IMG/VR virus record: IMGVR_UViG_3300031853_000003 | Coordinates: 1-64,000 of that record | Length of the DNA: 64,000 nucleotides | Reading direction: 5' to 3' (one strand) | Origin: a virus | Lineage: Duplodnaviria > Caudoviricetes | In this document: positions 1 to 64,000 of the stretch, piece by piece | Layout of the letters: every line of letters begins with the position of its first letter | How positions within the stretch are numbered: position 1 is the stretch's first letter | Notes under the pieces: generated by a model | Seen by the model: the letters and a program-made list of their open reading frames with translations, nothing else | The model's database searches: none | What the model was told of the DNA's origin: nothing | Program-made: the position numbers and the translations under genes

Positions 1-858
1 GCTCGCATACAGCAAGGCGGCGATATGGAAACATTTGATATCAAGTTTGCTCAGCCATTGATGGATAAGGCGGTACAGCCTACCCAGACACTTACACTTC
101 TCGAAGATGCAATGGTGCTGTCTTCGCTAGTAAGGATAGTCAAGTTCATCAACGTAGATTGTGGAAACACTGCTGAGGAAGAGGAAATCAAAAGTACCTT
201 GCAGGAGATCAAAGATTCGATTGAACAACAGCTTTCGCTCAATACGAATTCTGGGGATGTTCAAAGTTTCGTCAATCCTCAATCTCCTAACAACTTGATA
301 TACATTCCAAAGGTCAATGGACAAGACGCAATTTCTATAACAGACCTCAACATGTCGGAGGCCAATGAAGCAGATAACAAATTGCTTGATTACTATCAGG
401 ATAAGAAATTATCTGTACTCGGTGTACCAAAGGAAGCGATGAACTTCTCTTCCAATGAAGGTCTCGGCGGTGCAGGTTCTGTCTTATCACAGAGATCAGC
501 TCTATATGCAAACTCGCTACAACGTCTGGAGACTGCATACATCGCAGGATGGACACAAGCATTCAATATGTACTTCCGAAATCGCGGTATGAGCGGAATG
601 GTTGATCAGTTCGAGTTGCATATGAATCCGATAATCACAACGCAGAGCACTATTCAGTTTGAGAAACGAGATGCTGCTATCAGTCAAGCTACTCAGTTCA
701 TCGAGATGTTGAAGTCTTTGAAGGTCAAAGATTCAGCATCATATCTCAATGGTATCAAGGAGATACTATCTGAGGTGTTCCCGCAACTTGGTGCTGATGC
801 TAGCGGTTGGCACGTTGATGTCAAAGATCCTGAAGGAGGTGAAGGCGGTGGCTTCTAA
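1..858 (+). CDS. Portal protein, T4 gp20-like (5' partial)
   Basis: Frame open from base 1; YYQDKKLSVLGVPK resembles the gp20-family YF..KL...L.VP motif; lies upstream of neck and sheath genes. Confidence 0.7.
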   Translation, partial: ARIQQGGDMETFDIKFAQPLMDKAVQPTQTLTLLEDAMVLSSLVRIVKFINVDCGNTAEEEEIKSTLQEIKDSIEQQLSLNTNSGDVQSFVNPQSPNNLIYIPKVNGQDAISITDLNMSEANEADNKLLDYYQDKKLSVLGVPKEAMNFSSNEGLGGAGSVLSQRSALYANSLQRLETAYIAGWTQAFNMYFRNRGMSGMVDQFELHMNPIITTQSTIQFEKRDAAISQATQFIEMLKSLKVKDSASYLNGIKEILSEVFPQLGADASGWHVDVKDPEGGEGGGF

Positions 859-1216
859 TACCACTCAGCTTGTTCAAACCTTCTTCCATGATCTGAAGAA
901 GTACAACGAGACTAACTTCCGGAATATTCAACGAGCCGATCTATCAGTGGTAGATCCTGAAGTGCTGAAAGCTTTCAGCTCAGTGATAACACGATACTTC
1001 ATCTTCTGTGAGAAGCATCCCGAGATATCCAAGAGCGATCAACGAATACTCTTCTTCAAGCTGAAGATAGATCTAGTAGCGAGGTACTTCTCAGAATGCT
1101 ACGATCCAGAGGTCAATGCTTTTGATTATCTGAAATCATTTCAGCTTGAACTGCACAACTATTTGAAAGACACTAAGGGCGGTGTATACAATGAACAGAG
1201 GGCTGCCTCCGCTTAG
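848..1216 (+). CDS. Hypothetical protein
   Basis: GGAGGTG RBS then GTG at 848, overlapping the portal stop. Confidence 0.6.
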   Translation: MASNTTQLVQTFFHDLKKYNETNFRNIQRADLSVVDPEVLKAFSSVITRYFIFCEKHPEISKSDQRILFFKLKIDLVARYFSECYDPEVNAFDYLKSFQLELHNYLKDTKGGVYNEQRAASA

Positions 1217-1817
1217 ATATAATATTAGTGACTGGCATCAGCTACCTGAATGTAAATCTAACAACAGCAGAGAGTTGAAGTTAGTTGTAACTGATCTTAT
1301 CAAGAATTCAGTTCTTGAAGGTGTCGTAATCAAAGTAATGCACGAAACGTTCGGTGTGTTATTCGCATGTACAGTTAATGGGTCTGGTAATCTCTTGACA
1401 ACTGCTAAGGGACTTGCCAGCCCTTATGAGCTTCCAACCGCTACTATTCTACAGAGTCTAGAAGTGTTTGGGTTCTACATTACATTCAACAAACGTGCTG
1501 CTCTGAAGGGTGATCAACTCAAGTTCCTCATGACGCTTGATAATCTAGGATACGATAAGATCAGATTGTTAAGGGTAAATTGCTACGAGCCTAAGACCGG
1601 TGCACTCAACGTCGAAACACACATTGTAGCATTCATGATTGACAAGTGTCCAAATTGGCTTGACAACACTTGCTATGAAGATGAGAAAACATTCGTCAAT
1701 CTACTTCGTAGAGGTGGAGTGTTTGATGTTTCATCTTTGAGCGTAGCACACAATTATGATTGGTCATGGCTTGATTATGTAGCCAACATCAAAGATATAC
1801 TATCTGATAATTCATAA
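1191..1817 (+). CDS. Hypothetical protein
   Basis: Long ORF tiling with neighbours. Confidence 0.7.
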   Translation: MNRGLPPLRYNISDWHQLPECKSNNSRELKLVVTDLIKNSVLEGVVIKVMHETFGVLFACTVNGSGNLLTTAKGLASPYELPTATILQSLEVFGFYITFNKRAALKGDQLKFLMTLDNLGYDKIRLLRVNCYEPKTGALNVETHIVAFMIDKCPNWLDNTCYEDEKTFVNLLRRGGVFDVSSLSVAHNYDWSWLDYVANIKDILSDNS

Positions 1818-1828
1818 GGAGATACAAC

Positions 1829-2113
1829 ATGGCGTACTTCAGTAAAACTTTTACGGAGTCTGAGAAATCTGAAATCTGCAGATCTTATAAGCTGGCGAAA
1901 GATCCGGGTGATCAAATAAGCATACTTGCAGATCTAAATGCTTGTGATAAAGCATCAATTCGCAACGTCCTCATTGAAGCTAATCTATTGAAAGGTGTAG
2001 CTTCGCCCCCCCCCCTACGTCGCCGCCTGATAAAGAGCAGAAGAAAACAACTGGTCCTAAAGGTCCTCGGAAGATGTGGACCGAGGCTGAGATTTCAGAA
2101 CTTATCGACCTGA
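1829..2113 (+). CDS. Hypothetical protein; probably the N-terminal half of a gene frameshifted at the C10 tract
   Basis: AAGGAG RBS; sequence after the C10 tract looks like off-frame read-through. Confidence 0.55.
   Translation: MAYFSKTFTESEKSEICRSYKLAKDPGDQISILADLNACDKASIRNVLIEANLLKGVASPPPLRRRLIKSRRKQLVLKVLGRCGPRLRFQNLST
2006..2015 (+). repeat. C10 homopolymer tract
   Basis: cttcgCCCCCCCCCCtacg. Confidence 0.95.
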
Positions 2114-2493
2114 AAGCTCAAGGTAAGACGAATCACCAAGTTGCACAACACTTCGGAAGATCTGTATCATCTATCAATGGGCAGGTTTTCAAATACAGAG
2201 ATGAGATTGGTAAGCGTATCAATGAACTTGAATTCAATAAACAGACGTTCCTGCTGAAAGCGTCAGAGGAATCTTCTTCGACTCTGCCAGACTGCGATAC
2301 GGGTACAGAAAATTCTGTTGATTCGCTTGCTATCATATCTGATGTCAGAGAACTCCTGCATAGCATACAAGACGAGATAGGTATCGTGAATGTCAACACA
2401 TCTACAGATATTCTCCGACTCGGTATGTCATTAGGAACTATCACAGAGAGGATAGACGCATTCATAGAGAGGTTGGATAAGATTGCTAAATAA
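2074..2493 (+). CDS. HTH (Myb/GcrA-like) DNA-binding protein; probable C-terminal half of the 1829 gene
   Basis: WTEAEISELIDLKAQGKTNHQVAQHFGRSVSSI; frame open back to the C10 tract. Confidence 0.6.
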   Translation: MWTEAEISELIDLKAQGKTNHQVAQHFGRSVSSINGQVFKYRDEIGKRINELEFNKQTFLLKASEESSSTLPDCDTGTENSVDSLAIISDVRELLHSIQDEIGIVNVNTSTDILRLGMSLGTITERIDAFIERLDKIAK

Positions 2494-3019
2494 TCTTATA
2501 GGTCCTGATATACAACTAATGCGAGATAGGTATGATGAAGCCCTGCAGTTGCAGGGCATACCTTGTGTATATCAGTTTCCTAATATGGCAGGTACAAACA
2601 ATCAGGGTGAGCCTGAGATTGATAGTTATTCTGAATATATCAATACGCATATCTTCTTTGATGGAAATCCTAAGGTAAAGACGTATAAGCGATATGGTTG
2701 GGTTGTTGAAAACAATCAAGACCTTCCATTTCTTATCCACTGTAGCTTCAACCTACCTCATCTCCAAAAGGATAGTTTATTCAGAATACATGGCCAGTAT
2801 ACAGAAATGCCTGATAGAGTGTTTCGAGTAACTGAGCTCACATGTGATATGCAAGCTCCTGACCATATGGTTGCACAAGTTATACCTGTATATGAATCAC
2901 AAGCTGTCGGTATGACGAAGAAAGAGATACAGAAGAAGTATAACAAGTCCAACACATTCTTGAAGTCACCTACTGATTACAGAGGACATTACATCTCTGA
3001 ACAGGAAGGAGAGAGTTAA
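2483..3019 (+). CDS. Putative neck/head-completion protein
   Basis: Size and position between portal and sheath. Confidence 0.45.
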   Translation: MLNNLIGPDIQLMRDRYDEALQLQGIPCVYQFPNMAGTNNQGEPEIDSYSEYINTHIFFDGNPKVKTYKRYGWVVENNQDLPFLIHCSFNLPHLQKDSLFRIHGQYTEMPDRVFRVTELTCDMQAPDHMVAQVIPVYESQAVGMTKKEIQKKYNKSNTFLKSPTDYRGHYISEQEGES

Positions 3020-3020
3020 C

Positions 3021-3629
3021 ATGATCTACTTGTATGATGATGCAATAGTAGATGATCTGAGAAAGAGTTTTCAGGTACCTGATGGATCTTCTGAGCCAGT
3101 TGTCAAAGTAGTAGATCCTGAAGGTATTCCGTCATTAGCTGCTCAGGTTCAAGAAGATAAGATACAGTTTCCGATAATTGCACTCAAACGTAGACCAGGA
3201 GTTACTATAGATACTGACCGAACGAATTTCACTCGTATCAAGAAAGGTGTTCAGTCAGTCATAGATCCAGCTACTAATCAACTCTACTATGAAAAAGCAG
3301 TGCCTATAGTGCTAGAATATGAGATGTCAGTACTTGCTACTCGTACAGCTGATCAAGATGAGTTGGTACGGGAACTCCTATTCAAATACACGTCAATGTA
3401 TTTCCTGACAATCACACTTCCATATGAATGTAATAGAAAAGTACGGTTCGGAGTAATCATCAATCCTACTGATCAGATAGAAAACAAGTCTGCTACATTT
3501 GAATACATATCAGAAGGTCGTCTGTATGAAACTGTTATACCATTGAAGTGTGAAGGCTGTGTATTAGTATCATACACTCCAGCATCACTAACTCGTGTAG
3601 TAACTGAAGTACAGCCAACACTGAAGTAG
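3021..3629 (+). CDS. Putative tail terminator/sheath stabiliser (gp15-like)
   Basis: FPIIAL, VPIVLEYEMSV and DQDELVRELL patterns typical of tail-completion proteins; position before the sheath. Confidence 0.55.
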   Translation: MIYLYDDAIVDDLRKSFQVPDGSSEPVVKVVDPEGIPSLAAQVQEDKIQFPIIALKRRPGVTIDTDRTNFTRIKKGVQSVIDPATNQLYYEKAVPIVLEYEMSVLATRTADQDELVRELLFKYTSMYFLTITLPYECNRKVRFGVIINPTDQIENKSATFEYISEGRLYETVIPLKCEGCVLVSYTPASLTRVVTEVQPTLK

Positions 3630-3630
3630 A

Positions 3631-3640
3631 ACCTTATATA
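3631..3640 (+). promoter_or_regulatory. ACCTTNNATA motif (putative late promoter)
   Basis: ACCTTATATA upstream of the sheath operon. Confidence 0.65.
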
Positions 3641-3670
3641 CAAACGTATATAAAGAGAGGTGAATTCACT

Positions 3671-3913
3671 TTGAGTATCTATTACAAGAATACAGGTCTT
3701 ACTAGTAAGACATATTATGGTGTAGAGTTTGCTTCTGGCGAAATCAAACCTGTACCTGATTATATAAATGATGTTAATTTTGTAAGGTGTTCTGAGGAAG
3801 ACTTCAAAGCAGCTCAGCCGGTTGTTGCAGTAAAGGTTGCGTCTAAGCCCGGCCCGAAGCCGAAGAGCTCCGCTACACCTAAAGATGATAATTCACAGGA
3901 GGCGAAGAGCTAA
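3671..3913 (+). CDS. Small virion-associated hypothetical protein
   Basis: GAGGTG RBS, TTG start, abuts the sheath gene. Confidence 0.6.
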   Translation: MSIYYKNTGLTSKTYYGVEFASGEIKPVPDYINDVNFVRCSEEDFKAAQPVVAVKVASKPGPKPKSSATPKDDNSQEAKS

Positions 3914-5989
3914 ATGGCAAACATCATTGTCAATGAAATCAGCCAAAATTATACATATAATATTGGCAATTCCGCATTTGCAACTGTTGCACTTCCCATC
4001 ACCGCCAGCTGGGGTCCTGCATATGGTAAGCCGGGCGAGGCCTTCTCTACTGCTGAAGTAGATCAGCTTGAGAGCATCCGTTGGGAACATTTCCCGTCTA
4101 CTCAGGCAGGCCTTGAGAGTTTTGTATCTACCTATCGTGGACCGGCGTCTGTCTACAGAGCTGCTAAGGACTATTCTTACCAGATGGCAATGACCCTGCT
4201 GTCAAGCGGATATGACGTTCTTGTTGTTCGTCTGTGCCCCGGTACTAAGTCCGCTGGTCAGCTACTAAAGGTCAAATTCACCGATGAGTCTACCGACAAG
4301 TATTTCACCATCGCGCTTACTGCTAAGTATCCCGGCACCTTTGGTAACAATCTGAAGGTAAGAGTCTACACCGGCAGATTCAAAAACCTTGAGGGCGATT
4401 ACAGTCCTTACTTCAACCTCATCACCTATGTAGTAGATTCTTCTGGTGTTGAGCGTGCAGTAGAAAACATCGTTGTTTCTACTAACGCAGATGACGACAC
4501 TTATACCTACTACGAAGAGGCTGAGTCTAACTTCATTGATATCAATTCAATTGAAGAGACTTCCGCTCCTGGTCAGAATGAGTCATCTTCTGAATTCGTT
4601 CGTCTTTCCGGCGGTACTGATAATGCAACTTGGGGCTCAACTCCTGGTGCTATCATTCCTCAGATCCTCGCCGCTGCTATGCACAGATTCGACGAGACTC
4701 ATGAATATGTAAAGGCCATCGAAGCGTTGATGGTAGAGAGCACTCCCGTTGCTTCTTCGCTCCCGGTAGACTGGTCAACCAGCTACGTGAATTACGTCAA
4801 GAAGTCCAATGACGAATATGTAGCTGCTGCTGCGACAGATACATTCGCTGCCAATACCTTCTACGAGGTAAAGGTTAAGGATATCACCAAGCTGAAAGCT
4901 GCTGCATACAGAGAGTGGATCTTCTCTTCGCTAACATTCACATATGATCATACCGAGGCCACCAAGGGCTACAAGGGTACAACCGGTCTGTACTATCTGC
5001 TGACCGACAAGCTGTCCTACAAGCCTCAGAGAATCATCAGCCCTGGCTGGGACGATGTGGATCTTACATACTTCCAGAAGAACCAGATGTATCCCGACAG
5101 ATGCTTCGGTACCACGGCTGTTGTAAGCAAGGTGCTGTCAGCTATCCACATCACATTGATGGAGGTAGCATACAGAAGCAGATGCGGAACCTCTATGCTC
5201 GACATTCCGAGAAGCGTACCGAGAAAGTTCGTCCATGCAGAGATCAACTCAACTAACGTCCATTACACCGAGGCGTTAGCAGACCTCACGCCTGTTGATT
5301 CCACCAACACTCTTGAGAGTCTGTATACTTCCCACTCAGCTCTGTTTGCTCCTTGGGGCAGTTACAGATACGTCGGCATGAATCGTCAGATAGACGCTTG
5401 CCCGTCATTCCTCGTCCTGCTCATCCAAAGAGCAATGATCCTCAATCAGTCGTTACAGTATGAGTGGGCACTTCCTACAAACAGAAAGCACAACGTGCCG
5501 ATCGGCAAGCTCGAGTACCCGGTACCGAAGAAGTACATGGACATGTGGTCAAGACTCGAAGGTGTAAGCCTGAACGCCATCACATCTATTCCGGACCTCG
5601 GCGTCAACATCTGGGGTAACTCAACCCTCTTCAAAGTACCTGCTGCAACATATCAGGCACTTGCGAATCTGTCAACTCGTTATCTTGTCAATGCTGTTGA
5701 AAACGTCGTTTACGCTTGCGGCGTAGCAATCACATTCCAGTACAACAACGAGCAGGCATACAACAAGTTCTACGCAGGCGTAACACCTACGCTTGATACG
5801 ATGAAGAACGTCGGAGCTATCGAAGATTATTACATCAAGATGGCTGCTGACATCCGCGGAATGGATCAGGTCAATGCCAATAGCGTAATTGGTAAGATCT
5901 ACCTTATCGTCAACGGTGTCATCAACGACATCACAGTCGACCTCGTTGCCCTGCCGCCTAACGCAGATCTCGAGCAGTACAAGGCATAA
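3914..5989 (+). CDS. Contractile tail sheath protein
   Basis: WGP, AKYPGTFGNNLKV, LSGGTD, GVNIWGNSTL, LSTRYLVN and FQYNN sheath motifs. Confidence 0.92.
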   Translation: MANIIVNEISQNYTYNIGNSAFATVALPITASWGPAYGKPGEAFSTAEVDQLESIRWEHFPSTQAGLESFVSTYRGPASVYRAAKDYSYQMAMTLLSSGYDVLVVRLCPGTKSAGQLLKVKFTDESTDKYFTIALTAKYPGTFGNNLKVRVYTGRFKNLEGDYSPYFNLITYVVDSSGVERAVENIVVSTNADDDTYTYYEEAESNFIDINSIEETSAPGQNESSSEFVRLSGGTDNATWGSTPGAIIPQILAAAMHRFDETHEYVKAIEALMVESTPVASSLPVDWSTSYVNYVKKSNDEYVAAAATDTFAANTFYEVKVKDITKLKAAAYREWIFSSLTFTYDHTEATKGYKGTTGLYYLLTDKLSYKPQRIISPGWDDVDLTYFQKNQMYPDRCFGTTAVVSKVLSAIHITLMEVAYRSRCGTSMLDIPRSVPRKFVHAEINSTNVHYTEALADLTPVDSTNTLESLYTSHSALFAPWGSYRYVGMNRQIDACPSFLVLLIQRAMILNQSLQYEWALPTNRKHNVPIGKLEYPVPKKYMDMWSRLEGVSLNAITSIPDLGVNIWGNSTLFKVPAATYQALANLSTRYLVNAVENVVYACGVAITFQYNNEQAYNKFYAGVTPTLDTMKNVGAIEDYYIKMAADIRGMDQVNANSVIGKIYLIVNGVINDITVDLVALPPNADLEQYKA

Positions 5990-6013
5990 ATCATCTCCAA
6001 TTCAAATATGCAG

Positions 6014-6040
6014 TTGCCCCGCTGGAAACGGCGGGGCAAT
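6014..6040 (+). terminator. Intrinsic terminator hairpin
   Basis: TTGCCCCGCTG-gaaa-CGGCGGGGCAA after the sheath stop. Confidence 0.75.
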
Positions 6041-6049
6041 TGTTATGAA

Positions 6050-6055
6050 TCGTTA
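6050..6055 (+). promoter_or_regulatory. TCGTTA motif (putative early/middle phage promoter)
   Basis: One of 14 copies upstream of mostly non-structural genes. Confidence 0.55.
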
Positions 6056-6078
6056 TTGAATATGAAGGAGTATTGTCC

Positions 6079-8088
6079 ATGGAGTACAGTTGCATAAGAT
6101 GCGGAAAGAAATTTGAAGCAAAGAGAAAAACAGCGGTGTGTCAGGATTGTCACACTGCAGTTTGTGTTGTTTGCGGAGAAGAATTCCAGCTCCAAACTCC
6201 TTGGACACAGCAGACTTGTTCTCCGAAGTGCAGAGGAATTTACAGGAAACAATCCGGAATAGCGAAATCAGCTGCTACAAAGGCTCATTCACATCCTGCA
6301 AAGATATCAAAGCCGACGGAGCTGAAGGTCTGCCCTATCTGCGGCCAAGAATTTCTACCTGACACTTTTAGACAAGTGTATTGTAAGGCTACACACTATG
6401 GACCTTGTCCCATCTGCGGCCAGGAGGTTGAGATCAAAGATCTTTCTATTGGACCTCAGACGTGTTCTGAAGAATGTAAGAAACTTCAAACATACGCTAC
6501 AAACATGTTGAAGTATGGATCTGAAGTTGTTTTGGTTTCTGATTACGCAAGACGTAAAGCTAAAGAGACCTTACTGAAGAAGCACGGTGTTGAACACTAT
6601 TCACGGACTGATGAATACAAAGAGAAGTATCGACAGACGATGTTGGAGCGACATGGTGTTGATTATCCTCTGCAGAATCCTGATATCCTAGCAAAGGCTC
6701 AAGCGACGAATACTCATAGATATGGCGGTGTTGCTCCTACTTCTTCACCAGAAGTTAGGAGGAAAGTACATGAGACAAATGAGGAAAGATACGGAGGTAC
6801 AGGGTTCGCTTCTGAAGAGTTATCTGAAAAGATGAAAGAAACTAATCTTCAAAGGTATGGCACAGAACATCCTACACAGTCACAAGAGGTCAAAGATAAG
6901 ATTGCTGAAACTTCTATGAAGAAGTATGGTGCAAGAAACTTCAAGTGTTCTGAGAAGGGATATGAATCTTCTATTTCAGACCCATCTAAGCATAAGTACT
7001 ATCTTGAATTCAAGTTTGACCCTGTTGTCTTCATACATACACATTTTGATCATAAACCTACTGTAGCAGAAATATGCAAAGAAACTGGCGTGACAGATAC
7101 TCCTGTGTATAAGATACTGATAGAAAACTGTTGCAGAGATCTTGTAGATTTCAAGTCAAGTTCAATGGAAGTTGAGTTATATCAGTTCCTGCTCCAGTAC
7201 ATCAGACCAGAGGACATAGTACGAAATTGCAGATCCGTCATATCTCCACAAGAGATTGATATATACATTCCATCAAAGAAGTTTGGAATTGAGTGCAATC
7301 CGACAGTTACTCATAATTCTAGTTATGATGATCCTTGGGGACAGTCAAGAAAAGCACCTAGTTATCATAAACACAAAACAGATAGCTGTGAATCAGAGTG
7401 TGTATTTCTATTTCATGTGTTTGGGTATGAATGGAGAGCACGACCTGATGTAGTGAAGTCAATGATATTGAATGCATTAGGCCTTACACCTAAGAAGATA
7501 TATGCAAGGAACACCTGTGTAAAGTTGGTTGATGCATCTGAGAGTGATAGGTTCTTGTCTAAAAATCATCGTCAAGGAGCTACGTCTGCTAGTATTCGTC
7601 TAGGTCTGTATGTAGGTGATACACTTGTTTCATTGATGACCTTCAACAAGATGCGGAGTACAATTGGTGTAAACAAAGCGTCGTCATCTGAAGATTACGA
7701 GCTTTCGAGATTCTGCAGTTTGTTGAATACATCCGTGATTGGAGGAGCAAGTAAGCTCTTCAATCATTTCATACAGAACTATACATTCAGTAAGATAGTA
7801 TCATTTTCTGATAGAGCTCATACAAAGGGTTCGCTGTATAAGATACTAGGATTTGAGAAGACGAATGTATCCGATGCAAGTTATGTGTGGGTGAGATTGT
7901 CAGATGATAGTTATCTTACTCGTGTGTCTTGTCAGAAGAAGCGTCTAGTTAATCTCTTCGATGATGTAGACGATTCTACCATTGAGAACTCTACCGAGCG
8001 CGAGATAATGATGGATCATGGATATGCACAAGTGTTCGATTCTGGTACAATCAGATGGGAATTCGTTAAACATGATACAGAGGAGTAG
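6079..8088 (+). CDS. Hef-like homing endonuclease: CxxC fingers, (K/R)YG repeats, PD-(D/E)xK nuclease, Mom/GNAT-like C-terminal domain
   Basis: Multiple CxxCG; ERYG/KKYG repeats; EIDIYIPSKKFGIECN; ELSRFC, GGASKLF, SFSDRAHTKGSLY. Confidence 0.7.
   Translation: MEYSCIRCGKKFEAKRKTAVCQDCHTAVCVVCGEEFQLQTPWTQQTCSPKCRGIYRKQSGIAKSAATKAHSHPAKISKPTELKVCPICGQEFLPDTFRQVYCKATHYGPCPICGQEVEIKDLSIGPQTCSEECKKLQTYATNMLKYGSEVVLVSDYARRKAKETLLKKHGVEHYSRTDEYKEKYRQTMLERHGVDYPLQNPDILAKAQATNTHRYGGVAPTSSPEVRRKVHETNEERYGGTGFASEELSEKMKETNLQRYGTEHPTQSQEVKDKIAETSMKKYGARNFKCSEKGYESSISDPSKHKYYLEFKFDPVVFIHTHFDHKPTVAEICKETGVTDTPVYKILIENCCRDLVDFKSSSMEVELYQFLLQYIRPEDIVRNCRSVISPQEIDIYIPSKKFGIECNPTVTHNSSYDDPWGQSRKAPSYHKHKTDSCESECVFLFHVFGYEWRARPDVVKSMILNALGLTPKKIYARNTCVKLVDASESDRFLSKNHRQGATSASIRLGLYVGDTLVSLMTFNKMRSTIGVNKASSSEDYELSRFCSLLNTSVIGGASKLFNHFIQNYTFSKIVSFSDRAHTKGSLYKILGFEKTNVSDASYVWVRLSDDSYLTRVSCQKKRLVNLFDDVDDSTIENSTEREIMMDHGYAQVFDSGTIRWEFVKHDTEE
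8063..8068 (+). promoter_or_regulatory. TCGTTA motif
   Basis: About 25 nt before the ATG at 8092. Confidence 0.5.
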
Positions 8089-8091
8089 TAC

Positions 8092-8271
8092 ATGAAATCT
8101 TCTGATATGAATTGGAAGGCACGCGTAGCAGCATCTGAAACTGCTAACAACGATATCTTCCAACAGATACAAGATCAATATAAAGGAACACATCTTGAAG
8201 GTCTTGATGCGTTTGACAGACAACTCAAGAGATTTGAAATAACTAATACGGAGGATGAAGATGAACAATAA
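8092..8271 (+). CDS. Small hypothetical protein (59 aa; below the ORF-track cutoff)
   Basis: GAGGAG RBS; MKSSDMNWKARVAASE...EDEDEQ*. Confidence 0.55.
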   Translation: MKSSDMNWKARVAASETANNDIFQQIQDQYKGTHLEGLDAFDRQLKRFEITNTEDEDEQ

Positions 8272-8392
8272 CACATGTAGTGAGTGTGTATATTACAACA
8301 GGAAAACACAGAATTGCGAGCTGTGTCCAGTTCCTATGCACGAGGATGAAGATCATCCTTCGTGTCAGTTCTTTGAAGAAGATACAGATTGA
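8261..8392 (+). CDS. Small Cys-rich protein (43 aa)
   Basis: GGAGG RBS; MNNNTCSECVYY...CELC...CQFF. Confidence 0.5.
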   Translation: MNNNTCSECVYYNRKTQNCELCPVPMHEDEDHPSCQFFEEDTD

Positions 8393-8407
8393 TTGTAGGT
8401 GATATAG

Positions 8408-9325
8408 ATGGGTGGACGCCCTAGTAATGTAAATAAACACGAGCGGCTTCAAGTTGCAAGAGATTATTACATGACCATAGTGCGTATCATTGATGCTATC
8501 GATTCAGGTCTTAGTGAAACTGAGGCCTGTGAGATAAACCATATGGATAAGCATGAGTTCCGTAATGAAACACTTTACAGACGTAAACTTTGTAAAGGTG
8601 TTTCTGTATCCAAGATACGCTGTGCTCTTGAGAGCCCATATCATAAGTTGTATCGTCAAGCGATGTGCATCACATCTCCGCTTACAGATGAGCAGATAGC
8701 CGAGCTTCCTCCCGACCTCGAAGAAACACTCTCAGATGTAATTGAATGTATCGGAGGACGCTGGGGCGATATTCTACAGGCTGTGTTCTTCGATGATAGA
8801 ACCTTTCGAGATATCGCAGAAGCGTGGGAACTCTCGGATGCAAGAGTTGGCCAAATATACAGAGAAGCAGTCCGTAACCTACGCCGTCACCCTTACAAGG
8901 AGCGTATCTACTACGGAGATATGTTTCTACTCAAGCGTAAGTCCTTGATGGCTGAAGCATATCAGCGTCGTATCAAGGAGTTAGAGTCCGATTGTGAATC
9001 TGACGTAGATAGAGAACTTGAGTATCTTCGAGCTAAGGAATCTGGTCTAACAGGTGGACTGAGCAATGAGAAGCCGGTTGACGATTCTGCAATCAAAGTC
9101 GAAGACGGTGTGTCTGTACGAGTAGTCAATTGCTTGCGTAGAGCAGGATACAGCAGGTGGATTGCCTTACAAGGAGAAAAACTATCAACGCTCTATGCTC
9201 TTCGTAATCTAGGAGCTCGTACACTTGCAGAGGTAATTGATCATTGTAATGAGTGCAACATCGCTCTAGTAAATGATCTACCTGACGCAGTATACAGAGA
9301 AGTGGCGCAGTTTCTGCGTCGTTAA
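8408..9325 (+). CDS. Sigma70 region-4 HTH fused to an RNA polymerase alpha-CTD-like domain
   Basis: RTFRDIAEAWELSDARVGQIYREAVRNLR (sigma4); VSVRVVNCLRRAGY...LRNLGARTLAEV (alphaCTD HhH). Confidence 0.75.
   Translation: MGGRPSNVNKHERLQVARDYYMTIVRIIDAIDSGLSETEACEINHMDKHEFRNETLYRRKLCKGVSVSKIRCALESPYHKLYRQAMCITSPLTDEQIAELPPDLEETLSDVIECIGGRWGDILQAVFFDDRTFRDIAEAWELSDARVGQIYREAVRNLRRHPYKERIYYGDMFLLKRKSLMAEAYQRRIKELESDCESDVDRELEYLRAKESGLTGGLSNEKPVDDSAIKVEDGVSVRVVNCLRRAGYSRWIALQGEKLSTLYALRNLGARTLAEVIDHCNECNIALVNDLPDAVYREVAQFLRR
9319..9324 (+). promoter_or_regulatory. TCGTTA motif
   Basis: Upstream of 9357. Confidence 0.5.
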
Positions 9326-9356
9326 TATACACAACAATATATAAGAGGTGTAACAC

Positions 9357-9707
9357 ATGGCACAGGATAATAGAGTAAACGCGTATGTAGAACGCATCAA
9401 TAAGATCACTAATACAGTGAAGCAGGATAACAAGATGGACGATCAATCCATCCAGGACTTCAAAGATCAGGTACGCACACTCATCGATGATCTGGCAACG
9501 GAGATGGAGGGTATTCCTGAATACGTCTCTGACAAGTACGGTGTAGGTCATGTAGAGAACGAAGACTTCTTCGAGGAGGTTTCCGATGAAGATGCCAACG
9601 AGGCCTACGAAGCGTACGATTATTTCACAGACGCTGCTTCTGATACATCAGCTATCCGCGCCTGGTACAAACAGGCCATCGAAGTATTGAATTCATTTCC
9701 TTTCTGA
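9357..9707 (+). CDS. Acidic hypothetical protein
   Basis: GAGGTG RBS, clean ORF. Confidence 0.7.
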   Translation: MAQDNRVNAYVERINKITNTVKQDNKMDDQSIQDFKDQVRTLIDDLATEMEGIPEYVSDKYGVGHVENEDFFEEVSDEDANEAYEAYDYFTDAASDTSAIRAWYKQAIEVLNSFPF

Positions 9708-9729
9708 GAACACCAAAATCGCCGTCTGA

Positions 9730-9739
9730 ACCTTATATA
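9730..9739 (+). promoter_or_regulatory. ACCTTNNATA motif inside an RBS-sequestering hairpin
   Basis: ACCTTATATA upstream of the 2557-aa gene. Confidence 0.65.
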
Positions 9740-9794
9740 GTTCTGTCACTTGATTCAGTCAACGACAAATCTAATATAAGAAAGGACGGCTCAA

Positions 9795-12700
9795 ATGGCT
9801 CAGAATGCAGACTATCAGAAGCTAAATTGGCAAGATTTGCCCTCTGAAGTAACGCCGCTTAGCGCAGCTAATCTGAACCGTATGGAAGACGGCATCGAAG
9901 CAGGCGCTAATTTCAGATTGCCTGGTAAACTCTTTGATTCGTCTGAAGATCTGGACGAATATCTTGAGATATCGTCAGATGGTAGCGCAGCCGGTCAAAC
10001 AGTTACTGTCAAGGAAGGCAACAAGTATAAACAGTACATATTGAATTATGACAGCGCCACAGGTACTTATCAGAAAAAGTCCTCTGGTGCTGGTGTTTAT
10101 GTCGGTGAAACTCTTCCGGACATCGCAACTGCAGACCCTGATCTCGATTATTACATTGGGACTGATGCTACTTCATACGTCCATTGGCGCGTAATCGGTA
10201 CAGCGTTCCAAACCGTCGGTGGAGATTCATACTCCAAAGATGATATGGACGATATGCTTGGACTGATTCGCTCATCAATCGGCGCAAGCAACGAAGAGAT
10301 ACAGTCTATCAAGAATCGTCTTACTGCTGTTGAAGCTCGCAAAGGTTTCTTCTACACATTCACCTACGGAACAGAAGAAATCGGCGGTGAAGAGAAGAAG
10401 AATGTCTTCTCCTTCTGGAGATTCAACAATGAAGCAGATATGGATGATCCTTCTAAGGGTACGCTTGTTAAGCGAGCGATCATTGAAGGTGGCGGAGGTA
10501 GCGGATCATCGTCTAACCTTAAGTTGACGAAAGTTACACCGTCCCCGCTCATCATTACACCTACTGATAAGACAGAGATCACTGTTAACTATCAGTCAGA
10601 AGACAGTTCAGGATCTCCTGTAGACGGTAAGTATACTATCAAACAAGTCGAACCTTATTCAAGAACAGTCATGACTGGTGATCTTGTACAAGGTGATAAC
10701 ACGTTTGATCTAACAGAGTTCAGCAGCGTAGGCACCAACAGATTCTCAATTCAGGTTGAAGATGATAACGGTGCAACCGGCTCTGTTTCCTACAATGTAC
10801 GAATTGTAGATGTCAGAATTGAGTCTGATTATGATGACAGCGGATATACAGCTATCGGTAGACGAGTTGATTTCGGCTATACTCCGTATGGTCTTATCAG
10901 CAAGACTGTCCATTTCTCACTTGACGGCGTTGAGGATACTATACAGCTTGAATCTGCTGGTACTCCTCAGATCTATCAGATTGATCCTCAGCCATATGGT
11001 CATCATATGCTTGAGGTCTGGATCACTGCAGAAGTCAGCGGTAAGCACATCGAGACCGCTCATATCTACAAGGATCTTGTATGGTATGAAGATGATCCAG
11101 AACAGCCACCTATCGTCAAGACGAGTTATCGGTATGACTACAGAGGAACTGTAGACGTCAATCAATATGATGTAGTACCGATTGATCTAAGTGTATTTGA
11201 TCCTCTCACAAAGACGCCTGAAGTTGTATTCAACGTAGACGGCGTTGAAGTCGATCGTAAGACACTATCTACTAGCTCGTCTATCTGGAGATACAAGGCC
11301 TCTACTACAGGTCTACACGAACTGTCAATCAGCTGCAGAGGTGTAACTGTTCCTATCAAGATAAACACCAATGCGCTTACAATTGACGTATCTCCTATAA
11401 TCACAGGACTTGAGGTAGACTTCAATCCAGAAGGTCTCACAAACGATTCAGATAACCGTCTGTGGACAAACGGAAACTACTCAATGTCAGTGTCCGAGAA
11501 TTTTGACTGGGCCAACGGTGGTTACAAAACTGATGAAGAAGGTAATGCTTACTTCTGCATCAAAGCCGGTACACGCGCATCATTTAACTACTACATGTTC
11601 CCAAGTAGTGCAGATGAAAGTCCTTCGGCAGTTGGCGCAGAGATGAAGCTTATCTTCCGTACTGAAAATGTACAGAATGCTGAGGCTACTTGGTTCACTA
11701 ACGTAGAGACTTCTCAGGTAGGTCAACGTACTATACAAAAAGGTATTCAGCTCAATGTTCACAACGGCTGGCTGAAGACCAATACCGCTAGCGACGAAGA
11801 TGTTATTGAAGGCGATGAAAGTATCGCAGCCACTAACACATATCTGTACCTCCCATATTCCGAAGAAGACAGAATTGAGCTTGACATCAACGTAGACGTT
11901 ATCGGCAACAGAGAGAAGGCATTCGTTCTTTCGTATGAGGACGGTGTCCCGCTGAAGTCGTTCGTCTTTGGTCAGTCAGACCAGTTCTATCAAGGAACTC
12001 CTAAGCCAATTGTTATAGGTTCAGATGATTGCGATGTCAGAATCTATCGCATGAAGTTATACTCTACTGCACTTTCATCAGAAAGCGTAATGAGGAACTT
12101 CATAGCAGATGCTCCTGATTCTTCTGAGATGGTCAACAGATACAATCGTAACAGTATCTATTACAACAGCGAGACCGGCAAGTATACTCCGTATCAGGTA
12201 GCCGGCGGCGGTAAGCTAGATCCTATCAAACTTGCAGAGAAGTGCAAAGACCTCAGAGTACTTATGCTTGAGTGTCCGACATTTACTACTAGTAAGAAGG
12301 ACTTCATCAAGAACAGTAATCTTCGCTGTATCTACAAGAACGGTGATCCTTATTGGGACAACTGGTACTTCGAGAACGGTTATCATGCTGGTCAGGGTAC
12401 CACTTCTGATAAGTACGGTGTAGCTGGACGAAATGTTGACTTCCTGTTTAACGTAGATGGTGTACATCATCCGTCAGATAAGATCACAACTGTAGATCCG
12501 AACTACATCTCAGCTGTAACATTTGGATACGGTACAGACGCGGCGCACAAATATACAACTGTTGATGCAAATGACATCAATGATCCAGCTCGTGTGACCC
12601 TGACACGTACCAGTATTCCAAACAACTTCTTTAACTTCAAGGTAAACATTGCGTCATCTGAGAATGCTAACAACGCACTTCTCCAGAAACGCTACAATGA

Positions 12701-15700
12701 TTTCCTCCCGTATATCTCTCCTGCAAAGATCAGAGATTCTCGTATCAAGAACGATATGGAGTTTGTTCCTGCTGTTCTATTCATTCGTGAGATGAGCACA
12801 TCTGATGCACATAGTGAGTTCTCAGATACTGAGTGGCACTTCTACGCAATCGGTAACTTAGGTGACTCTAAGAAGACCGACTACACACGTGCTTATGATC
12901 CGTCCGACATGAATGAGTTCACCATCGAGATTTCTGATAACACGATGAACAACTCGACATTCCAGACAGGCGTATACCTGGATGGTCAAGGTAACAGAGT
13001 AGTTGAGTCTATCTCAGATACAGCTATTCACGAGTACGTGTATCCAATCACAGCGAATGAGTGGAACCCGAACAACAAACGCTATTATACATTATATAAT
13101 GAGAAGTTTGATGGCGACCATTCATTTGAACCTCGTTACGCTTGTTGCGGTGACTACCGAGACGGTAAGATAGTCAATGATACTCACGGACCTGGTGAGG
13201 ACGCAGCACAGCTGTTGAAGAACGAAGGTGTCTGGAGAGCTTTCTATCGTTGGGTTATCACTTCGACGGACGAAGAGTTCATCAATCAATATGAAGAGTG
13301 GTGCGTCAAGTCAGCAATGACTTTCTTCTACGCATATACACATCATCATACATTGATGGATAACCGTGCAAAGAATACATTCTGGCACTTCGCTAAGACT
13401 GGTGTATTCCGCGCGATGTCTAAGCCAGTAGCTGAGCTACTTCACGTCTACTGTGAGCTTGTGAACGGCGAATATGTTCCGACGACTGATACAACTATCA
13501 ACCCGAATAAGACGTATTACAGTCAATACGCGATCGACATTTGGGTATATGATACAGATACAGGTCTTGGCATTAACAACAATGGTGAGCTTGTATTCCC
13601 GTTCGGTAAAGAGGATACAGACTACGTCGTTGATGGTATGCCTAATTCCGGCTACGTATTCAACGGTGCATTATCAACATTCTGGTGCAGAACTCGTGAT
13701 AATCTGTATGATGACATCGATGCTACTTACCAGAACGTGGATAAGCGTTGTTGGCAAGATGACAGCCTTATCAATGAGTTTGATCTCTGGCAGGCTACCT
13801 ATCCTGAGGAGCTGTGGAGACTCGATATCGTCAGAAAGTATATTCGTTCTTTCAACGGTACTGCTGTCGACAACAGTATCCCGAAGAAAGACGAGCTGTT
13901 CCTGAGAGATATGATGCAAGGCCGCAAGAAGTATCAGCGTAGGGAGTGGATCCGTAATCAGCACATCTACTTCGGCACAAAGCACATCTCAACCGAGATC
14001 AAAGATGCTGACAACATGATTTACTTCCGTGTTGTAACTCCTGTAGGTACGCTTGCAGTTGAGCCGAATTACGACATTGCTGTTGTACCTTACAGCGATA
14101 TGTATATCTCCGTTCAGTATGGTACTAGTGACCCGTCACCTGAGGAGAGACTTCGTGCTAAGGCAAATACTTATCATGTAGTTGAGGAACCTGAGCAGAA
14201 ATGGCTGTCCCTTTACTACGAACTCGTAAGTGGGGAGTACGTCAAGACAACTGACGTAGCTGTAAATCCTGCTAAGACATACTATTCGATGGCATACGTT
14301 GTCAAGTCGAGAGTATCTTTTGCAACTGAGACGCAGATATCTATCTACGGTGCAACAAAGATTCGTGAGTTGAGTGACTTGTCCGCTTGTTATATCCGTT
14401 CCAACTCCTTTGAGGCTGCTGTCAAGCTGAAGAAGCTGGTGCTCGGTAATACAACACCTGGATACACAAATCCCCAGCTTACAGGTCTTAGCATCGGCAG
14501 CAATAAGATGCTTGAGGAACTTGATATTCGTAACTGTACTGCACTCCAAGGTGTGTTGAACCTTTCAAGTTACGTAGGTCTCAAGAAGTTGTATGCAGAA
14601 GGCACTAAGATTTCAGGTGTCGTCTTCGCTGAGAACGGTAAGGTAGATCTAGCACATCTGCCTGATAACTACTTGATGTCATTGGTCATGAAGAATCTTA
14701 ACAGTCTGGATTCTGAAGGATTTGACTGTTCCTTAGATACTCTTACAGACTTGACACTTCAAGGCGGATTGCTCGATGCAAAGTCAATCGTATCTGACAC
14801 GAAAGACACATTGACTACATTGAAGCTGTATCATATCAACTGGACACTTGCAAATCAAGATTTACTTGATGATATCTACGCTCTCGCGTCTAGTGAGGTT
14901 ACAGGATATGTTTACTTGCCTGAGATTCGCAGACGTGATCTAGCGAAGTTCAATCGCAAGTGGCCAAGTTTGACAATCGACGCAACGTCAATCTATGAGG
15001 AGTATCCTGTATACTTCCTCAACTACGATGGTACACCTGTTAGAGATACAACCGGTGACCCATATGTTGAGTGGGTAGAGATCGGTCAGTATGCTCATGA
15101 CCCGATTGTAGGTGGTCAAGTACTTACTCCTACCAAACCTCAAACAGCTAAGCACACTTACACTTATGACCACTGGTCAGTATATGCTGGCGGTGTTGTA
15201 TCTAGTGAGGTATATCAGTTCAACGAGGTTATTCTTGGACCTGTTACTCTCATGGCAGTGTATACAGAAGCACTTAGGACGTTCAAGGTCAGGTGCTGGA
15301 CATCTGATGTCAACATTGCTACAATGCAACAAGGCATCTGGAATTCTAGTTTGAACCCTGTAAGGACACAGCTTGGTCAGGATATAGATGTTGAATATGG
15401 TTCATATGTCGATCTGACAGCACTCATGTCCACCTTCCAGACTCGCAAGTGTGTACCTCATCTAACAGGTAACACTCCCTACTATGAAGCATACAACTTC
15501 ATTGACTGGGATAAGTCCGCAGGTTACGTCACGGAGGACATGGACATCTTCGCCATCTGGAGATATGCTAAGGTCTTCCAGAACGTAGATGGTACGCTTA
15601 GAATCCGTACGGAAGATAACCTGAGAGCTAAGTACTTACACGAGCTGACTTCTGCTGAGCTGCAAGTAGTTGCTGCTATTCGTGATAACAACGGTAGCTG

Positions 15701-17468
15701 TAAGTTCGCAGAGATGTTTGACAACAGAGATTATGTTGCATGGACAATGGGCTATGACCCGAATTTCAGCAATGTAGAATCTGATACAATCGTATCGCTC
15801 GAGGACGGCCCGGTATTCTTCGAAGGATTATCTGCTTTCATGCCGACGGATGAGAACGATGACCCATACGTCTTGTTTGCTGCAGACAGCCCATCATTCA
15901 CAATGGCCATCGATTATCGCTATACTGCTAACGCGAATGGATCGCTGCCTGCTGGGTCTGATACTCAGAGGACCTTGTTCTCTTGTTTCGAGAGACCTGA
16001 CGACGGAAATTACGGTTTCAGAGTTCGCTATCTGAATAGCAAGATGTCTCTCATGTGGGGCGATAAGAACCAGAATATCGCCAATCAGACTAACAGAGAT
16101 ATGCTTGTCATTCGACATCAGCAGGGTAGCAATAAGCTCTACATCTACACATTCATCGGAGATACAAGCCAGGCGAACGGATACACTGATGCAGGACAGG
16201 TCATTGAGCTTACTCGTAACAATGATCAGTATCCTGCTACCAATGCTCCGCTTGTATTCGGTGGTATTGCAGAATATGATTCGTCTACTGGTAAGTATAA
16301 GGTAACTACTGATTCTACCTACTTCGGTTCTGGTGCAATTCATTGGTGTAAAGTTTGGTACGATGATCTTGGCGAATCCGTTGCGAAGAAGATCGCCGGT
16401 TGGACACGCGATGAGATGCGCATGGAGAACTACGAGTTGCAGCTGGATACAGCTAATACTCTAATCGGTGCTCCGTATAAGCTCGATAGAACTGTTCATA
16501 CCAGTGCACCTGCAAACTCGTTTGCGTCTGCGTCATTTGTGTCAAATGCTCAGCTGAGATATACACACAGGATGAACTCAGATAACGTCAACACAGGCGG
16601 CTGGGGCGGTAACCCTGCAACAGGTAAGTATGAATACTCAATGCACTATTTCATGAACCACAGATGGGTTCCCGGTGTGCCTAATGAGTATGCTTGCTTG
16701 TTCGCAACAGTGCTTGTCAAGTCAACGTCAGGCGGCGGTGGATCTACCATTGCAGCATATTCCAGCGTAGGCTATATTCCTTGTAGAAAGGAAGAAGACG
16801 GTACTAACGATAGCGGTTATACTTCCGAGATGGATTCATATGTTGGTAAGATTCCTTGGAACAACTCTAACAACGCAACAAGACTCAAGTTCAGAGATGT
16901 ATTCCTCAATCCGCCACACTTTGATCCTCTACCTACAGAGCCAAGTGCTTGGTCTACAAATTGGGCTAAGTATTACGTCTGGGATGAAGCAACTTCATCT
17001 TATAAGACATTACAGAATGCTGGATATAGTAGTGCTCCTGAGTTTGTTGCAAATACATTCTTCGAGTTCAGCGGTTCAATTACACTTACAGGTGTAGCTG
17101 TTCATACAGGCGCAAGCGAGCCGATCTTCGGTCAGAGTAAAGGCCTATATGATTATGATACTAACCCGACAGGTGTACGAGAATTCGATATCTGGCAGAA
17201 TGGTAATAATCAAGGATTTATCTTCGTCACTGCCGAAACAGCCAAAGAACGTGGCTTAACACTAAGTACAGAGGTATCACAAGGTACCACAGTAATTGGT
17301 GGTTGGGTTGGCGCCGACTATTATTGGCTTCGTTCGCCGTATGTGGGCGGCACCAACAATTTCTGGTATGTCAACCACGGCGGCGCCGTCAACAACAACA
17401 ACGCTGGCAACTGGAACGGGGTGTGCCCTTGCGTATCTCTTTATGCGGAGCTCCAGGATGAGTCGTAA
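9795..17468 (+). CDS. Giant tail fibre/adhesin-like protein, DGR target (Ig-like, LamG-like, CotH-kinase-like, LRR, C-terminal C-type-lectin-fold variable domain)
   Basis: 2557 aa; DNRAKN and YDTDTGLG; LRRs such as LEELDIRNC and LKKLYAEGT; C-terminal YYWLRSP...GVCP containing the VR. Confidence 0.8.
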   Translation: MAQNADYQKLNWQDLPSEVTPLSAANLNRMEDGIEAGANFRLPGKLFDSSEDLDEYLEISSDGSAAGQTVTVKEGNKYKQYILNYDSATGTYQKKSSGAGVYVGETLPDIATADPDLDYYIGTDATSYVHWRVIGTAFQTVGGDSYSKDDMDDMLGLIRSSIGASNEEIQSIKNRLTAVEARKGFFYTFTYGTEEIGGEEKKNVFSFWRFNNEADMDDPSKGTLVKRAIIEGGGGSGSSSNLKLTKVTPSPLIITPTDKTEITVNYQSEDSSGSPVDGKYTIKQVEPYSRTVMTGDLVQGDNTFDLTEFSSVGTNRFSIQVEDDNGATGSVSYNVRIVDVRIESDYDDSGYTAIGRRVDFGYTPYGLISKTVHFSLDGVEDTIQLESAGTPQIYQIDPQPYGHHMLEVWITAEVSGKHIETAHIYKDLVWYEDDPEQPPIVKTSYRYDYRGTVDVNQYDVVPIDLSVFDPLTKTPEVVFNVDGVEVDRKTLSTSSSIWRYKASTTGLHELSISCRGVTVPIKINTNALTIDVSPIITGLEVDFNPEGLTNDSDNRLWTNGNYSMSVSENFDWANGGYKTDEEGNAYFCIKAGTRASFNYYMFPSSADESPSAVGAEMKLIFRTENVQNAEATWFTNVETSQVGQRTIQKGIQLNVHNGWLKTNTASDEDVIEGDESIAATNTYLYLPYSEEDRIELDINVDVIGNREKAFVLSYEDGVPLKSFVFGQSDQFYQGTPKPIVIGSDDCDVRIYRMKLYSTALSSESVMRNFIADAPDSSEMVNRYNRNSIYYNSETGKYTPYQVAGGGKLDPIKLAEKCKDLRVLMLECPTFTTSKKDFIKNSNLRCIYKNGDPYWDNWYFENGYHAGQGTTSDKYGVAGRNVDFLFNVDGVHHPSDKITTVDPNYISAVTFGYGTDAAHKYTTVDANDINDPARVTLTRTSIPNNFFNFKVNIASSENANNALLQKRYNDFLPYISPAKIRDSRIKNDMEFVPAVLFIREMSTSDAHSEFSDTEWHFYAIGNLGDSKKTDYTRAYDPSDMNEFTIEISDNTMNNSTFQTGVYLDGQGNRVVESISDTAIHEYVYPITANEWNPNNKRYYTLYNEKFDGDHSFEPRYACCGDYRDGKIVNDTHGPGEDAAQLLKNEGVWRAFYRWVITSTDEEFINQYEEWCVKSAMTFFYAYTHHHTLMDNRAKNTFWHFAKTGVFRAMSKPVAELLHVYCELVNGEYVPTTDTTINPNKTYYSQYAIDIWVYDTDTGLGINNNGELVFPFGKEDTDYVVDGMPNSGYVFNGALSTFWCRTRDNLYDDIDATYQNVDKRCWQDDSLINEFDLWQATYPEELWRLDIVRKYIRSFNGTAVDNSIPKKDELFLRDMMQGRKKYQRREWIRNQHIYFGTKHISTEIKDADNMIYFRVVTPVGTLAVEPNYDIAVVPYSDMYISVQYGTSDPSPEERLRAKANTYHVVEEPEQKWLSLYYELVSGEYVKTTDVAVNPAKTYYSMAYVVKSRVSFATETQISIYGATKIRELSDLSACYIRSNSFEAAVKLKKLVLGNTTPGYTNPQLTGLSIGSNKMLEELDIRNCTALQGVLNLSSYVGLKKLYAEGTKISGVVFAENGKVDLAHLPDNYLMSLVMKNLNSLDSEGFDCSLDTLTDLTLQGGLLDAKSIVSDTKDTLTTLKLYHINWTLANQDLLDDIYALASSEVTGYVYLPEIRRRDLAKFNRKWPSLTIDATSIYEEYPVYFLNYDGTPVRDTTGDPYVEWVEIGQYAHDPIVGGQVLTPTKPQTAKHTYTYDHWSVYAGGVVSSEVYQFNEVILGPVTLMAVYTEALRTFKVRCWTSDVNIATMQQGIWNSSLNPVRTQLGQDIDVEYGSYVDLTALMSTFQTRKCVPHLTGNTPYYEAYNFIDWDKSAGYVTEDMDIFAIWRYAKVFQNVDGTLRIRTEDNLRAKYLHELTSAELQVVAAIRDNNGSCKFAEMFDNRDYVAWTMGYDPNFSNVESDTIVSLEDGPVFFEGLSAFMPTDENDDPYVLFAADSPSFTMAIDYRYTANANGSLPAGSDTQRTLFSCFERPDDGNYGFRVRYLNSKMSLMWGDKNQNIANQTNRDMLVIRHQQGSNKLYIYTFIGDTSQANGYTDAGQVIELTRNNDQYPATNAPLVFGGIAEYDSSTGKYKVTTDSTYFGSGAIHWCKVWYDDLGESVAKKIAGWTRDEMRMENYELQLDTANTLIGAPYKLDRTVHTSAPANSFASASFVSNAQLRYTHRMNSDNVNTGGWGGNPATGKYEYSMHYFMNHRWVPGVPNEYACLFATVLVKSTSGGGGSTIAAYSSVGYIPCRKEEDGTNDSGYTSEMDSYVGKIPWNNSNNATRLKFRDVFLNPPHFDPLPTEPSAWSTNWAKYYVWDEATSSYKTLQNAGYSSAPEFVANTFFEFSGSITLTGVAVHTGASEPIFGQSKGLYDYDTNPTGVREFDIWQNGNNQGFIFVTAETAKERGLTLSTEVSQGTTVIGGWVGADYYWLRSPYVGGTNNFWYVNHGGAVNNNNAGNWNGVCPCVSLYAELQDES
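17312..17432 (+). repeat. DGR variable repeat (VR)
   Basis: Ungapped 121-nt match to 18379-18499 with 13 mismatches, all opposite TR adenines. Confidence 0.97.
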
Positions 17469-17473
17469 GACGA

Positions 17474-17517
17474 GTCCTGCTCGATCTGGTGGCAACTTGC
17501 TTGCCACGGAGCAGGAC
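17474..17517 (+). promoter_or_regulatory. DGR target-recognition hairpin downstream of VR/IMH
   Basis: GTCCTGCTC/GAGCAGGAC outer stem and GTGGCAA/TTGCCAC inner stem just after the target stop. Confidence 0.75.
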
Positions 17518-17548
17518 GAGTGGTTATCAATTTGGAGGTGTATGTTAG

Positions 17549-18352
17549 TTGTCTGTAATGGTCAAAGATCGTCATCTGGCCAAAAGTCAATTTGAAACTA
17601 CATTTGAGAAATTCTATCTTGATACCACTCGAATACTTCATGGAACATCGAAGCGCAGACAGTCTTCGATATGTGAGGACTTGACGTATCTGATCAACAC
17701 GATGTATGATCATATCATGATCATCAGTGAACACAGATTCGCCAAGTCCTCCCGGGCTCGGAAATTGCGTCATGATAACGTAATCGCAGCACTTCAGATG
17801 ATTCCTCAACTGGAGAAGTATACAATGGTGTATTCCAACGTCACCTGTAAACCATTTGCTAAACAGTGTAACTGGGTGTCGACACTCAACGTAGAGGTGA
17901 AGCTGTTGAACGGATTGTTAGATAATGAATCTGAGAAGATAGAATATATCGTAGGAGTCCTAGATTGGGAGAAGATGAAGTCCTTCAAGGTCCTATCAAA
18001 CATGTCCTATCTGCATAGATTCGTACACGGCAAAACAGTCAGAGCAAAGGGTACTCTCCAGAACGGAGCATCACCTCATCTGCAATCATTAGTAGATGAC
18101 GCATTCTATTCAATAATGCACGCAAACAAATATATCCCGCGGACAGCAGAGCAACGTGACGATAGACTCAAAGAGTTATCTCATGCCTTAGATTGTCTGC
18201 GGGAGATGGAACGACATACATTGTCGTTCTTCAACATAATGGGATACAGTGATGCGGTTCAGAAAGACTGGACTGACGCACTTGTCCTAGAACTTCGACT
18301 ATTAAGTGGATTGATTGAGTCGGATAAGACCCGATTCAAAAATCTTATATAA
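17549..18352 (+). CDS. avd: DGR accessory variability determinant, tandem two-domain form
   Basis: Between VR and TR; helical; two halves each ending W..[TA]L..E..LL.GL. Confidence 0.75.
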   Translation: MSVMVKDRHLAKSQFETTFEKFYLDTTRILHGTSKRRQSSICEDLTYLINTMYDHIMIISEHRFAKSSRARKLRHDNVIAALQMIPQLEKYTMVYSNVTCKPFAKQCNWVSTLNVEVKLLNGLLDNESEKIEYIVGVLDWEKMKSFKVLSNMSYLHRFVHGKTVRAKGTLQNGASPHLQSLVDDAFYSIMHANKYIPRTAEQRDDRLKELSHALDCLREMERHTLSFFNIMGYSDAVQKDWTDALVLELRLLSGLIESDKTRFKNLI

Positions 18353-18359
18353 TAGTATC

Positions 18360-18600
18360 AGGTTACAGGCTACACCATCGCCGACAATTATTGGCTTCGT
18401 TCGCCGAATGTGGGCAACACCAACAATTTCTGGAATGTCAACAACAACGGCAACGTCAACAACAACAACGCTAACAACTGGAACGGGGTGTGCCCTTGAT
18501 TTCCGTAATACAGTAGCTATGAATAAGAGTGAAGATGGTCTGCTTAGACGGACCTATTACGGAAAGGAGCCTATAACCTTCTACAGGAATTGTCTGTAGC
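18360..18600 (+). ncRNA. DGR template RNA scaffold (TR plus paired flanks)
   Basis: 18360-18371 pairs with 18568-18579; 18501-18510 pairs with 18555-18564. Confidence 0.6.
18379..18499 (+). repeat. DGR template repeat (TR)
   Basis: AAC/AAT-rich copy of the VR lying between avd and RT. Confidence 0.97.
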
Positions 18601-18809
18601 AAATTATACGTCTCGATGATGTAATCGAGGCCTGTTATGAAATGCAGATTCATATCTGCGAACAGTCCGTGCTTGACGGGTGGACGCTTCTTGCATGGAT
18701 GTGAAAGATCACATATTCACATTTTCATACCCAGTCAGCTACTAGTCCGCAACAAGTGATCAACAATTAGGGCTAGGCGGAGGAACATCTAACGAGCCAG
18801 GAGTCATAG

Positions 18810-20117
18810 ATGAATAATCGAGATAGAATTCAGGCACGAATAGAGCGAGATAAACGGCGAAGGGCGGAGAAGAAAGCTAAGTTTGCAGCTGAATATGATT
18901 GTGTTGACAAGATCATCACACATCAACATGTAACTACGTGTTTCTTCAGGTGCAAGTGCGGAGTAATGTGGAAAGGTAAACCGCAAGTATACGCACAGCA
19001 CGGAGTATCCAACAATGATGCTATTGTACAAGGATACAAAGATGGTTCTTTGCCGAAAGTCAAGTACGTACTTGATATGCTTCACTACGAACGTGGTAAG
19101 GCTCGTGAAATAACGCCAATACAGTTCGATGATAGAATTGGACAAAGAGTATGGAATGATTACTCTTTCACTCCAATGATACAGCGAACTATCATCTATG
19201 ACAACGGAGCAAGCACTCCTGAGAAAGGAGTTCAACTTGCACGTAACCGCATGGAATTGTTTCTTCGGCGAGCAATCCGGCGGTGGGGAGAGAATTTCTA
19301 CATACTCACATTTGATTTCAAGAATTTCTTCAACAGTATTCCCCATTTGACCTGTTACAACGTACTTTCAAAGTTGTATACAAATCAATACATCATAGAT
19401 ACGCTCATGCGTATTGTCAAAGCGTATCATAAAGCAAAGATCGAGCAGTTATCTGACAGAGCTGAACGCGAAATGATGCTTGAAAAGCTCGAACGCAATG
19501 AATTGCATGGTATAACTCTCGGCAGTCATGTGTCGCAGAATTTCGCACTACTTGTACCAAGTCGTATGGATCATTATTTCAAAGACGAATGTGGAATGGA
19601 GTTTTACGAAAGATACATGGATGACGGAGATATACTATGTGATTCTAAAGAGCGGCTTCAGCAGATATACGAAGGCGCAAAGAAGATATGCACTGAACTA
19701 GGTCTAGAATTCAATGCACTGAAAACCAAGATAGTCAAAGCTACTAAAGGCTTCAGTTTCTTGAAGGTCAAGTATAAAGTAGTCGGAAAGAAGCTTATCA
19801 AGCGACTTGTAAGGTCTGGCATAGTACGAATGAGAAGAAAACTTCACAAGTTTGTACGACTTGTCAAAGAGGGTCGCATGACAAAATTAGATGTATACAA
19901 CTCAATCCAAGCGTGGGTTGCACACTCTAAGATAGCTCAGGCCTACAAGACAGTCAAGCGAATGATGAAGCTTTATAATAAATTGTTTGATGGATACTTG
20001 ATGACTAAGAAGTATCTAAAACACATCGCACCAGTAGGAGGTAGTCGACGTGAGATATTACAAATTGATAAATGGTCAACTTATCATTGGAATTGGGACG
20101 ACCGGCTCGCTGCGTAA
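18810..20117 (+). CDS. DGR reverse transcriptase
   Basis: FDFKNFFNSIPH, GITLGSHVSQ, RYMDDG, KGFSFL; directly follows the TR. Confidence 0.95.
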   Translation: MNNRDRIQARIERDKRRRAEKKAKFAAEYDCVDKIITHQHVTTCFFRCKCGVMWKGKPQVYAQHGVSNNDAIVQGYKDGSLPKVKYVLDMLHYERGKAREITPIQFDDRIGQRVWNDYSFTPMIQRTIIYDNGASTPEKGVQLARNRMELFLRRAIRRWGENFYILTFDFKNFFNSIPHLTCYNVLSKLYTNQYIIDTLMRIVKAYHKAKIEQLSDRAEREMMLEKLERNELHGITLGSHVSQNFALLVPSRMDHYFKDECGMEFYERYMDDGDILCDSKERLQQIYEGAKKICTELGLEFNALKTKIVKATKGFSFLKVKYKVVGKKLIKRLVRSGIVRMRRKLHKFVRLVKEGRMTKLDVYNSIQAWVAHSKIAQAYKTVKRMMKLYNKLFDGYLMTKKYLKHIAPVGGSRREILQIDKWSTYHWNWDDRLAA

Positions 20118-20817
20118 GCTGCAAGTTTCTAGATTCGTACAGATCATCTCCTGTACTGAAGATGAAGCTCAGTGCATCGAGTTAGTAAGGGACGGAACAG
20201 CTGTATTTTATCATGCAAGCTGGATGAAAGCTGTCCCTGACATCATTCCATCTACTAACTGTGAAGTCATACAGATTTCAAAAGAAGAGTATGATATACT
20301 CAAGCAGATTGAGGATGACGAAGGATCTGTCCCAATTGATCCAGATGTTGAGCCCGATCCAATTCCCGAACCCGATCCAGAAGATGCCGATGCTACTGTT
20401 GCATACGCAAAGGCATTGAAGATATCAGAGATGAGCAAGACTACGCATAACGTCATCATCGCAGGTATTGATGTTGAGCTGTCAGACGGTCAGTCACATC
20501 ACTTCTCGTTGACCTCGTATGATCAGACCAATCTATCTGATCTGAAAGATGAGGTTGCAGCTGGAAGCAACACCATTCCATACCACGAAGACAACGGTCC
20601 CTGCATCTTTTATTCCAATGCAGATATGTTGAAGATCATCCAGACTGCAAGACAACATGTATTCTATCACAATACATACTTCAACAGCTTGAAGATGTAT
20701 ATCAAGTCACTCAAGTCTCTGAATACTGTCGCCCAAGTAACATACGGTATGGACATACCAGAAAGGTATCAGTCAGATGTCTGGAAAGCAATTATCCACG
20801 GTCAGTATCCTGTGTAA
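20050..20817 (+). CDS. Tail fibre-associated protein (DUF4376-like)
   Basis: HFSLTSYDQTNL, PYHEDNGPC, YHNTYFNSLK; DP/EP linker. Confidence 0.6.
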   Translation: MRYYKLINGQLIIGIGTTGSLRKLQVSRFVQIISCTEDEAQCIELVRDGTAVFYHASWMKAVPDIIPSTNCEVIQISKEEYDILKQIEDDEGSVPIDPDVEPDPIPEPDPEDADATVAYAKALKISEMSKTTHNVIIAGIDVELSDGQSHHFSLTSYDQTNLSDLKDEVAAGSNTIPYHEDNGPCIFYSNADMLKIIQTARQHVFYHNTYFNSLKMYIKSLKSLNTVAQVTYGMDIPERYQSDVWKAIIHGQYPV

Positions 20818-21214
20818 GTATCTTATCTTATTTGCTGTAGGTGGGGGAGTCTACTGCGGACTGGAGCAGATCTTCAGAGGTAGAACTCACTGGACAATGT
20901 TCATAGTAGGTGGGCTGTGCTTTATCTTCTGTGGTCTGCTCAACGAGCTACGAGAAGACGCCTCACTCTGGCAACAGATGCTTCTTGGATCCGCTATCAT
21001 AACAACTATAGAGTTCATCTCAGGATGTATCGTCAATCTAACTCTTGGATGGAATGTTTGGGATTATAGCAATATACCTTTGAATGTTCTAGGACAAATT
21101 TGTCTACCATTTTCACTATTATGGTGCTTGGTGGCGCTCGTGGCGATCTTTCTAGATGATCTCGTTAGATATCTGCTATTCAAGGAAAAGTTTCCACATT
21201 ATCATTTCTTTTGA
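20777..21214 (+). CDS. Four-TM membrane protein ('putative ABC transporter permease'-like family often seen next to phage fibre genes)
   Basis: GGGVY..LE..FRGRTHWTMFIVGG, EFISG, WDYS, GQICLPF. Confidence 0.7.
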   Translation: MSGKQLSTVSILCKYLILFAVGGGVYCGLEQIFRGRTHWTMFIVGGLCFIFCGLLNELREDASLWQQMLLGSAIITTIEFISGCIVNLTLGWNVWDYSNIPLNVLGQICLPFSLLWCLVALVAIFLDDLVRYLLFKEKFPHYHFF

Positions 21215-21219
21215 TCTCA

Positions 21220-21250
21220 AGGCGCAGCGCCAAAGCTGCGCCTATTGTTT
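21220..21250 (+). terminator. Intrinsic terminator
   Basis: AGGCGCAGC-gccaaa-GCTGCGCCT then T-rich. Confidence 0.7.
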
Positions 21251-21256
21251 TGAATT

Positions 21257-21262
21257 TCGTTA
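21257..21262 (+). promoter_or_regulatory. TCGTTA motif
   Basis: Upstream of 21297. Confidence 0.55.
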
Positions 21263-21296
21263 AACACATCATAAACATATCATATGAGGTGATAAC

Positions 21297-21656
21297 ATGA
21301 TGAATTTCATAGCACCTGGGATAGGTCCTGTGTTATTCAATATCAGAGGTGAGCAAGTCAAGAAAACTCCTTTCACACATCCTTATGGCTATGATCCATT
21401 CTGCATATGGAGGAAGGATTGGCACGACACTGATCATGTCGTCTATTCTGATAGACTCATAGAGTGGGACACTCAGAAGTACTTTGACTCATTAGAAGCT
21501 GCAGGCATAAAGGTCATCTCGCAAGCTACACCTGAGCAAATAGAGAAGTTTCTCAGGATATACTTCGACAAAGACACATTGACCCTCACAGGTATCGAAG
21601 AATGGTGCCATCACGCAAATGGTAACACATACTACATGTATTACCACAGAACCTGA
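21297..21656 (+). CDS. Hypothetical protein
   Basis: GAGGTG RBS. Confidence 0.7.
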   Translation: MMNFIAPGIGPVLFNIRGEQVKKTPFTHPYGYDPFCIWRKDWHDTDHVVYSDRLIEWDTQKYFDSLEAAGIKVISQATPEQIEKFLRIYFDKDTLTLTGIEEWCHHANGNTYYMYYHRT

Positions 21657-21671
21657 ATTTTATGCTGCGCT

Positions 21672-21681
21672 ACCTTATATA
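21672..21681 (+). promoter_or_regulatory. ACCTTNNATA motif
   Basis: ACCTTATATA before a cluster of leader-bearing genes. Confidence 0.65.
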
Positions 21682-21720
21682 GATACAGTCGAGAATAGAT
21701 TCTCAAGGTAGGTGAATGTC

Positions 21721-22032
21721 ATGAAGAGGGTATTATCAGCAACTACTCTCAAGGGTAGCGATAAGGGAAAGCTCCTTGAAGCACTCTTAGAGATAACTGA
21801 TGCTGTACCACTTCCTGACGACAGATACTCTTGGGATCTCAAGATTCATGATGAACCCGACTCACTTGGCGTCACATTTATAGTCAAGTGGTATGATGAA
21901 GATGTCGATCAATGGTATCGTAACATAGAAGAGTACGGTACTACAATCGACGAAATTATCGCTAACAACGACTTCTATGAGGACATGATTGAATTCTTGT
22001 CTCATGAAGTTGAAGGTAGCGGATACGTGTAA
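21721..22032 (+). CDS. Acidic protein with basic leader (MKRVLSAT)
   Basis: AGGTG RBS; shared N-terminal motif. Confidence 0.7.
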   Translation: MKRVLSATTLKGSDKGKLLEALLEITDAVPLPDDRYSWDLKIHDEPDSLGVTFIVKWYDEDVDQWYRNIEEYGTTIDEIIANNDFYEDMIEFLSHEVEGSGYV

Positions 22033-22045
22033 GGAGTTGAAACAT

Positions 22046-22393
22046 ATGAAGCCTAGAAAGTTTACTGTATCTCCGAAGGCAGTAACTGCCTCTAAGGACA
22101 CAGTATTTTCCGGTACAGATGATCACAGAACTAACTCTCGTCTTCTCATCGGTACTGATGTTGAAGCTACTTTGGGCTACGCCATTGATGGCCTCATCGA
22201 TATTTTCACGACCAAATTAGAGCAGTCAGCTGATAACATCAGCTTCGCCAACAAGAATCTGAGAGGTATTCAGTACTTTGTCAGCATCATAGAAGATTGT
22301 ATGCCTGACGACCTCACAGATTACAAGATTTCAAGACGTGATATGATCATGCACGATGATGATACATCATGGGCTGAAATCAACAACTCATGA
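22046..22393 (+). CDS. Protein with basic leader (MKPRKFTVSPKAVTAS)
   Basis: AAGGAG RBS places the start at 22046. Confidence 0.7.
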   Translation: MKPRKFTVSPKAVTASKDTVFSGTDDHRTNSRLLIGTDVEATLGYAIDGLIDIFTTKLEQSADNISFANKNLRGIQYFVSIIEDCMPDDLTDYKISRRDMIMHDDDTSWAEINNS

Positions 22394-22414
22394 TTTAACA
22401 GTGGGAGAATTGAT

Positions 22415-22675
22415 ATGGCAAGAAGAAAATTCACTGTAATGGCTGACAGCAACAATGATGATATCAAAAGAGCTGCAAGAGCAGAAGCAGAGTGGAGCGC
22501 AAGACTTTCATACAAAAACATCGAACGAATAGCAGATGATCTCGCACAGCTTCTTGATGACGTAAGCAGGATGGACAATGTGAATGATTACCTTGACGAA
22601 TACGATCTTGATCACATCGGCAGTGCTGTTGATGCACTGTATGACTTTGCACAAGCAAAAGCGAACGACGAATAA
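22415..22675 (+). CDS. Acidic protein with basic leader (MARRKFTVMADS)
   Basis: GGGAG RBS. Confidence 0.7.
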   Translation: MARRKFTVMADSNNDDIKRAARAEAEWSARLSYKNIERIADDLAQLLDDVSRMDNVNDYLDEYDLDHIGSAVDALYDFAQAKANDE

Positions 22676-22700
22676 ACCATCTTACAACGAAAACAGAACC
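22629..22700 (+). repeat. Degenerate direct repeat, copy 1 (copy 2 at 23673-23737)
   Basis: TTGATGCACT...AAGCGAACGA.GAATAA...TCTTACA shared by both copies. Confidence 0.75.
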
Positions 22701-22825
22701 TGACACGCCTCTCAAAGAAGCGTACCACGTCAGGCCATATAAGAAACATCTCCGCTAGGTACAGATTACTTAGCGGAGATGTTTGCGCAGCAAGGAAAAT
22801 CAAATTTGTTAAGGAGATTTGAGCT

Positions 22826-23668
22826 ATGAAAAGAGTAATAAACGCCACCACAGACGGAGCTAGCTTAAAAAGTAAGTTAGCAGGATATGAAGATGAAATT
22901 TACACTGCCATCCAAGATCAGTTCCCTGGATTATCTATTCAACCTGAAAATATCGTGATTGACGAACTTCACATACATTTACAGGATTTAAGCATACAAG
23001 AACTAATGATGAATGTTATGTCAGAAGAGGATTGGAGTCATACCTGGTATGTAAAAGATACTCCTAATCTAGTAGAGGATTTTCGAGATCCTGACATTGT
23101 AGATTATGTTATTTCTAAATTAGGTCCAACATTTAATGAATCTTACTTTGTTACTATTTTTAAGGAAACGATACGAGCAAGCTCAGCTTCAGAATTGTTT
23201 GAGCGTGTTGTCCGGAGTATCAGTAGCAATGGCTCATACACTTTCATTGCTACTGAACATGAAATCATTTCTGCGGTACTGCAATATGAGCTGACGGTCA
23301 AGGGAAATTTTGCAGATCCCGAATATTTCAGATGGATGACTGTGAAAGAGTTGTTTGGAAGTAACCCTGTGTTTGATGAAACAGGAGATATTGAATCTGA
23401 CCTCGATACTGCATATTCGGAATTAGAATCTGCAATATCTGAAATAGTTCCAGGATTTAGTATTTCTGTAGATAGATCAGACTCCGCCAGAGGGCAATTC
23501 GTAGACGTTGCGAATTTCAACTTTGCAAATAAAACAAGAAGAATAACTCTCAAATCTGTAGATTTGCTAAAACCGCATGCTTCAAGAGGCGTTAAGGGTC
23601 TGATGATGCACATACTCAATCGATTATCTGGAAAATCAAGGAAAGGTGTAAGTGACATTCGCAATTGA
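22826..23668 (+). CDS. Acidic protein with basic leader (MKRVINATT)
   Basis: AAGGAG RBS; AT-richer than neighbours. Confidence 0.75.
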   Translation: MKRVINATTDGASLKSKLAGYEDEIYTAIQDQFPGLSIQPENIVIDELHIHLQDLSIQELMMNVMSEEDWSHTWYVKDTPNLVEDFRDPDIVDYVISKLGPTFNESYFVTIFKETIRASSASELFERVVRSISSNGSYTFIATEHEIISAVLQYELTVKGNFADPEYFRWMTVKELFGSNPVFDETGDIESDLDTAYSELESAISEIVPGFSISVDRSDSARGQFVDVANFNFANKTRRITLKSVDLLKPHASRGVKGLMMHILNRLSGKSRKGVSDIRN

Positions 23669-23672
23669 TCAC

Positions 23673-23737
23673 TTGATGCACTATGCGATTTCGTACAAGC
23701 GAACGATGAATAACTTGTCTTACAGTGAAGCAGCACC
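23673..23737 (+). repeat. Degenerate direct repeat, copy 2
   Basis: Relic of the 3' end of gene 22415-22675. Confidence 0.75.
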
Positions 23738-23760
23738 AGATTCCAAGGTGCTGCTTTTAT
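23728..23760 (+). terminator. Intrinsic terminator
   Basis: AAGCAGCACC...GGTGCTGCTT-TTAT. Confidence 0.75.
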
Positions 23761-23771
23761 TTGTGTAAAAA

Positions 23772-23777
23772 TCGTTA
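23772..23777 (+). promoter_or_regulatory. TCGTTA motif
   Basis: Upstream of 23793. Confidence 0.55.
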
Positions 23778-23792
23778 TGTATAGTAACACAC

Positions 23793-24386
23793 ATGAGAAA
23801 GAGGATAAGATACATGTTCAAGAATGATGTATTTCAGTTAGTGAATGAGCGGCCATGCGGTGATCCTACATGTTGGTCATTCGACGTTGAGTTTGATGAA
23901 CCTACTACCGTGTATGACTTTCTCAAAGAGGTTTCGACGAAACTTCGTCGAAATAGTATTCAGGTGGAGCACGGTACTGTAACTATCTATGACAAGCTGT
24001 ATCCATCTATCGAAGATGTTAAAAACGCTATATCTATCAGTTACAGACCAGACGGAGGCATGGACATAGATAGCTTGCCTGTAGAGATACTGCAGTCATA
24101 CATTCATTCCGCGAAAGCTGATGGCGGTTGGGGATTGATGAATTATGATCTGTATCTGTCAAAAGGCGACGAGGAATCTGAACTCAACTCTCGAGCAAGA
24201 TTCATCAAAACAACAGATGAACAGAATGAACGTATCACAAAGATACGCAAAGCATTCTCTGACATATACAACGCAGTCGAAGACATATGCGAATCCGGAC
24301 GAGAAACATCACTCGTCTTCACTAAGCTCGAAGAAGCACAGTTTTGGGCGATCAAAGGCATAACACGAGAGGATGTGAGGAAATGA
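23793..24386 (+). CDS. Unknown N-terminal domain fused to an Acb2/Tad1-like helical hairpin
   Basis: C-terminal ICESGRETSLVFTKLEEAQFWAIKGITR. Confidence 0.6.
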   Translation: MRKRIRYMFKNDVFQLVNERPCGDPTCWSFDVEFDEPTTVYDFLKEVSTKLRRNSIQVEHGTVTIYDKLYPSIEDVKNAISISYRPDGGMDIDSLPVEILQSYIHSAKADGGWGLMNYDLYLSKGDEESELNSRARFIKTTDEQNERITKIRKAFSDIYNAVEDICESGRETSLVFTKLEEAQFWAIKGITREDVRK

Positions 24387-24574
24387 CCGTAGAGGAACTG
24401 ATAGGTTCATGCGAGAACCTTGAAGACATCGACGTCACAATATATTGCAGTGACACTCAAGAATTCAGCGGCCAAGGCTGCGATGTACCTGAACAGCTAG
24501 GTTATCTCTCAGTAGACCACTACAGCCTAGAAACATTTCATAGCAAGGTACATGTGCTCATCTCTGCAGAGTAA
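24383..24574 (+). CDS. Small hypothetical protein
   Basis: ATGA overlap with the upstream stop. Confidence 0.55.
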   Translation: MTVEELIGSCENLEDIDVTIYCSDTQEFSGQGCDVPEQLGYLSVDHYSLETFHSKVHVLISAE

Positions 24575-24585
24575 CAGAAAAGTCG

Positions 24586-24595
24586 ACCTTTAATA
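24586..24595 (+). promoter_or_regulatory. ACCTTNNATA motif (extended AAAGTCGACCTT form) followed by a 12-bp hairpin
   Basis: AAAGTCGACCTTTAATA; TAGCTGTGATAA/TTATCACAGCTA. Confidence 0.65.
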
Positions 24596-24642
24596 GCTGT
24601 GATAAATATTATCACAGCTAATTCGATGTAAAGAGAGGTCAT

Positions 24643-24972
24643 ATGATGAAACGAACATTCACAAAGAGGCCTGTTACAGCTTCAACTCAATCACCTGTAG
24701 AAGGAGATTACAGAGAGTTTTTCTGGAAACACGTCAATGGAGAGCTTCGTATCTATTCGTCACGTACTGGGTGGGAGTATTGTGTATGCGAGTTGGAAGC
24801 AAGTAAATTTGACACCAAGCGTGCTTCTGCCGATATTCTGTGTATCATTCGTTGTAGCGACGAAGGTTATGAATTTCCACTTGAGGAGAATACTTGTTTC
24901 ATGTTCGGTGCAGGTTCGTCTACTGTAGAAGATGTAATTGATACAATCGTAGAACACTGGCCAGTTGAATAA
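24643..24972 (+). CDS. Protein with basic leader (MKRTFTKRPVTAS)
   Basis: GAGGT RBS. Confidence 0.75.
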   Translation: MMKRTFTKRPVTASTQSPVEGDYREFFWKHVNGELRIYSSRTGWEYCVCELEASKFDTKRASADILCIIRCSDEGYEFPLEENTCFMFGAGSSTVEDVIDTIVEHWPVE

Positions 24973-24999
24973 CGCTAGCTGTCAGGTAGATCTTTGCAG

Positions 25000-25028
25000 A
25001 GCGTCGTACATTCTGTGCGACGCTTTTC
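25000..25028 (+). terminator. Intrinsic terminator
   Basis: AGCGTCGTACA-ttc-TGTGCGACGCT-TTT. Confidence 0.7.
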
Positions 25029-25034
25029 TATGAA

Positions 25035-25040
25035 TCGTTA
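25035..25040 (+). promoter_or_regulatory. TCGTTA motif
   Basis: Upstream of 25082. Confidence 0.55.
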
Positions 25041-25081
25041 AACAACATATCAAGCTAATCATAACATATGGAGGCATAATC

Positions 25082-25807
25082 ATGAATACAGATGCAGCTG
25101 TTAGGGACACATATGTGCGACATGTTGAAAATCAGACAACTTGGCTCAAAGAGATCTGCAGAGAAGTTTCCATGCAGAGCACTGTTACACTCAGTTACTT
25201 AGATGCTCTGAGGACAAGAATATCGATTACAGCTGATGCACTCAATGCAAGATTACCATACATCTCTGATGAAATTGATAATCCTGAAAGTTATGACGAG
25301 TTCAAGGATTTGCCGCTGTCTGAGCTTGAAGTTGTTTTTGATAACTGGAGGAAGTATAAACTTCTCCAGAAGAGCTTTTCGACTATCCAATCAACTATCA
25401 GTTCTCTTGAAAAGGCAGTTGATAGAATAGATAATCTCAACAGATCACTGTTGTTCACGAATAAGGGCGAAATTCCAAACGAGAAGCCAATTTCAAGATC
25501 AAAATCAATCGACCTGTTGATTGATATAGAGAATGCAGTATCTCAGGAAGTTGATCCAGCTGAGCTGATGTGCAACCCTACACAGCGTAGCGAATCACTT
25601 GTACGAGATTATTTCTGTACACTTGTAGCAGAGATTCTCAGATCGTCGCTTCGTCCTGTCGATATAACCGATAAACTTCTTTCTGCGCTTAGGGAAGAAA
25701 ATCGTCATAAGCTGTATTGGGCTTGCCAAACAATTTTAGGCCAGTGTTCTATTGCATACTGTATAGATTTGTATGCTATCAACAAGACGACGACATTGCT
25801 GGAATGA
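25082..25807 (+). CDS. Helical hypothetical protein
   Basis: GGAGG RBS. Confidence 0.75.
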   Translation: MNTDAAVRDTYVRHVENQTTWLKEICREVSMQSTVTLSYLDALRTRISITADALNARLPYISDEIDNPESYDEFKDLPLSELEVVFDNWRKYKLLQKSFSTIQSTISSLEKAVDRIDNLNRSLLFTNKGEIPNEKPISRSKSIDLLIDIENAVSQEVDPAELMCNPTQRSESLVRDYFCTLVAEILRSSLRPVDITDKLLSALREENRHKLYWACQTILGQCSIAYCIDLYAINKTTTLLE

Positions 25808-25842
25808 TCCTCAGGAACATAGAATTTAACTAGGAGGTCTAT

Positions 25843-26253
25843 ATGTCTAAAGCATTACTCATCAGCGTTGATGTAAAGGCTTGCGATAAGATATTTCGCC
25901 TAGGTCATGCTACAATTAAGATCAAAGGATCTCCTTGCAGAATAGGGCTCCCTTTCAAGGTGTATGTACATGAAAAGCAGCATAGGACTATTGAAGGAAT
26001 CGGCAGCGGCAGTGTAGTAGGAGAATTCATCTGCAAGAATATCATATACAGAGGTGACGCTGAATGTGAACTTGCGATAATCTGCCCTATGTACTATGAT
26101 ATGCCATTACACATCAAAGACTTCTGTAGGCCATGCGGACGTCCGCATGAATGCACTTGTGACTACTGTAAAGAGCATGGAGCAAGCAGTCCGCTATCCT
26201 CCGCACCAACTATATTTACATATGTAGAATCATTACCAGAGGGTGAGGTCTGA
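25843..26253 (+). CDS. ASCH/PUA-like domain protein
   Basis: ALLISV, PFKVYV, G.VVGEFIC, APTIFTYV; paralog of 37295. Confidence 0.55.
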   Translation: MSKALLISVDVKACDKIFRLGHATIKIKGSPCRIGLPFKVYVHEKQHRTIEGIGSGSVVGEFICKNIIYRGDAECELAIICPMYYDMPLHIKDFCRPCGRPHECTCDYCKEHGASSPLSSAPTIFTYVESLPEGEV

Positions 26254-26330
26254 TGTTAGAATCAAATTATCTCAAGCGATCAATGATTCATACGCTGTTC
26301 TATAACTAGGTGTCTCGTAACATATGCGAC

Positions 26331-26340
26331 ACCTTTTATA
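26331..26340 (+). promoter_or_regulatory. ACCTTNNATA motif
   Basis: ACCTTTTATA before 26400. Confidence 0.65.
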
Positions 26341-26399
26341 ATGATGTTATATACTTTGTAACAATGCGATCAAATATCTGAAAGGTGAGGTAGATTAAC

Positions 26400-26855
26400 A
26401 TGAAAAGAAAGTTCACTAAAGCACCAGTAGCTGCTGCAGCGGAGCCGACCAACAATATCTCTTCTGCTTCTACTGTACTTAGTATGTTATCTGAAGCAGG
26501 AATTGACACAACTAAACATCAATATGTAGCACGGAGTGTAGACGGTGATGGCGAGGTCTCGGAACTCAGATTTTATGCTCCAGGCGACTGGATGGCGTTA
26601 TGGGTCACCCAAACCGGTGATGTCCCTACGTTTGAAAGTATGTGTGCCAGATTCAACGGTGTTGAAGAACTGATAGATAATCTGGAGTGGCATATAAGTA
26701 AATATCCTTCCGTGGATAAATTCAGGTTCGGGGAACATGTAACTTCGTGGAGTAACCAAAAAGAACTGCACACATTTGAGTTATACAACAATGATACAGG
26801 TGACCTTCTTATAGGTGATTACTTTATATCTGATGTATCAGAGTATGATTGGTAG
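26400..26855 (+). CDS. Acidic protein with basic leader (MKRKFTKAPVAAA)
   Basis: GAGGT RBS. Confidence 0.75.
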   Translation: MKRKFTKAPVAAAAEPTNNISSASTVLSMLSEAGIDTTKHQYVARSVDGDGEVSELRFYAPGDWMALWVTQTGDVPTFESMCARFNGVEELIDNLEWHISKYPSVDKFRFGEHVTSWSNQKELHTFELYNNDTGDLLIGDYFISDVSEYDW

Positions 26856-26907
26856 TGTTACTAATTGCTACGAAGCAGGAATTGGTTAATATCTACTAAC
26901 AAAGTCG

Positions 26908-26917
26908 ACCTTTAATA
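26908..26917 (+). promoter_or_regulatory. ACCTTNNATA motif (extended AAAGTCGACCTT form)
   Basis: AAAGTCGACCTTTAATA. Confidence 0.65.
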
Positions 26918-26992
26918 TCTGTAGATGGGATGACCATCTCGCGATCCTAGATGATAGAAACTTATCAATTTTAATCAAGGAGGCCATAATTT

Positions 26993-27445
26993 ATGAAAAA
27001 GATGATACGTTCTAGTACGATTTCCGTATACCATGATAGCGTTCCGGATGATTTTTATCAAAATCCTAGCAGAGATACGATTGCTAGCTATCGGAAACTG
27101 GCTGAGCAGATTAAGGCGTTAAAACTGCCATATGTCCGTGTTGAGCCCAGACAATCTTATGTTCGTATCAGATATGCACAAAAGATCAAGCGTAGAGATT
27201 ACGACATGTTCCTTGAATCTTATCCTGAAGTAGCTCCTATTAACCACTGCATGACCATCGATGTATCTACCCTGTTAGAAAATATCTCTAACGATGTTGC
27301 AAACAATATTTGTAATAGCATCGAAGGGGTTCATGTTGAGGTTCTTATTCACGATTATAACAACACCATCAGGTGGCTTGGCGACGTTGATACACTTCAC
27401 CCTATAGATGATTTGTCCTTCCTTATGCATGTTACGTTTGAGTAG
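26993..27445 (+). CDS. Protein with basic leader (MKKMIRSS)
   Basis: AAGGAGG RBS. Confidence 0.75.
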   Translation: MKKMIRSSTISVYHDSVPDDFYQNPSRDTIASYRKLAEQIKALKLPYVRVEPRQSYVRIRYAQKIKRRDYDMFLESYPEVAPINHCMTIDVSTLLENISNDVANNICNSIEGVHVEVLIHDYNNTIRWLGDVDTLHPIDDLSFLMHVTFE

Positions 27446-27456
27446 GTGTAAAGTCG

Positions 27457-27466
27457 ACCTTAAATA
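27457..27466 (+). promoter_or_regulatory. ACCTTNNATA motif (extended form) followed by an 11-bp hairpin
   Basis: AAAGTCGACCTTAAATA; GCAGCATCACT/AGTGATGCTGC. Confidence 0.65.
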
Positions 27467-27524
27467 AATGCAGCATCACTTTCTATGAGTGATGCTGCTA
27501 TTACTTTGTTTGGAGTGAAACACT

Positions 27525-27962
27525 GTGAAAAGAACATTTACTAAGACGCCAATTACTTCTGCAAAGAAAACTAACCCAGTAGCTGAAGCATTAGATAGCT
27601 ACATTGTGGATGTGTTTTCTCCTAAGCTCAATCAATACTTAGATACGTTTCTTGCACGTAAGTTTGATGATGACGAGTACTATGCTCAGTATCTTGAGTG
27701 CATGGATGATGACGAAGAGATGAGAGCAACATGTTCCGTGAGGTCAATGGTAGCCAGCATCAAAAACAGGGACGACGGAGACGGTCAATGGGACGAGTAC
27801 AATCAAGAGGTTGCATGGGCACTCATCTATTTGCTTGATAATATCAGCGCAAGTTTCTTAGCAGAGATACTGGAGGATAAAATCAACTCAAAGTATTCGT
27901 TCATATATGAAACAAATACAGATGCTGGAACACCTCTAGCAGATATCATATTCAACCATTGA
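27525..27962 (+). CDS. Acidic protein with basic leader (MKRTFTKTPITSA)
   Basis: GGAGTG RBS, GTG start. Confidence 0.75.
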   Translation: MKRTFTKTPITSAKKTNPVAEALDSYIVDVFSPKLNQYLDTFLARKFDDDEYYAQYLECMDDDEEMRATCSVRSMVASIKNRDDGDGQWDEYNQEVAWALIYLLDNISASFLAEILEDKINSKYSFIYETNTDAGTPLADIIFNH

Positions 27963-27976
27963 GAGGTGACATTATA

Positions 27977-28411
27977 ATGAGGAGATACGTTGCGTATCCG
28001 GTGATAGCTGCTAAATCATTAGATGATATAGTTAATCACATCAGCGATAAGCTGAACGTTGGTCATGTAAGGTATTCTGTGACACCTGATCCAGATAATC
28101 CTGGTACAGTACTTGTTATGAATCTGAACAACGGAAAGAAGAAATTACTCAATGTAGGATATCGTAAGAAGCCTGGCAAAGGCAAAAACTACTTGCCTTG
28201 GAGCTCTGATTATACAGTTAACGCATATGGAGAAGTGTATGACAGTGAAGGAAATCTTGTAGGTAACGCAAAGGTGTGGCCCGCAGAGTCAAACACAACT
28301 CGTTACAGAAAAGATTATCTCTTTGAAGGCGAGTACGACCACAACCCAACTGACATGCGTAAACTTGACAAGTCGAATGGTTGGGATGAATTCAAAGAAA
28401 CATTAGAATGA
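27977..28411 (+). CDS. Protein with basic leader (MRRYVAYPVIAA)
   Basis: GAGGTG RBS places the start at 27977. Confidence 0.7.
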   Translation: MRRYVAYPVIAAKSLDDIVNHISDKLNVGHVRYSVTPDPDNPGTVLVMNLNNGKKKLLNVGYRKKPGKGKNYLPWSSDYTVNAYGEVYDSEGNLVGNAKVWPAESNTTRYRKDYLFEGEYDHNPTDMRKLDKSNGWDEFKETLE

Positions 28412-28418
28412 AGTCAGT

Positions 28419-29069
28419 CTAACACACATAAACATCAACACCTAAATCATAGACGGAGATGAACCCTTGTTGGTCCATCTCCTCTTTTGTTAGGTGCTTC
28501 TGTCGCCTAGACGCATCAGACAGTATGTCCTTTCCTCTAATCCACCATTTAGTTTTCTGTATACTCCTAGAGTACTGCATACCAATAGACTTGTATGCTT
28601 CAACATCCTCAAACGACTTGTATACATATGCAACAATGTTATACACACCGAGTTCAGATGCATATTGAGAAATGCGTTGATATCCACCTTTCACATACAC
28701 ACCTGGAAGCATCCACATGCGGGACAGCTCAGAATAATACTGTTTGTTCCTAGACTTCTTAAACGTCATGATGCAATACAGTGTGTCTTCGTCACATAGC
28801 CCAAGAGCAAGTACTGTACCTCTAGGAGCCTTAAGAGGATGATGCTTGTTGAGCCAGTCATTTGCAAAATCAAGATTAAGCTTCAACATATTCAATTCAT
28901 TAGCATCAATCGTCTTTTCCGTACAAGGATTGTCCCAAACAATAGTATTCCGTTTTTTCGCAAAAGCAGCTCTCCGCTTCTTCTGCACACTCTCAAGTTT
29001 GGAGACGTTATCAACTCCATATCTCTGATTTACTGTCTCAATTCGTATCTGATTAGAATCAAGTTTCAT
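28419..29069 (-). CDS. Stand-alone Mom/GNAT-like domain homologous to the C-terminus of the Hef-like proteins
   Basis: QRYGVDN repeat; FANDWLNKHH, CIMTF, ELSRMW, GFISVYDLG. Confidence 0.6.
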   Translation of the reverse strand: MKLDSNQIRIETVNQRYGVDNVSKLESVQKKRRAAFAKKRNTIVWDNPCTEKTIDANELNMLKLNLDFANDWLNKHHPLKAPRGTVLALGLCDEDTLYCIMTFKKSRNKQYYSELSRMWMLPGVYVKGGYQRISQYASELGVYNIVAYVYKSFEDVEAYKSIGMQYSRSIQKTKWWIRGKDILSDASRRQKHLTKEEMDQQGFISVYDLGVDVYVC

Positions 29070-29754
29070 ATGGGTCTCCTTTGTTCAGTAATTTAGCATC
29101 ACGGACTGCATATCTATTGAATTCATAGCATTTATCTTTCATAACTAATTTATTCAAGATGTAATCTGGTGCAGTTATTTCCGGAAACATTGAAAATAGC
29201 CGACAGGTGAGTATATCTGTCATAACAATGTTTTGAAGTGATTGGTCAAGTTCGTTGAACTGTTCTATGAATCGATAGCGTCCAATTTCGCACATATTTC
29301 CAATACATGTAGCAGCACCTGCGTAATTCTTTATGTATCGATTTGCATCTTTAACATCAAAGAAACTGAAGTATAGGTTACAAGCTTCTTGTACATCTTT
29401 ATGAAGAACGTGTTTGCAAAATTCTGGTGTTATTTGTAACCAATAAGGTATCCTTATAACTGAGTATCCGAGCTGTTTGTAGTAGAAGTCCTTAGATATA
29501 TCAGCAAACACAGTTGCAGAAGATTGGTAATGCGGTAGACCGTCTACTTCAATCACTAGATTGAGTTCTTCGCATCTTGCGTCCGGTTTATACGCATGCT
29601 GTTTTATACCTAATTTATTTCGTCTATCAAATACATCTGGTGGTATCCTCTCGTCATATATGAAGATATCATCAGGATACAAATGGTCAAGATACGTTTT
29701 CAACGATGTAGATGTTGAGTCGTCTGTCTTCTCTCTTAGATACTTATATTTCAT
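29059..29754 (-). CDS. DUF559/Vsr-like PD-(D/E)xK endonuclease
   Basis: YKPDARCEELNLVIEVDGLPHY...KD..YKQLGYSVIRIPYW. Confidence 0.7.
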   Translation of the reverse strand: MKYKYLREKTDDSTSTSLKTYLDHLYPDDIFIYDERIPPDVFDRRNKLGIKQHAYKPDARCEELNLVIEVDGLPHYQSSATVFADISKDFYYKQLGYSVIRIPYWLQITPEFCKHVLHKDVQEACNLYFSFFDVKDANRYIKNYAGAATCIGNMCEIGRYRFIEQFNELDQSLQNIVMTDILTCRLFSMFPEITAPDYILNKLVMKDKCYEFNRYAVRDAKLLNKGDPYET

Positions 29755-29776
29755 AGTGATACCTCCTTAGGTACAA

Positions 29777-29782
29777 TAACGA
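29777..29782 (-). promoter_or_regulatory. TCGTTA motif on the minus strand
   Basis: TAACGA on + strand, upstream of the only minus-strand operon. Confidence 0.6.
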
Positions 29783-29831
29783 ATTTGTAAATAAATATAT
29801 AATGTTAGTATTACCGCACAATATCAATCAC

Positions 29832-29841
29832 ACCTTACATA
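29832..29841 (+). promoter_or_regulatory. ACCTTNNATA motif
   Basis: ACCTTACATA before the tail tube gene. Confidence 0.6.
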
Positions 29842-29886
29842 CATATGTGAACACAAACAATACATTCACGAAAGGAAAGTGATTTC

Positions 29887-30435
29887 ATGTTTTCACCTCT
29901 AGCAATGGGTACCAACCATATGTTAGGTATTGACACCTTTGTACCGTTGACGGTCAACAATTTCGAAGTCAGGGTATATAACATGGACGGAACTCAGCCG
30001 ACCGAGTTCTCTGATCTGCTAACACTCAGTACTGATGAAGTAGGCAACATCTCAGAACAGCAGGACATCATCACTGTACACTACGGAAACGGACTCATCA
30101 AGTTCCCGTCGAAGGTACAGTTCCAGGATGTAGAATGGACACTGAACTGCTACTGCCAGCCTAACGTACTCGAGTCGCTCCGTGCTTGGAGAAAGCTCGT
30201 CTATGATCCGGACACAGAGAGAATGGGTCTGCCCTCAGAGTATATGAAGCAGGTATTCTTCATCAAGTACGACGGTCAGGGTAATGTTCGCGACGTAATC
30301 AGATGCCCAGGTACTTGGATTGGCGCACTCGATAACGGTGCCATGAACCAGACCGGCGGTGAACTCGTCAAGATCAAAGTACCGTTCATCATCTCTCGTG
30401 TAATCTACATGAGCCAGTCGGACATCCAGAAGTAA
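29887..30435 (+). CDS. Tail tube protein (T4 gp19-like)
   Basis: NNFEV, KFPSKVQF, L.AWRKLVYDPDT..MGLPSEYMK, KYDGQG, GTW. Confidence 0.85.
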   Translation: MFSPLAMGTNHMLGIDTFVPLTVNNFEVRVYNMDGTQPTEFSDLLTLSTDEVGNISEQQDIITVHYGNGLIKFPSKVQFQDVEWTLNCYCQPNVLESLRAWRKLVYDPDTERMGLPSEYMKQVFFIKYDGQGNVRDVIRCPGTWIGALDNGAMNQTGGELVKIKVPFIISRVIYMSQSDIQK

Positions 30436-30452
30436 TCTTGTATCTTAACAGA

Positions 30453-30483
30453 GCAGCCGAGCGAAGCAGTTCGGCTGCTTTTG
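30453..30483 (+). terminator. Intrinsic terminator
   Basis: AGCAGCCGAG...TTCGGCTGCT-TTT. Confidence 0.75.
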
Positions 30484-30495
30484 TTGTGTGTAAAA

Positions 30496-30501
30496 TCGTT
30501 A
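30496..30501 (+). promoter_or_regulatory. TCGTTA motif
   Basis: Upstream of 30522. Confidence 0.55.
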
Positions 30502-30521
30502 AATTACGTGAGGTGAACAGT

Positions 30522-32177
30522 ATGTTGAAGGAAAAGAGCTGCGCAGAGTGCGGAAAGATTTTTCAGCCTAAATCTGGGACTCAAAGATACTGTCCAGGTC
30601 CGCATGTAGCCGTCTGCGAATTCTGCGGAAAGTCTTTCCAGTATTCTTGCTCACCGAAGGAGAAGCCTAGGTACTGTTCTCAACAGTGCATAAATGACGG
30701 CAAAAGACGGACGGTTCAGGCAAAGTACGGCGTAGAAAATGTATCGCAGTTGGATACTGTCAGAAAGAAGATAAGTGATGCAAACAGCTCAGATGAGGTT
30801 CAAGCAAAGCGTCGTCAAACTAGTTTACAGAATTGGGGAGTAGATAACCCTGCAAAGAACGAGGTTGTCAAGGCGAAGATGTCAGAGGTAATGTCATCAG
30901 AGGAATATCTTGACAATCGCCGGCAAACTTGTCTTGAACGGTATGGTACAGAGTCGCCGATGCAGAATGATGAGGTGAAGGCGAAACAGCATCAAACAAA
31001 CATTGATAGATACGGAATGACTGGACATCCTCATACTCGAGAAGATTTTATGAAAATGATGGTTGATCCTTCAAAAGTAGACGACTATCTCTCTTTCAGA
31101 TCAGATCCTGCATCATATATCACACTACACTATAGCGAACCTCCTTCCATATCTCAGCTGAAAGGCGCATTAGGTGTAACAGATACACCGATCTACAATG
31201 TATTGATAGCATATAACTGCAGTGATATGATATCGCATGTTTGCAGTAACATGGAAGAGGAAGTTGTCAGATTTCTTGAAAGTATTCTACCTCCGACAAA
31301 GATAATTCGCAACGATAGAACTGTTATCAAACCTTATGAGATTGATATCTATCTCCCCGAGTACAAGATAGGTATTGAATGCAATCCTGCATCAACTCAC
31401 AATTCTTCTAAGAGTGATCCTTGGGGCGCACCGCCTAAATCATATAAGTATCACCAGACCAAGTCATTACTTGCACAAAAGAACGATGTATTTCTATTTC
31501 ATATCTTTGGATATGAATGGATCAATAATAGAGATAAGATTGAATACATGTTGATGAATCTCTTTCATGAGAATGTATCGTCTGTGGGAGCTCGTGAAAC
31601 TCAAGTGTCAATTGTTCCACATAAAGACGCAAAGAAGTTTCTAGAGGAGAATCATCGTCAAGGTTATACATCCTTTAACTTGAATCTTGGCCTATATACT
31701 AAGAAAGATATAGAACGAGGTAAACTCAATCTTGTAGCTTTGATGACATTCAGTCATACAAGGCCTACAATGGGCAAAACATCTTCTGATGATGAAGATA
31801 CATGGGAGCTTTCACGATTCTGTACTCGAGTAGGTACAAATGTTCCTGGAGGTGCAAGCAAACTTTTCAAAACATTCTTATGGCTTGCAAAACCTAAGAA
31901 GGTCATTTCGTTCTCTGATGTAGCACATACACGCGGAAAGTTGTATGAAATACTCGGATTCAAACAGATGTCAATGTCTGCTCCAAGTTACGTTTGGTGC
32001 GATATCTATGATAACCGATATTTTCATAGAGTGTCCTGTCAGAAACGAAATCTGAGGAAGTTATTTGATGACGACACAATAGATATAGACCACATGACGG
32101 AACGTGAGATCATGGAATCTCGTGGATTTGTCAGGGTGTATGATTGTGGAGTAATCAGATGGGAGTACACAGTATGA
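30522..32177 (+). CDS. Hef-like homing endonuclease, paralog of 6079-8088
   Basis: Same architecture: CxxC, KYGVEN/ERYG repeats, GVTDTP, EIDIYLPEYKIGIECNP, ELSRFC..GGASKLF. Confidence 0.7.
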   Translation: MLKEKSCAECGKIFQPKSGTQRYCPGPHVAVCEFCGKSFQYSCSPKEKPRYCSQQCINDGKRRTVQAKYGVENVSQLDTVRKKISDANSSDEVQAKRRQTSLQNWGVDNPAKNEVVKAKMSEVMSSEEYLDNRRQTCLERYGTESPMQNDEVKAKQHQTNIDRYGMTGHPHTREDFMKMMVDPSKVDDYLSFRSDPASYITLHYSEPPSISQLKGALGVTDTPIYNVLIAYNCSDMISHVCSNMEEEVVRFLESILPPTKIIRNDRTVIKPYEIDIYLPEYKIGIECNPASTHNSSKSDPWGAPPKSYKYHQTKSLLAQKNDVFLFHIFGYEWINNRDKIEYMLMNLFHENVSSVGARETQVSIVPHKDAKKFLEENHRQGYTSFNLNLGLYTKKDIERGKLNLVALMTFSHTRPTMGKTSSDDEDTWELSRFCTRVGTNVPGGASKLFKTFLWLAKPKKVISFSDVAHTRGKLYEILGFKQMSMSAPSYVWCDIYDNRYFHRVSCQKRNLRKLFDDDTIDIDHMTEREIMESRGFVRVYDCGVIRWEYTV

Positions 32178-32395
32178 ATTATATGTCATGGATAGACGAC
32201 GTAGAACAGGATATTCAGAGAGTGAATAGTATAATCACTAGGAAATCTCAGAAACTTCGTTCTGGTGGTGATATGACTGTTTCTAAGGTGCTATCTCTGC
32301 GCACAGAGTTACAAGCATGGCGCGAAATACGGCGTGAGCTCTGGAACATGAAGCGTTCTCTTGAAAAGTTGGCGAAGGAGACGTCACATGCGTAA
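32174..32395 (+). CDS. Hypothetical protein
   Basis: ATGA overlap; GGGAG RBS. Confidence 0.6.
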   Translation: MNYMSWIDDVEQDIQRVNSIITRKSQKLRSGGDMTVSKVLSLRTELQAWREIRRELWNMKRSLEKLAKETSHA

Positions 32396-32606
32396 GACAG
32401 TAGAATTTCCTGCAGACAGAAACGGATATGATTGTGTCCATTGTTTCTGGGAGAACATCAACTGGGGCGACAATGGACACTGCAGACATTGTAGACGAGA
32501 ATATGCGGAGAAACTCTTGCAAGGTACTCCGCCAGATACAGTTGTATGTATACGATATGACGGAACGGAGGTATGTTATGGACATAAAACTAAAGTGGCG
32601 AGGTAG
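32388..32606 (+). CDS. Small Cys-containing hypothetical protein
   Basis: AAGGAG RBS; CVHC/CRHC. Confidence 0.55.
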   Translation: MRKTVEFPADRNGYDCVHCFWENINWGDNGHCRHCRREYAEKLLQGTPPDTVVCIRYDGTEVCYGHKTKVAR

Positions 32607-32895
32607 CGACGGAACTAACATATTAGATACAGGAGGATTCTTGTTACCGCTTGACAAGAAAGATGGTATCCCACGCCTAACTGATATGGTCAGTATCCAA
32701 TACACTATCGGTCAAACTAATAGCGGTGTTTCAATCCGGTTTGCAAACAGACTTACATCCTATCGACTTTCTGAAGATTTCCAAGGATCTCTTGAAGAAG
32801 CACGGAATCTGTGCGAAGAGCATCTCCAGACCATCATGGAGGAACTCTGCTGGCAGATTAAACAAGCCCTACTCAACAGGAGGTCAGATGAATAA
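32578..32895 (+). CDS. Hypothetical protein
   Basis: GGAGGT RBS. Confidence 0.6.
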   Translation: MDIKLKWRGSDGTNILDTGGFLLPLDKKDGIPRLTDMVSIQYTIGQTNSGVSIRFANRLTSYRLSEDFQGSLEEARNLCEEHLQTIMEELCWQIKQALLNRRSDE

Positions 32896-33211
32896 ACTAG
32901 TATTTGAACCGACACACTTAGGGTCGACAGCAAAGGTGAAGGCACACCTGCCTGCATATGATATATCATATACACTCTACACATTTGAGATTGAACCACA
33001 TGGCTATGATATGACTACACATCTTCCTGCTAGTTATCAGGTTGTAGTATATCTAGGAGAGCCTTGGCAGCATAGCATCATCTTTCACAAGGATACATGT
33101 GACGATATCTACGAAGCTGAGAGATTCTGTCAAGGTCTGTACGAATTACTTCTGCAAGGTCTCTGTCATCTGTCTGATGAACCTTCTATACGTGTGAATA
33201 TAAATACATAG
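32888..33211 (+). CDS. Hypothetical protein
   Basis: AGGAGGT RBS. Confidence 0.6.
   Translation: MNKLVFEPTHLGSTAKVKAHLPAYDISYTLYTFEIEPHGYDMTTHLPASYQVVVYLGEPWQHSIIFHKDTCDDIYEAERFCQGLYELLLQGLCHLSDEPSIRVNINT
33181..33190 (+). promoter_or_regulatory. ACCTTNNATA motif
   Basis: ACCTTCTATA before the 33225 operon. Confidence 0.6.
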
Positions 33212-33224
33212 GAGTGATACAACT

Positions 33225-33407
33225 ATGGTAGATCTAAATGCTATTCCAAAGCCTGGCGAATACCTTGTAACTTCAATCGCAGATCTTGCAAATATTCCTG
33301 CTGCTGCTCCGGTTGGTAGTCTTGCAATTATAGCTACTAGTGACAGCGTGACGGTAAGAGTAAAGCGGACAGAAGGCTCCGCTGCATCTAACTGGAAAGA
33401 ACTATAA
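33225..33407 (+). CDS. Small putative virion decoration protein
   Basis: AGGAG RBS; behind the late motif. Confidence 0.55.
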   Translation: MVDLNAIPKPGEYLVTSIADLANIPAAAPVGSLAIIATSDSVTVRVKRTEGSAASNWKEL

Positions 33408-33420
33408 GAGGTGGTCGACT

Positions 33421-33894
33421 ATGTTATCTGCTAGAATGGCCATGATGGTTGCTATTTCAGTTGCAAAAAGCTACACAAACAAAGAATGCGACAGAGTTGA
33501 GCGTGCTGGATTCAAAGCTGTTGTTATGCAGGATAGATCCATACTCCAGTCCACAGGACAGTATAAGATCCTATACTTCCTGCCGAAGACAACATCTAAG
33601 CCGCAAGACGGATATGATGAATTCATATACACATCGGATAACCAGTGGGAAGAGGTCGGTCATACAGATATAGACCTCTCTGCGTATGCTACTATGGAGT
33701 GGGTCGTTGATCTGTTGATGACCGCACATATTGACGAGAATGGGCACCTGCTTTTCACGCTTCCTGATGGATCAGACTTTGATGTCGGAAATGTTGTAGG
33801 TCCCCAAGGTGAGTCATATGTTCTGACTGAGAACGACAAGAATGATATTGCACAGATAGTGTATGATATGATGCAGCCGGAGGAAGAACCATGA
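33421..33894 (+). CDS. Putative head/tail fibre-like virion protein
   Basis: LYFLPK...YDEFIY...WEEVGHTDIDLSAYAT and a GPQG segment typical of phage fibres. Confidence 0.55.
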   Translation: MLSARMAMMVAISVAKSYTNKECDRVERAGFKAVVMQDRSILQSTGQYKILYFLPKTTSKPQDGYDEFIYTSDNQWEEVGHTDIDLSAYATMEWVVDLLMTAHIDENGHLLFTLPDGSDFDVGNVVGPQGESYVLTENDKNDIAQIVYDMMQPEEEP

Positions 33895-34148
33895 AACGAG
33901 TAATTACAGCATCAGCTAAAAGACGTTCTGCTATATGCGGACTTGCTGATATCAGCCCTGAGTCCAAGCGTACTGCAGCAGGACTTGCTGTCGGAGATTG
34001 CGTTTACGATGAAGATCTGGATACACTCTTTGTTGTAAGCAACATCGAGAGCGGCAAAGATGGGACCGTAGTAGTGACAGACGAAGAAGGCGAAACTTAC
34101 TACTACGATCCAAATGATACTCTGTATTGGCAGGCCAACAATCGTTAA
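33891..34148 (+). CDS. Acidic protein with basic leader (MKRVITAS)
   Basis: GGAGG RBS; ATGA overlap. Confidence 0.7.
   Translation: MKRVITASAKRRSAICGLADISPESKRTAAGLAVGDCVYDEDLDTLFVVSNIESGKDGTVVVTDEEGETYYYDPNDTLYWQANNR
34142..34147 (+). promoter_or_regulatory. TCGTTA motif
   Basis: Upstream of 34181. Confidence 0.5.
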
Positions 34149-34180
34149 ATCACACATCAAATTCTAAAAGGTGTGATAAC

Positions 34181-34624
34181 ATGTCGAAAACACTGCCTGT
34201 CCCTCGCATATCTGATTTTGAATCAACAGAGTACGGTCCGCTAGAGGTACAGCTTGAGAGCTTGGTTACATACCGGGCTGTGTACAAAGCATCAAACATT
34301 GTCCAAGATCGAACTCCTCTAATGGACTGTATGGTAGTTTCTGCACGTCGATATTTCAATCGAGTCAGCCCAGACCTGGAGAAATACGTCGATGTGTTTA
34401 TTGCAGGATATTCAGGATTTCATGCCCAGATGTTATTCTGCATAAACAAGTTTGTTGATATAATCAACAATGGTACTACACAAGAGAAATTTGAAGAGTA
34501 CGACAAGGCTCTGCATAATCTCACCAAACAATTCAGATGTATAATTCAGGCAGTAGCGGCCTGGGACAGTTATATCAAAACTCAATCGGAGGAGGATGAC
34601 GATGAAGCTATCAAAGAAGGGTAA
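34181..34624 (+). CDS. Hypothetical protein
   Basis: AAGGTG RBS. Confidence 0.65.
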   Translation: MSKTLPVPRISDFESTEYGPLEVQLESLVTYRAVYKASNIVQDRTPLMDCMVVSARRYFNRVSPDLEKYVDVFIAGYSGFHAQMLFCINKFVDIINNGTTQEKFEEYDKALHNLTKQFRCIIQAVAAWDSYIKTQSEEDDDEAIKEG

Positions 34625-35081
34625 GGCACATGTTCGGAATATGCTCGACAAGCTGTCCGTGTCCCTTGTTACAGACCAACCGGTTGACAAGTCATTCGTA
34701 GAGGATATGTATACACTTCTGTGTGATCTATACAACAGCGGAAGCGACGAAACGGTGGAAATTCCGACATCTGTGTTCAAGCTGATTCCATACATCTTGG
34801 AAGAATCTACGCTTGACAACTCATCGATCGCTAATCTGATCAACTGTATGAATCTTCGAGCTGAAGAGCTGATGTCACGTGGGGATGTGATGTCTGACCT
34901 GACATTGAAGTCTGGTATCAAGGCGATCAAAGATCTCAAGAGCAGACTTGATGCAGTCCGCAGTCTTGCACAGACATGTGTTACAGAAGCTGATCTGTCA
35001 GATGACACAACGGAGTATATCTTCACCGGAATGATGTCAGATCTCAATGTAGCGAAGAAATTACAATCTAAACTCGGCTAA
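34596..35081 (+). CDS. Hypothetical protein
   Basis: GGAGG RBS. Confidence 0.65.
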   Translation: MTMKLSKKGKAHVRNMLDKLSVSLVTDQPVDKSFVEDMYTLLCDLYNSGSDETVEIPTSVFKLIPYILEESTLDNSSIANLINCMNLRAEELMSRGDVMSDLTLKSGIKAIKDLKSRLDAVRSLAQTCVTEADLSDDTTEYIFTGMMSDLNVAKKLQSKLG

Positions 35082-35088
35082 ACATATG

Positions 35089-35115
35089 GCAGCTCTGGCG
35101 AGTCTGGAGCTGCTT
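35089..35115 (+). terminator. Hairpin/terminator
   Basis: GCAGCTCTGG-cgagt-CTGGAGCTGC. Confidence 0.6.
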
Positions 35116-35120
35116 CGTTA
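35115..35120 (+). promoter_or_regulatory. TCGTTA motif
   Basis: Upstream of 35148. Confidence 0.55.
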
Positions 35121-35147
35121 TGTTTGTTACACGGAGGTAAATCATCC

Positions 35148-35822
35148 ATGATAACAGAAAAAGACGTTAGACAGTTTATATCACAAAGTTCTGACATGGT
35201 CATTGAATTCGTACATGGGCGCGAGTACGTCAAGATGTTCGATGAAACAGGACGCCCTGTTCGACTCACATTGCTGACCGATGTTGTGCAAGAACTGCGC
35301 AGAGAGATGCACTGCGACCTCTCATTAGTATATACAGATCCAGGTTCGCTTGATGTCATATACAAATGCAATGAGTGCGGAACAGTCATCTACACAAATG
35401 ATGAGTATTATGATCCAAATCTTGTATGCCCTGTATGCGATCCTCGCTACTCACATAAGGTCAAGTATGACAAGACCGGAACCCTTGATAAGGTCTACGA
35501 GAAATCCTATCGACATTACAAGTTCGAGGAAGAGCGCATCAAACGCAGAGGTAAATTCGATTGGGAACTATTCAAGCATGAATTCTACTGGTTCCACAAA
35601 CATATCAAATGGTCATTTATTGTAGACGATCTGTATGGTCAGCATTTTCCGTTGAGAGGCCTAAGATTTGTCATACAGAGCTACGACCCTGACAGCGATA
35701 CTTATAACTATCACCAGCTTCCGCTGTCGATTCACTTCATCAGGGAGTTGCGAACTGGACGACGCAAGAAACAAGAGAACTTAGATTCGCAGATAGACGA
35801 AGTTCTAAAATTATTTGAATAA
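35148..35822 (+). CDS. Zinc-ribbon hypothetical protein
   Basis: CNECG...CPVC; GGAGGT RBS. Confidence 0.7.
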   Translation: MITEKDVRQFISQSSDMVIEFVHGREYVKMFDETGRPVRLTLLTDVVQELRREMHCDLSLVYTDPGSLDVIYKCNECGTVIYTNDEYYDPNLVCPVCDPRYSHKVKYDKTGTLDKVYEKSYRHYKFEEERIKRRGKFDWELFKHEFYWFHKHIKWSFIVDDLYGQHFPLRGLRFVIQSYDPDSDTYNYHQLPLSIHFIRELRTGRRKKQENLDSQIDEVLKLFE

Positions 35823-35837
35823 ATTTTAGAAAATCGC

Positions 35838-35866
35838 TTGACTTTTCACACAAATCCGTCTATAAT
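35838..35866 (+). promoter_or_regulatory. Host sigmaA/sigma70-type promoter
   Basis: TTGACT-17 nt-TATAAT with an A/T-rich upstream region. Confidence 0.8.
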
Positions 35867-35872
35867 AATACT

Positions 35873-35981
35873 TGTAGGACATATCAAGACTACAAGACGT
35901 ATCAAGACGGGACAGTTGATAACAACTTTCATATAAATCCCGAAGGTGGCGTATATGTAGTCTTGCATATACGTCATTTTT
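35873..35981 (+). ncRNA. Candidate ~110-nt sRNA/attenuator leader
   Basis: Bounded by the sigmaA promoter and a 13-bp hairpin plus T5 (35947-35981); no ORF seen. Confidence 0.5.
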
Positions 35982-35986
35982 CGTTA
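35981..35986 (+). promoter_or_regulatory. TCGTTA motif
   Basis: Directly after the leader terminator, upstream of 36045. Confidence 0.55.
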
Positions 35987-36044
35987 TATACGATGTAACT
36001 ATCCAACATATCAAGACAGCAAGAGCTGAAAAGGAGTAGTAATC

Positions 36045-37283
36045 ATGAAAAGATACGAAATTTACGAAGGCAACTTTGAAAGACTTCAGAAGAAGCTTGC
36101 AAGGATAGAGAACAAATGCAAGACATACGGATGTAAGTTCTACTTCAAAGAGGTTGGCGAGACCTTCAAAGAGGTAGAAGATAGAGCTACCGGAGATAAG
36201 ATGACCCTTCGATTCATCATTGTAGAGGTTGAAGGAACTGCTCAGATCAATGGATGGAGATTTGTTGCTACTATCGACCATCTTGAGGCAGGCAACGTCA
36301 TTCGTCAGTTCGATGAGGCTGTCAATATTCCTGATAAGTATCGTCATACAGATCCGGTTTGCGAACACTGCCAGACATCGAGAAGGCGCAAGGATACCTT
36401 CCTCGTCTACAATGAGGAAACTCACGAATTCAAGCAGGTAGGTCGTTCTTGCCTGCTCGATTACACAGGTGGATGGTCTTCTGAGGACATCACAAGATAC
36501 ATCAGCTGGTTTGATAGCATCATCGGTGGATACGAGCTCGGCGGCGGATCTGGTTCTTACACTTATTACTATCCTGTAGACAGGATATTAGCTTGCGCAG
36601 CAGCTTGTGTTCAGAAGCTCGGTTATCATAATTCACAATCCGATGATTCTACACGTGATAGGGCAACATCCATCTACAAACTTGAGGAAGGTATTGCCAT
36701 TTATCCTCATCAGCATGAGGAGTACATGAGAGAGCTCAAGAACTCTAAGGGCATTGATGGTAGAGCAGACGATGTGGTAGCAGAAGCAAAAGCTGCTCGT
36801 GCTTGGATTCTCGCTGAAGAGGTCGACGAGTACAACAGCTACATGAACAACCTCAAGGTCATCTGCTCTTCTGAGTATTGCTCGTCCAGAAACCTCGGAT
36901 ACCTGGTGTCCCTTATCCCGACTTACTTCAAGCATCTCGAAACCGAGGCAGCTCGTGCAGAGCGTGAAGCGAAGAGAGCAAAGGCAGCATCTCAGAGCAA
37001 GCACGTAGGAAAGATCAAAGATCGTCTCACATTTGACGCAACTGCCTACTTTGTCACATCTTGTGACAGCTTCTACGGCTGGTCAGCTCTCTACAAATTC
37101 GTTACAGAAGACGGAGACGTGTTTACCTGGTGGACAAGTTCTAACGTAGACGTCGACCGTGACCGTCCTAGAAAGGTTCGTGTTACCGGTACCGTCAAGG
37201 ATCACGACGAGTACGCAGGTGTTAAGCAGACAGTGCTTACACGCTGCAAAATCGTCTATCTCGATGAAGAAGACGCAGCATAA
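36045..37283 (+). CDS. Phage protein with Zn-finger and C-terminal OB-fold-like domain
   Basis: CEHC..SRRRKDT..QVGRSCL; HVGKIKDR...VTGTVKDHDEYAGVKQTVLTRC. Confidence 0.7.
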   Translation: MKRYEIYEGNFERLQKKLARIENKCKTYGCKFYFKEVGETFKEVEDRATGDKMTLRFIIVEVEGTAQINGWRFVATIDHLEAGNVIRQFDEAVNIPDKYRHTDPVCEHCQTSRRRKDTFLVYNEETHEFKQVGRSCLLDYTGGWSSEDITRYISWFDSIIGGYELGGGSGSYTYYYPVDRILACAAACVQKLGYHNSQSDDSTRDRATSIYKLEEGIAIYPHQHEEYMRELKNSKGIDGRADDVVAEAKAARAWILAEEVDEYNSYMNNLKVICSSEYCSSRNLGYLVSLIPTYFKHLETEAARAEREAKRAKAASQSKHVGKIKDRLTFDATAYFVTSCDSFYGWSALYKFVTEDGDVFTWWTSSNVDVDRDRPRKVRVTGTVKDHDEYAGVKQTVLTRCKIVYLDEEDAA

Positions 37284-37294
37284 GGAGGTCACAT

Positions 37295-37822
37295 ATGAAT
37301 CAGGCCAAAGCAGTGATGCTAAGCACACGGACACGTAATTTCGAAGATATGTTTGAGGACATGGGTCATAGCTGGATCCTACTCAAGCGTATCCCGAAGT
37401 TACAGCCTCCGTATATGGTCTATGTATACAATTCGCATCCAAGATCAGGCGACTGGAATAAGAGTTCTGGAGAGGTCATAGGTCATTTCATCTGCATAGA
37501 GGCGGTCAAACTGCTCAGAGAGGATGGTAAGATAGATTCCTCTATCGTCAGGCCAGACGATTTCCGTATGGTAAGTGATTACATGCGGAACAATCTGAAA
37601 CCCGGTCGTCCGCTGTATGGAATGCGTGTGACCAATCCTGTAAGATACGATGAACCTCTTCCTCTTACAGCTTTCGAGAGCTGGTGCGATGAGGACTGTT
37701 ACAAGTGCAAGTACTGGGAACTTCCTTCACTTGAAGAGCCCGGCTACTGCAAACGAGAAGATTTCACAATAACATCTCCGCCTAGTGATTGGAGATACGT
37801 CATGTATAAGGAGGTCATATAA
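37295..37822 (+). CDS. ASCH/PUA-like domain protein
   Basis: AVMLS, PYMVYVY, GEVIGHFIC, YDEPLPL, PPSDWRYV. Confidence 0.55.
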   Translation: MNQAKAVMLSTRTRNFEDMFEDMGHSWILLKRIPKLQPPYMVYVYNSHPRSGDWNKSSGEVIGHFICIEAVKLLREDGKIDSSIVRPDDFRMVSDYMRNNLKPGRPLYGMRVTNPVRYDEPLPLTAFESWCDEDCYKCKYWELPSLEEPGYCKREDFTITSPPSDWRYVMYKEVI

Positions 37823-38355
37823 TGCGATGCAAGACGATTTATAAATCTCCTGGAGTCTCTGAAAGCATTGTGCGATCATACGGTAGTATGACAGCTGCAC
37901 ATGTCGACGTGATCGACATGTTGACGTTTGTCATTCTTTCTAGTTATGTTGTTCAACATAAGCAAGTAGCAGACGAGATGTATCACACACTACAGGATCG
38001 ACTCATTGCACTGTTTAAACATGATGAAGATGCACCGATTCTACAGATTGCTGATCACCTTTATGCTAACTACAATGCCATCCCTTTCTCATATATGCTA
38101 TCGTTGTATCTTGAATCCACTATTGTCGAAGGCAGTTCCGGTAACTTGAGTCTTGCCGGCGGATTTGTCTTGCAAACATCTAGACGAAACTGTAAGTTTA
38201 TTGTACCAGATGTAGGTACATACAGCTTCAAGATTGTTGATGATCCGGGAGCTGATATTCGCAGTACACTGAAGGATCTTACAAGCCGGTACGGTTTCAG
38301 TAAGGTACAGAGCATACTTGACGAAATGGAGGGTCCTCACATTGAAACAGAGTGA
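37822..38355 (+). CDS. Hypothetical protein
   Basis: AAGGAGGT RBS. Confidence 0.65.
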   Translation: MRCKTIYKSPGVSESIVRSYGSMTAAHVDVIDMLTFVILSSYVVQHKQVADEMYHTLQDRLIALFKHDEDAPILQIADHLYANYNAIPFSYMLSLYLESTIVEGSSGNLSLAGGFVLQTSRRNCKFIVPDVGTYSFKIVDDPGADIRSTLKDLTSRYGFSKVQSILDEMEGPHIETE

Positions 38356-38635
38356 TACTCCTAAGGTCATCATAAGTGATCTATACAAACTGTTCGGACG
38401 AGAAGCAGTAGAAGCTGCTATTGTCGAAGCTCGTACAGATCTTGCATATGAGCAGATCAAAGAATATCAGGACAAACTTGATGAACCTCTGAGATGTAAG
38501 TGCAGATTGGTTGGCTGTGTATACGAACCTGCTTACATCAAGGAAAATTATCCTGATTGGTATGAGGAGCTCAGTTGTCCTACTATCTGCGAAGATTGTG
38601 AGGACGGAAGGCGGTATGACGATGAAGACAAATGA
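38342..38635 (+). CDS. Cys-containing hypothetical protein
   Basis: GGAGG RBS, TTG start. Confidence 0.55.
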   Translation: MKQSDTPKVIISDLYKLFGREAVEAAIVEARTDLAYEQIKEYQDKLDEPLRCKCRLVGCVYEPAYIKENYPDWYEELSCPTICEDCEDGRRYDDEDK

Positions 38636-38984
38636 TACACGTCCTATTGATAAGATAGTTGACTCATTGAATCAGCTTCTTGAACAGGAAATGGCCTTGA
38701 TAGAGGCCTCAAATGCACCTAAAACTCGACATATTGATGCTGCAGCTGCACTTATATATGTTGTAGATCTACTCGGCAATTCCGATAAACGTGCAAACCA
38801 GATTCGTCAGCTAGATGATTTTGGGCTCGGTGCATTTCTCGAGAATATTCGACTCGATGGAGAGAAGCGCGGGCTATCATACTTCAGTGTGGAACCTCGG
38901 AAGTATCTGTATCCTGACAACTCTATCGACGAGTGGGTCAGATGGTTGAAACAGCCTGGGTCACTTGTCGAAAGGGATGACTAA
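38616..38984 (+). CDS. Hypothetical protein
   Basis: Overlap-coupled ORF. Confidence 0.6.
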   Translation: MTMKTNDTRPIDKIVDSLNQLLEQEMALIEASNAPKTRHIDAAAALIYVVDLLGNSDKRANQIRQLDDFGLGAFLENIRLDGEKRGLSYFSVEPRKYLYPDNSIDEWVRWLKQPGSLVERDD

Positions 38985-39201
38985 CAGTATGCCAGAACAC
39001 AGATTCAATTCATTAAGAAGGTGTCCTGAGTGCGGACAGGTTCCGGACATAGGATACTTAAGTTGCAACTATATCATACAAGGCACACCTAGCTGTCCTG
39101 TATGTGGAAATTCATATACTGAAGGTCACTCAACAGAATATGATATGGTTGTAGGCTGGAATAAGCGAGTGGCCAGATTCTTAGGAGAGACAACTTCATG
39201 A
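38977..39201 (+). CDS. Lar-like zinc-ribbon protein
   Basis: LRRCPECG...CPVCG...WNKR. Confidence 0.45.
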   Translation: MTNSMPEHRFNSLRRCPECGQVPDIGYLSCNYIIQGTPSCPVCGNSYTEGHSTEYDMVVGWNKRVARFLGETTS

Positions 39202-39845
39202 AATTCATAAGGATAGCCCGCAATGGGTCAGGTTGGGGCGGAATCTATCGAAGATATGTATGCGTACCGCATGAGTCCAACGTCGTTGTGAGTGCTTTTG
39301 ATCTTCCACCTAGTATGGAGAACACAACAAAGACATTTGTCTTGAAGTACAACATATTTCTACGACGGCTCTTTGATGCGGTTCCTACTTGTATTTCTAG
39401 TTATACAGGACATGGTATAATGGATGCACAGGATGACAGAATATACCGTGTCAACGATGATAACTCAGAAGATCTGCTGTTTCACACAGATATGGCATTC
39501 TATCCAAATGATCCTGAGATCACAAAAATGTTCAATGCACTTATAGAGGTGCTAAGTCTATTAGATAACAACATACTTCGAGTTGACAGTAACAATGAAC
39601 TACATGTAGACAACAACGAGCCTGTTAACGACTACGTGTGGTACGACGCAAGGCGTGTAGTGCTTGCAAACTACTGTGATTCACCGTCATATGCACATGC
39701 AACAAGTGGTCCACACTGTGATAACTGCTTGCTACAAGGTATGTCGTCTTGTAGATTCTTAGATCACCCTAAGTGGAAGGGCCACATTGATGACGAAGTG
39801 ATAGATAGATGCTACGACAGACTGATGAGTTACACAGATCGTTAA
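39198..39845 (+). CDS. Hypothetical protein
   Basis: AGGAG RBS; ATGA overlap. Confidence 0.65.
   Translation: MKFIRIARNGSGWGGIYRRYVCVPHESNVVVSAFDLPPSMENTTKTFVLKYNIFLRRLFDAVPTCISSYTGHGIMDAQDDRIYRVNDDNSEDLLFHTDMAFYPNDPEITKMFNALIEVLSLLDNNILRVDSNNELHVDNNEPVNDYVWYDARRVVLANYCDSPSYAHATSGPHCDNCLLQGMSSCRFLDHPKWKGHIDDEVIDRCYDRLMSYTDR
39839..39844 (+). promoter_or_regulatory. TCGTTA motif
   Basis: Upstream of 39878. Confidence 0.5.
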
Positions 39846-39877
39846 AGAAGTAACATCAATATACACAGGAGGCACAC

Positions 39878-40372
39878 ATGCGAAAAATGGTCAAGTTCAC
39901 AATCATCTTCGACATTGCGTTGCTGATTGCAGCCCTTGTCTTTCTTGCTGTCGGAGATACGCAGATCCAGGCATTTATCTTATTAGGTATCATGCTTGCA
40001 TCTGTGATTGCATACGGCATAGTATCAAAGTATCTTCAGGTCAAATACCGTGAGGTGACACACGTAGTTCGAGTAGAGTACGGAATCTCACAGCTTATGC
40101 TTGCGGAGCAGGATGGGCAGAGAGCACAAATTCTCTACAAGTTTGCTGAAGGAGACGATTTCTCTAAAGAAGCAACGCGTGCGTTGCTTGATTACTTTCC
40201 TACCTCTCCGTCAGATCCTATGGATAGAGCATATGTAGAGAGCATTGGTTATCTATACAACATGCAATCTGACCTTGATAGGATGTACGCATTACGAAGC
40301 TGTTCAGCGTTTGCTAAGATTCAGCAGTCACGCGAATCTATTGAGAAAGCGGAGGAGATTACTGATGAATAA
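39878..40372 (+). CDS. Two-TM membrane protein
   Basis: Two N-terminal hydrophobic helices. Confidence 0.7.
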   Translation: MRKMVKFTIIFDIALLIAALVFLAVGDTQIQAFILLGIMLASVIAYGIVSKYLQVKYREVTHVVRVEYGISQLMLAEQDGQRAQILYKFAEGDDFSKEATRALLDYFPTSPSDPMDRAYVESIGYLYNMQSDLDRMYALRSCSAFAKIQQSRESIEKAEEITDE

Positions 40373-40481
40373 TCAAGTGTTCCATTCTCTGATAATTCTG
40401 CTTGACTGCTTCTTAGCAGTATATGCTATTGCACGTCTTGTCAATCGTCTCTTCGACGAAGATCTCAGATTGTTCGATTAA
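40365..40481 (+). CDS. Small membrane peptide
   Basis: GGAGGAG RBS; MNNQVFHSLIILLDCFLAVYAIARL. Confidence 0.45.
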   Translation: MNNQVFHSLIILLDCFLAVYAIARLVNRLFDEDLRLFD

Positions 40482-40494
40482 GGAGGTTCAATAC

Positions 40495-40842
40495 ATGTTA
40501 CCCAACGAAAAACTGTATCAGTACAGATACGACTTTGACGCCCAGAAGTTTGTATTCACCGGAAAGGTAGCCGAAAATGATTCCGATACGCTCAAAATTG
40601 AGGCGGAGCAAGATCCAAAAGAGTACTATCGGTGGTATCAGCTTGCTACAAACGGCGATGATGAGACCACTGCAAAGGAGTGGGAAGATAATATCGGTGG
40701 TATCACTAATCCATCTGAGTTCTATCGCTGCAGTGTATGCGGCAAGGTCTTCTGGATGGATACCGCATACACAGCTTGGTTGAAGGAACACGGTGAGCCT
40801 GTTCCAGATACTTGTTGTGTTGAGTGTTCCGTCAATAAGTAA
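40495..40842 (+). CDS. Zinc-ribbon hypothetical protein
   Basis: AAGGAGGT RBS; CSVCG...CCVEC. Confidence 0.6.
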   Translation: MLPNEKLYQYRYDFDAQKFVFTGKVAENDSDTLKIEAEQDPKEYYRWYQLATNGDDETTAKEWEDNIGGITNPSEFYRCSVCGKVFWMDTAYTAWLKEHGEPVPDTCCVECSVNK

Positions 40843-40862
40843 ACTACACAAGGAGGTAAGGT

Positions 40863-41186
40863 ATGGCTGTATATATTCCTGGTCTTCACGTCCCTAAAAG
40901 CTGCATCTCATGTTGGTTCAATGTAGATGCTTGTTACTGCGCAAGGACTAAACAAGAGATTGACAGAGATACTTATCATCGTGAGCGTATGTCTAAGTGT
41001 CCTATGAAAGAAGTAGACGAACCGCATGGAGATCTGATTGAAAGAGATCCAATCATCAAATTCATACAAGACGGTATCAATAGGGAAGGTTCTGAATCTT
41101 TCGGCTATGACGGAGTAGAGATACTCACAGAGGTTCAGTTTGCACCGGCTGTAATACCTTCTACAAAAGAGAGCAGCGACACATAG
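40863..41186 (+). CDS. Phage hypothetical protein
   Basis: PKSCISC...CPMKEV.EPHGDLIERD. Confidence 0.65.
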   Translation: MAVYIPGLHVPKSCISCWFNVDACYCARTKQEIDRDTYHRERMSKCPMKEVDEPHGDLIERDPIIKFIQDGINREGSESFGYDGVEILTEVQFAPAVIPSTKESSDT

Positions 41187-41194
41187 TCGCTGCT
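41172..41194 (+). terminator. Hairpin/terminator
   Basis: AGCAGCGAC-acata-GTCGCTGCT. Confidence 0.6.
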
Positions 41195-41200
41195 TCGTTA
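41195..41200 (+). promoter_or_regulatory. TCGTTA motif
   Basis: Upstream of spoVT. Confidence 0.55.
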
Positions 41201-41235
41201 ATGTTTACATAGATAACCAATAGGAGGTATGCTAT

Positions 41236-41787
41236 ATGAAATCAACTGGTCTTGTTAGACGTATTGACGATCTTGGACGTGTCGTTATCCCGAAGGAGAT
41301 TCGTCGTCCGCTTCATATCCACGAAGGAGATCCATTTGAGATATACCTGGATGGTGACGGCGGAATCGTGTTCAAGAAGTATTCAGGTCTGACCTACATC
41401 GAGGATCTGATTCAGGCCTGTGCAGTATCATTGAGTCGGTCAAAGGGCTACGAGGTCCTCATCTGTGACACAGATCATATCAAAGCTGTGGAAGGCGTAA
41501 GCAAACGTCAGTTCCTAGGATGCAGAATTTCGTCGGATGTCGAAGTCGTCCTCCGTAGCTATAAGCCGTATGTAAGATGCTCGACGTCTCCTCTGGTTAA
41601 AGCTGTTGACGGAGAGCAGAGATCTGCTGATATTGTCCATCCTATCATTTCTAAGGGAGAGGTCATCGGCGCCATTATCATTCTCTGCAAAGACGAGCCT
41701 AGTAGCGAGAATAAGCCGTCTCCTGAGATGGTGAGTGACGTCCAGCTTGCAGCTTCTATGCTCGGTTACATGAACAGCATGGACTGA
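41236..41787 (+). CDS. spoVT: Stage V sporulation protein T homolog (AbrB-type N-domain plus GAF-like C-domain)
   Basis: MKSTGLVRRIDDLGRVVIPKEIRR.L.I.EGDP.EI..KKYS; ICDTD.I.AV.G; PIISKGEVIGAII; 183 aa. Confidence 0.85.
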   Translation: MKSTGLVRRIDDLGRVVIPKEIRRPLHIHEGDPFEIYLDGDGGIVFKKYSGLTYIEDLIQACAVSLSRSKGYEVLICDTDHIKAVEGVSKRQFLGCRISSDVEVVLRSYKPYVRCSTSPLVKAVDGEQRSADIVHPIISKGEVIGAIIILCKDEPSSENKPSPEMVSDVQLAASMLGYMNSMD

Positions 41788-41803
41788 TCTTAGGAGGTGC
41801 ACA

Positions 41804-42205
41804 ATGAAACTCAAAGATAGGCTTGTAACTATGTTGGGTGGTCGCACTTCTGATGAATACACTGCCATAGAGAAGAAATACGATGATATTGCTACAGAGT
41901 ATGAGGCCATGAAGGCTTGGAATGTCAGAAGAGATGCCAAACTTCAAGAACTGATAGATCAGCTTTCACGCATGCATGTAACACCTATCCGTTCTGAGAT
42001 GCTTGTAGACGTGATGATGGTATCATCTGTAGAGGACAGTGTTCTTCAGAAGCGCGCTGAACAACATTTCTCCGAGGACATCGGCAACTATCTTGTAGAT
42101 AATGATCTGGTCAAAATCACACGTCATAGAAATGAACGTGGCGACCTGGTCTTCCAGGCAAACATCTCAATCATCGATGCGCGATATGTCGAGGAGGAGA
42201 AATGA
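41804..42205 (+). CDS. Hypothetical protein
   Basis: AGGAGGT RBS. Confidence 0.65.
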   Translation: MKLKDRLVTMLGGRTSDEYTAIEKKYDDIATEYEAMKAWNVRRDAKLQELIDQLSRMHVTPIRSEMLVDVMMVSSVEDSVLQKRAEQHFSEDIGNYLVDNDLVKITRHRNERGDLVFQANISIIDARYVEEEK

Positions 42206-42693
42206 GGCGGTCACTGGAAGCAAAAGATGTGTACTACAGGGTCAAGTTACCTGGCCACAGTGAGTATACATATGGTTACTTGATACCTCTTGGATTTGAT
42301 GCATTTGCACTGTGCGAAGAGATGTTAGGAAACCAAGTATCTCTATCAGATCTGCAGTCCGGTAAAGTAACCGTCACCCTCAACAATATACATCTTGTAA
42401 GAGGAGTAGACGTCCAGAAACGATATACTCCTATCAATAGCGAGTCTTTTGCAGTATATCAAGGTGATGTATTGTTCCTGAGCGGAATACCTAATGTGAC
42501 GAAAGACCGATACTTCATAGTTGCGTATGATGGAGTTCATTGGGAAGCAGTAGAAGTGACGAAATCAGGTCGCACAACTGGATTTCGCGCAGACGTAGAT
42601 TCGTTACTGAGTAATGGTGCAATCGTAATATCCTCTGTAGACCAAACATTCAAGCCTACTAAGCAGGATTGGAAGGTGGTGAAGAAGAAATGA
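42202..42693 (+). CDS. Hypothetical protein
   Basis: ATGA overlap. Confidence 0.65.
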   Translation: MRRSLEAKDVYYRVKLPGHSEYTYGYLIPLGFDAFALCEEMLGNQVSLSDLQSGKVTVTLNNIHLVRGVDVQKRYTPINSESFAVYQGDVLFLSGIPNVTKDRYFIVAYDGVHWEAVEVTKSGRTTGFRADVDSLLSNGAIVISSVDQTFKPTKQDWKVVKKK

Positions 42694-43058
42694 TCCGACT
42701 TGATTTCAAGAAACAGAACGACAATGGATCAATCTTCTATCGGTATCAGTTAGACGATAAGATCGTCTTCTGGTTCTCACTTTATAATAGTCGTAACATA
42801 TACAGTATCCGCGCATCAGATAATGAGCTGCTTCCGACAAGCCGTCTGTTTCCGACAAGCCATATAGAGCTGTTCCTATATACCGATAACTATGAACCCT
42901 ACTACTTTGACAAAGTTGTCATTTCAGGTTCTTGCTTGCGGGGCACCGTCGAGGAAGTAGAGAAGTACATTGAAGAAGTTAAACTTGCACAATCCATTGC
43001 GCGTGAGATAGAGGACTTCTTCAGAAACAGATTTTTACAAGAGGAGGTAGATACATGA
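42690..43058 (+). CDS. Hypothetical protein
   Basis: ATGA overlap. Confidence 0.65.
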   Translation: MIRLDFKKQNDNGSIFYRYQLDDKIVFWFSLYNSRNIYSIRASDNELLPTSRLFPTSHIELFLYTDNYEPYYFDKVVISGSCLRGTVEEVEKYIEEVKLAQSIAREIEDFFRNRFLQEEVDT

Positions 43059-43393
43059 TGTTAGCTGGACTGCTGTTTGTATCTGTAGCCTTCGGGATAC
43101 TGACTGGGCTTGGCTCATCACTGCTGTTCAACTACACGTTGATACGAAACAAACATCTCTCACCTGGAGATTACATCTACTATGTGCGAGGTGATGAAGT
43201 AATCACTTCAGTAGTAGACATAACTCTGCTGAAAGATGACGGAGTACAATATCATGTAACTGTACCCGATACAGATTTCGACATTGATGGATTTGTTGTA
43301 AACGACTACGAGTTCGGAGACGGAGCATTCACTGACATTGATGATGCAGTTCTTCGAGTGCTTGAACTCAGTGAGTCATCTGTACCTGCATAA
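43055..43393 (+). CDS. Membrane-anchored hypothetical protein
   Basis: N-terminal hydrophobic helix; GGAGGT RBS. Confidence 0.65.
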   Translation: MMLAGLLFVSVAFGILTGLGSSLLFNYTLIRNKHLSPGDYIYYVRGDEVITSVVDITLLKDDGVQYHVTVPDTDFDIDGFVVNDYEFGDGAFTDIDDAVLRVLELSESSVPA

Positions 43394-43401
43394 CCGTCAG
43401 A

Positions 43402-43411
43402 ACCTTTTATA
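43402..43411 (+). promoter_or_regulatory. ACCTTNNATA motif
   Basis: ACCTTTTATA before the chaperone gene. Confidence 0.65.
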
Positions 43412-43469
43412 CATATTGACGTACCAACGTCTTATCTAATTCTAAAACTGTTAGGAGAGATACAATAGT

Positions 43470-44291
43470 ATGCCTGCACTTACTGAAAAGATCGAACTTC
43501 TTGGCAAAGGCCTGTATGAAAAGATTCCCGATGAACTGACCCTTCGAGGTATTCCTACAGTGTCAGAGCTTGAGTATGTAAGTAGCGAAGACTTTGACTC
43601 AACTATGCTCGACAAGATCCTGCCGGAAGCTATCGAAGAGAAGATCAACCCTCGAGACCTTCTCGAGATCGACTACAACTGGGTCTGCAGATGTCTGCGA
43701 TTCCTCAACTACGGTCCGTATTACACCACCAATGCAATCTGGTGTGGTCATTGCGGTAAAACACACTACGGCGAATACACAGTCGACCTGAGAAGCATCA
43801 ACACACTTCCTCTGCCGAAGGCCTTTGTCAACTCAATGACTATCAAGAGAGATGAGTTCCTCGACTTCAACGGAGATGTTACTTTCAAGCTGCCGACGAT
43901 TCAGCAGAAGCTCAACTGGGAGAAGGACAATGCATTCAAGCGTGCTGACGGATCCATCAACAGAGAGCTTGCAAGAATCTGCTATGTCATCAAGTCACTT
44001 GGCAGTTATACAAACATGACCCCGTTCGAGTACAAGGCTGTTATCGAGAAGGAGTTCTCTCCCGCGGACTACGTTGTCCTGAAGAATAAGGTCATCGAGA
44101 TGTCCAACTACGGCCTGAGAGCTGCGGGTACTGCACAGTGTCCGGTATGCGGTGAAAAAGATGCCAGCTTCCTCGCGCTAACCACGGAGAGATTTTTTCG
44201 TCCGACCCTGGGAGATCTCCACGCATGGAAACGAGATAGAAGTAAGAGGGCAAATGAAAACACTGCTGGAGATAAGACAGCAGCTGTATGA
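43470..44291 (+). CDS. Tail/baseplate-hub assembly chaperone (T4 gp26-like)
   Basis: CGHCG and CPVCG, DLLEIDYNW..LR...YG, FFRP; precedes the tape measure gene. Confidence 0.65.
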   Translation: MPALTEKIELLGKGLYEKIPDELTLRGIPTVSELEYVSSEDFDSTMLDKILPEAIEEKINPRDLLEIDYNWVCRCLRFLNYGPYYTTNAIWCGHCGKTHYGEYTVDLRSINTLPLPKAFVNSMTIKRDEFLDFNGDVTFKLPTIQQKLNWEKDNAFKRADGSINRELARICYVIKSLGSYTNMTPFEYKAVIEKEFSPADYVVLKNKVIEMSNYGLRAAGTAQCPVCGEKDASFLALTTERFFRPTLGDLHAWKRDRSKRANENTAGDKTAAV

Positions 44292-44454
44292 GAACATTGT
44301 TGACGAGACGTTATTCATATCGAGAGCATCTGAAGGCGCTGTATCAGCCGAATGGTTGATGGATCAGCCAATCTTCGTCCGAAAGAAATACGTCAAGTCA
44401 TTTACAGAAGAGCTCAAAGCTCGTGAGCAAGCTCTTAACAAGAAAAAGCACTAA
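44254..44454 (+). CDS. Second tail assembly chaperone ORF (possible frameshift extension)
   Basis: LMDQPIFVRKKYV pattern; its frame is open back to 44182. Confidence 0.6.
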   Translation: MKTLLEIRQQLYENIVDETLFISRASEGAVSAEWLMDQPIFVRKKYVKSFTEELKAREQALNKKKH

Positions 44455-44460
44455 TCATTC

Positions 44461-44491
44461 AGGGTGAATCATATCACGGTTCACCCTTTTA
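44461..44491 (+). terminator. Intrinsic terminator
   Basis: AGGGTGAATC...GGTTCACCCT-TTT. Confidence 0.65.
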
Positions 44492-44515
44492 TTATATTAG
44501 AAGGAGGCGGTAGTA

Positions 44516-47500
44516 ATGGCACTTGTAGATGATTTTCCAAGGGGACAATCAAGTAATGGCAATAACACCGCTAACCCTAATTCAAAAGAATTCTTAGATT
44601 ATCTAAAATCAATAGATGATTCTCTAAAGCAGATACTCAAAGACGGGCAGAATATATCAGCAGCTAACGCACGTAATGCGATGCCGCGTAGAGAAGATTT
44701 CAGAGGTCGCCGATCAACAAATGGTTGGGGGCCTAATAGCTATGATATGCGGAACGCTCCTGGAAGGCGTAGACGTAATGTTCGTTCTTCAGTAGACTCT
44801 GCCACTGACGAATTCTTAGATGGTCTGAAAGATTCATTGCTTGATTCTGTAGTAGGATCAGAATTCAAGCGTGAGATCCGAGGTATGGTCGGAGACTTCG
44901 CAGATATGCTAGGAGTATCTATTCAAGATATTCCAAAGAAGCTGGGACAGGAACTCGGTAAACATCTACTTGAGAAGTTCAAAGACACTAAGACAGGTTC
45001 GTCTGTATTCCAGAAAGTCGAAGACGCTAAGAAGAATTCAACTGAATGGATCCGGAATAAATTCAATGAAGGCGTTGACAGATACAACAGAGAGCACTCA
45101 AAGCAACCTGATATTCCTGGAATTGGTCAACGTCATAACAATATTCATCCTGATCCAGGTCAGTCAGTTGCTGAAGCAGTAAATAACGCAGCTGGTCAAG
45201 CAGCTTCCAATGTAGGCCAAGTATCGGATTTCAACCAAGAATTGTTCAGCCGGCTCTTAGAGCTGTCTGTAGAAACAATGAATGTACATGCAGATGTAGT
45301 CAATCTGTATGGAGCGAAGGAAAATCTCCGAGAAGAGCGCGAACAGGAAGAGCGTCAAGAGCGTAGAGAAGATCGCACAGAGGATGAACGTAGAAAGCTA
45401 CCTGAGAAATCTCAGACCTCTCAGCAAGATATTCCGGATCAGGTATCTGATTTAACTGATACCATCACAGATCTATCAAACTCTAGCGAAACAAGTTTTG
45501 GAGATGTCGCTCCTGATGTAGCAGAGAGTGCGCTTAGTGGCGGAGAGGGCAGCGCAATAGAAGCTGCAGCAGAATCCGGTATGGCTGAAACTGCTGCGGC
45601 TGAAGGTGCTGGTATGGCTGCTGAAACAGGTGCAATGGCTGGAGCCGCCGAAGGCGCTGGAGCTGCACTTGCTGGATTAGGTGAAGTAGCTGCTGCAGCC
45701 TGTCCTTACATATTGATAGCTGTAGCTGCAATCATTGTAGTAACTAAGCTCATAGAGGCGTGCGGACCTGCAATCGAAGGCACCAAGAAGATGCTGAACG
45801 AGATGCAGCGTGCTGGTAATCGCTACAACGAGAGTCGTAAGAAAGCAGTTGAAGAAGAGAAGAAGCGTCTAGAAGCTGATGTGAAGACGCTGATAGAGAC
45901 TCCGTTTGAAATACTTCGAAAAGCTGCTGAGGAGATGTATTCTGTATGGGATCAAAACCTCAGAAAGATAAATGCTACTCAGGGCTACGACAAAGCTGAG
46001 CTACAAGAGCTGATTGGTTCATACGCAGAAAGACTTCGTAATGAGGGTCTGAGTGATGTAGTAAGTTCTTCGGATATTGCTAGTGAACTTGCGTCTGTAC
46101 TTGACGCAGGACTCAGCGGTAAGGTGGCCGAGGAATTTGCATATCAGGCAACAAAGCTCAATGCAGAGATTCCGACAGAAGACTTCTTGCAGTATGCAAG
46201 TAGTTATGCAGCACTTGCAGCTAACCAAATACGATTAGGCAAATCGCAGGAAGATGCAATAGCGTATGCCAATGCCCAACTAGAAGCTTTCGCTAGTAAC
46301 GTACTCTATGCGAGCCGTCAAATCTCGGGTGGTTTTACATCCGGATTAAAGAATGCTCAATCGTTATTTGAACAATCAGTAGAGATAGCCCAAGCAAGCC
46401 GAATAGGAGATCCTTCACAGATTTCTGGTGTATTAACATCTGTTGCAGCAATCACCGGTGCAATTGCACCAGATCTTGCAACATCGATGACTGATGCAAT
46501 CTACAAGGCAGCTACGGGTGGTAACTCATCTGAAATTGTAGCACTTCGTTCTCTTGCAGGTATCAATGCATCAAATACAGAGTTCCTAAGAGTACTTGCG
46601 ACTAATCCTCAAAAGGTATTCGCAGCATTATTCACAAAGCTCGCTGAATATCAGAATATGTCACAAAGCAACTATATGGAAGTTGCAGAAGGGCTGTCAA
46701 GTATATTCGGCTTGTCGATGGATGCTTTTGCAAGAATAGATTTCAACTACCTTGCACAAGCTGTTGCATCAATGCGTGTATCAGATGACGCATTGAATGA
46801 GAACCTGGCGCAGTTATCATCTGGTCAGACTACACTCACTGCTGAGCAGCTAAAGACACGCGAAATCAACAAGTACATGATTGAAAATGGACTTTCATAT
46901 GTACTTGATAATGAAGCAGCTAGAGCGATACAGCAGCATATGTGGGACGAGCAGCTTGCATTGCAGATGCAGGAAGCAACATATGCAGTTGATCTACAAG
47001 GTGCAGCTCTTGACTTCCTGGAAGGTATAAGAGAAACCATCTACAACATAATGAAGATACTCAACCCGCTGATGTGGTTCTCCGAGCTCGCTGATTTGAT
47101 TGGTACAGCTCAAGAAGGCTATGCACAGCAGGCTGATATTGTAAAAGTCCTAGAGATGGGCAAGGTAGGAGAAGGAAACACAAAATCTCTCTATCAGCTT
47201 ACAACTCGTGGTCAGTTACTTGATGTAGTAGACGATCTAGTGACAATGATGGGCGGAGTATCCTCTTATGGTGCTGCTCGTACAGGACGAATCGCTGGCA
47301 GAGATATTACACGCCTATTTACAAGTCCGCTGTTCGGGAGTATGTCATTGCTCAGTGATGCTGTATCGCTTGTAACAAATGCTTCGTTGAATGCAGCGAG
47401 TCAACGCAGCTACTCCAACAGAGAATTTGATTCTAATTATGCTTGGGGAACAATTGGTAAGAGTGTTGCTGCACAGATTTCAGCTTCTATGCCTAAGTCA

Positions 47501-48346
47501 AATCTGATCAGTGCAGTTTCATCAAGCAATCTGTCTGAAACAAATGTGTCTCAGAATGTTGCATCTAATAAGCTGAATCAGATGCTCGAAGATTCTTACA
47601 TGGTTGATGAATTCATCAATAAGGGTAAGAGTTATGATTCTTGGAAGAAGTCCGCTGTAAACTTCGGCATAGCTGATTTTGATGCTGCACTAGAAGCTGC
47701 AGGTTACACCGAACAGCAGTTGAAGAATAGATTTGAATCAAAGCAGACTGAGGAAGGTGCAAAAGAAGTAGCTGCTAGAGACGCAGACGAACAGGACTTC
47801 AGAGATAAGGGTCGTCAGTTCTGGATTGATGAAAGAGAATTCACAAGACAGATCGTCGAAGAGCTATTCCCTGCTGCGAACAGCAAGTTAGATTCTATCA
47901 TAACATTGTTTGAGGATTGGCACACGAAGTGGGATGAATTCAGAGATTACTTCAACTGGCACAACTTCTATGATGATTGGAATTCTGTATACTTGAATGG
48001 TAACAAGGGTTGGCTTGAATTCTTCACTAAGTTCAAATCATATTTCATTGACCATGAAGCTTACAACAATTCTTACAGCATTCAAGCTGTTCAAGAAGTT
48101 CAGCGTAAGGAGAGGTCAGGAAAAGACGAAGCTGTTCAGAAGCTCGCAGAGACGCTGTCGAAGAATATCACAGACCTCAGTGATCCGACAATGCAGACGA
48201 ACGCATTGTTGTCGCAGATCCTTATTCAAGTACTTGCTATTGTTGAGCAGAATAACAAGACCGCAGGTACAATCACGTTTGCAGACGCTATGTCAGCATT
48301 ATCGTTGGGTGGTACTACAGCTGCTACAACTACTGAAACAACCTAA
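44516..48346 (+). CDS. Tape measure protein
   Basis: 1276 aa, Ala/Gly-rich helical with a TM-like stretch; follows the chaperones. Confidence 0.7.
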   Translation: MALVDDFPRGQSSNGNNTANPNSKEFLDYLKSIDDSLKQILKDGQNISAANARNAMPRREDFRGRRSTNGWGPNSYDMRNAPGRRRRNVRSSVDSATDEFLDGLKDSLLDSVVGSEFKREIRGMVGDFADMLGVSIQDIPKKLGQELGKHLLEKFKDTKTGSSVFQKVEDAKKNSTEWIRNKFNEGVDRYNREHSKQPDIPGIGQRHNNIHPDPGQSVAEAVNNAAGQAASNVGQVSDFNQELFSRLLELSVETMNVHADVVNLYGAKENLREEREQEERQERREDRTEDERRKLPEKSQTSQQDIPDQVSDLTDTITDLSNSSETSFGDVAPDVAESALSGGEGSAIEAAAESGMAETAAAEGAGMAAETGAMAGAAEGAGAALAGLGEVAAAACPYILIAVAAIIVVTKLIEACGPAIEGTKKMLNEMQRAGNRYNESRKKAVEEEKKRLEADVKTLIETPFEILRKAAEEMYSVWDQNLRKINATQGYDKAELQELIGSYAERLRNEGLSDVVSSSDIASELASVLDAGLSGKVAEEFAYQATKLNAEIPTEDFLQYASSYAALAANQIRLGKSQEDAIAYANAQLEAFASNVLYASRQISGGFTSGLKNAQSLFEQSVEIAQASRIGDPSQISGVLTSVAAITGAIAPDLATSMTDAIYKAATGGNSSEIVALRSLAGINASNTEFLRVLATNPQKVFAALFTKLAEYQNMSQSNYMEVAEGLSSIFGLSMDAFARIDFNYLAQAVASMRVSDDALNENLAQLSSGQTTLTAEQLKTREINKYMIENGLSYVLDNEAARAIQQHMWDEQLALQMQEATYAVDLQGAALDFLEGIRETIYNIMKILNPLMWFSELADLIGTAQEGYAQQADIVKVLEMGKVGEGNTKSLYQLTTRGQLLDVVDDLVTMMGGVSSYGAARTGRIAGRDITRLFTSPLFGSMSLLSDAVSLVTNASLNAASQRSYSNREFDSNYAWGTIGKSVAAQISASMPKSNLISAVSSSNLSETNVSQNVASNKLNQMLEDSYMVDEFINKGKSYDSWKKSAVNFGIADFDAALEAAGYTEQQLKNRFESKQTEEGAKEVAARDADEQDFRDKGRQFWIDEREFTRQIVEELFPAANSKLDSIITLFEDWHTKWDEFRDYFNWHNFYDDWNSVYLNGNKGWLEFFTKFKSYFIDHEAYNNSYSIQAVQEVQRKERSGKDEAVQKLAETLSKNITDLSDPTMQTNALLSQILIQVLAIVEQNNKTAGTITFADAMSALSLGGTTAATTTETT

Positions 48347-48350
48347 GACC

Positions 48351-48360
48351 ACCTTATATA
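48351..48360 (+). promoter_or_regulatory. ACCTTNNATA motif
   Basis: ACCTTATATA within the palindrome CTTATATA-tag-TATATAAG. Confidence 0.65.
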
Positions 48361-48394
48361 TAGTATATAAGTGAATTCGGAGGGCTTCATACAT

Positions 48395-51300
48395 ATGAAC
48401 ATATCTAAATTCCCTGTAATGAGTACTAACCTGTTTCCAGCTACTAACAGTACTGCTGGTGGTCAGCTCATTACAGAATTCAACTTAAAATCACGAGAAA
48501 CGGTCGGCACGGATCCAACTGTCGAATACAAAGTAGGTCCTTCATATACACACGCAATGAAGGATTTCAAGATAGGTCCTCAGACAGATGAATTCGGCAA
48601 TGTTGTTGCAAGCTCAGTACTTCAGATTGATGCAGGTAGAGCACTGGTTGACGGTTACTTCTTAGAGAGCCTCGCTCCTATAGTAATTGACCTCAATGAG
48701 CTGAATACACAGATTCTTGAAGCTAATCCATCTGCACAGAAGCTCGAAGGCAAGTTAGCTGTAGGGCTTCGTGCAATGTATTCAACAGAGGCTGCAATGG
48801 TTGGTACCATCAAAGTTGAGAATGACTCAACTGCACTATATGATGGTATCCAAGTAGTTATTCTGCCTGAGAGTCAGATGAAGCTGCCTCAGGATGTTCC
48901 TGCAGAGGGTTCAGAGTCACAGGTTACTGCACATCTCAAGCTAGGCTCATTCAGATACAGCCAGCATAACATATATGATGTACAGCAGAATTCTGAGAAG
49001 GTTAAGATCTTCACTGCCGACAGAATAAAGGACATTGATCAGCTGCTGGATAGTAGCTATGTCACCAAGACTGGTGTAGATCCTGATAAGCTGTATGTGC
49101 TTTCAGGTCGTGCAAACGAAGAAAATGCTGGTACCCCTTGGTGTGCTGCTAGTGACTCACTGATGATATGGGATGCAGACCCGACAAAGTTTGGAGCAGA
49201 CCTCAGTAGGTTCCGAACAGTTGCTGCTAATCCTGCTAGAGGAGCAACAGGTTTCATCTCTGATCTCGACGGTGGTAAGATCAAGCTTCGTGTAAAGCAC
49301 AAACAGGTAGACGGATCATCTCCATCAGATCAGTATGCTCCTGTAATATTTGAATTACCTGTTGCTGATTACGATGAAGGCACGCCTGGTACAATCAGCA
49401 AAGCTTACACAGATAAGATCAAAGAGATTTCAAAATCGTTCAACAAGCTGTATCAGATTCCTAACGGAACATATCTTGGATACATCGAATCACTTGATTC
49501 TGTCGAAAGTTTGCCGAAGCCGAAGGACAATCCTAACTGGGAGATCGGCAACTACTTCATCGTAGGTCAGGATAATACAGTCGGATATTCTGAACCTCCT
49601 GTAACAATGTACTTGGTACAGGGCGGAACAGTTCAAAGTATCGAAGCTGTTGAAGATGCAAAAGATGCTATGCTACAAAATGAAATTGTTGTAGCTAAGA
49701 AAGCTATTGCTGATTCTAAGAAGACTATCGCTGATTCTGCAAAGGAAGCAGTTGTAGCAGCTGCGGAAGTTGTTCAGTCTTCACTTGCTTCTAGAGATAA
49801 GTTAAGAGTACTTAGCGATTACGCAAAAGAATCTCAGGACTACGAATACGTAGAGAAGCTTAAAACTCTGCTTACTGCTGCATACAACAAAGCTGTAGAG
49901 ACTCAGGGCTATCTTGAGAACGCTGTTAAGAAGCTAAGGTCATCAGGCTCTTCCGAAGACGTAGATGATTATCTGACAACAGCTCATTCAAAGCTGGATG
50001 CTCTTCAGAGCAACGACACAGTAGAAACTAAGCTGAAGGAAATAAATATATCCGGTTCCACTAAGGCATGGCAATACCTCACAGATGCTGATGAAGCAAT
50101 CCACGGATCATCTAAGGGTGCAAATAAGAGCCTAGATGCAGCGATGGAACTGCTCAGTAGCTCCGGCAGTGAAGATGTTGCTTCAGCTCTTGCAAATCTC
50201 ATTTCTCAGTTACAGAACGGCGGAGATATGGACAGTGTAATTGCTCTTATCCGCAGATACTTAGTTGACTGGGACGGAGAGATGACAACCGTCTACGATT
50301 CAGCTGTTGCAGCATATGAATCTGCACTCTCTGAGTATGAAGCAAAATACATCGACTATCGAATTGCATTGATGATCTACTACAATGCACTTGTTTCACT
50401 CAACGGAAAACTTGCATACTTGATCTTCTCTGATCCGCCAGAGGGCATTGAGCTTGGCAGAAAAGAAGTTACCACAGACCCGACTACAATGTCTATCGAA
50501 GAGGTAGAAGAGCAGTGGCAGATTGCACAAGAAGGTATTATCTGTCCGTATTCAGGTAACGTAGGAAAAGATTACTTCACTCTTGTCTATCACAACCCAA
50601 CAAGTGATGAAGATACGTGTTTCTACTATGTAGTAACACAGGCAGGTGTCAAGAAGCTGTCTGATCCTATCATACTAACAAAGCAGATCAATCTCGCTGA
50701 GCAGAATATGGTAGGCGGCTTCTACAATGTACCTGATACAGCAACTGACAACGGTTATGTATATCTTGATGACACCGGTCATCTTCGACTTGTAGATTAT
50801 GCACTACTCCGTTCTGGTGTAGCAGCATATCAGTTGGGACAAGACATCTCAATTGAAGCAGGTCTATCTACTGAAGAATTACAGATCCAGGTAGACGATT
50901 ACATCAACGAAAGAATCGCCTTCCCGAATGCTTATCAGACTCAGAACAGTAAGTCACCTACAGTCATTCACGTTACGCTGAGCTTGACGAAGGAAGATAC
51001 TCCTAAGACACTCAATCTGTATAACATAGACAGCAGATTTGACACTTGTGTATATCTGCACATCACCGGTACTGCTGACTCTAAGACAACTATCAACATA
51101 ACCAACTGCCAGAAATTGAGAATTGATAATGCTATCGGCGGTGACGCAGAGAACGACAGCTATCCTATCATCAATCTCTATAACTGCAACCTCTTCTATG
51201 ATGTATCTATCCTGAAGAAGTTGACATCATGGGTAACCACACTGGATGAACATAACAATCTGGTGTCCGTCAAGCCTACAGTTTCTGGATTGAAGTTATG

Positions 51301-51859
51301 GTATGAAAGATATGGACTCACTGAGCCGAATCTTGTTGTCGACAACATGACTGTTCTCGATTGCGACGCACCTAAGACAGTAGAGGAACTCGATGCTTGG
51401 TCAGAGTCTCACCCTAACGACATCCATTACTTCTATTCACTGCGTAGCATCACATTTGATGATAAAGCAAACATCATCGGCTGTCAGATGCTTATCCGTA
51501 ATGACTCCACTACGCATAGTTCGGAAGGTAAGGTCATCATATCATCTGATTTCCGACTTCCACAGGGAAGTGGTCTCGAGTATCCAAATACATGTTTGAC
51601 CAAACCTCTGAAGATTACAGGCTCATTCATCAGCATGTATGTATCCGGAAGCACAAAACATCTCACAACGAGTGATTTCACAGCTGTTAGCCAGTACTAC
51701 GACAGGAATCTAGATGATAGCCAGATGGTCGGATCCATCGCTATCTTAGCAGACACCTCCTGGATCACTTCTATTCCGAGTAACATAACAATCAATGAAG
51801 AGGTTCCAGGTTGGGATAACAATACCTTCCACATTTTCTCAGGAGGGATAGTCACTTGA
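48395..51859 (+). CDS. Large virion structural protein of unknown function
   Basis: ~1150 aa with a central coiled-coil; GRALVDGY motif seen in fibre/baseplate proteins. Confidence 0.6.
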   Translation: MNISKFPVMSTNLFPATNSTAGGQLITEFNLKSRETVGTDPTVEYKVGPSYTHAMKDFKIGPQTDEFGNVVASSVLQIDAGRALVDGYFLESLAPIVIDLNELNTQILEANPSAQKLEGKLAVGLRAMYSTEAAMVGTIKVENDSTALYDGIQVVILPESQMKLPQDVPAEGSESQVTAHLKLGSFRYSQHNIYDVQQNSEKVKIFTADRIKDIDQLLDSSYVTKTGVDPDKLYVLSGRANEENAGTPWCAASDSLMIWDADPTKFGADLSRFRTVAANPARGATGFISDLDGGKIKLRVKHKQVDGSSPSDQYAPVIFELPVADYDEGTPGTISKAYTDKIKEISKSFNKLYQIPNGTYLGYIESLDSVESLPKPKDNPNWEIGNYFIVGQDNTVGYSEPPVTMYLVQGGTVQSIEAVEDAKDAMLQNEIVVAKKAIADSKKTIADSAKEAVVAAAEVVQSSLASRDKLRVLSDYAKESQDYEYVEKLKTLLTAAYNKAVETQGYLENAVKKLRSSGSSEDVDDYLTTAHSKLDALQSNDTVETKLKEINISGSTKAWQYLTDADEAIHGSSKGANKSLDAAMELLSSSGSEDVASALANLISQLQNGGDMDSVIALIRRYLVDWDGEMTTVYDSAVAAYESALSEYEAKYIDYRIALMIYYNALVSLNGKLAYLIFSDPPEGIELGRKEVTTDPTTMSIEEVEEQWQIAQEGIICPYSGNVGKDYFTLVYHNPTSDEDTCFYYVVTQAGVKKLSDPIILTKQINLAEQNMVGGFYNVPDTATDNGYVYLDDTGHLRLVDYALLRSGVAAYQLGQDISIEAGLSTEELQIQVDDYINERIAFPNAYQTQNSKSPTVIHVTLSLTKEDTPKTLNLYNIDSRFDTCVYLHITGTADSKTTINITNCQKLRIDNAIGGDAENDSYPIINLYNCNLFYDVSILKKLTSWVTTLDEHNNLVSVKPTVSGLKLWYERYGLTEPNLVVDNMTVLDCDAPKTVEELDAWSESHPNDIHYFYSLRSITFDDKANIIGCQMLIRNDSTTHSSEGKVIISSDFRLPQGSGLEYPNTCLTKPLKITGSFISMYVSGSTKHLTTSDFTAVSQYYDRNLDDSQMVGSIAILADTSWITSIPSNITINEEVPGWDNNTFHIFSGGIVT

Positions 51860-52395
51860 GTTACATTATTCATGATGTCATCAAGATGAATTACATCAGG
51901 ATGGGCTACCTTCCTGATTACCCGTATCATCTTATCTCTGATAAAGAGATGTGCGATGCGTTTCTCAATGATGGTGATTTCAGCTACTTTGCAGATAACT
52001 ATCCTTGTGTAGATTCTTCCTTACAGGACGAGTATGATGAACTTGTCAATAATCTGAAATGGCATCTTGAGAAGCTCAAAGCATTTCAATCTAAGAGTGC
52101 AAGCACACGAGAGTATTACATACTTCCTGATTGGGTCTACTCTTACATGTTAGGCTCAACCCTCGGTGTCAATAGTGATAAACTAGAGATACATGATATG
52201 CTTGTACTCATGGATATGGATAATCTTGATGATGTATTCACTCGTCAAGTTGCTAGAAGATGCTATCACATAAGCAAGGATTGGCTCAAGAAGCTGCCCT
52301 CTGCTCAAAAGGAACACAGATCCCCTACAATGTTCGGAGAGCTTCACGTGTTGAAGTCTCTGAGATTAGAAGCTGTAAAATTCGATAAGATATAG
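51856..52395 (+). CDS. Hypothetical protein (baseplate module)
   Basis: Overlap-coupled. Confidence 0.65.
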   Translation: MSYIIHDVIKMNYIRMGYLPDYPYHLISDKEMCDAFLNDGDFSYFADNYPCVDSSLQDEYDELVNNLKWHLEKLKAFQSKSASTREYYILPDWVYSYMLGSTLGVNSDKLEIHDMLVLMDMDNLDDVFTRQVARRCYHISKDWLKKLPSAQKEHRSPTMFGELHVLKSLRLEAVKFDKI

Positions 52396-52406
52396 AGGTG
52401 AATTAG

Positions 52407-53474
52407 ATGCAATATCTTCCTATAACAGAAGATCTCACACTTTCTGAACTTACTGATATGGTTGGCGAAAGAAACGTGTCGAGTATCCTTGCAGCTAATC
52501 ACCTCAAACGCACTCCTAATATCGGAAAACAATTTCAACAACAGTGTGATGATGCTCTCGCTGCAGGAGCGTCTATTGATGTGATAGATCCACAATCTGG
52601 AGAGCTCATTACTGTAACTAGTGATGAAGTATCCTGGCAAAGAAAGTATACAATGCTCAATGCATTATCCGGAAGTGCTGATACGTTTGAGCACGCAGCA
52701 CTGATGGGAGAAGATGATTGGGTTGTATACAACAACTTGGGAACCTTCCCAGGTATGTTAGCGATTCCAGAAACTGTTTCTCTTCCTGATACAACGTCTA
52801 CAGGAGATCTGATGGGCTCTTATGTGCCGATAGCAAGAGAAATACATCGGGCAGCACTTGCTCAGCTTTCTACGGCTCCGCATATCATTGATCCGGAGAT
52901 ATTCAATGAATACAGCACCGCACAACCTACCAACATAGCTGATAGAGGCCTTTCAGTATCTGCCCCAATGGAGTGGTTCAACCTGCCTTGGGGAGAGATA
53001 ACACTTTATTCATCTATTTCAGATACTTCGATGGACTTCCCAGTTTACCCAGAAGAGTACGAAGATGGTCGTCAAGCAGCTTATGAGCAAATGCCTGATA
53101 TGATTTATCAGTATGAACCTTGGCAAGTCTACAAGAGTTCCGGACCTCGTACAAATAATTTCACATTTGATATGCACAGAGATATGTGGACAGGAGATCA
53201 CAGAGATGGTAAGTGTAATGAGCTTATCAGGTTCTGTGAAGCAAATTGCTATCCTGAATACAAAGGCTCAGCTGTCAATACAAGTATCGTAACATTATAT
53301 GTACACGGTAGTCCGCTCATTAGAGGAGTACTTACCGCTGTCAATGTCAAGTGGGATGGTCCTATTGGACTAGACGGTTGGTATCTCCATTGCGTAGTAG
53401 GCTTGACCATAGTAGAAGTGTCTGATTCTACACTGGATTACAATTCAATGATGAGTAAGCCGTTGATTGGATAA
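52407..53474 (+). CDS. Tube initiator/baseplate protein (gp48/gp54-like)
   Basis: Y..SGPRT..FTF, CYPEY, IRGVLTAVNVKWDGP. Confidence 0.6.
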   Translation: MQYLPITEDLTLSELTDMVGERNVSSILAANHLKRTPNIGKQFQQQCDDALAAGASIDVIDPQSGELITVTSDEVSWQRKYTMLNALSGSADTFEHAALMGEDDWVVYNNLGTFPGMLAIPETVSLPDTTSTGDLMGSYVPIAREIHRAALAQLSTAPHIIDPEIFNEYSTAQPTNIADRGLSVSAPMEWFNLPWGEITLYSSISDTSMDFPVYPEEYEDGRQAAYEQMPDMIYQYEPWQVYKSSGPRTNNFTFDMHRDMWTGDHRDGKCNELIRFCEANCYPEYKGSAVNTSIVTLYVHGSPLIRGVLTAVNVKWDGPIGLDGWYLHCVVGLTIVEVSDSTLDYNSMMSKPLIG

Positions 53475-53486
53475 GGAGAAGTATCA

Positions 53487-53909
53487 ATGAAGTTCTACGA
53501 CACCTTAATTCCATATATAACAATAGAACACACAGGTATTCAGTATACAACGTGTAAGGACTTCAAGCACATAAGTAGGTATCAATGTCTAAGACAAGTT
53601 ATTCACAATCCGCATGAGACAGATAGATTCACTACGCTTGAAACTACTAATCCGTTCATAACAAACACTGAGGTTGAATACTATGATGTACCCGCTGTGG
53701 AAGAGAACAGGCTTGACATCATTGCAAGTAAGTTCTTAGGCTCAGCACAATATGGTTGGGTCATCGCTTACTTCAATCATATAGAAGACGGCTTCACAGT
53801 GAAAGAGGGGCAGCGTATAATCATACCTAAGAGCATTTCAGCTCTGTTTGCAAAGGGTGAGATACTTGCGTCTGTTTCGCCATATCAATTGAATCTGGGA
53901 GAGGAATAA
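53487..53909 (+). CDS. LysM-like baseplate wedge protein (gp53/gpX-like)
   Basis: RLDIIASKFLGSAQYGWVIAYFN.I.D...G..I.IP. Confidence 0.75.
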   Translation: MKFYDTLIPYITIEHTGIQYTTCKDFKHISRYQCLRQVIHNPHETDRFTTLETTNPFITNTEVEYYDVPAVEENRLDIIASKFLGSAQYGWVIAYFNHIEDGFTVKEGQRIIIPKSISALFAKGEILASVSPYQLNLGEE

Positions 53910-54463
53910 TGAAAAGAGTGATCAACATGAACCCACGTCACAATGAGTACGATGCATATCTGGAACAGCATATTACAGGAGTGCAAAGAGCTTGGCACGA
54001 AATACTCGAGCCTGCACTTACTGATAACATAGATGTCATTGATATCACAGTAGAAGACTTTTCTACTATCGATGATCTTGTTAGACGTCATGATGAGTCT
54101 AAGTATCAGTCAGATGAATATGACGCTTATTGCAATTACTTCTATCCTTGTGAAGGATTTGAGAAAGATCAGGAAGCGTTTGATTTGGCCTGGCTTCATC
54201 ATAGCCACGTCAATCCTCATCATCACCAGTATTGGGTGCTTGTTCGTGAAGAAGGCGAGCTTGTTCCATTGGATATGCCGATACCATATATCTGCGAGAT
54301 GTTGTGCGACTGGCACTCCTTCACATTGAGAGATCCTGAATCAACTGCTTATAAGTGGTGGCAGGACAATCAACGCAAGATGACCTTATCTGATAACACA
54401 GTTGAGGTAATAGAAGCTATCATAGGCTTCATGAAAGAGCCATTATCTAAGCCCGAGGAGTGA
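53909..54463 (+). CDS. HD-domain protein (DUF5662-like)
   Basis: HI..V, HDESK, AWLHH.H.NPHH.QYW, EMLCDW. Confidence 0.7.
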   Translation: MKRVINMNPRHNEYDAYLEQHITGVQRAWHEILEPALTDNIDVIDITVEDFSTIDDLVRRHDESKYQSDEYDAYCNYFYPCEGFEKDQEAFDLAWLHHSHVNPHHHQYWVLVREEGELVPLDMPIPYICEMLCDWHSFTLRDPESTAYKWWQDNQRKMTLSDNTVEVIEAIIGFMKEPLSKPEE

Positions 54464-54469
54464 TGACTG

Positions 54470-55924
54470 ATGAAGAGACAGCCCTTCTGCAACTTCATGC
54501 TTGCTGGCACCGCGATATCGGAATTCGGGCTGAAGATACCATCTCCTTTCATTTCACTTGAACTAAGCAATTCTCAGATATCTAGTATGACCCAATGGAC
54601 ATTGAACTGTACGGTATCTGGTAGTGACAGAGATAAAATGAATATAGCAGCGTTTGAAGCACTTCTTTATAGCGCCGCACAGGATGCAAGTAGCTACGCT
54701 AATTCAAGTGGAATACCTGTATCCTTTTTATTTGGATGGTTGGACGAAGCTGGAAATGTTTCCGATTACATCTCCTATCAAGGCTTCACACTTCAATTCA
54801 CTGTATCGACTTCTGGATTGTATATGAAGTATTCTGTTAAGGGCTATGCTACGCTTGCATTACAAAGTAGTATGCCTGTACTTCGGATACCTGCAGTCAG
54901 TGGCATCGTACAACCGTCTGCTATTGTAGAAGCACTTGCTAAAGCTGTTAAAGCTGATACATACTATCAGCTTGATATAGATCATAATGACGCACCTACC
55001 CTTGTAGAGCATGGTGCGCTTACTACTAGTTTCAACAGATATGTACGTGGACAGTATTCTGGCAAAGATGATTATGACAACTTCCCAGGGCTCTTGACAT
55101 TGTCGAAATCATATAGTGCAACACGTGACGCAGCTGGACTAGATTCGCGGAAGGCGAGATCGCTGAGTCAGGTGATGAACAATGCAACTATAACTCCTGT
55201 AAGTGACTTCTTGAAGAAGAGCTTGACAGACAACACAATCCAGTGTACTTCATTCTCGTACTGGGTAGATGAACCTACAATGACTCAACCTGGTACAATT
55301 CACTACAAGAGTAACGCAGGACTTGCTACATCTCAGATGTCAGATGTACTTGAATTTGGAACAGCAAATTCAAACATATTGACACTACAAGGTTCATATA
55401 ATGGTGTTGCTTACAACATGACTGATATGAACTTCAAACAAGTAGGCTTCACTATAGACGGTAGTGGTAATACCATAACAGAAGATGAACAAGTTGTTAA
55501 TAGCTGGAGTAGTTCTCTTGCAGACACATTCCAATCTGCAAATATCATAAATGATCTCAATGCTCTTGCATCTCAATTCAGCGGTGACTTTACAATACAA
55601 ATACCTGGAAGTGTTACAGAGTATTCAATAGCACAGCCGATCTCATTGCTTGTGATGTCAGGTAACACAGTATCTCCAGTAACAGGAATATACAACATCA
55701 TATCTGTATCACATTCAGTATCAAATTCATTCATAACTACACTTAAGGTGCAGCGTCTTGTAATGAGCTCTGCATCATCAGTGGCAACAAGCCAAGGAAT
55801 ATATGTATCGGGAAGCAGCCAATACAAGAAGAATTCATATTCTACAACATCAAATATCAAGAGTCCATATCAAGTAGATTTTGGAACAGTTTATCCAACA
55901 TTCGAACATATGACAACTACATGA
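54470..55924 (+). CDS. Putative baseplate hub protein (gp27/gpD-like)
   Basis: Position; C-terminal TGIYNIISVSHSV..SFITTLKVQR. Confidence 0.6.
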   Translation: MKRQPFCNFMLAGTAISEFGLKIPSPFISLELSNSQISSMTQWTLNCTVSGSDRDKMNIAAFEALLYSAAQDASSYANSSGIPVSFLFGWLDEAGNVSDYISYQGFTLQFTVSTSGLYMKYSVKGYATLALQSSMPVLRIPAVSGIVQPSAIVEALAKAVKADTYYQLDIDHNDAPTLVEHGALTTSFNRYVRGQYSGKDDYDNFPGLLTLSKSYSATRDAAGLDSRKARSLSQVMNNATITPVSDFLKKSLTDNTIQCTSFSYWVDEPTMTQPGTIHYKSNAGLATSQMSDVLEFGTANSNILTLQGSYNGVAYNMTDMNFKQVGFTIDGSGNTITEDEQVVNSWSSSLADTFQSANIINDLNALASQFSGDFTIQIPGSVTEYSIAQPISLLVMSGNTVSPVTGIYNIISVSHSVSNSFITTLKVQRLVMSSASSVATSQGIYVSGSSQYKKNSYSTTSNIKSPYQVDFGTVYPTFEHMTTT

Positions 55925-55932
55925 GGTAACAG

Positions 55933-56430
55933 ATGATAATTGAAAACTGCGAAATAACTAAATCAAATGCAGAGATACTAATTCCATATATTGGAAGCAC
56001 CAAAAGTGGAGATTACAAGAGATATAGGTTTCTTCATGATGGTATCACATTGAAAGCAACTAATGCGTATTCTCCTTGTTTCGGCACAGTTGTAAGTGTA
56101 GGGCAATCTGCTGATAATACATATACAATTAGTATACAGTACAATGCATTCTCGTTACTTCGCATCTGTAATCTATCGACATGTAATGTTAAAGCTGGTC
56201 AAGCTATATCTACTAATACACATATAGGTACAGCTAAGAGTAAGATAAAAGTTGAGTATGCTACTAACAGGAGTGAAGGATCTGCTTCGGTTGTTCGCGT
56301 GGATGGTAACACATATTATAAACATGATCCAAGTAGTATCTTGGCGAGTTTTAACAAGTTTGTTGCAGATAACATCATTCTGGCTGTACCAGATAGCGTA
56401 AAGTTGATGTTGAGTAATAATCGAGGTTAA
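55933..56430 (+). CDS. Degenerate M23-peptidase-like protein
   Basis: FLHDGI, SPCFGTV, VKAGQ.I, HIG, DP; catalytic HxH apparently absent. Confidence 0.45.
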   Translation: MIIENCEITKSNAEILIPYIGSTKSGDYKRYRFLHDGITLKATNAYSPCFGTVVSVGQSADNTYTISIQYNAFSLLRICNLSTCNVKAGQAISTNTHIGTAKSKIKVEYATNRSEGSASVVRVDGNTYYKHDPSSILASFNKFVADNIILAVPDSVKLMLSNNRG

Positions 56431-56433
56431 TAG

Positions 56434-57648
56434 ATGAGTAACAGCGCACTTGCTACAGTACGAATAATAAGTCCGAATAAGAATAGCCCCAGGAGCAAGA
56501 AGATAGACTGCATAGCTATACATTGTATGGCGGGTAATCTATCTGCTGAAAGCTGCGGACACTTGTTTGCTGCTTCGAGCACACAAGCATCCTCAAACTA
56601 CGGAATTGGGTCAGATGGTACGATAGGCATCTATGTAGATGAAGGAGATAGGAGCTGGTGCACATCTAATAGTATAGATGAGCAAGCTATTACCATCGAG
56701 GTTGCGAATACATCTGCCTCAGAACCATTTCCAGTTTCACAGAAAGCATACGCAGCATTGCTCAATCTGGTTACTGATATATGTCGTAGAAATGGCATAA
56801 AGAAACTCAAGTGGCTCAATAACAAGCAGTACGGGCTAGAACATCGGACAGATCTTCAAAACATGGTTGTCCATAGATGGTATGCTGCAAAGAGTTGTCC
56901 AGGAACTTATCTTTTCAACGTGATGGGTGATATAGCAAGCGAAGTGAATCGTCGACTTGAGAATAAGACGCCGATTGACACAATGCCTGCTGGTGGAGAG
57001 AATGGCACGCCTGAGAATTCAGATGGCACGAGTAGCGGAAGTGGGCTATCTTCTATACAAGTAAACTACGAAGATCTGAATCCGTACATTGTAACATTGA
57101 CTCGCACCACCCACATTGTAAAGGAATCTGAGTGGGACAAGTTGAAAGCTGCTCGTGTAAGTGGTGCACTTGTAGAAGCTGGCTATCTGTATGATGGATC
57201 ACACAGACAAGTTGATTTCAGAAACCCTCGATTGAAAGCACATGTAGAGTCATTAGAGAGGGCGAAACTTCCTTGGGGGCTGTATTCTGAGATGCGTGCA
57301 AAGAATACATCTGAAGCAGAACAAGAACTTGAAGAGATTCAACCGTGTGTGCGACTCTATCCTCCGGAATTAGGATTCTGGCTGCAATGTACTTTCACTA
57401 AGAGCGTTGCTGTCAACGACAGAATACTTCAAACATATTATACAGAATTTGAGAGACTTGGTCTCAAAAACAAGATAGGAATCATATGCACAAAGAAACA
57501 ACTTGATGATATATCATGGGAGAAGAAATGGTCAGATTATTACTGTCTATGGCTTGTTGAACACATAACAGATACTTCTGAATTGGAAACACTTCTTACT
57601 CCTACATTTTTCTTGAGTGGAAAGGGGGAGAACGCCAACCGTGGCTAA
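56434..57648 (+). CDS. N-acetylmuramoyl-L-alanine amidase (Amidase_2) plus GH25-like domain
   Basis: IAIHCMAG, ASSNYGIG, AITIEVAN, HRW..KSCPG; C-terminal KLPWGLY segment. Confidence 0.8.
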   Translation: MSNSALATVRIISPNKNSPRSKKIDCIAIHCMAGNLSAESCGHLFAASSTQASSNYGIGSDGTIGIYVDEGDRSWCTSNSIDEQAITIEVANTSASEPFPVSQKAYAALLNLVTDICRRNGIKKLKWLNNKQYGLEHRTDLQNMVVHRWYAAKSCPGTYLFNVMGDIASEVNRRLENKTPIDTMPAGGENGTPENSDGTSSGSGLSSIQVNYEDLNPYIVTLTRTTHIVKESEWDKLKAARVSGALVEAGYLYDGSHRQVDFRNPRLKAHVESLERAKLPWGLYSEMRAKNTSEAEQELEEIQPCVRLYPPELGFWLQCTFTKSVAVNDRILQTYYTEFERLGLKNKIGIICTKKQLDDISWEKKWSDYYCLWLVEHITDTSELETLLTPTFFLSGKGENANRG

Positions 57649-59701
57649 CTTTACTCCTCGACTTACAGCTCCGTCTACTTCAAATTCATATTACTTTTCA
57701 AGAAATCCGTTTTATCCTACATATGGTATGCCTAACTGCACTTGTTATGCATTTGGCAGATTCTGGGAGATTTCTGGACAGTATCCTAGATTGTGTACTA
57801 TGGATGCACATAGCTGGTATGGTTATAATGATGGGTACGCTAGAGGCAAAACTCCTAGACTTGGTGCAATTGCATGTTACTATAATTACTATACGCCATA
57901 TGAAGGCGGACATGTATGTGTTGTTGAGCAGATAAAGAGCGATACGCACATTGTTGTTTCTAATAGCGGATGGGGCGGAGATTTTTTCTATCTAACTGAT
58001 GTATACAAAACGTCAACAGGTGCATGGCAGTATAATTCTGTAAGAATATTTCAAGGATTTATATATAATCCAGCAGTTGCGTCTGGTGCCGTTGCAAATG
58101 AAGCTGTTGCGTTTTCCAAATTTATATCTACTGCGTTAGGTCAAGTTGGGAAGACTAATACATGGGTCTGTTCTAAGGTTGGTATCGATAGATCACAACC
58201 TTGGTGTGGTGCCTTCATAGCTGCTTGCGCAAAAGAAGCTGGAATTGCTGGTAAGGTTATATCTACAGGGTGGACAACAACTGCGCAGATGTGCGGTGAC
58301 GGAGTAACTTGTAAGGGACAATTTTATAAGGGACCTTATCAGGGAGTAGTTACTAAACCGCAGGTAGGTGACATCTGCGGAACAATGAATGTAGGTGGCT
58401 ATGTTGTAGGAACATACGGATGCTCGCATGTAGGAATAGTTACAAAGGTCAATTCTGATTCGTTTGAATTCACGTCTGGTAACTCTACTTCAGGATCAAA
58501 TGAGTCTACGTTAGTAACAACTAGAACATATAAATTCAGCGATAAAGCAGTATTTGGTTACTACAGGCCTAAATGGTCTGAAGTAGGCGGGACTACTGAT
58601 GCTATAGCTAGTAACGGATATACAGCAATTGGTGGAGCTCCTCTCTACGAATTCGAGAATACAAAAGATGACGCAACAGTAAGAGAGGTCTGCTATATGA
58701 AGGACGCAGAACCTTCTATAAAATTATCAGATATGAAATTATCTGTAGTGAACTACACCAGGATAGTAGGTCCGCTTTCAGAAGTTCTAGGTGTATCCGG
58801 ATCTAGCTCAGATTATGGAGATGGATCTGTTGATTTCAGTGGTATCAGTAATGCTAACGCTAAAACAATTGGCGAGTATCTAGTAAGCAAAGGTCTAACT
58901 GCTGCGCAAGCTGTAGGGTTTCTTGCTAACATTGAACACGAAAGCGGGTACAGCCCATCGGCTGTTAATCCTGATAGCGGAGCTTCTGGAATATGTCAAT
59001 GGCTAGGCGGACGATATGCTGCTATGGTGAATAAATGCGGTGCTAACTGGAAAAGTAATCTATCAGGTCAGCTCGATTATCTTTGGTATGAACTTGAACA
59101 TTCTGAGAATGCTACCTTGAAGAAACTCCAATCGCAGATAACATCTAATTCTGAAGCAATGGCAATGGAAGCTGCACGAATTGTATGCAATAGTTTTGAA
59201 CGACCTGGTGATGGTTACGATTCAGCTAGAGCTGCAACTGCTAAGACTCTATGGAGCAAGATCAAGATAACGACAACAACTGTAACACTTACTGGTTCAG
59301 ATAATGAAACTAAGATATGGAATTTCTTGATTAGCAAAGGATATTCTAGAGCTGCAACTGCTGCTGTCGCAGGAAACATGTATTGGGAGAGCGGATTCAA
59401 TCCTAAATCTTATACAGCGAATGATAGTGGATATGGTCCAGGAGGCGGATTATGTGGATGGCTTGCCTGTTATTTTGGTAATATGTGGGAGAAGTCACTT
59501 GAAGAGCAATTGAACTTTGTTGTTAACACCTTCATACCGACTCAGAATAAACAATACGGATATTTGACTTTGCAACAATTCAAATCTGGGACAGATGCTT
59601 CTTTCTTAGCAGGATACTTTGATGATTACATTGAAAGATCATCTGGAGCATTTAGAAGTAAACGACAGGCTACAGCACTTGAAATACTCAAACGTCATTG
59701 A
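57641..59701 (+). CDS. Tail-associated lysin: two CHAP domains plus two phage-tail-lysozyme domains
   Basis: PNCTCYAFGR..GHVCVVE; PWCGAF..SHVGIV; ANIEHESG..GICQW..FERP; GNMYWESG. Confidence 0.8.
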   Translation: MANFTPRLTAPSTSNSYYFSRNPFYPTYGMPNCTCYAFGRFWEISGQYPRLCTMDAHSWYGYNDGYARGKTPRLGAIACYYNYYTPYEGGHVCVVEQIKSDTHIVVSNSGWGGDFFYLTDVYKTSTGAWQYNSVRIFQGFIYNPAVASGAVANEAVAFSKFISTALGQVGKTNTWVCSKVGIDRSQPWCGAFIAACAKEAGIAGKVISTGWTTTAQMCGDGVTCKGQFYKGPYQGVVTKPQVGDICGTMNVGGYVVGTYGCSHVGIVTKVNSDSFEFTSGNSTSGSNESTLVTTRTYKFSDKAVFGYYRPKWSEVGGTTDAIASNGYTAIGGAPLYEFENTKDDATVREVCYMKDAEPSIKLSDMKLSVVNYTRIVGPLSEVLGVSGSSSDYGDGSVDFSGISNANAKTIGEYLVSKGLTAAQAVGFLANIEHESGYSPSAVNPDSGASGICQWLGGRYAAMVNKCGANWKSNLSGQLDYLWYELEHSENATLKKLQSQITSNSEAMAMEAARIVCNSFERPGDGYDSARAATAKTLWSKIKITTTTVTLTGSDNETKIWNFLISKGYSRAATAAVAGNMYWESGFNPKSYTANDSGYGPGGGLCGWLACYFGNMWEKSLEEQLNFVVNTFIPTQNKQYGYLTLQQFKSGTDASFLAGYFDDYIERSSGAFRSKRQATALEILKRH

Positions 59702-59712
59702 GGTGAATCTAC

Positions 59713-60009
59713 TTGGTTACATACGGATATGTTAAGGACACTCGATATGAGAATGATGGCACACTCATGATAAAGGTACGCATACCTAATATACATGGTC
59801 CGAATTCTCAGAAAGAGTATAAGGGCAAGGTTGTACGAAATTACACATTTGATGCAGATCTACCGTTCTATCCAGCATTGCAGATGTCACCGTTACCTGT
59901 TACCGATGAAGTAGTTGCGTTATTATCTACAAATGATAGTAATAGTAATTTCTTAGTTATCGGCAGTACTGGCGGGCATTATATAACAAACATAGGCGGT
60001 CCAGGTTGA
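59713..60009 (+). CDS. Short spike/gp5-N OB-fold-like protein
   Basis: IKVRIPNIHG...LP...P..DEVV...FLVIG. Confidence 0.55.
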   Translation: MVTYGYVKDTRYENDGTLMIKVRIPNIHGPNSQKEYKGKVVRNYTFDADLPFYPALQMSPLPVTDEVVALLSTNDSNSNFLVIGSTGGHYITNIGGPG

Positions 60010-60023
60010 TATAGGAGGCACAT

Positions 60024-60431
60024 ATGGCAGCAAAAACAACATCACTTGCATTTCCGTCAATGTTTGATGTATCTAGAAACAGAGTGCAAGTACTGACTGA
60101 CAACGTATCAATCGTCAATCGGTCAAGACTGCTCATGTTAACTGAGCCTACTGAGCTCTACAATGAGCTTGAATTTGGAGTAGGTCTTCGAAGATACATC
60201 TGGCAATACAATACAGAGAATACAAAAGCAATCATCAAAGAGAGAATCGTCAAGCAGCTTGATAGGTTTGAACCCTGTGTTGAAGCTAGTAAGACCGCAT
60301 TTGCTGACGGACTTCTTTTCACTGGTGACAATGACCCAAATCTCAGCTCTGCACAAGAATTCAATCAGTTGAAGATGACGGTTGGATTGCGTACAAAATA
60401 CGGCGATACTGTTCAAGTAAAGGTGGACTAA
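60024..60431 (+). CDS. Baseplate wedge protein gp25-like
   Basis: LMLTEPTEL...EFGVGL...I..QL.RFEP. Confidence 0.8.
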   Translation: MAAKTTSLAFPSMFDVSRNRVQVLTDNVSIVNRSRLLMLTEPTELYNELEFGVGLRRYIWQYNTENTKAIIKERIVKQLDRFEPCVEASKTAFADGLLFTGDNDPNLSSAQEFNQLKMTVGLRTKYGDTVQVKVD

Positions 60432-60432
60432 C

Positions 60433-62367
60433 ATGGATAACAACAGAGGTATGATAAATTACACTGATCGAGATTACGAGAGCATCATGAAAGACTTCTG
60501 GGCTCTTGTACCTGCGTTGACAGAGCTCTGGAAGCCGGAGGCGGTTGAGCGTTTGGACAAGGAGGACGTTGACCTCTGGAAGCCAGAAGCTGATGCAGAT
60601 CCGGGTGTTGTTCTCGGCAAGTGGCTTGCAAGTGTAGCGAATATGCTCGGAGTCAATGTAGATTGGCTTGCCAATGAGATATTTGCTCCGTCAGTATCTC
60701 AGCGTAAGAATGCTGAGAAGATATTCGGACTCATCGGATATGAACTTGGGTGGTACACTGCCGCAAGGACAGAAGTAACATTCACAAATAGCTCGGATTC
60801 AGATATCTCATTCAACTTAGGATTCAACGGAGCAAACTTCGCAACGCTGAATGCTTACACTGACATAGCTGATAACTCTCGTGTTATTACATATAATATA
60901 TTGCCGTCTACAAACACATACGGAGCAACAGAAAGCCGCAGTCGAAGAACTGTTGCAACATCTAATCTTGATGTTTTCACTAACACCGACAAAGTATATC
61001 TGAAACCTGGTGAGAGTGTAACACGTGTTGCTATTGAAGGCGAATTGAGAAGCTATACACTTTCCGTGAAAGATATCATCGCTAACAATTACATCATTCG
61101 ACTTCCTTCTCAGCATATCGACACAACTGCCATATGGGTGAAAGCTAAAGCGTCAAGAGGTAGCACGCAGTTCCTCAAGACGCAATGGATCCAATGTAGC
61201 AGCGCAGCTGAATTCGTTCAACCCGAGCCGAGATTCGCTGTCACATATGATTCATACTCTAACGCACAGATTCAGATAAGCAACTACCTCAATCAGCTAG
61301 AAGATTACAGCGATAACTACTTGACAATCTTCTGGATTGATTGCTCAGGTATTATCGGCTGTGTTGGCCAGAATGTATTGCAGAACTTCTTACCAGCTAT
61401 TGGAGATGCTCCTGATGAAGAGTCTGGAATTCTCACAGTGTCCAATCTGTCAAACACAGTCGAGCTTCCGAACACCTATACAGTAACAGGTAGAAGTCCT
61501 GAGACTGCAAAGGAAGCGTATTACAACAGTCGTAACTACATCAACACATTTGACAGTTTAGTGACCCTGCCGGATTTCAACAGATTCTTGAATAGAGAAG
61601 CTGGTGTCGATTGCGGACTTGTTATCGACTGCCAGAAGGCGCTTGAGATCAACATGGCCATCTACAACGACAAGTCTCTCACAGATAGCCAGAAGTCAAA
61701 GATGTATATCACCAACTACGACTTCCCGGCAGGCGAGCCTATACATGATTGGAAATCCGTATTGAATCTAGGATTTGATCCAGAAGATCCAAACAACTTT
61801 GTGTTCGCAGCCAACTTCCATACATACACAGCGATGTGTTTCGCAATTCACAATGATTTCAAAAACAGCTCGTTCGGCAACGGTAGCATAGCTCATGCAC
61901 AAGTAGAAGATGGTGTGAAGTTCCAGAGATACAAACCTCCGGTACAATTCATTGAGAACGTGAAGAGAGATTATCGTCCTTTACAGGCGATGTCAGTCGA
62001 ACTCGAATTCGGCTATCTGAGAATCTTCCCTTGGTATGTAGTAGGTCAGATCTATCCGAAGAAACCTGTATCCTCTGACGTAGCTGCAAATCTTGTAGCG
62101 AAGGTCAAGGAAGCACTCGCAATGTATTTCGCTCCTGCAAACAGACGTATTGGGCAGAAGCCTACTGTGATGGAAGTCGTTGATGTTGTCAGAAAGTGCG
62201 ACAGCAACATAGATTACTTCGATGCAGGCAGCTTGAAAAACAATGTCATCACATGGAAGAATTGTGATCCAGAGTACTTCAATCCCATTTCATTCTGTAA
62301 GTATTCCGACCTAGGTTCAGACGCAAATAATATTCGTATTGCACCGGAATACATTATAGATAATTAA
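60433..62367 (+). CDS. Baseplate wedge protein gp6/gpJ-like
   Basis: NYTDRDYESI, ADPGVVL, LIGY, G..PET, LVTLPDF. Confidence 0.8.
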   Translation: MDNNRGMINYTDRDYESIMKDFWALVPALTELWKPEAVERLDKEDVDLWKPEADADPGVVLGKWLASVANMLGVNVDWLANEIFAPSVSQRKNAEKIFGLIGYELGWYTAARTEVTFTNSSDSDISFNLGFNGANFATLNAYTDIADNSRVITYNILPSTNTYGATESRSRRTVATSNLDVFTNTDKVYLKPGESVTRVAIEGELRSYTLSVKDIIANNYIIRLPSQHIDTTAIWVKAKASRGSTQFLKTQWIQCSSAAEFVQPEPRFAVTYDSYSNAQIQISNYLNQLEDYSDNYLTIFWIDCSGIIGCVGQNVLQNFLPAIGDAPDEESGILTVSNLSNTVELPNTYTVTGRSPETAKEAYYNSRNYINTFDSLVTLPDFNRFLNREAGVDCGLVIDCQKALEINMAIYNDKSLTDSQKSKMYITNYDFPAGEPIHDWKSVLNLGFDPEDPNNFVFAANFHTYTAMCFAIHNDFKNSSFGNGSIAHAQVEDGVKFQRYKPPVQFIENVKRDYRPLQAMSVELEFGYLRIFPWYVVGQIYPKKPVSSDVAANLVAKVKEALAMYFAPANRRIGQKPTVMEVVDVVRKCDSNIDYFDAGSLKNNVITWKNCDPEYFNPISFCKYSDLGSDANNIRIAPEYIIDN

Positions 62368-62376
62368 AATCCTGAT

Positions 62377-62382
62377 TCGTTA
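62377..62382 (+). promoter_or_regulatory. TCGTTA motif in front of the ncRNA candidate
   Basis: Ends 8 nt before the first stem of the structured region. Confidence 0.55.
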
Positions 62383-62390
62383 TATAGTAC

Positions 62391-62826
62391 ATAACACCGC
62401 CGCCGAAGAGACGCCGGCCATCATCCTCCGCTCGTTGCCATCGCGGAGGCCTTCTTTCAGCTGGCAGTAGGTCGCGGATAGTAACATACTGTCAAACAGT
62501 TCTTTGTATTCTTCGTAGCCTGAGAATATTGTGTTACACGCCGGGCGTGATCGTTGCCCCGCATCAAATTACCGCGAAGACGTTGCGGCGGTGTTATTAC
62601 GCAAATTAACTGCCAGCATTTGGCCAGATCAGGCCTCCTAGAGAGCTGGTGAATCTGCTAGAGAGATTTTGCAAGTGGAGACAAATGTCGTAGAAGCGGC
62701 TCAATGAACCTAGCGGACAGGCAGATTACATCGGTGCAGTTGCTGCCATACTTTAACAACTACCTCATTGGTTCTCTGAAAATAATAGGCGAACAGCGTC
62801 TGGGCAACTGCTCAGGCGCTGTTTGT
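62391..62826 (+). ncRNA. Large structured non-coding RNA candidate of unidentified class
   Basis: Non-coding GC-richer 500-nt gap with many complementary segments, its own promoter motif and a terminal hairpin. Confidence 0.65.
62792..62826 (+). terminator. 14-bp terminal hairpin with G-U pairs
   Basis: AACAGCGTCTGGGC-aact-GCTCAGGCGCTGTT. Confidence 0.7.
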
Positions 62827-62832
62827 TATAGC

Positions 62833-62842
62833 ACCTTTAATA
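62833..62842 (+). promoter_or_regulatory. ACCTTNNATA motif
   Basis: ACCTTTAATA immediately after the ncRNA, upstream of the next baseplate gene. Confidence 0.65.
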
Positions 62843-62872
62843 ACATTAAACACTATGTATGGAGGTAACTGA

Positions 62873-64000
62873 ATGAAGTTTTCTGATATTTCGGTTCCTG
62901 AGATATACAAGTCAAGCGCAGATTTCAGATTCTTCCTAAGGTGGTTCTCTGAATCTCTGCATCGAATAAAGTACGATACAGAGAATATGTTTGATTTGTA
63001 TGATCCGCTACGCTGTCCGTCTAAACTACTCTGGATGCTTGCAGATAGTATGGGCTTCAAGTATGATGACCGGTTGTCAACAGCCTTCAATCGACTTGTA
63101 CTTGTCTACTTCATGTCGATGATTCGCAACAAGGGTAGCAAGGACGGTGTGACGCTTGCAGCTGAGATCAATCTTGCACAGTTCAAACTACAGCAGCTTT
63201 CGTCTGAGTATTCCACTGACAGTGAGTTCGACAACGACAAAGAAGATTGGATGCAAGATAGCTATCATGACGATATCTTAGATGATCGTCTTGAGGATAC
63301 GTCTATCCCTGTAAATTCTGTATACGTCACCCCTCATACATCAAAAGGATACATCGAAGTAGTTTACTTCGCTGATAGAGTCCCTACAGACGCGTGTATA
63401 GAATACGTCAGACCGCTTGGAATGTATATGTTCCAGTACGCAGGTGTAAGATACGACTCCAGAACAAAGATATCTATCGATGCTCGACTGACAAATGAAA
63501 GAGATGTAGGCGTATCCATCGGACCTACTCATGTCGGACACTACAGACGTGACGATTATGCACGTATGCAGAGACTCAATGAAGGTACAGAGCCGAATAC
63601 ATTGAGAGCAAGAGCTGTAAACAGAAATGATGTGTACGATCCTACTAACTACAGAGGACACGTCAAGACTCCTAATGCGCCTTATGGTAAGACAGCATTG
63701 TCGAATGATCCACGTCATCCTGTGTATTATAGAAATTCTCAGATTGAGGGTCAGCCTAACGACTATGTCAATCCAGGATACCGAGCTCTCTATTCATTGC
63801 AGTTGTGTAACAACGAGCATATCATCAAATCACTCATTCCAAAGATATTCAGTATCGGCTATGGTCCGCAAGACGTTGAAGTCTCAACGTATTATCCTGA
63901 TAACTATCTCGATGTTCCTGACCAGCCGCCGTACAACTTAAGATACCATCGTGACGCAGAGATGTCAATCACACCGAACGAAACTGGTGTAGCTGATGCA
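62873..64000 (+). CDS. Baseplate/tail protein, P2 gpI/gp7-like (3' partial; absent from the ORF track)
   Basis: GGAGGT RBS; MKFSDISVPEIY...LYDPLRCPSKLLWMLADSMGF...RNKGSKDG; appears to run off the window end. Confidence 0.75.
   Translation, partial: MKFSDISVPEIYKSSADFRFFLRWFSESLHRIKYDTENMFDLYDPLRCPSKLLWMLADSMGFKYDDRLSTAFNRLVLVYFMSMIRNKGSKDGVTLAAEINLAQFKLQQLSSEYSTDSEFDNDKEDWMQDSYHDDILDDRLEDTSIPVNSVYVTPHTSKGYIEVVYFADRVPTDACIEYVRPLGMYMFQYAGVRYDSRTKISIDARLTNERDVGVSIGPTHVGHYRRDDYARMQRLNEGTEPNTLRARAVNRNDVYDPTNYRGHVKTPNAPYGKTALSNDPRHPVYYRNSQIEGQPNDYVNPGYRALYSLQLCNNEHIIKSLIPKIFSIGYGPQDVEVSTYYPDNYLDVPDQPPYNLRYHRDAEMSITPNETGVADA

Follow-up and report, generated by a model that had tools for sequence, protein, structure and literature searches.

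[quoted passage not shown] This sequence, MKTYQEFIAE, opens the internal proteins IPI-III and Alt and is removed by the prohead protease gp21 (PMC9026906, PMC3012670, PMC8442874); its 10 residues are cut off by gp21 at L/I-x-E, and the residues needed for targeting and for processing are separable (PMC9026906, PMC8442874). All characterised enzymes of the gp21 family (T4, phiKZ and SPN3US) cut after Glu (PMC9026906, PMC10052503), and head proteolysis in the giant phages, by phiKZ gp175 and SPN3US gp245, uses A/S/G-x-Glu sites (PMC10052503, PMC5694885). The herpesvirus assemblin, a UL26-type protease-scaffold precursor, is released and matured at sites such as YLQA-T and VQA-S (PMC4498786).

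Here we report that a 155-kb uncultured phage and its relatives share a common short basic N-terminal tag, which opens dozens of unrelated late proteins. The window, that is, the whole stretch of DNA analysed, comprises positions 1 to 64,000 of the IMG/VR record IMGVR_UViG_3300031853_000003 (64,000 nucleotides). The tag is probably a label for loading proteins into the head and being cut off thereafter, like that of T4, with a different cut-site rule.

A shared N-terminal tag on unrelated proteins

The eleven leader-like starts listed by the original prediction were all found in place (Table 1) and belong to reading frames with normal codon usage, as their in-frame scores range from 0.18 to 0.36 (median of the other genes of 80-300 aa, 0.23) and the off-frames are negative. 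For the decayed leader of the last of them, the counterpart in the related genome G001 has the intact form MKRYIRA↓S (the arrow marks the predicted cut). When the leader was defined as M, then at least two K/R, then [VI]-x-[AS]-small, a rule written post hoc from the same data, it was matched by 18 of the 212 phage proteins, while 0.9, 1.8 and 2.9 matches were expected from internal windows, N-terminal shuffles and column shuffles, respectively. In 23 related loci, 29 of 434 distinct proteins matched versus 5.5 expected. Per genome, the rule also picks up 1-3 proteins falsely, such as a QueC-like PP-loop protein or membrane proteins. Across five genomes, [IV] at residue 5 combined with [AS] at residue 7 occurs in 29 of the 73 proteins starting with M-[KR]-[KR] and in 40 of the 940 others (Fisher p 7e-18), and the register of the tag shows a sharp peak at residue 5. 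V-x-A did not stand out when a-x-b pairs in N-termini were scanned without bias, since lysine pairs dominate the result.

Leader codons vary between genes (AAG AGG GTA, AAA AGA GTA, AAA CGA GTA), so that the conservation lies at the protein level. The commonest leader has 7 residues; longer ones are polar and basic, and some leaders display two tandem sites. Among the 72 tagged matches of the five genomes, P1 is A in 54 and S in 18, Glu not being required. Within orthologue families, leader length and sequence are variable, and P3 and P1 keep their alignment with the point where the conserved body begins. The unrelatedness of the bodies, also part of the original prediction, was borne out by BLAST, since the 72 matches fall into 59 families, 51 of which are singletons; the nine island genes of the window that were scored (the GTG-start gene at 27525 being left out) are all singletons. 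Tagged genes number 7-19 in each of four related genomes, which are complete or nearly so (CheckV 96-100%) and of which two have terminal repeats; for the most part these genes show no relationship to each other. Out of ten large tagged proteins from relatives, one proved to be a BspA-type LRR protein (Pfam), and no other family match was obtained.

Two further kinds of leader were considered and rejected. A Sec signal peptide, already discounted by the original prediction, needs a hydrophobic core, some 7-15 residues long, to separate the basic N-region from the -3/-1 site, and the leaders have none. For a leader of the radical-SAM/RiPP-maturase type, no PF04055 match was found in the complete genome, while 14 of 14 control genomes matched.

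Table 1. Tagged genes, tail genes and promoter motifs of the window (window positions; ↓, predicted cut)
Feature	Position	Strand	Remarks
Tail sheath gene	3914..5989	+	Left border of the variable interval containing the island
TCGTTAWA early-type motif	21257..21264	+	Heads leaderless gene 21297-21656
ACCTTATATA late-type promoter motif	21672..21681	+	Heads unit 21721-23668
103-aa protein	21721..22032	+	Leader MKRVLS↓AT; body pI 4.1; without homologue in 4 relatives
115-aa protein	22046..22393	+	Long leader, end AVTA↓S
86-aa protein	22415..22675	+	Leader MARRKFTVMA↓D
280-aa protein	22826..23668	+	Leader MKRVINA↓T
ACCTTTAATA late-type promoter motif	24586..24595	+	
108-aa protein	24646..24972	+	Leader MKRTFTKRPVTA↓S; double ATG 24643/24646
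TCGTTAWA early-type motif	25035..25042	+	Heads leaderless gene 25082-25807
ACCTTTTATA late-type promoter motif	26331..26340	+	
151-aa protein	26400..26855	+	Leader MKRKFTKAPVAA↓A
ACCTTTAATA late-type promoter motif	26908..26917	+	
150-aa protein	26993..27445	+	Leader MKKMIRS↓S
ACCTTAAATA late-type promoter motif	27457..27466	+	
145-aa protein, GTG start	27525..27962	+	Leader (M)KRTFTKTPITS↓A
144-aa protein	27977..28411	+	Leader MRRYVAYPVIA↓A
Tail tube gene	29887..30435	+	Sheath-to-tube span is most of the variable interval and includes nine tagged genes
ACCTTCTATA late-type motif	33181..33190	+	Heads unit 33225-34148
85-aa protein	33891..34148	+	Leader MKRVITA↓S
184-aa protein, phrog_20637	53909..54463	+	Decayed leader MKRVINMN

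The tag is nearly confined to late-type units and its genes are variable

The tagged genes lie, as had been proposed, in units headed by ACCTTNNATA, a motif found 26 times on the + strand and 4 times on the other. Most copies precede a gene start by 29-85 nt, and the motif heads the sheath operon, the tube gene, a 2557-aa gene and five island units. The genes at 21297 and 25082, expected to be TCGTTA-headed and leaderless, are indeed preceded by TCGTTAWA and devoid of the leader. The original prediction had taken equal frequency of the motif among early genes as grounds for rejection; leaders were found in 18 of 84 proteins of late-type units versus 1 of 100 of early-type units (p 3e-6), and since the tag is thus almost confined to late-type units, this comparison does not refute it.

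The expected variability of the gene set was likewise observed, as the four related genomes contain no homologue of any of the ten tagged genes between 21.7 and 34.1 kb; these genomes share structural proteins of 45-77% identity with the phage. Islands occur beside or between the sheath and tube genes in three genomes (G000, G001 and G004). For the ten island proteins no credible Pfam or PHROGs family was found, and megablast of the island against cultured phages gave zero matches. The bodies had been described as strongly acidic, which holds to a moderate degree: the island bodies have a pI of 4.1-5.3, one of them stands at 6.4, and the median of the proteome is itself 5.4. For tagged bodies as a whole the median pI is 4.5 versus 5.4 for other proteins, and the first 30 residues past the site have a net charge of -3 versus -0.5.

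In the 280-aa protein, compared with nine homologues (67-94% identity), M1, K2, R3, V4, I5 and A7 never change, whereas residue 6 varies freely; close homologues thus keep P3 and P1 but not P2. In its structural model residues 1-9 are disordered and the body is predicted to form two folded domains (pLDDT 75.5). The model gave no significant Foldseek match in PDB or BFVD and no usable ESM Atlas match, and the best VIA Z, 5.9 over 78 residues, is within noise; the protein was not found in five related genomes, IMG/VR or JGI metagenome contigs. Per-protein motif ranking revealed no excess of internal sites in it.

Head protease and capsid protein carry the same motif

One head protease can be recognised in the genome; it resembles T4 gp21 and is fused with a scaffold part of coiled-coil type. 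Prp, S78 and ClpP-type proteases were not found in the complete genome (positive controls run). The gene of the head protease (genome positions 67439-68830), with the protease domain at residues 1 to about 165 of its product, matches phrog_207 (E 5e-22) and, with 25.2 bits, slightly below the cut-off of 27, Peptidase_S77 (PF03420; E 1e-5); tblastn gave matches to the gp21 genes of KVP40 and other phages. Neither phmmer nor a 15-sequence profile found a PDB sequence match for the protease domain, and it was the fold search alone that recovered T4 gp21 (5jbl), as the best PDB match of a medium-quality model (Foldseek E 2e-5, probability 1.0; pLDDT 63), followed by the HCMV, PrV, HSV, EBV, VZV and KSHV proteases (E 0.02-0.5). 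An [IV]-A-A-S motif stands directly after the protease domain and is invariant in 15 of 15 sequences, and the protease-scaffold protein has the highest motif density of the proteome (10 versus 2.8 expected). The proteases of two relatives have no N-terminal leader.

The capsid protein is Gp23-like (PF07068, E 7e-16). In 18 relatives its N-terminus is variable and basic, with several I-T-[AS]-G motifs, and the variable stretch ends in [IV]-[TM]-[AG], followed by conserved ATNT...ARPDF; here it spans 79 residues and ends in I-T-A. At this border P1 is A or G. The site that the original prediction proposed to seek in capsid and scaffold propeptides was therefore found at the capsid border as well as after the protease domain, and across 15-23 relatives the [VI]-x-small motif is predicted to mark both the maturation border of the capsid protein and the end of the protease domain. 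The core of that prediction, a T4-CTS-like tag ending in a prohead-protease site, is accordingly well supported, in an indirect way, by a gp21-family protease, a gp23-like capsid protein and the motif at both borders. Net charges are +14 for the capsid propeptide, -13 for the scaffold part and -7 to -52 for the conserved tagged head proteins. Alignment of the clade proteases to three L-x-E-type proteases showed no clear pocket change that would account for a switch at P1.

In Streptococcus phage GXN1, the capsid protein and the protease have L-x-E sites, and 6-7 genes start with MRL[VI][RK]L.E, with almost zero of the [VI]-x-[AS] type. This comparison of two lineages supports a leader end that co-varies with the protease site of the lineage. 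The SP15-like phages LIS04 and HSE3 have sites of the L-x-E type, but a family of short leaders is not obvious around their head genes.

Proposed mechanism and comparison with known systems

Taking the observed tag, with its enrichment, register and link to late-type units, together with the family of the protease and the recurrence of the motif at both borders, in the capsid protein and behind the protease domain, we consider it likely, with a probability of roughly two in three, that the leader is a propeptide for targeting and cleavage like the T4 CTS, but one that a gp21-family protease cuts at a site other than Glu. It would be an N-terminal propeptide of usually 7 and up to about 18 residues serving T4-type head assembly, whose basic front (M-K-[KR]-aromatic or aliphatic) would direct its protein into the prohead's acidic scaffold core, and whose end would be the removal site of the protease. 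This end reads [VI]-x-[AS], more rarely with G in the last place, and a small or acidic residue comes next. The same enzyme would trim the 79-residue basic propeptide of the capsid protein at I-T-A↓A-T-N-T, and would most likely also cut at [IV]-A-A↓S, thereby detaching itself from the coiled-coil scaffold part, which it would fragment as well. From these sequence patterns we infer that the proteins are targeted to the head, cleaved at a P1 that we place to within one residue, kept in the head and injected. The tagged proteins would fall into two classes: conserved and very acidic ones adjoining the head genes, probably core or scaffold parts, and a lineage-specific set in the fast-changing interval, mostly between sheath and tube, probably head-internal cargo comparable to the internal proteins of T4.

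The resemblance to T4 extends to unrelated proteins that open with one short tag, at whose end lies a (here predicted) gp21-family site, to the same putative site in a gp23-type capsid propeptide, to a variable gene set in a fast-changing locus with late expression (here late-type units), and to the tags themselves, both of which start with MK and often have an aromatic residue at position 4. In contrast to T4, the putative site is [VI]-x-[AS/G] instead of [LI]-x-Glu, the commonest tag has 7 residues instead of 10, a genome has 7-19 tagged genes where T4 has 3-4, the bodies are acidic while the T4 internal proteins are basic, and the protease is fused to a scaffold-like coiled coil. The phage motif, as a putative cut site, would fit the assemblin rule of aliphatic-x-Ala followed by Ser/Thr/Ala (V-x-A↓S), and the conserved motif just behind the protease domain would be a candidate release site like that of assemblin. 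The order of protease domain and scaffold part and the fold class are common to both, the herpesvirus proteases ranking after T4 gp21 in Foldseek. The assemblin match is nevertheless weak (E about 0.02) and T4 gp21 clearly closer, and the herpesvirus system is not known to package series of tagged cargo proteins. Like the giant phages, this clade would use a diverged gp21-family protease to trim many head or ejection proteins at a three-residue motif, with redundant putative sites in propeptides; the giant-phage enzymes, however, keep Glu at P1, their propeptides are mostly long (111-254 residues) and not one portable short tag, and about 80% of the SPN3US head proteins are uncut. Finally, Prp, a host cysteine protease recognising hydrophobic-F-A↓S, removes N-terminal leaders from ribosomal protein L27 and from the capsid and scaffold proteins of Staphylococcus phage 80alpha. 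Short N-terminal leaders, removal after Ala (predicted for this phage) and Firmicute hosts are common to both systems, but the motif differs, and the phage has its own gp21-type enzyme and no Prp gene.

Alternative explanations

The address and the cleavage site could be as proposed and yet all tagged proteins, those of the island included, be expendable acidic proteins of the core, or filler, that are broken down and leave the head before the DNA enters. We regard this as rather unlikely for the set as a whole. The acidity of the tagged bodies, in pI as in charge after the site, fits expelled scaffold parts better than proteins staying among the DNA, the tandem sites of some leaders point the same way, and in T4 the core is fragmented too, its proteins gp22, gp67 and gp68 exiting the head (PMC9026906). 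The conserved tagged proteins near the head genes, with scaffold-like net charges of -30 to -52, look more like scaffold-core parts than effectors. The ten island proteins, on the other hand, are lineage-specific, without homologue in four relatives, which is unusual for assembly parts, and the 280-aa protein has a body predicted to be folded into two domains and no surplus of internal sites.

Another machine might read the tag, be it a phage ClpX-like unfoldase (as an N-terminal degron), a host Prp of the L27 type or signal peptidase I, the likeness to the capsid site then being coincidental. N-termini of the M-basic-hydrophobic kind resemble one class of ClpX signals, as the tag does, and V-x-A↓A also satisfies the -3/-1 rule of signal peptidase I. 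An N-terminal degron, though, does not account for the sites at the capsid maturation border and at the end of the protease domain, where the motif is also kept internally; leaders of 7-13 residues without a hydrophobic core are not Sec substrates; the P2/P3 residues are unlike the F-A motif of L27 in a phage with no Prp gene; and no radical-SAM maturase was found in the genome. We consider such a reading improbable. Least credible is that the shared start has no function as a peptide and reflects a preference in translation initiation (A-rich codons 2-3) plus chance, or remnants of duplicated gene starts. K is indeed 1.55-fold enriched at residues 2-16 of all proteins, and only K-containing pairs topped the a-x-b scan. 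Nevertheless, the statistics argue strongly against it, given the tie of [IV]5 and [AS]7 to M-[KR]-[KR] starts in sharp register; moreover, the leader codons differ, the pattern recurs in diverged genomes on unrelated bodies, and it is nearly absent from early-type units.

Implications

The propeptide reading may be taken further, to a version that we hold to be possible but doubtful. A clade-wide gp21-family protease would have moved its P1 from Glu to Ala/Ser/Gly, the assemblin rule, and a portable 7-residue tag, M-K-[KR]-Y/V-[IV]-x-[AS], would load a fast-turning arsenal of at least ten lineage-specific, mostly acidic proteins for injection, some of them maybe acting against host defences at DNA entry, for example as DNA mimics.

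If the propeptide reading is true, the tag of seven residues labels the proteins inside the heads throughout an uncultured phage clade, and a few dozen proteins of unknown function per genome would be the first phage proteins that the host cell meets, which would make them natural candidates for host take-over or counter-defence. The protease would be the first of the gp21 family that does not cut after Glu, as all characterised members do, and its small P1 would likewise be a first; its site rule would be that of herpesvirus assemblin and bear on the evolution of specificity in an ancient shared fold. The tag could also serve to bring foreign proteins into phages that infect anaerobic Firmicutes, in the way the T4 CTS is employed in E. 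coli.

Results

The virus record (155,391 bp) has direct terminal repeats and is rated complete, the window being its first 64 kb; the + strand carries nearly all of the genes, which have strong Shine-Dalgarno sites. The presence of sheath, tube and baseplate genes indicates a contractile-tailed phage, and no close relative was found in a DNA-level search of cultured phages. The genome also carries two separate endolysin-like genes (amidase type; glycosidase/peptidase type), lysin-like domains in a tape-measure-like protein, and a classical diversity-generating retroelement, whose variable repeat is located at the 3' end of a 2557-aa gene, whose template repeat lies 1067 nt downstream and whose reverse transcriptase matches phrog_1423; 12 of the 12 differences between the two repeats fall at template adenines.

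All 11 leader-bearing starts claimed by the original prediction were recovered where it had placed them, gene 27525 having a GTG start with a GGAG site ahead and gene 24643/24646 a double ATG. In-frame codon-usage scores of the 11 ORFs are typical for the genome's genes, other frames being negative, and inspection of the leaders bore out the claim that they lack a hydrophobic core. Since the same leader residues are encoded by differing codons, the leaders are conserved as peptides and not as copied DNA. From these cases we derived a leader rule (two or more K/R, without any D/E, ahead of a [VI]-x-[AS]-[ASTD] lying in residues 1-16), which matches 18 of 212 predicted proteins, with 0.9 (internal windows), 1.8 (N-terminus shuffles) and 2.9 (column shuffles) expected. 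As the rule was built from the data, it was tested on other loci: in 23 IMG/VR loci with a protease 39-55% identical, it picked out 29 of 434 distinct proteins, versus 5.5 expected. Across five genomes, [IV] at residue 5 with [AS] at residue 7 occurs in 29/73 M-[KR]-[KR] starts versus 40/940 others (p 7e-18), the register peaks at a single position (29 versus 0-5 at neighbouring positions), and the commonest leader length is exactly 7 residues (27/72). Around the putative cut, these 72 leaders have I or V at P3, A (54) or S (18) at P1, and A, S or D at P1'.

There are 26 plus-strand and 4 minus-strand sites of the motif ACCTTNNATA, most of them 29-85 nt ahead of a start. It stands at the head of the sheath operon, of the 2557-aa and tube genes, of genes in the baseplate region and of five units of the island of ten tagged genes at 21.7-34.1 kb. 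Another intergenic motif, TCGTTAWA, of which 18 sites in the whole genome lie no more than 130 nt ahead of a start, heads replication-type and other leaderless genes, including, as had been noticed, 21297 and 25082, and is probably an early or middle promoter class. With genes assigned, crudely, to unit classes by their nearest upstream motif, the leader is present in 18/84 late-type-unit genes versus 1/100 early-type-unit genes (p 3e-6); the leader is thus not equally frequent among early-type genes, and the original prediction stands on this point.

Coordinates of the features discussed
Feature	Coordinates	Strand	Remarks
Further tagged genes beyond the window	genome 65120, 67439, 71788, 79795, 80031, 87705, 88291, 113510		
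Protease gene	genome 67439-68830		463-aa product; first ~165 residues protease-like, remainder coiled coil
TCGTTAWA sites (examples)	window 8063, 21257, 25035, 30496, 35981, 39839		
Homing-endonuclease-like genes	window 6073-8088, 30438-32177	+	
Homing-endonuclease-like genes	window 28419-29069, 29059-29754	-	
Gene of 2557 aa	window 9795-17468		
Retroelement, variable repeat	window 17312-17431		
Retroelement, template repeat	window 18379-18498		
Retroelement, reverse transcriptase	window 18810-20117		
Endolysin-like genes	window 56434-57648; genome 75432-77192		
Tape-measure-like protein	57617-59701		lysin-like domains
BspA-type tagged protein	L036:15903-17333		relative G001, 155903-157333
GXN1 leader family genes	L060 (PQ819873.1) 16635-16877, 16891-17241, 18451-18756		four more in genome

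The protease domain matches phrog_207 (head-maturation proteases; E 5e-22), Peptidase_S77 just below Pfam's cut-off (E 1e-5) and, by tblastn, KVP40 and other gp21 genes; the best PDB match of its model (pLDDT 63) is T4 gp21 (5jbl; E 2e-5, probability 1.0), with herpesvirus proteases next. A search of the genome for Prp, S78 and ClpP-type proteases found none, and positive controls worked. The capsid protein, encoded by the next gene, is Gp23-like (PF07068, E 7e-16); head assembly is thus of T4 type.

The original prediction proposed looking for a [VI]x[AS]-type site in the capsid propeptide. In 18 relatives the capsid N-terminus is variable, basic and rich in I-T-[AS]-G motifs, and stops at [IV]-[TM]-[AG], the conserved part (A-T-N-T..., then A-R-P-D/E-F) starting at the next residue; such a motif does therefore mark the predicted maturation border. 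The propeptide of this phage has 79 residues and a net charge of +14. The protease-scaffold protein shows the highest motif density of the proteome (10 versus 2.8 expected), with [IV]-A-A-S directly after the protease domain invariant in 15/15 sequences and further motifs in the coiled-coil part. Leader length and sequence drift in the tagged head-module orthologue families (71788, 72229, 79795, 87705, 65120), where P3 and P1 nonetheless stay aligned to the start of the conserved body and some members have two tandem sites. Among nine homologues (67-94% identity) of the 280-aa island protein (gene 22826), M1, K2, R3, V4, I5 and A7 never change, but residue 6 (P2) does. The exact scissile bond, placed by analogy, may lie one residue away from the predicted position.

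A related protease is encoded by Streptococcus phage GXN1, whose capsid protein and protease both show L-x-E motifs; six or seven of its genes have a start that matches these motifs, MRL[VI][RK]L.E, and essentially none is of the [VI]-x-[AS] type. L-x-E-type motifs also occur in the protease and capsid N-termini of the SP15-like phages LIS04 and HSE3. The leader end thus follows the lineage's site.

Between 7 and 19 tagged genes are present in each of four related genomes (138-159 kb; complete or near-complete, CheckV 96-100%, two with direct terminal repeats), one of which has ten consecutive MKKYI[KR][AS][AS]-type genes. The 72 leader matches of the five genomes form 59 BLAST families, 51 of them singletons. 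The ten island genes have no homologue in the four relatives, while structural proteins there are 45-77% identical; in this phage, clade-unique genes fill the roughly 24 kb between the sheath and tube genes, and the islands of two relatives occupy the same place. The conserved tagged proteins (7/19) are those near the head genes; they are highly acidic, the lowest net charge being -52. Four homing-endonuclease-like genes (HNH / zinc-ribbon types), which may help drive island gene turnover, are spread across the sheath-to-tube interval, the two on the minus strand being its only sizeable minus-strand genes.

In the model of the 280-aa protein, leader residues 1-9 are disordered and the body is folded, with no clear structural relative. 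No function could be assigned to the tagged cargo proteins searched, and an anti-defence role is a guess. Among the tagged proteins just one, a 476-aa protein of a relative (MKRYIMA-A..., putative cut marked by the hyphen), has a domain that could be recognised, namely BspA-type leucine-rich repeats (PF13306, E 2e-37).

Discussion

We propose, from sequence, that the leader is a tag for head assembly. Its basic front, like the basic capsid propeptide, would bind the acidic scaffold core; once the shell is assembled, the protease would cut at [VI]-x-small and free the body. In T4, the capsid targeting sequence is 10 residues long: positions 4 and 7 are used for targeting, 8 and 10 for processing, and gp21 removes it at L/I-x-E (PMC9026906, PMC8442874, PMC3012670). 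The proposed system would mirror this one, with differences: the tagged set here is much larger, and its bodies are acidic. Glu also precedes the cut made by each of the T4, phiKZ and SPN3US enzymes (PMC9026906, PMC10052503), whereas the putative P1 here is not Glu; the putative site rule equals that of herpesvirus assemblin, with sites such as YLQA-T and VQA-S (PMC4498786), which shares the fold and the protease-scaffold layout. The island proteins may be kept in the head and injected, or expelled like scaffold, as acidic bodies would allow either.

The tag could otherwise be a degron read by the ClpX-like protein of the phage, a Prp or signal peptidase substrate, or a radical-SAM recognition tag, or the shared start could reflect translation bias. 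We disfavour these readings: as a group they are at odds with the conserved internal sites at the capsid border and the end of the protease domain and with the statistics of the register, and neither a hydrophobic core in the leaders nor the enzymes concerned are present.

GXN1 is a cultured Streptococcus agalactiae phage (vB_SagM-GXN1), whose record leaves most of its genes unannotated. It offers a cultivable system for testing a leader-tag hypothesis.

What the first reader, a model, noticed from the sequence alone, without database searches (positions are those of the whole stretch)
62377..62842. ~430-nt structured RNA with mutually exclusive folds inserted between two baseplate genes
Seen: the gpJ-like and gpI-like genes are split by a 505-nt non-coding gap. 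The gap has a TCGTTA motif at its start, a terminal 14-bp hairpin whose G-U pairs indicate + strand RNA, and a new ACCTTTAATA after it. A perfect 13-bp helix joins 62391-62403 with 62585-62597. Nested helices include TCGCGG 62472-77/CCGCGA 62572-77, GTAACATA/TGTGTTAC, TATTCT/AGAATA, CACGC/GCGTG, and a 3' AATCTGC/GCAGATT. Segment 62445-62468 has two options. It can fold locally (CCTCCGC 62425-31/GCGGAGG 62443-49; GCCGGC 62413-18/GCTGGC 62460-65), or pair long-range (GGAGGCCT 62445-52/AGGCCTCC 62631-38; GCTGGCAGT 62460-68/ACTGCCAGC 62609-17), crossing the 13-bp helix. Inference: an independently transcribed large phage ncRNA with pseudoknots or a two-state switch. I cannot assign it to a known class; ROOL, GOLLD and raiA-type RNAs are the obvious comparisons.
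Basis: partly seen in the sequence, partly recalled or inferred. Interest (0 to 1): 0.85.

Follow-up and report, generated by a model that had tools for sequence, protein, structure and literature searches.

The report
Orphan non-coding RNA cassette in phage baseplate
A 505-base stretch inserted between two baseplate genes of an uncultured 155-kb phage looks like a self-contained unit (own promoter, about 440 bases of foldable non-coding sequence, terminator, restart promoter), but it has no relative anywhere, so whether the RNA does anything cannot yet be shown.

Summary
The gap is the largest ORF-free stretch of this 155,391-bp phage.

It is an insertion. In 36 of 62 related phages the upstream gene's stop abuts the downstream gene's ribosome site. 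Twenty others carry unrelated protein-coding cargo at the same junction.

TCGTTAW has 31 of 50 copies intergenic; CCTT[GTA][TA]ATA has 19 of 27. The layout is therefore promoter, about 400 nt, terminator-like hairpin, second promoter, next gene.

Nothing supports coding: no ORF, no protein homologue, and off-frame-like codon usage in all six frames. ATG is depleted on the + strand.

Folding is better than shuffles (z -3.3, and + strand-specific in the 3' half). Genome-wide it ranks only in the top 2-3%.

There is no Rfam hit, so it is not ROOL, GOLLD or raiA. No homologue turned up in any collection, so covariation cannot be tested. The "two-state" pairing is energetically competitive but not clearly above chance.

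Most likely it is a moron-like cassette whose cargo is a structured non-coding RNA of unknown function. A functionless remnant remains a serious rival.

The parts
60433..62367 (+). Upstream baseplate gene (644 aa), called gpJ-like from its position after a gp25/W-like gene. It has no Pfam match of its own.
   Evidence: 62 relatives at 59-71% identity
62375..62384 (+). P1 promoter-like motif ATTCGTTATA (consensus aaTCGTTAWa).
   Evidence: 50 TCGTTAW sites in the genome. 31 lie in the ~7% that is non-coding, almost all in sense orientation, most 20-85 nt before a start codon. The same motif with its flanks precedes a gene in a related phage.
62390..62829 (+). Putative non-coding transcript, about 440 nt. 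The ends are inferred from P1 and the terminator, not measured.
   Evidence: No ORF or homologue. Codon score is off-frame-like in all six frames. ATG is depleted on +.
62387..62600 (+). 5' domain: a multi-branch fold closed by a 3+13-bp helix (62387-62403/62585-62600). Hairpin A is 62413-62465 and hairpin B is 62472-62577. GC is 53%, against 43% for the genome.
   Evidence: MFE -78.4 kcal/mol, z -3.27, 0 of 200 shuffles as stable. Helix probabilities 0.94-0.99. Helix list.
62445..62468 (+). 5' arm of the alternative long-range (pseudoknot) pairing. It overlaps the 3' strands of hairpin A.
   Evidence: duplex -32.9 kcal/mol with 62609-62638; weak significance
62609..62638 (+). 3' arm of the alternative long-range pairing. 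It lies outside the 13-bp helix.
62639..62778 (+). 3' domain closed by a 14-bp helix with G-U pairs (62639-62652/62765-62778).
   Evidence: region 62603-62835 has z -2.48 on + and -0.27 on -
62788..62829 (+). Terminator-like hairpin: 18 bp with 5 G-U pairs and a GC-rich core (62794-62805/62810-62821). U-rich tail TTTGTTAT at 62822-62829.
   Evidence: The consensus terminator scan did not list it. Analogous hairpins end the inserts of relatives L002, L010 and L062.
62833..62842 (+). P2 promoter-like motif ACCTTTAATA (consensus ACCTTwTATA), 39 nt before the next gene.
   Evidence: 19 of 27 genome sites are intergenic, nearly all in sense orientation 19-85 nt before starts. CCTTGTATA-type motifs occupy the same place in relatives.
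62873..64000 (+). Downstream baseplate gene, Tail_P2_I family. It runs past the window end, to 64135 in the genome.
   Evidence: PF09684, 23.6 bits, cut-off 20.6

Best explanation
The 505 nt are a moron-like accessory cassette inserted at a recombination hotspot between two baseplate genes. The cargo is an RNA rather than a protein.

Proposed steps:
1. Transcription starts a few bases after the P1 motif (TCGTTATA, 62377-62384). This step is inferred.
2. It runs through about 400 nt that fold into a 5' multi-branch domain, closed by a 16-bp helix, and a 3' domain closed by a 14-bp G-U-containing helix.
3. It stops at the hairpin and U-tract at 62788-62829. This step is inferred.
4. The P2 motif at 62833-62842 then restarts transcription for the downstream baseplate gene. 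This step is inferred.

The product, about 440 nt, would act in trans as a structured RNA, most plausibly as a protein-binding decoy or scaffold during infection. That function is speculation.

Shown here: the insertion status, the absence of coding signal, the two motif classes, and fold stability above shuffles.
For: Insertion:
- In 36 of 62 relatives the J-like stop abuts the ribosome site and start of the I-like gene.
- 20 relatives carry unrelated inserts of 156-2723 nt, filled with + strand ORFs in all but the 156-nt one.

Cassette architecture:
- P1 and P2 are strongly enriched in sense-oriented intergenic positions.
- Relatives L010 and L034 also have TCGTTAT right after the J stop.
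- In L010 that motif is followed by an SSB-domain ORF, a terminator hairpin and a CCTTGTAT-type motif.
- Other P1-driven units here are accessory genes and tRNA-Pro.

Non-coding:
- No ORF above 54 aa.
- HMMER of the best minus frame against 1.84 billion proteins found only a translated CRISPR array.
- The 54-aa ORF and a TAG-readthrough frame have no homologues.
- All six frames score -0.33 to -0.69. Real in-frame windows score 0.275 +/- 0.10.
- ATG occurs 2 times where 6.95 are expected, and not at all in the first 300 nt, P 0.007.

Structure:
- z -3.28, -3.27 and -2.48 on +.
- The 3' half is strand-specific.
- The 13-bp helix has P 0.001.

Context:
- It is the largest ORF-free stretch in a genome that is 93% coding.
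- Long non-coding RNAs with their own promoters are documented in the large lytic myophage K (PMC9241854).
Against: - No homologue in IMG/VR, JGI metagenome contigs, GTDB genome contigs, INPHARED phages, PLSDB or 27 related phage genomes. There is therefore no covariation or conservation evidence at all.
- No expression data.
- The GC-corrected fold stability ranks only 23rd-42nd of 1411 genome windows.
- The 5' domain folds equally well on the minus strand.
- A promoter and terminator would also flank a decayed protein-coding moron.
- The consensus terminator scan did not call the hairpin.
Confidence: 0.5

Rival explanations
1. Functionless remnant. A moron cassette lost or never had a working gene, for example a truncated piece of foreign, GC-richer DNA or a heavily decayed ORF. 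It kept its promoter and terminator. Any RNA made from it is a by-product, and the helices are partly chance and partly a consequence of high GC.
For: - The sequence is an orphan in every collection searched.
- Nearly all other inserts at this junction are protein-coding.
- GC-corrected stability is not extreme.
- The long-range alternative pairing is within reach of shuffles.
- The 5' domain is 53% GC, against 43% for the genome.
Against: - No residual protein similarity in any frame tested.
- No frame has a coding-like codon score.
- ATG is depleted on the transcribed strand only, with 2 ATG against 10 CAT.
- The 3' domain folds in a + strand-specific way.
- A 13-bp perfect helix has P 0.001.
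- A densely packed phage genome rarely keeps 450 nt of junk.
Confidence: 0.3
2. Cis-acting leader or insulator for the downstream baseplate gene. P1 drives a long structured 5' leader, and its alternative folds decide whether the hairpin at 62788-62829 terminates (attenuation). Alternatively, the unit simply uncouples the transcription of the two baseplate genes.
For: - The layout is promoter, structured leader, terminator, gene.
- Several 7-8-nt segments are complementary to the terminator arms, for example 62736-62743 with 62804-62811.
- Relative L002 has only a terminator plus a P2-like motif at this junction. A terminator plus restart therefore occurs as a module without other cargo.
Against: - A P2 motif sits between the terminator and the gene, so the gene does not depend on read-through.
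- In most relatives the two genes are directly coupled with no regulation.
- No riboswitch, T-box or leader family matches.
- 400 nt is far more than an attenuator needs.
Confidence: 0.1
3. DNA-level element. The 207-bp segment 62391-62597 has 13-bp terminal inverted repeats and TAC on both flanks. It could be a miniature transposable element, or the region could be a replication or recombination site.
For: Perfect 13-bp terminal inverted repeats with TAC on both sides. The junction is a recombination hotspot.
Against: - It is single-copy in the genome.
- A scan for the paired repeat arms in IMG/VR gave only chance hits in high-GC phages.
- No related copy turned up in genome or metagenome contigs.
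- The flanking TAC is equally read as an extension of the helix (GUA/UAC).
- There is no GC-skew inflection, and no iterons.
Confidence: 0.05

Closest known systems
Morons of tailed phages (promoter, gene, terminator units inserted between conserved genes; concept from lambdoid phage comparisons, from my own knowledge)
   Same: It is inserted between two genes that are adjacent and coupled in relatives. It has its own promoter motif and terminator-like hairpin. Its composition differs from the flanks. Different relatives carry different cargo at the same junction.
   Different: The cargo has no ORF and no coding signal. Classical morons encode proteins.
Long non-coding RNAs lnc001 and lnc002 of Staphylococcus phage K (PMC9241854)
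   Same: They are large non-coding transcripts of unknown function in a large lytic myophage with terminal repeats. lnc001 has its own promoter.
   Different: Those lie next to tRNA genes and are 635 and 1154 nt long. No phage record in INPHARED shares sequence with this stretch. This one lies in the baseplate module, 35 kb from the nearest tRNA.
ROOL, GOLLD and raiA large ornate RNAs (Rfam RF03087, RF01998, RF03072; cryo-EM assemblies in bioRxiv 10.1101/2024.12.08.627333)
   Same: ROOL and GOLLD are multi-helix non-coding RNAs several hundred nucleotides long that phages or prophages often carry. This candidate comes from a phage whose relatives were sampled in gut or rumen-type metagenomes.
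   Different: There is no covariance-model match at E <= 1. It is not adjacent to tRNA genes. No family of homologues exists to compare.
Transcription-attenuation leaders (riboswitches, T-box)
   Same: A promoter is followed by a structured RNA with competing helices, then a terminator hairpin before a gene.
   Different: There is no family match. A separate promoter motif follows the terminator. It is much longer than such leaders.

Membership tests
ROOL RNA (RF03087) | Match to the family covariance model | tested here: not met
   cmscan of 61500-64000, both strands, E <= 1: 0 matches. Whole window at gathering scores: only RT-2 and abiF, elsewhere in the window.
GOLLD RNA (RF01998) | Match to the family covariance model | tested here: not met
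ROOL/GOLLD | Usual location beside tRNA genes in phage or prophage DNA | tested here: not met
   The phage's tRNAs and tmRNA lie at 97.5-103.6 kb. This stretch is at 62.4 kb.
raiA RNA (RF03072) | Match to the family covariance model | tested here: not met
Group I or II self-splicing intron | Covariance-model match, and interruption of one continuous ORF | tested here: not met
   No Rfam match. In relatives without an insert, the flanking genes are two separate ORFs with a stop, a ribosome site and a start.
Retron ncRNA (msr-msd) | Reverse transcriptase gene adjacent to an ncRNA whose ends pair | tested here: not met
   The only RT (18810-20117) belongs to a DGR with VR/TR repeats and an RT-2 RNA motif. 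It lies 42 kb away.
Moron cassette | Inserted between genes that are adjacent in related phages | tested here: met
   36 of 62 relatives have a 0-41 nt junction.
Moron cassette | Own promoter and terminator | tested here: met
   Sequence level only. P1 motif class has 31 of 50 sites intergenic. Hairpin plus U-tract at 62788-62829. No transcript data.
Moron cassette | Protein-coding cargo | tested here: not met
Riboswitch / T-box leader | Family model match; terminator directly controls the downstream ORF | tested here: not met
   No match. A P2 promoter motif lies between the terminator and the ORF.
Miniature inverted-repeat transposable element | Multiple copies with the same terminal repeats | tested here: not met
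   Single copy in the genome. No related copies elsewhere.
Structured ncRNA (generic criterion) | Compensatory base changes among homologues | not testable with these tools
   No homologue was found in any collection, so no alignment could be built.

The most novel reading that the evidence does not exclude
This is the first seen member of a new class of roughly 440-nt structured phage RNAs, carried as a mobile accessory 'RNA moron'. Its core would switch between, or combine as a pseudoknot, a local hairpin (62413-62465) and a 23-bp long-range helix (62445-62468/62609-62638). It would act in trans on a host or phage protein, for example as an anti-defence decoy.
Probability: 0.15. Interest if true: 0.65.

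Novelty: new member of a known kind. Interest (0 to 1): 0.38.

Why it matters
Accessory cassettes at phage insertion hotspots are where counter-defence and host-takeover functions tend to sit, and almost all known cargo is protein. A cassette whose cargo is a large structured RNA would extend that idea. It would also add to the few long non-coding RNAs known from large lytic phages.

The two compact promoter motifs recovered here (aaTCGTTAWa and ACCTTwTATA) are useful by-products. They give a transcription map for a whole group of uncultured phages of about 150 kb.

As it stands the RNA is a single orphan sequence from a metagenome, with no host and no relatives. Its value is that of a well-delimited candidate.

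Tried and rejected
**Homologue searches, all negative**
- blastn (word size 11) against INPHARED phages and PLSDB plasmids.
- An IMG/VR scan for the paired arms of the 13-bp helix gave 9 hits, all chance matches in 59-68% GC phages.
- Degenerate-pattern scans used stop-free pseudo-translations of the 5' and 3' domains and of the minus frame. They covered IMG/VR, JGI metagenome contigs and GTDB genome contigs. The single hit, L076, is a coding region matched by chance.
- BLAST in 27 related phage genomes gave only a 24-nt match, which turned out to be the shared promoter motif.
- A covariance model built from the single 5' domain sequence was searched in 21 relatives. It gave only a 12-bit hit inside an ORF.
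- These pattern scans mainly detect relatives of about 90% identity or more.

**Coding hypotheses rejected**
- Minus-frame 62 aa.
- 54-aa ORF 62704-62868.
- TAG=Q and TGA=W readings.
- tblastx against all inserts of relatives.
- Codon-usage score.

**Other readings rejected**
- Retron link: the RT belongs to a DGR.
- Replication origin: no GC-skew inflection.
- The second orphan non-coding stretch of the genome (102837-103284) shares no sequence with this one.

**Technical failures**
- A first genome-wide fold scan timed out and was rerun at a coarser step.
- A whole-half duplexfold test was uninformative and was replaced by a windowed test.

Full report
**Setting**

The window is the first 64 kb of a 155,391-bp IMG/VR phage record with direct terminal repeats. 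It is 43% GC, about 93% coding, and almost all genes are on the + strand.

The finding lies between a 644-aa ORF (60433-62367) and a Tail_P2_I-family ORF that starts at 62873. The 644-aa ORF has no Pfam match. It follows a gp25/W-like gene, so "gpJ-like" is a label from gene order only.

Yes. The 505-nt gap has no ORF above 54 aa. By a crude ORF map it is the largest ORF-free stretch of the whole genome.

The 13-bp perfect helix 62391-62403/62585-62597 extends by GUA/UAC and closes a multi-branch 5' domain. In the Boltzmann ensemble it and the main inner helices have probabilities of 0.94-0.99.

The terminal hairpin has two G-U pairs in its 15-nt arms. In the MFE fold it has five G-U pairs in 18 bp. 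It therefore forms only on the + strand.

**Is it more than chance?**

Measured against its own shuffles, yes:
- A perfect inverted repeat of 13 bp or more appears in 0.1% of simulated 505-nt sequences.
- The MFE z-score is -3.28 for the gap and -3.27 for the 5' domain.
- For the 3' domain it is -2.48 on +, against -0.27 on -.

The signal should not be overstated:
- Against all 220-nt windows of this genome, corrected for GC, the three windows covering the region rank 23rd to 42nd of 1411.
- The 5' domain folds equally well on either strand.
- The genome holds nine other perfect helices of 13 bp or more.

**It is an insertion at a hotspot**

I retrieved 62 related phage loci with the upstream protein at 59-71% identity.
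- In 36 of them the stop of that gene is followed within 0-41 nt by the ribosome site and start of the downstream gene.
- In 20 the junction holds inserts of 156-2723 nt.
- In three more the downstream gene is not found within 4 kb.
- In the last three the contig ends before the junction.

Apart from one 156-nt gap, the inserts are filled with + strand ORFs and are mostly unrelated to one another. Their products include SSB-domain proteins, a DUF7487 protein and a crAss001_48-like protein. None resembles the window's insert by blastn or tblastx. The window is thus unusual in having a long insert with no gene.

**The two small motifs are the phage's promoter classes**

TCGTTA-containing 7-mers are the most enriched words upstream of genes. 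Of 50 TCGTTAW sites, 31 lie in the ~7% of the genome that is non-coding. Almost all are in sense orientation, and most sit 20-85 nt before a start codon. The consensus is aaTCGTTAWa. In several cases the ribosome site follows within 12-16 nt, so the start of transcription must lie a few bases after the motif.

The copy at 62377 sits 10 nt after the upstream stop codon and 496 nt before the next ORF. The same motif with its flanks precedes a gene in a related phage. Relatives L010 and L034 have it directly after the J-like stop, ahead of their ORF cargo.

Of 27 sites, 19 are intergenic, nearly all in sense orientation and 19-85 nt before starts. Here it lies 39 nt before the downstream gene. 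CCTTGTATA-type versions occupy the same place, after a terminator hairpin, in relatives L002, L010, L043, L045 and L062.

P1 also drives a homing endonuclease, an antitoxin-like accessory gene and tRNA-Pro. P2 precedes structural genes.

The architecture is therefore P1, about 400 nt, hairpin with U-tract (62788-62829), P2, ribosome site, gene. That is a moron layout. All of this is sequence inference. The consensus terminator scan did not list the hairpin either. The likely reason is that the stem, as drawn, runs into the U-tract.

**Is it coding after all?**

Nothing says so.
- The best minus-strand frame (62 aa) was searched with HMMER against 1.84 billion representative proteins. It hit only one "protein" at E 4.7e-4, and that is the translation of a CRISPR array.
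- The 54-aa ORF and a TAG-readthrough frame found nothing.
- The phage carries no suppressor tRNA.
- With a codon log-odds model trained on the phage's own genes, all six frames score -0.33 to -0.69. Real 400-nt in-frame windows score 0.275 +/- 0.10, and none is as low as these.
- ATG is depleted on the + strand: 2 where 6.95 are expected (P 0.027), and none in the first 300 nt (P 0.007). The minus strand has 10.

**Known RNA classes**

Rfam 15 gives no match at E <= 1 on either strand, so this is not ROOL, GOLLD, raiA, OLE, a riboswitch or an intron. It is 35 kb from the phage's tRNA and tmRNA cluster.

A retron reading fails. The phage's only reverse transcriptase belongs to a DGR at 9.8-20.1 kb.

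A transposable-element reading of the 207-bp segment with 13-bp terminal repeats fails for lack of any other copy.

**Homologues**

None were found. I searched IMG/VR, JGI metagenome contigs, GTDB genome contigs, INPHARED, PLSDB, 27 related phage genomes by BLAST and 21 by a single-sequence covariance model.

The closest available relatives share only about 70% protein identity in a conserved structural gene. Accessory DNA would not be expected to be shared at that distance. Orphan status is therefore weak evidence against function, but it removes any chance of a covariation test.

**Alternative folds**

The long-range pairing 62445-62468/62609-62638 forms a 23-bp interrupted duplex of -32.9 kcal/mol. 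Adding it to a fold that keeps the 13-bp helix gives -164.9 kcal/mol before any pseudoknot penalty. The nested MFE is -156.7. Forcing it without the 13-bp helix costs 4.7 kcal/mol.

A pseudoknot or a two-state equilibrium is thus energetically plausible. However, dinucleotide shuffles reach a comparable inter-domain duplex in 20 of 259 trials. I treat it as a hypothesis, not a finding.

**Verdict**

| Reading | Probability |
|---|---|
| Moron-like cassette whose cargo is a structured non-coding RNA of about 440 nt, acting in trans; function unknown, decoy or scaffold is my guess | 0.5 |
| Functionless remnant that kept its promoter and terminator | 0.3 |
| Cis-acting leader or insulator | 0.1 |
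| DNA-level element | 0.05 |

Long non-coding RNAs with their own promoters are already documented in large lytic myophages (phage K, PMC9241854). The kind is therefore known, while the sequence family would be new. Interest is moderate: the candidate is well delimited, but it is a single orphan from an uncultured phage.

**Earlier notes of this scan**

Another first-stage note covers this same stretch, read in an overlapping window (e1-5752104). A further note flags a second orphan non-coding stretch after tRNA-Pro (e1-5752115). I checked that stretch for Rfam matches and for similarity to this one and found neither.

Noticed in passing
window 9795-20117: A complete diversity-generating retroelement. 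The 2557-aa target ORF (9795-17468) carries the variable repeat at 17312-17431. The template repeat is at 18379-18498 (90% identical, 120 nt). An RT-2 RNA motif lies at 18607-18801 (43 bits). The reverse transcriptase ORF is 18810-20117 (RVT_1, E 5.7e-16).
   Followed up: partly
whole genome; in the window e.g. 6050, 9319, 21257, 35981, 41195 (P1) and 3632, 9731, 24587, 43403, 48352 (P2): Two compact promoter-like motif classes, aaTCGTTAWa and ACCTTwTATA, are each strongly confined to sense-oriented intergenic positions before genes. P1 precedes accessory genes and a tRNA; P2 precedes structural genes. They probably mark two temporal classes.
   Followed up: yes
L086:6338-6785 (genome 102837-103284): A second orphan non-coding stretch of 448 nt lies directly after tRNA-Pro, downstream of a P1 motif. 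It has no Rfam match and no sequence similarity to the stretch studied here.
   Followed up: partly
L086:968-1390 (genome 97467-97889) and genome 98072-103619: The phage encodes a tmRNA (Rfam 72.4 bits) and six tRNAs: Gln, Met, Leu, Glu, Pro and Ser.
   Followed up: partly
window 22699-22784: An abiF RNA motif scores just above its gathering score (37.6 against 37 bits) at 22699-22735. It is followed by a hairpin with a 13-bp perfect stem at 22744-22784.
   Followed up: no
related loci L002-L063, junction after the J-like gene: The junction between the two baseplate genes is an insertion hotspot across this phage group. Cargo includes SSB-domain proteins (L010, L062), a DUF7487 protein (L060), a crAss001_48-like protein (L022) and many small ORFs of unknown family.
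   Followed up: partly
window 6073-8085 and 41236-41784: Two P1-driven accessory genes. One is a 671-aa homing/HNH endonuclease. The other is a 183-aa protein with an antitoxin-like N-terminus (phrog_4681) and sits inside the structural module.
   Followed up: no
genome 126604-126834 (outside the window): The most stable 220-nt + strand window of the genome after GC correction (z -4.08) lies in a 231-nt intergenic gap. It contains a 13-bp perfect helix, 126628-126780.
   Followed up: no
protein P0001 (public library): A 358-aa 'protein' in the representative library is a translated CRISPR array, with the repeat read in three frames. It gave the only, spurious, hit to the minus-frame query.
   Followed up: yes
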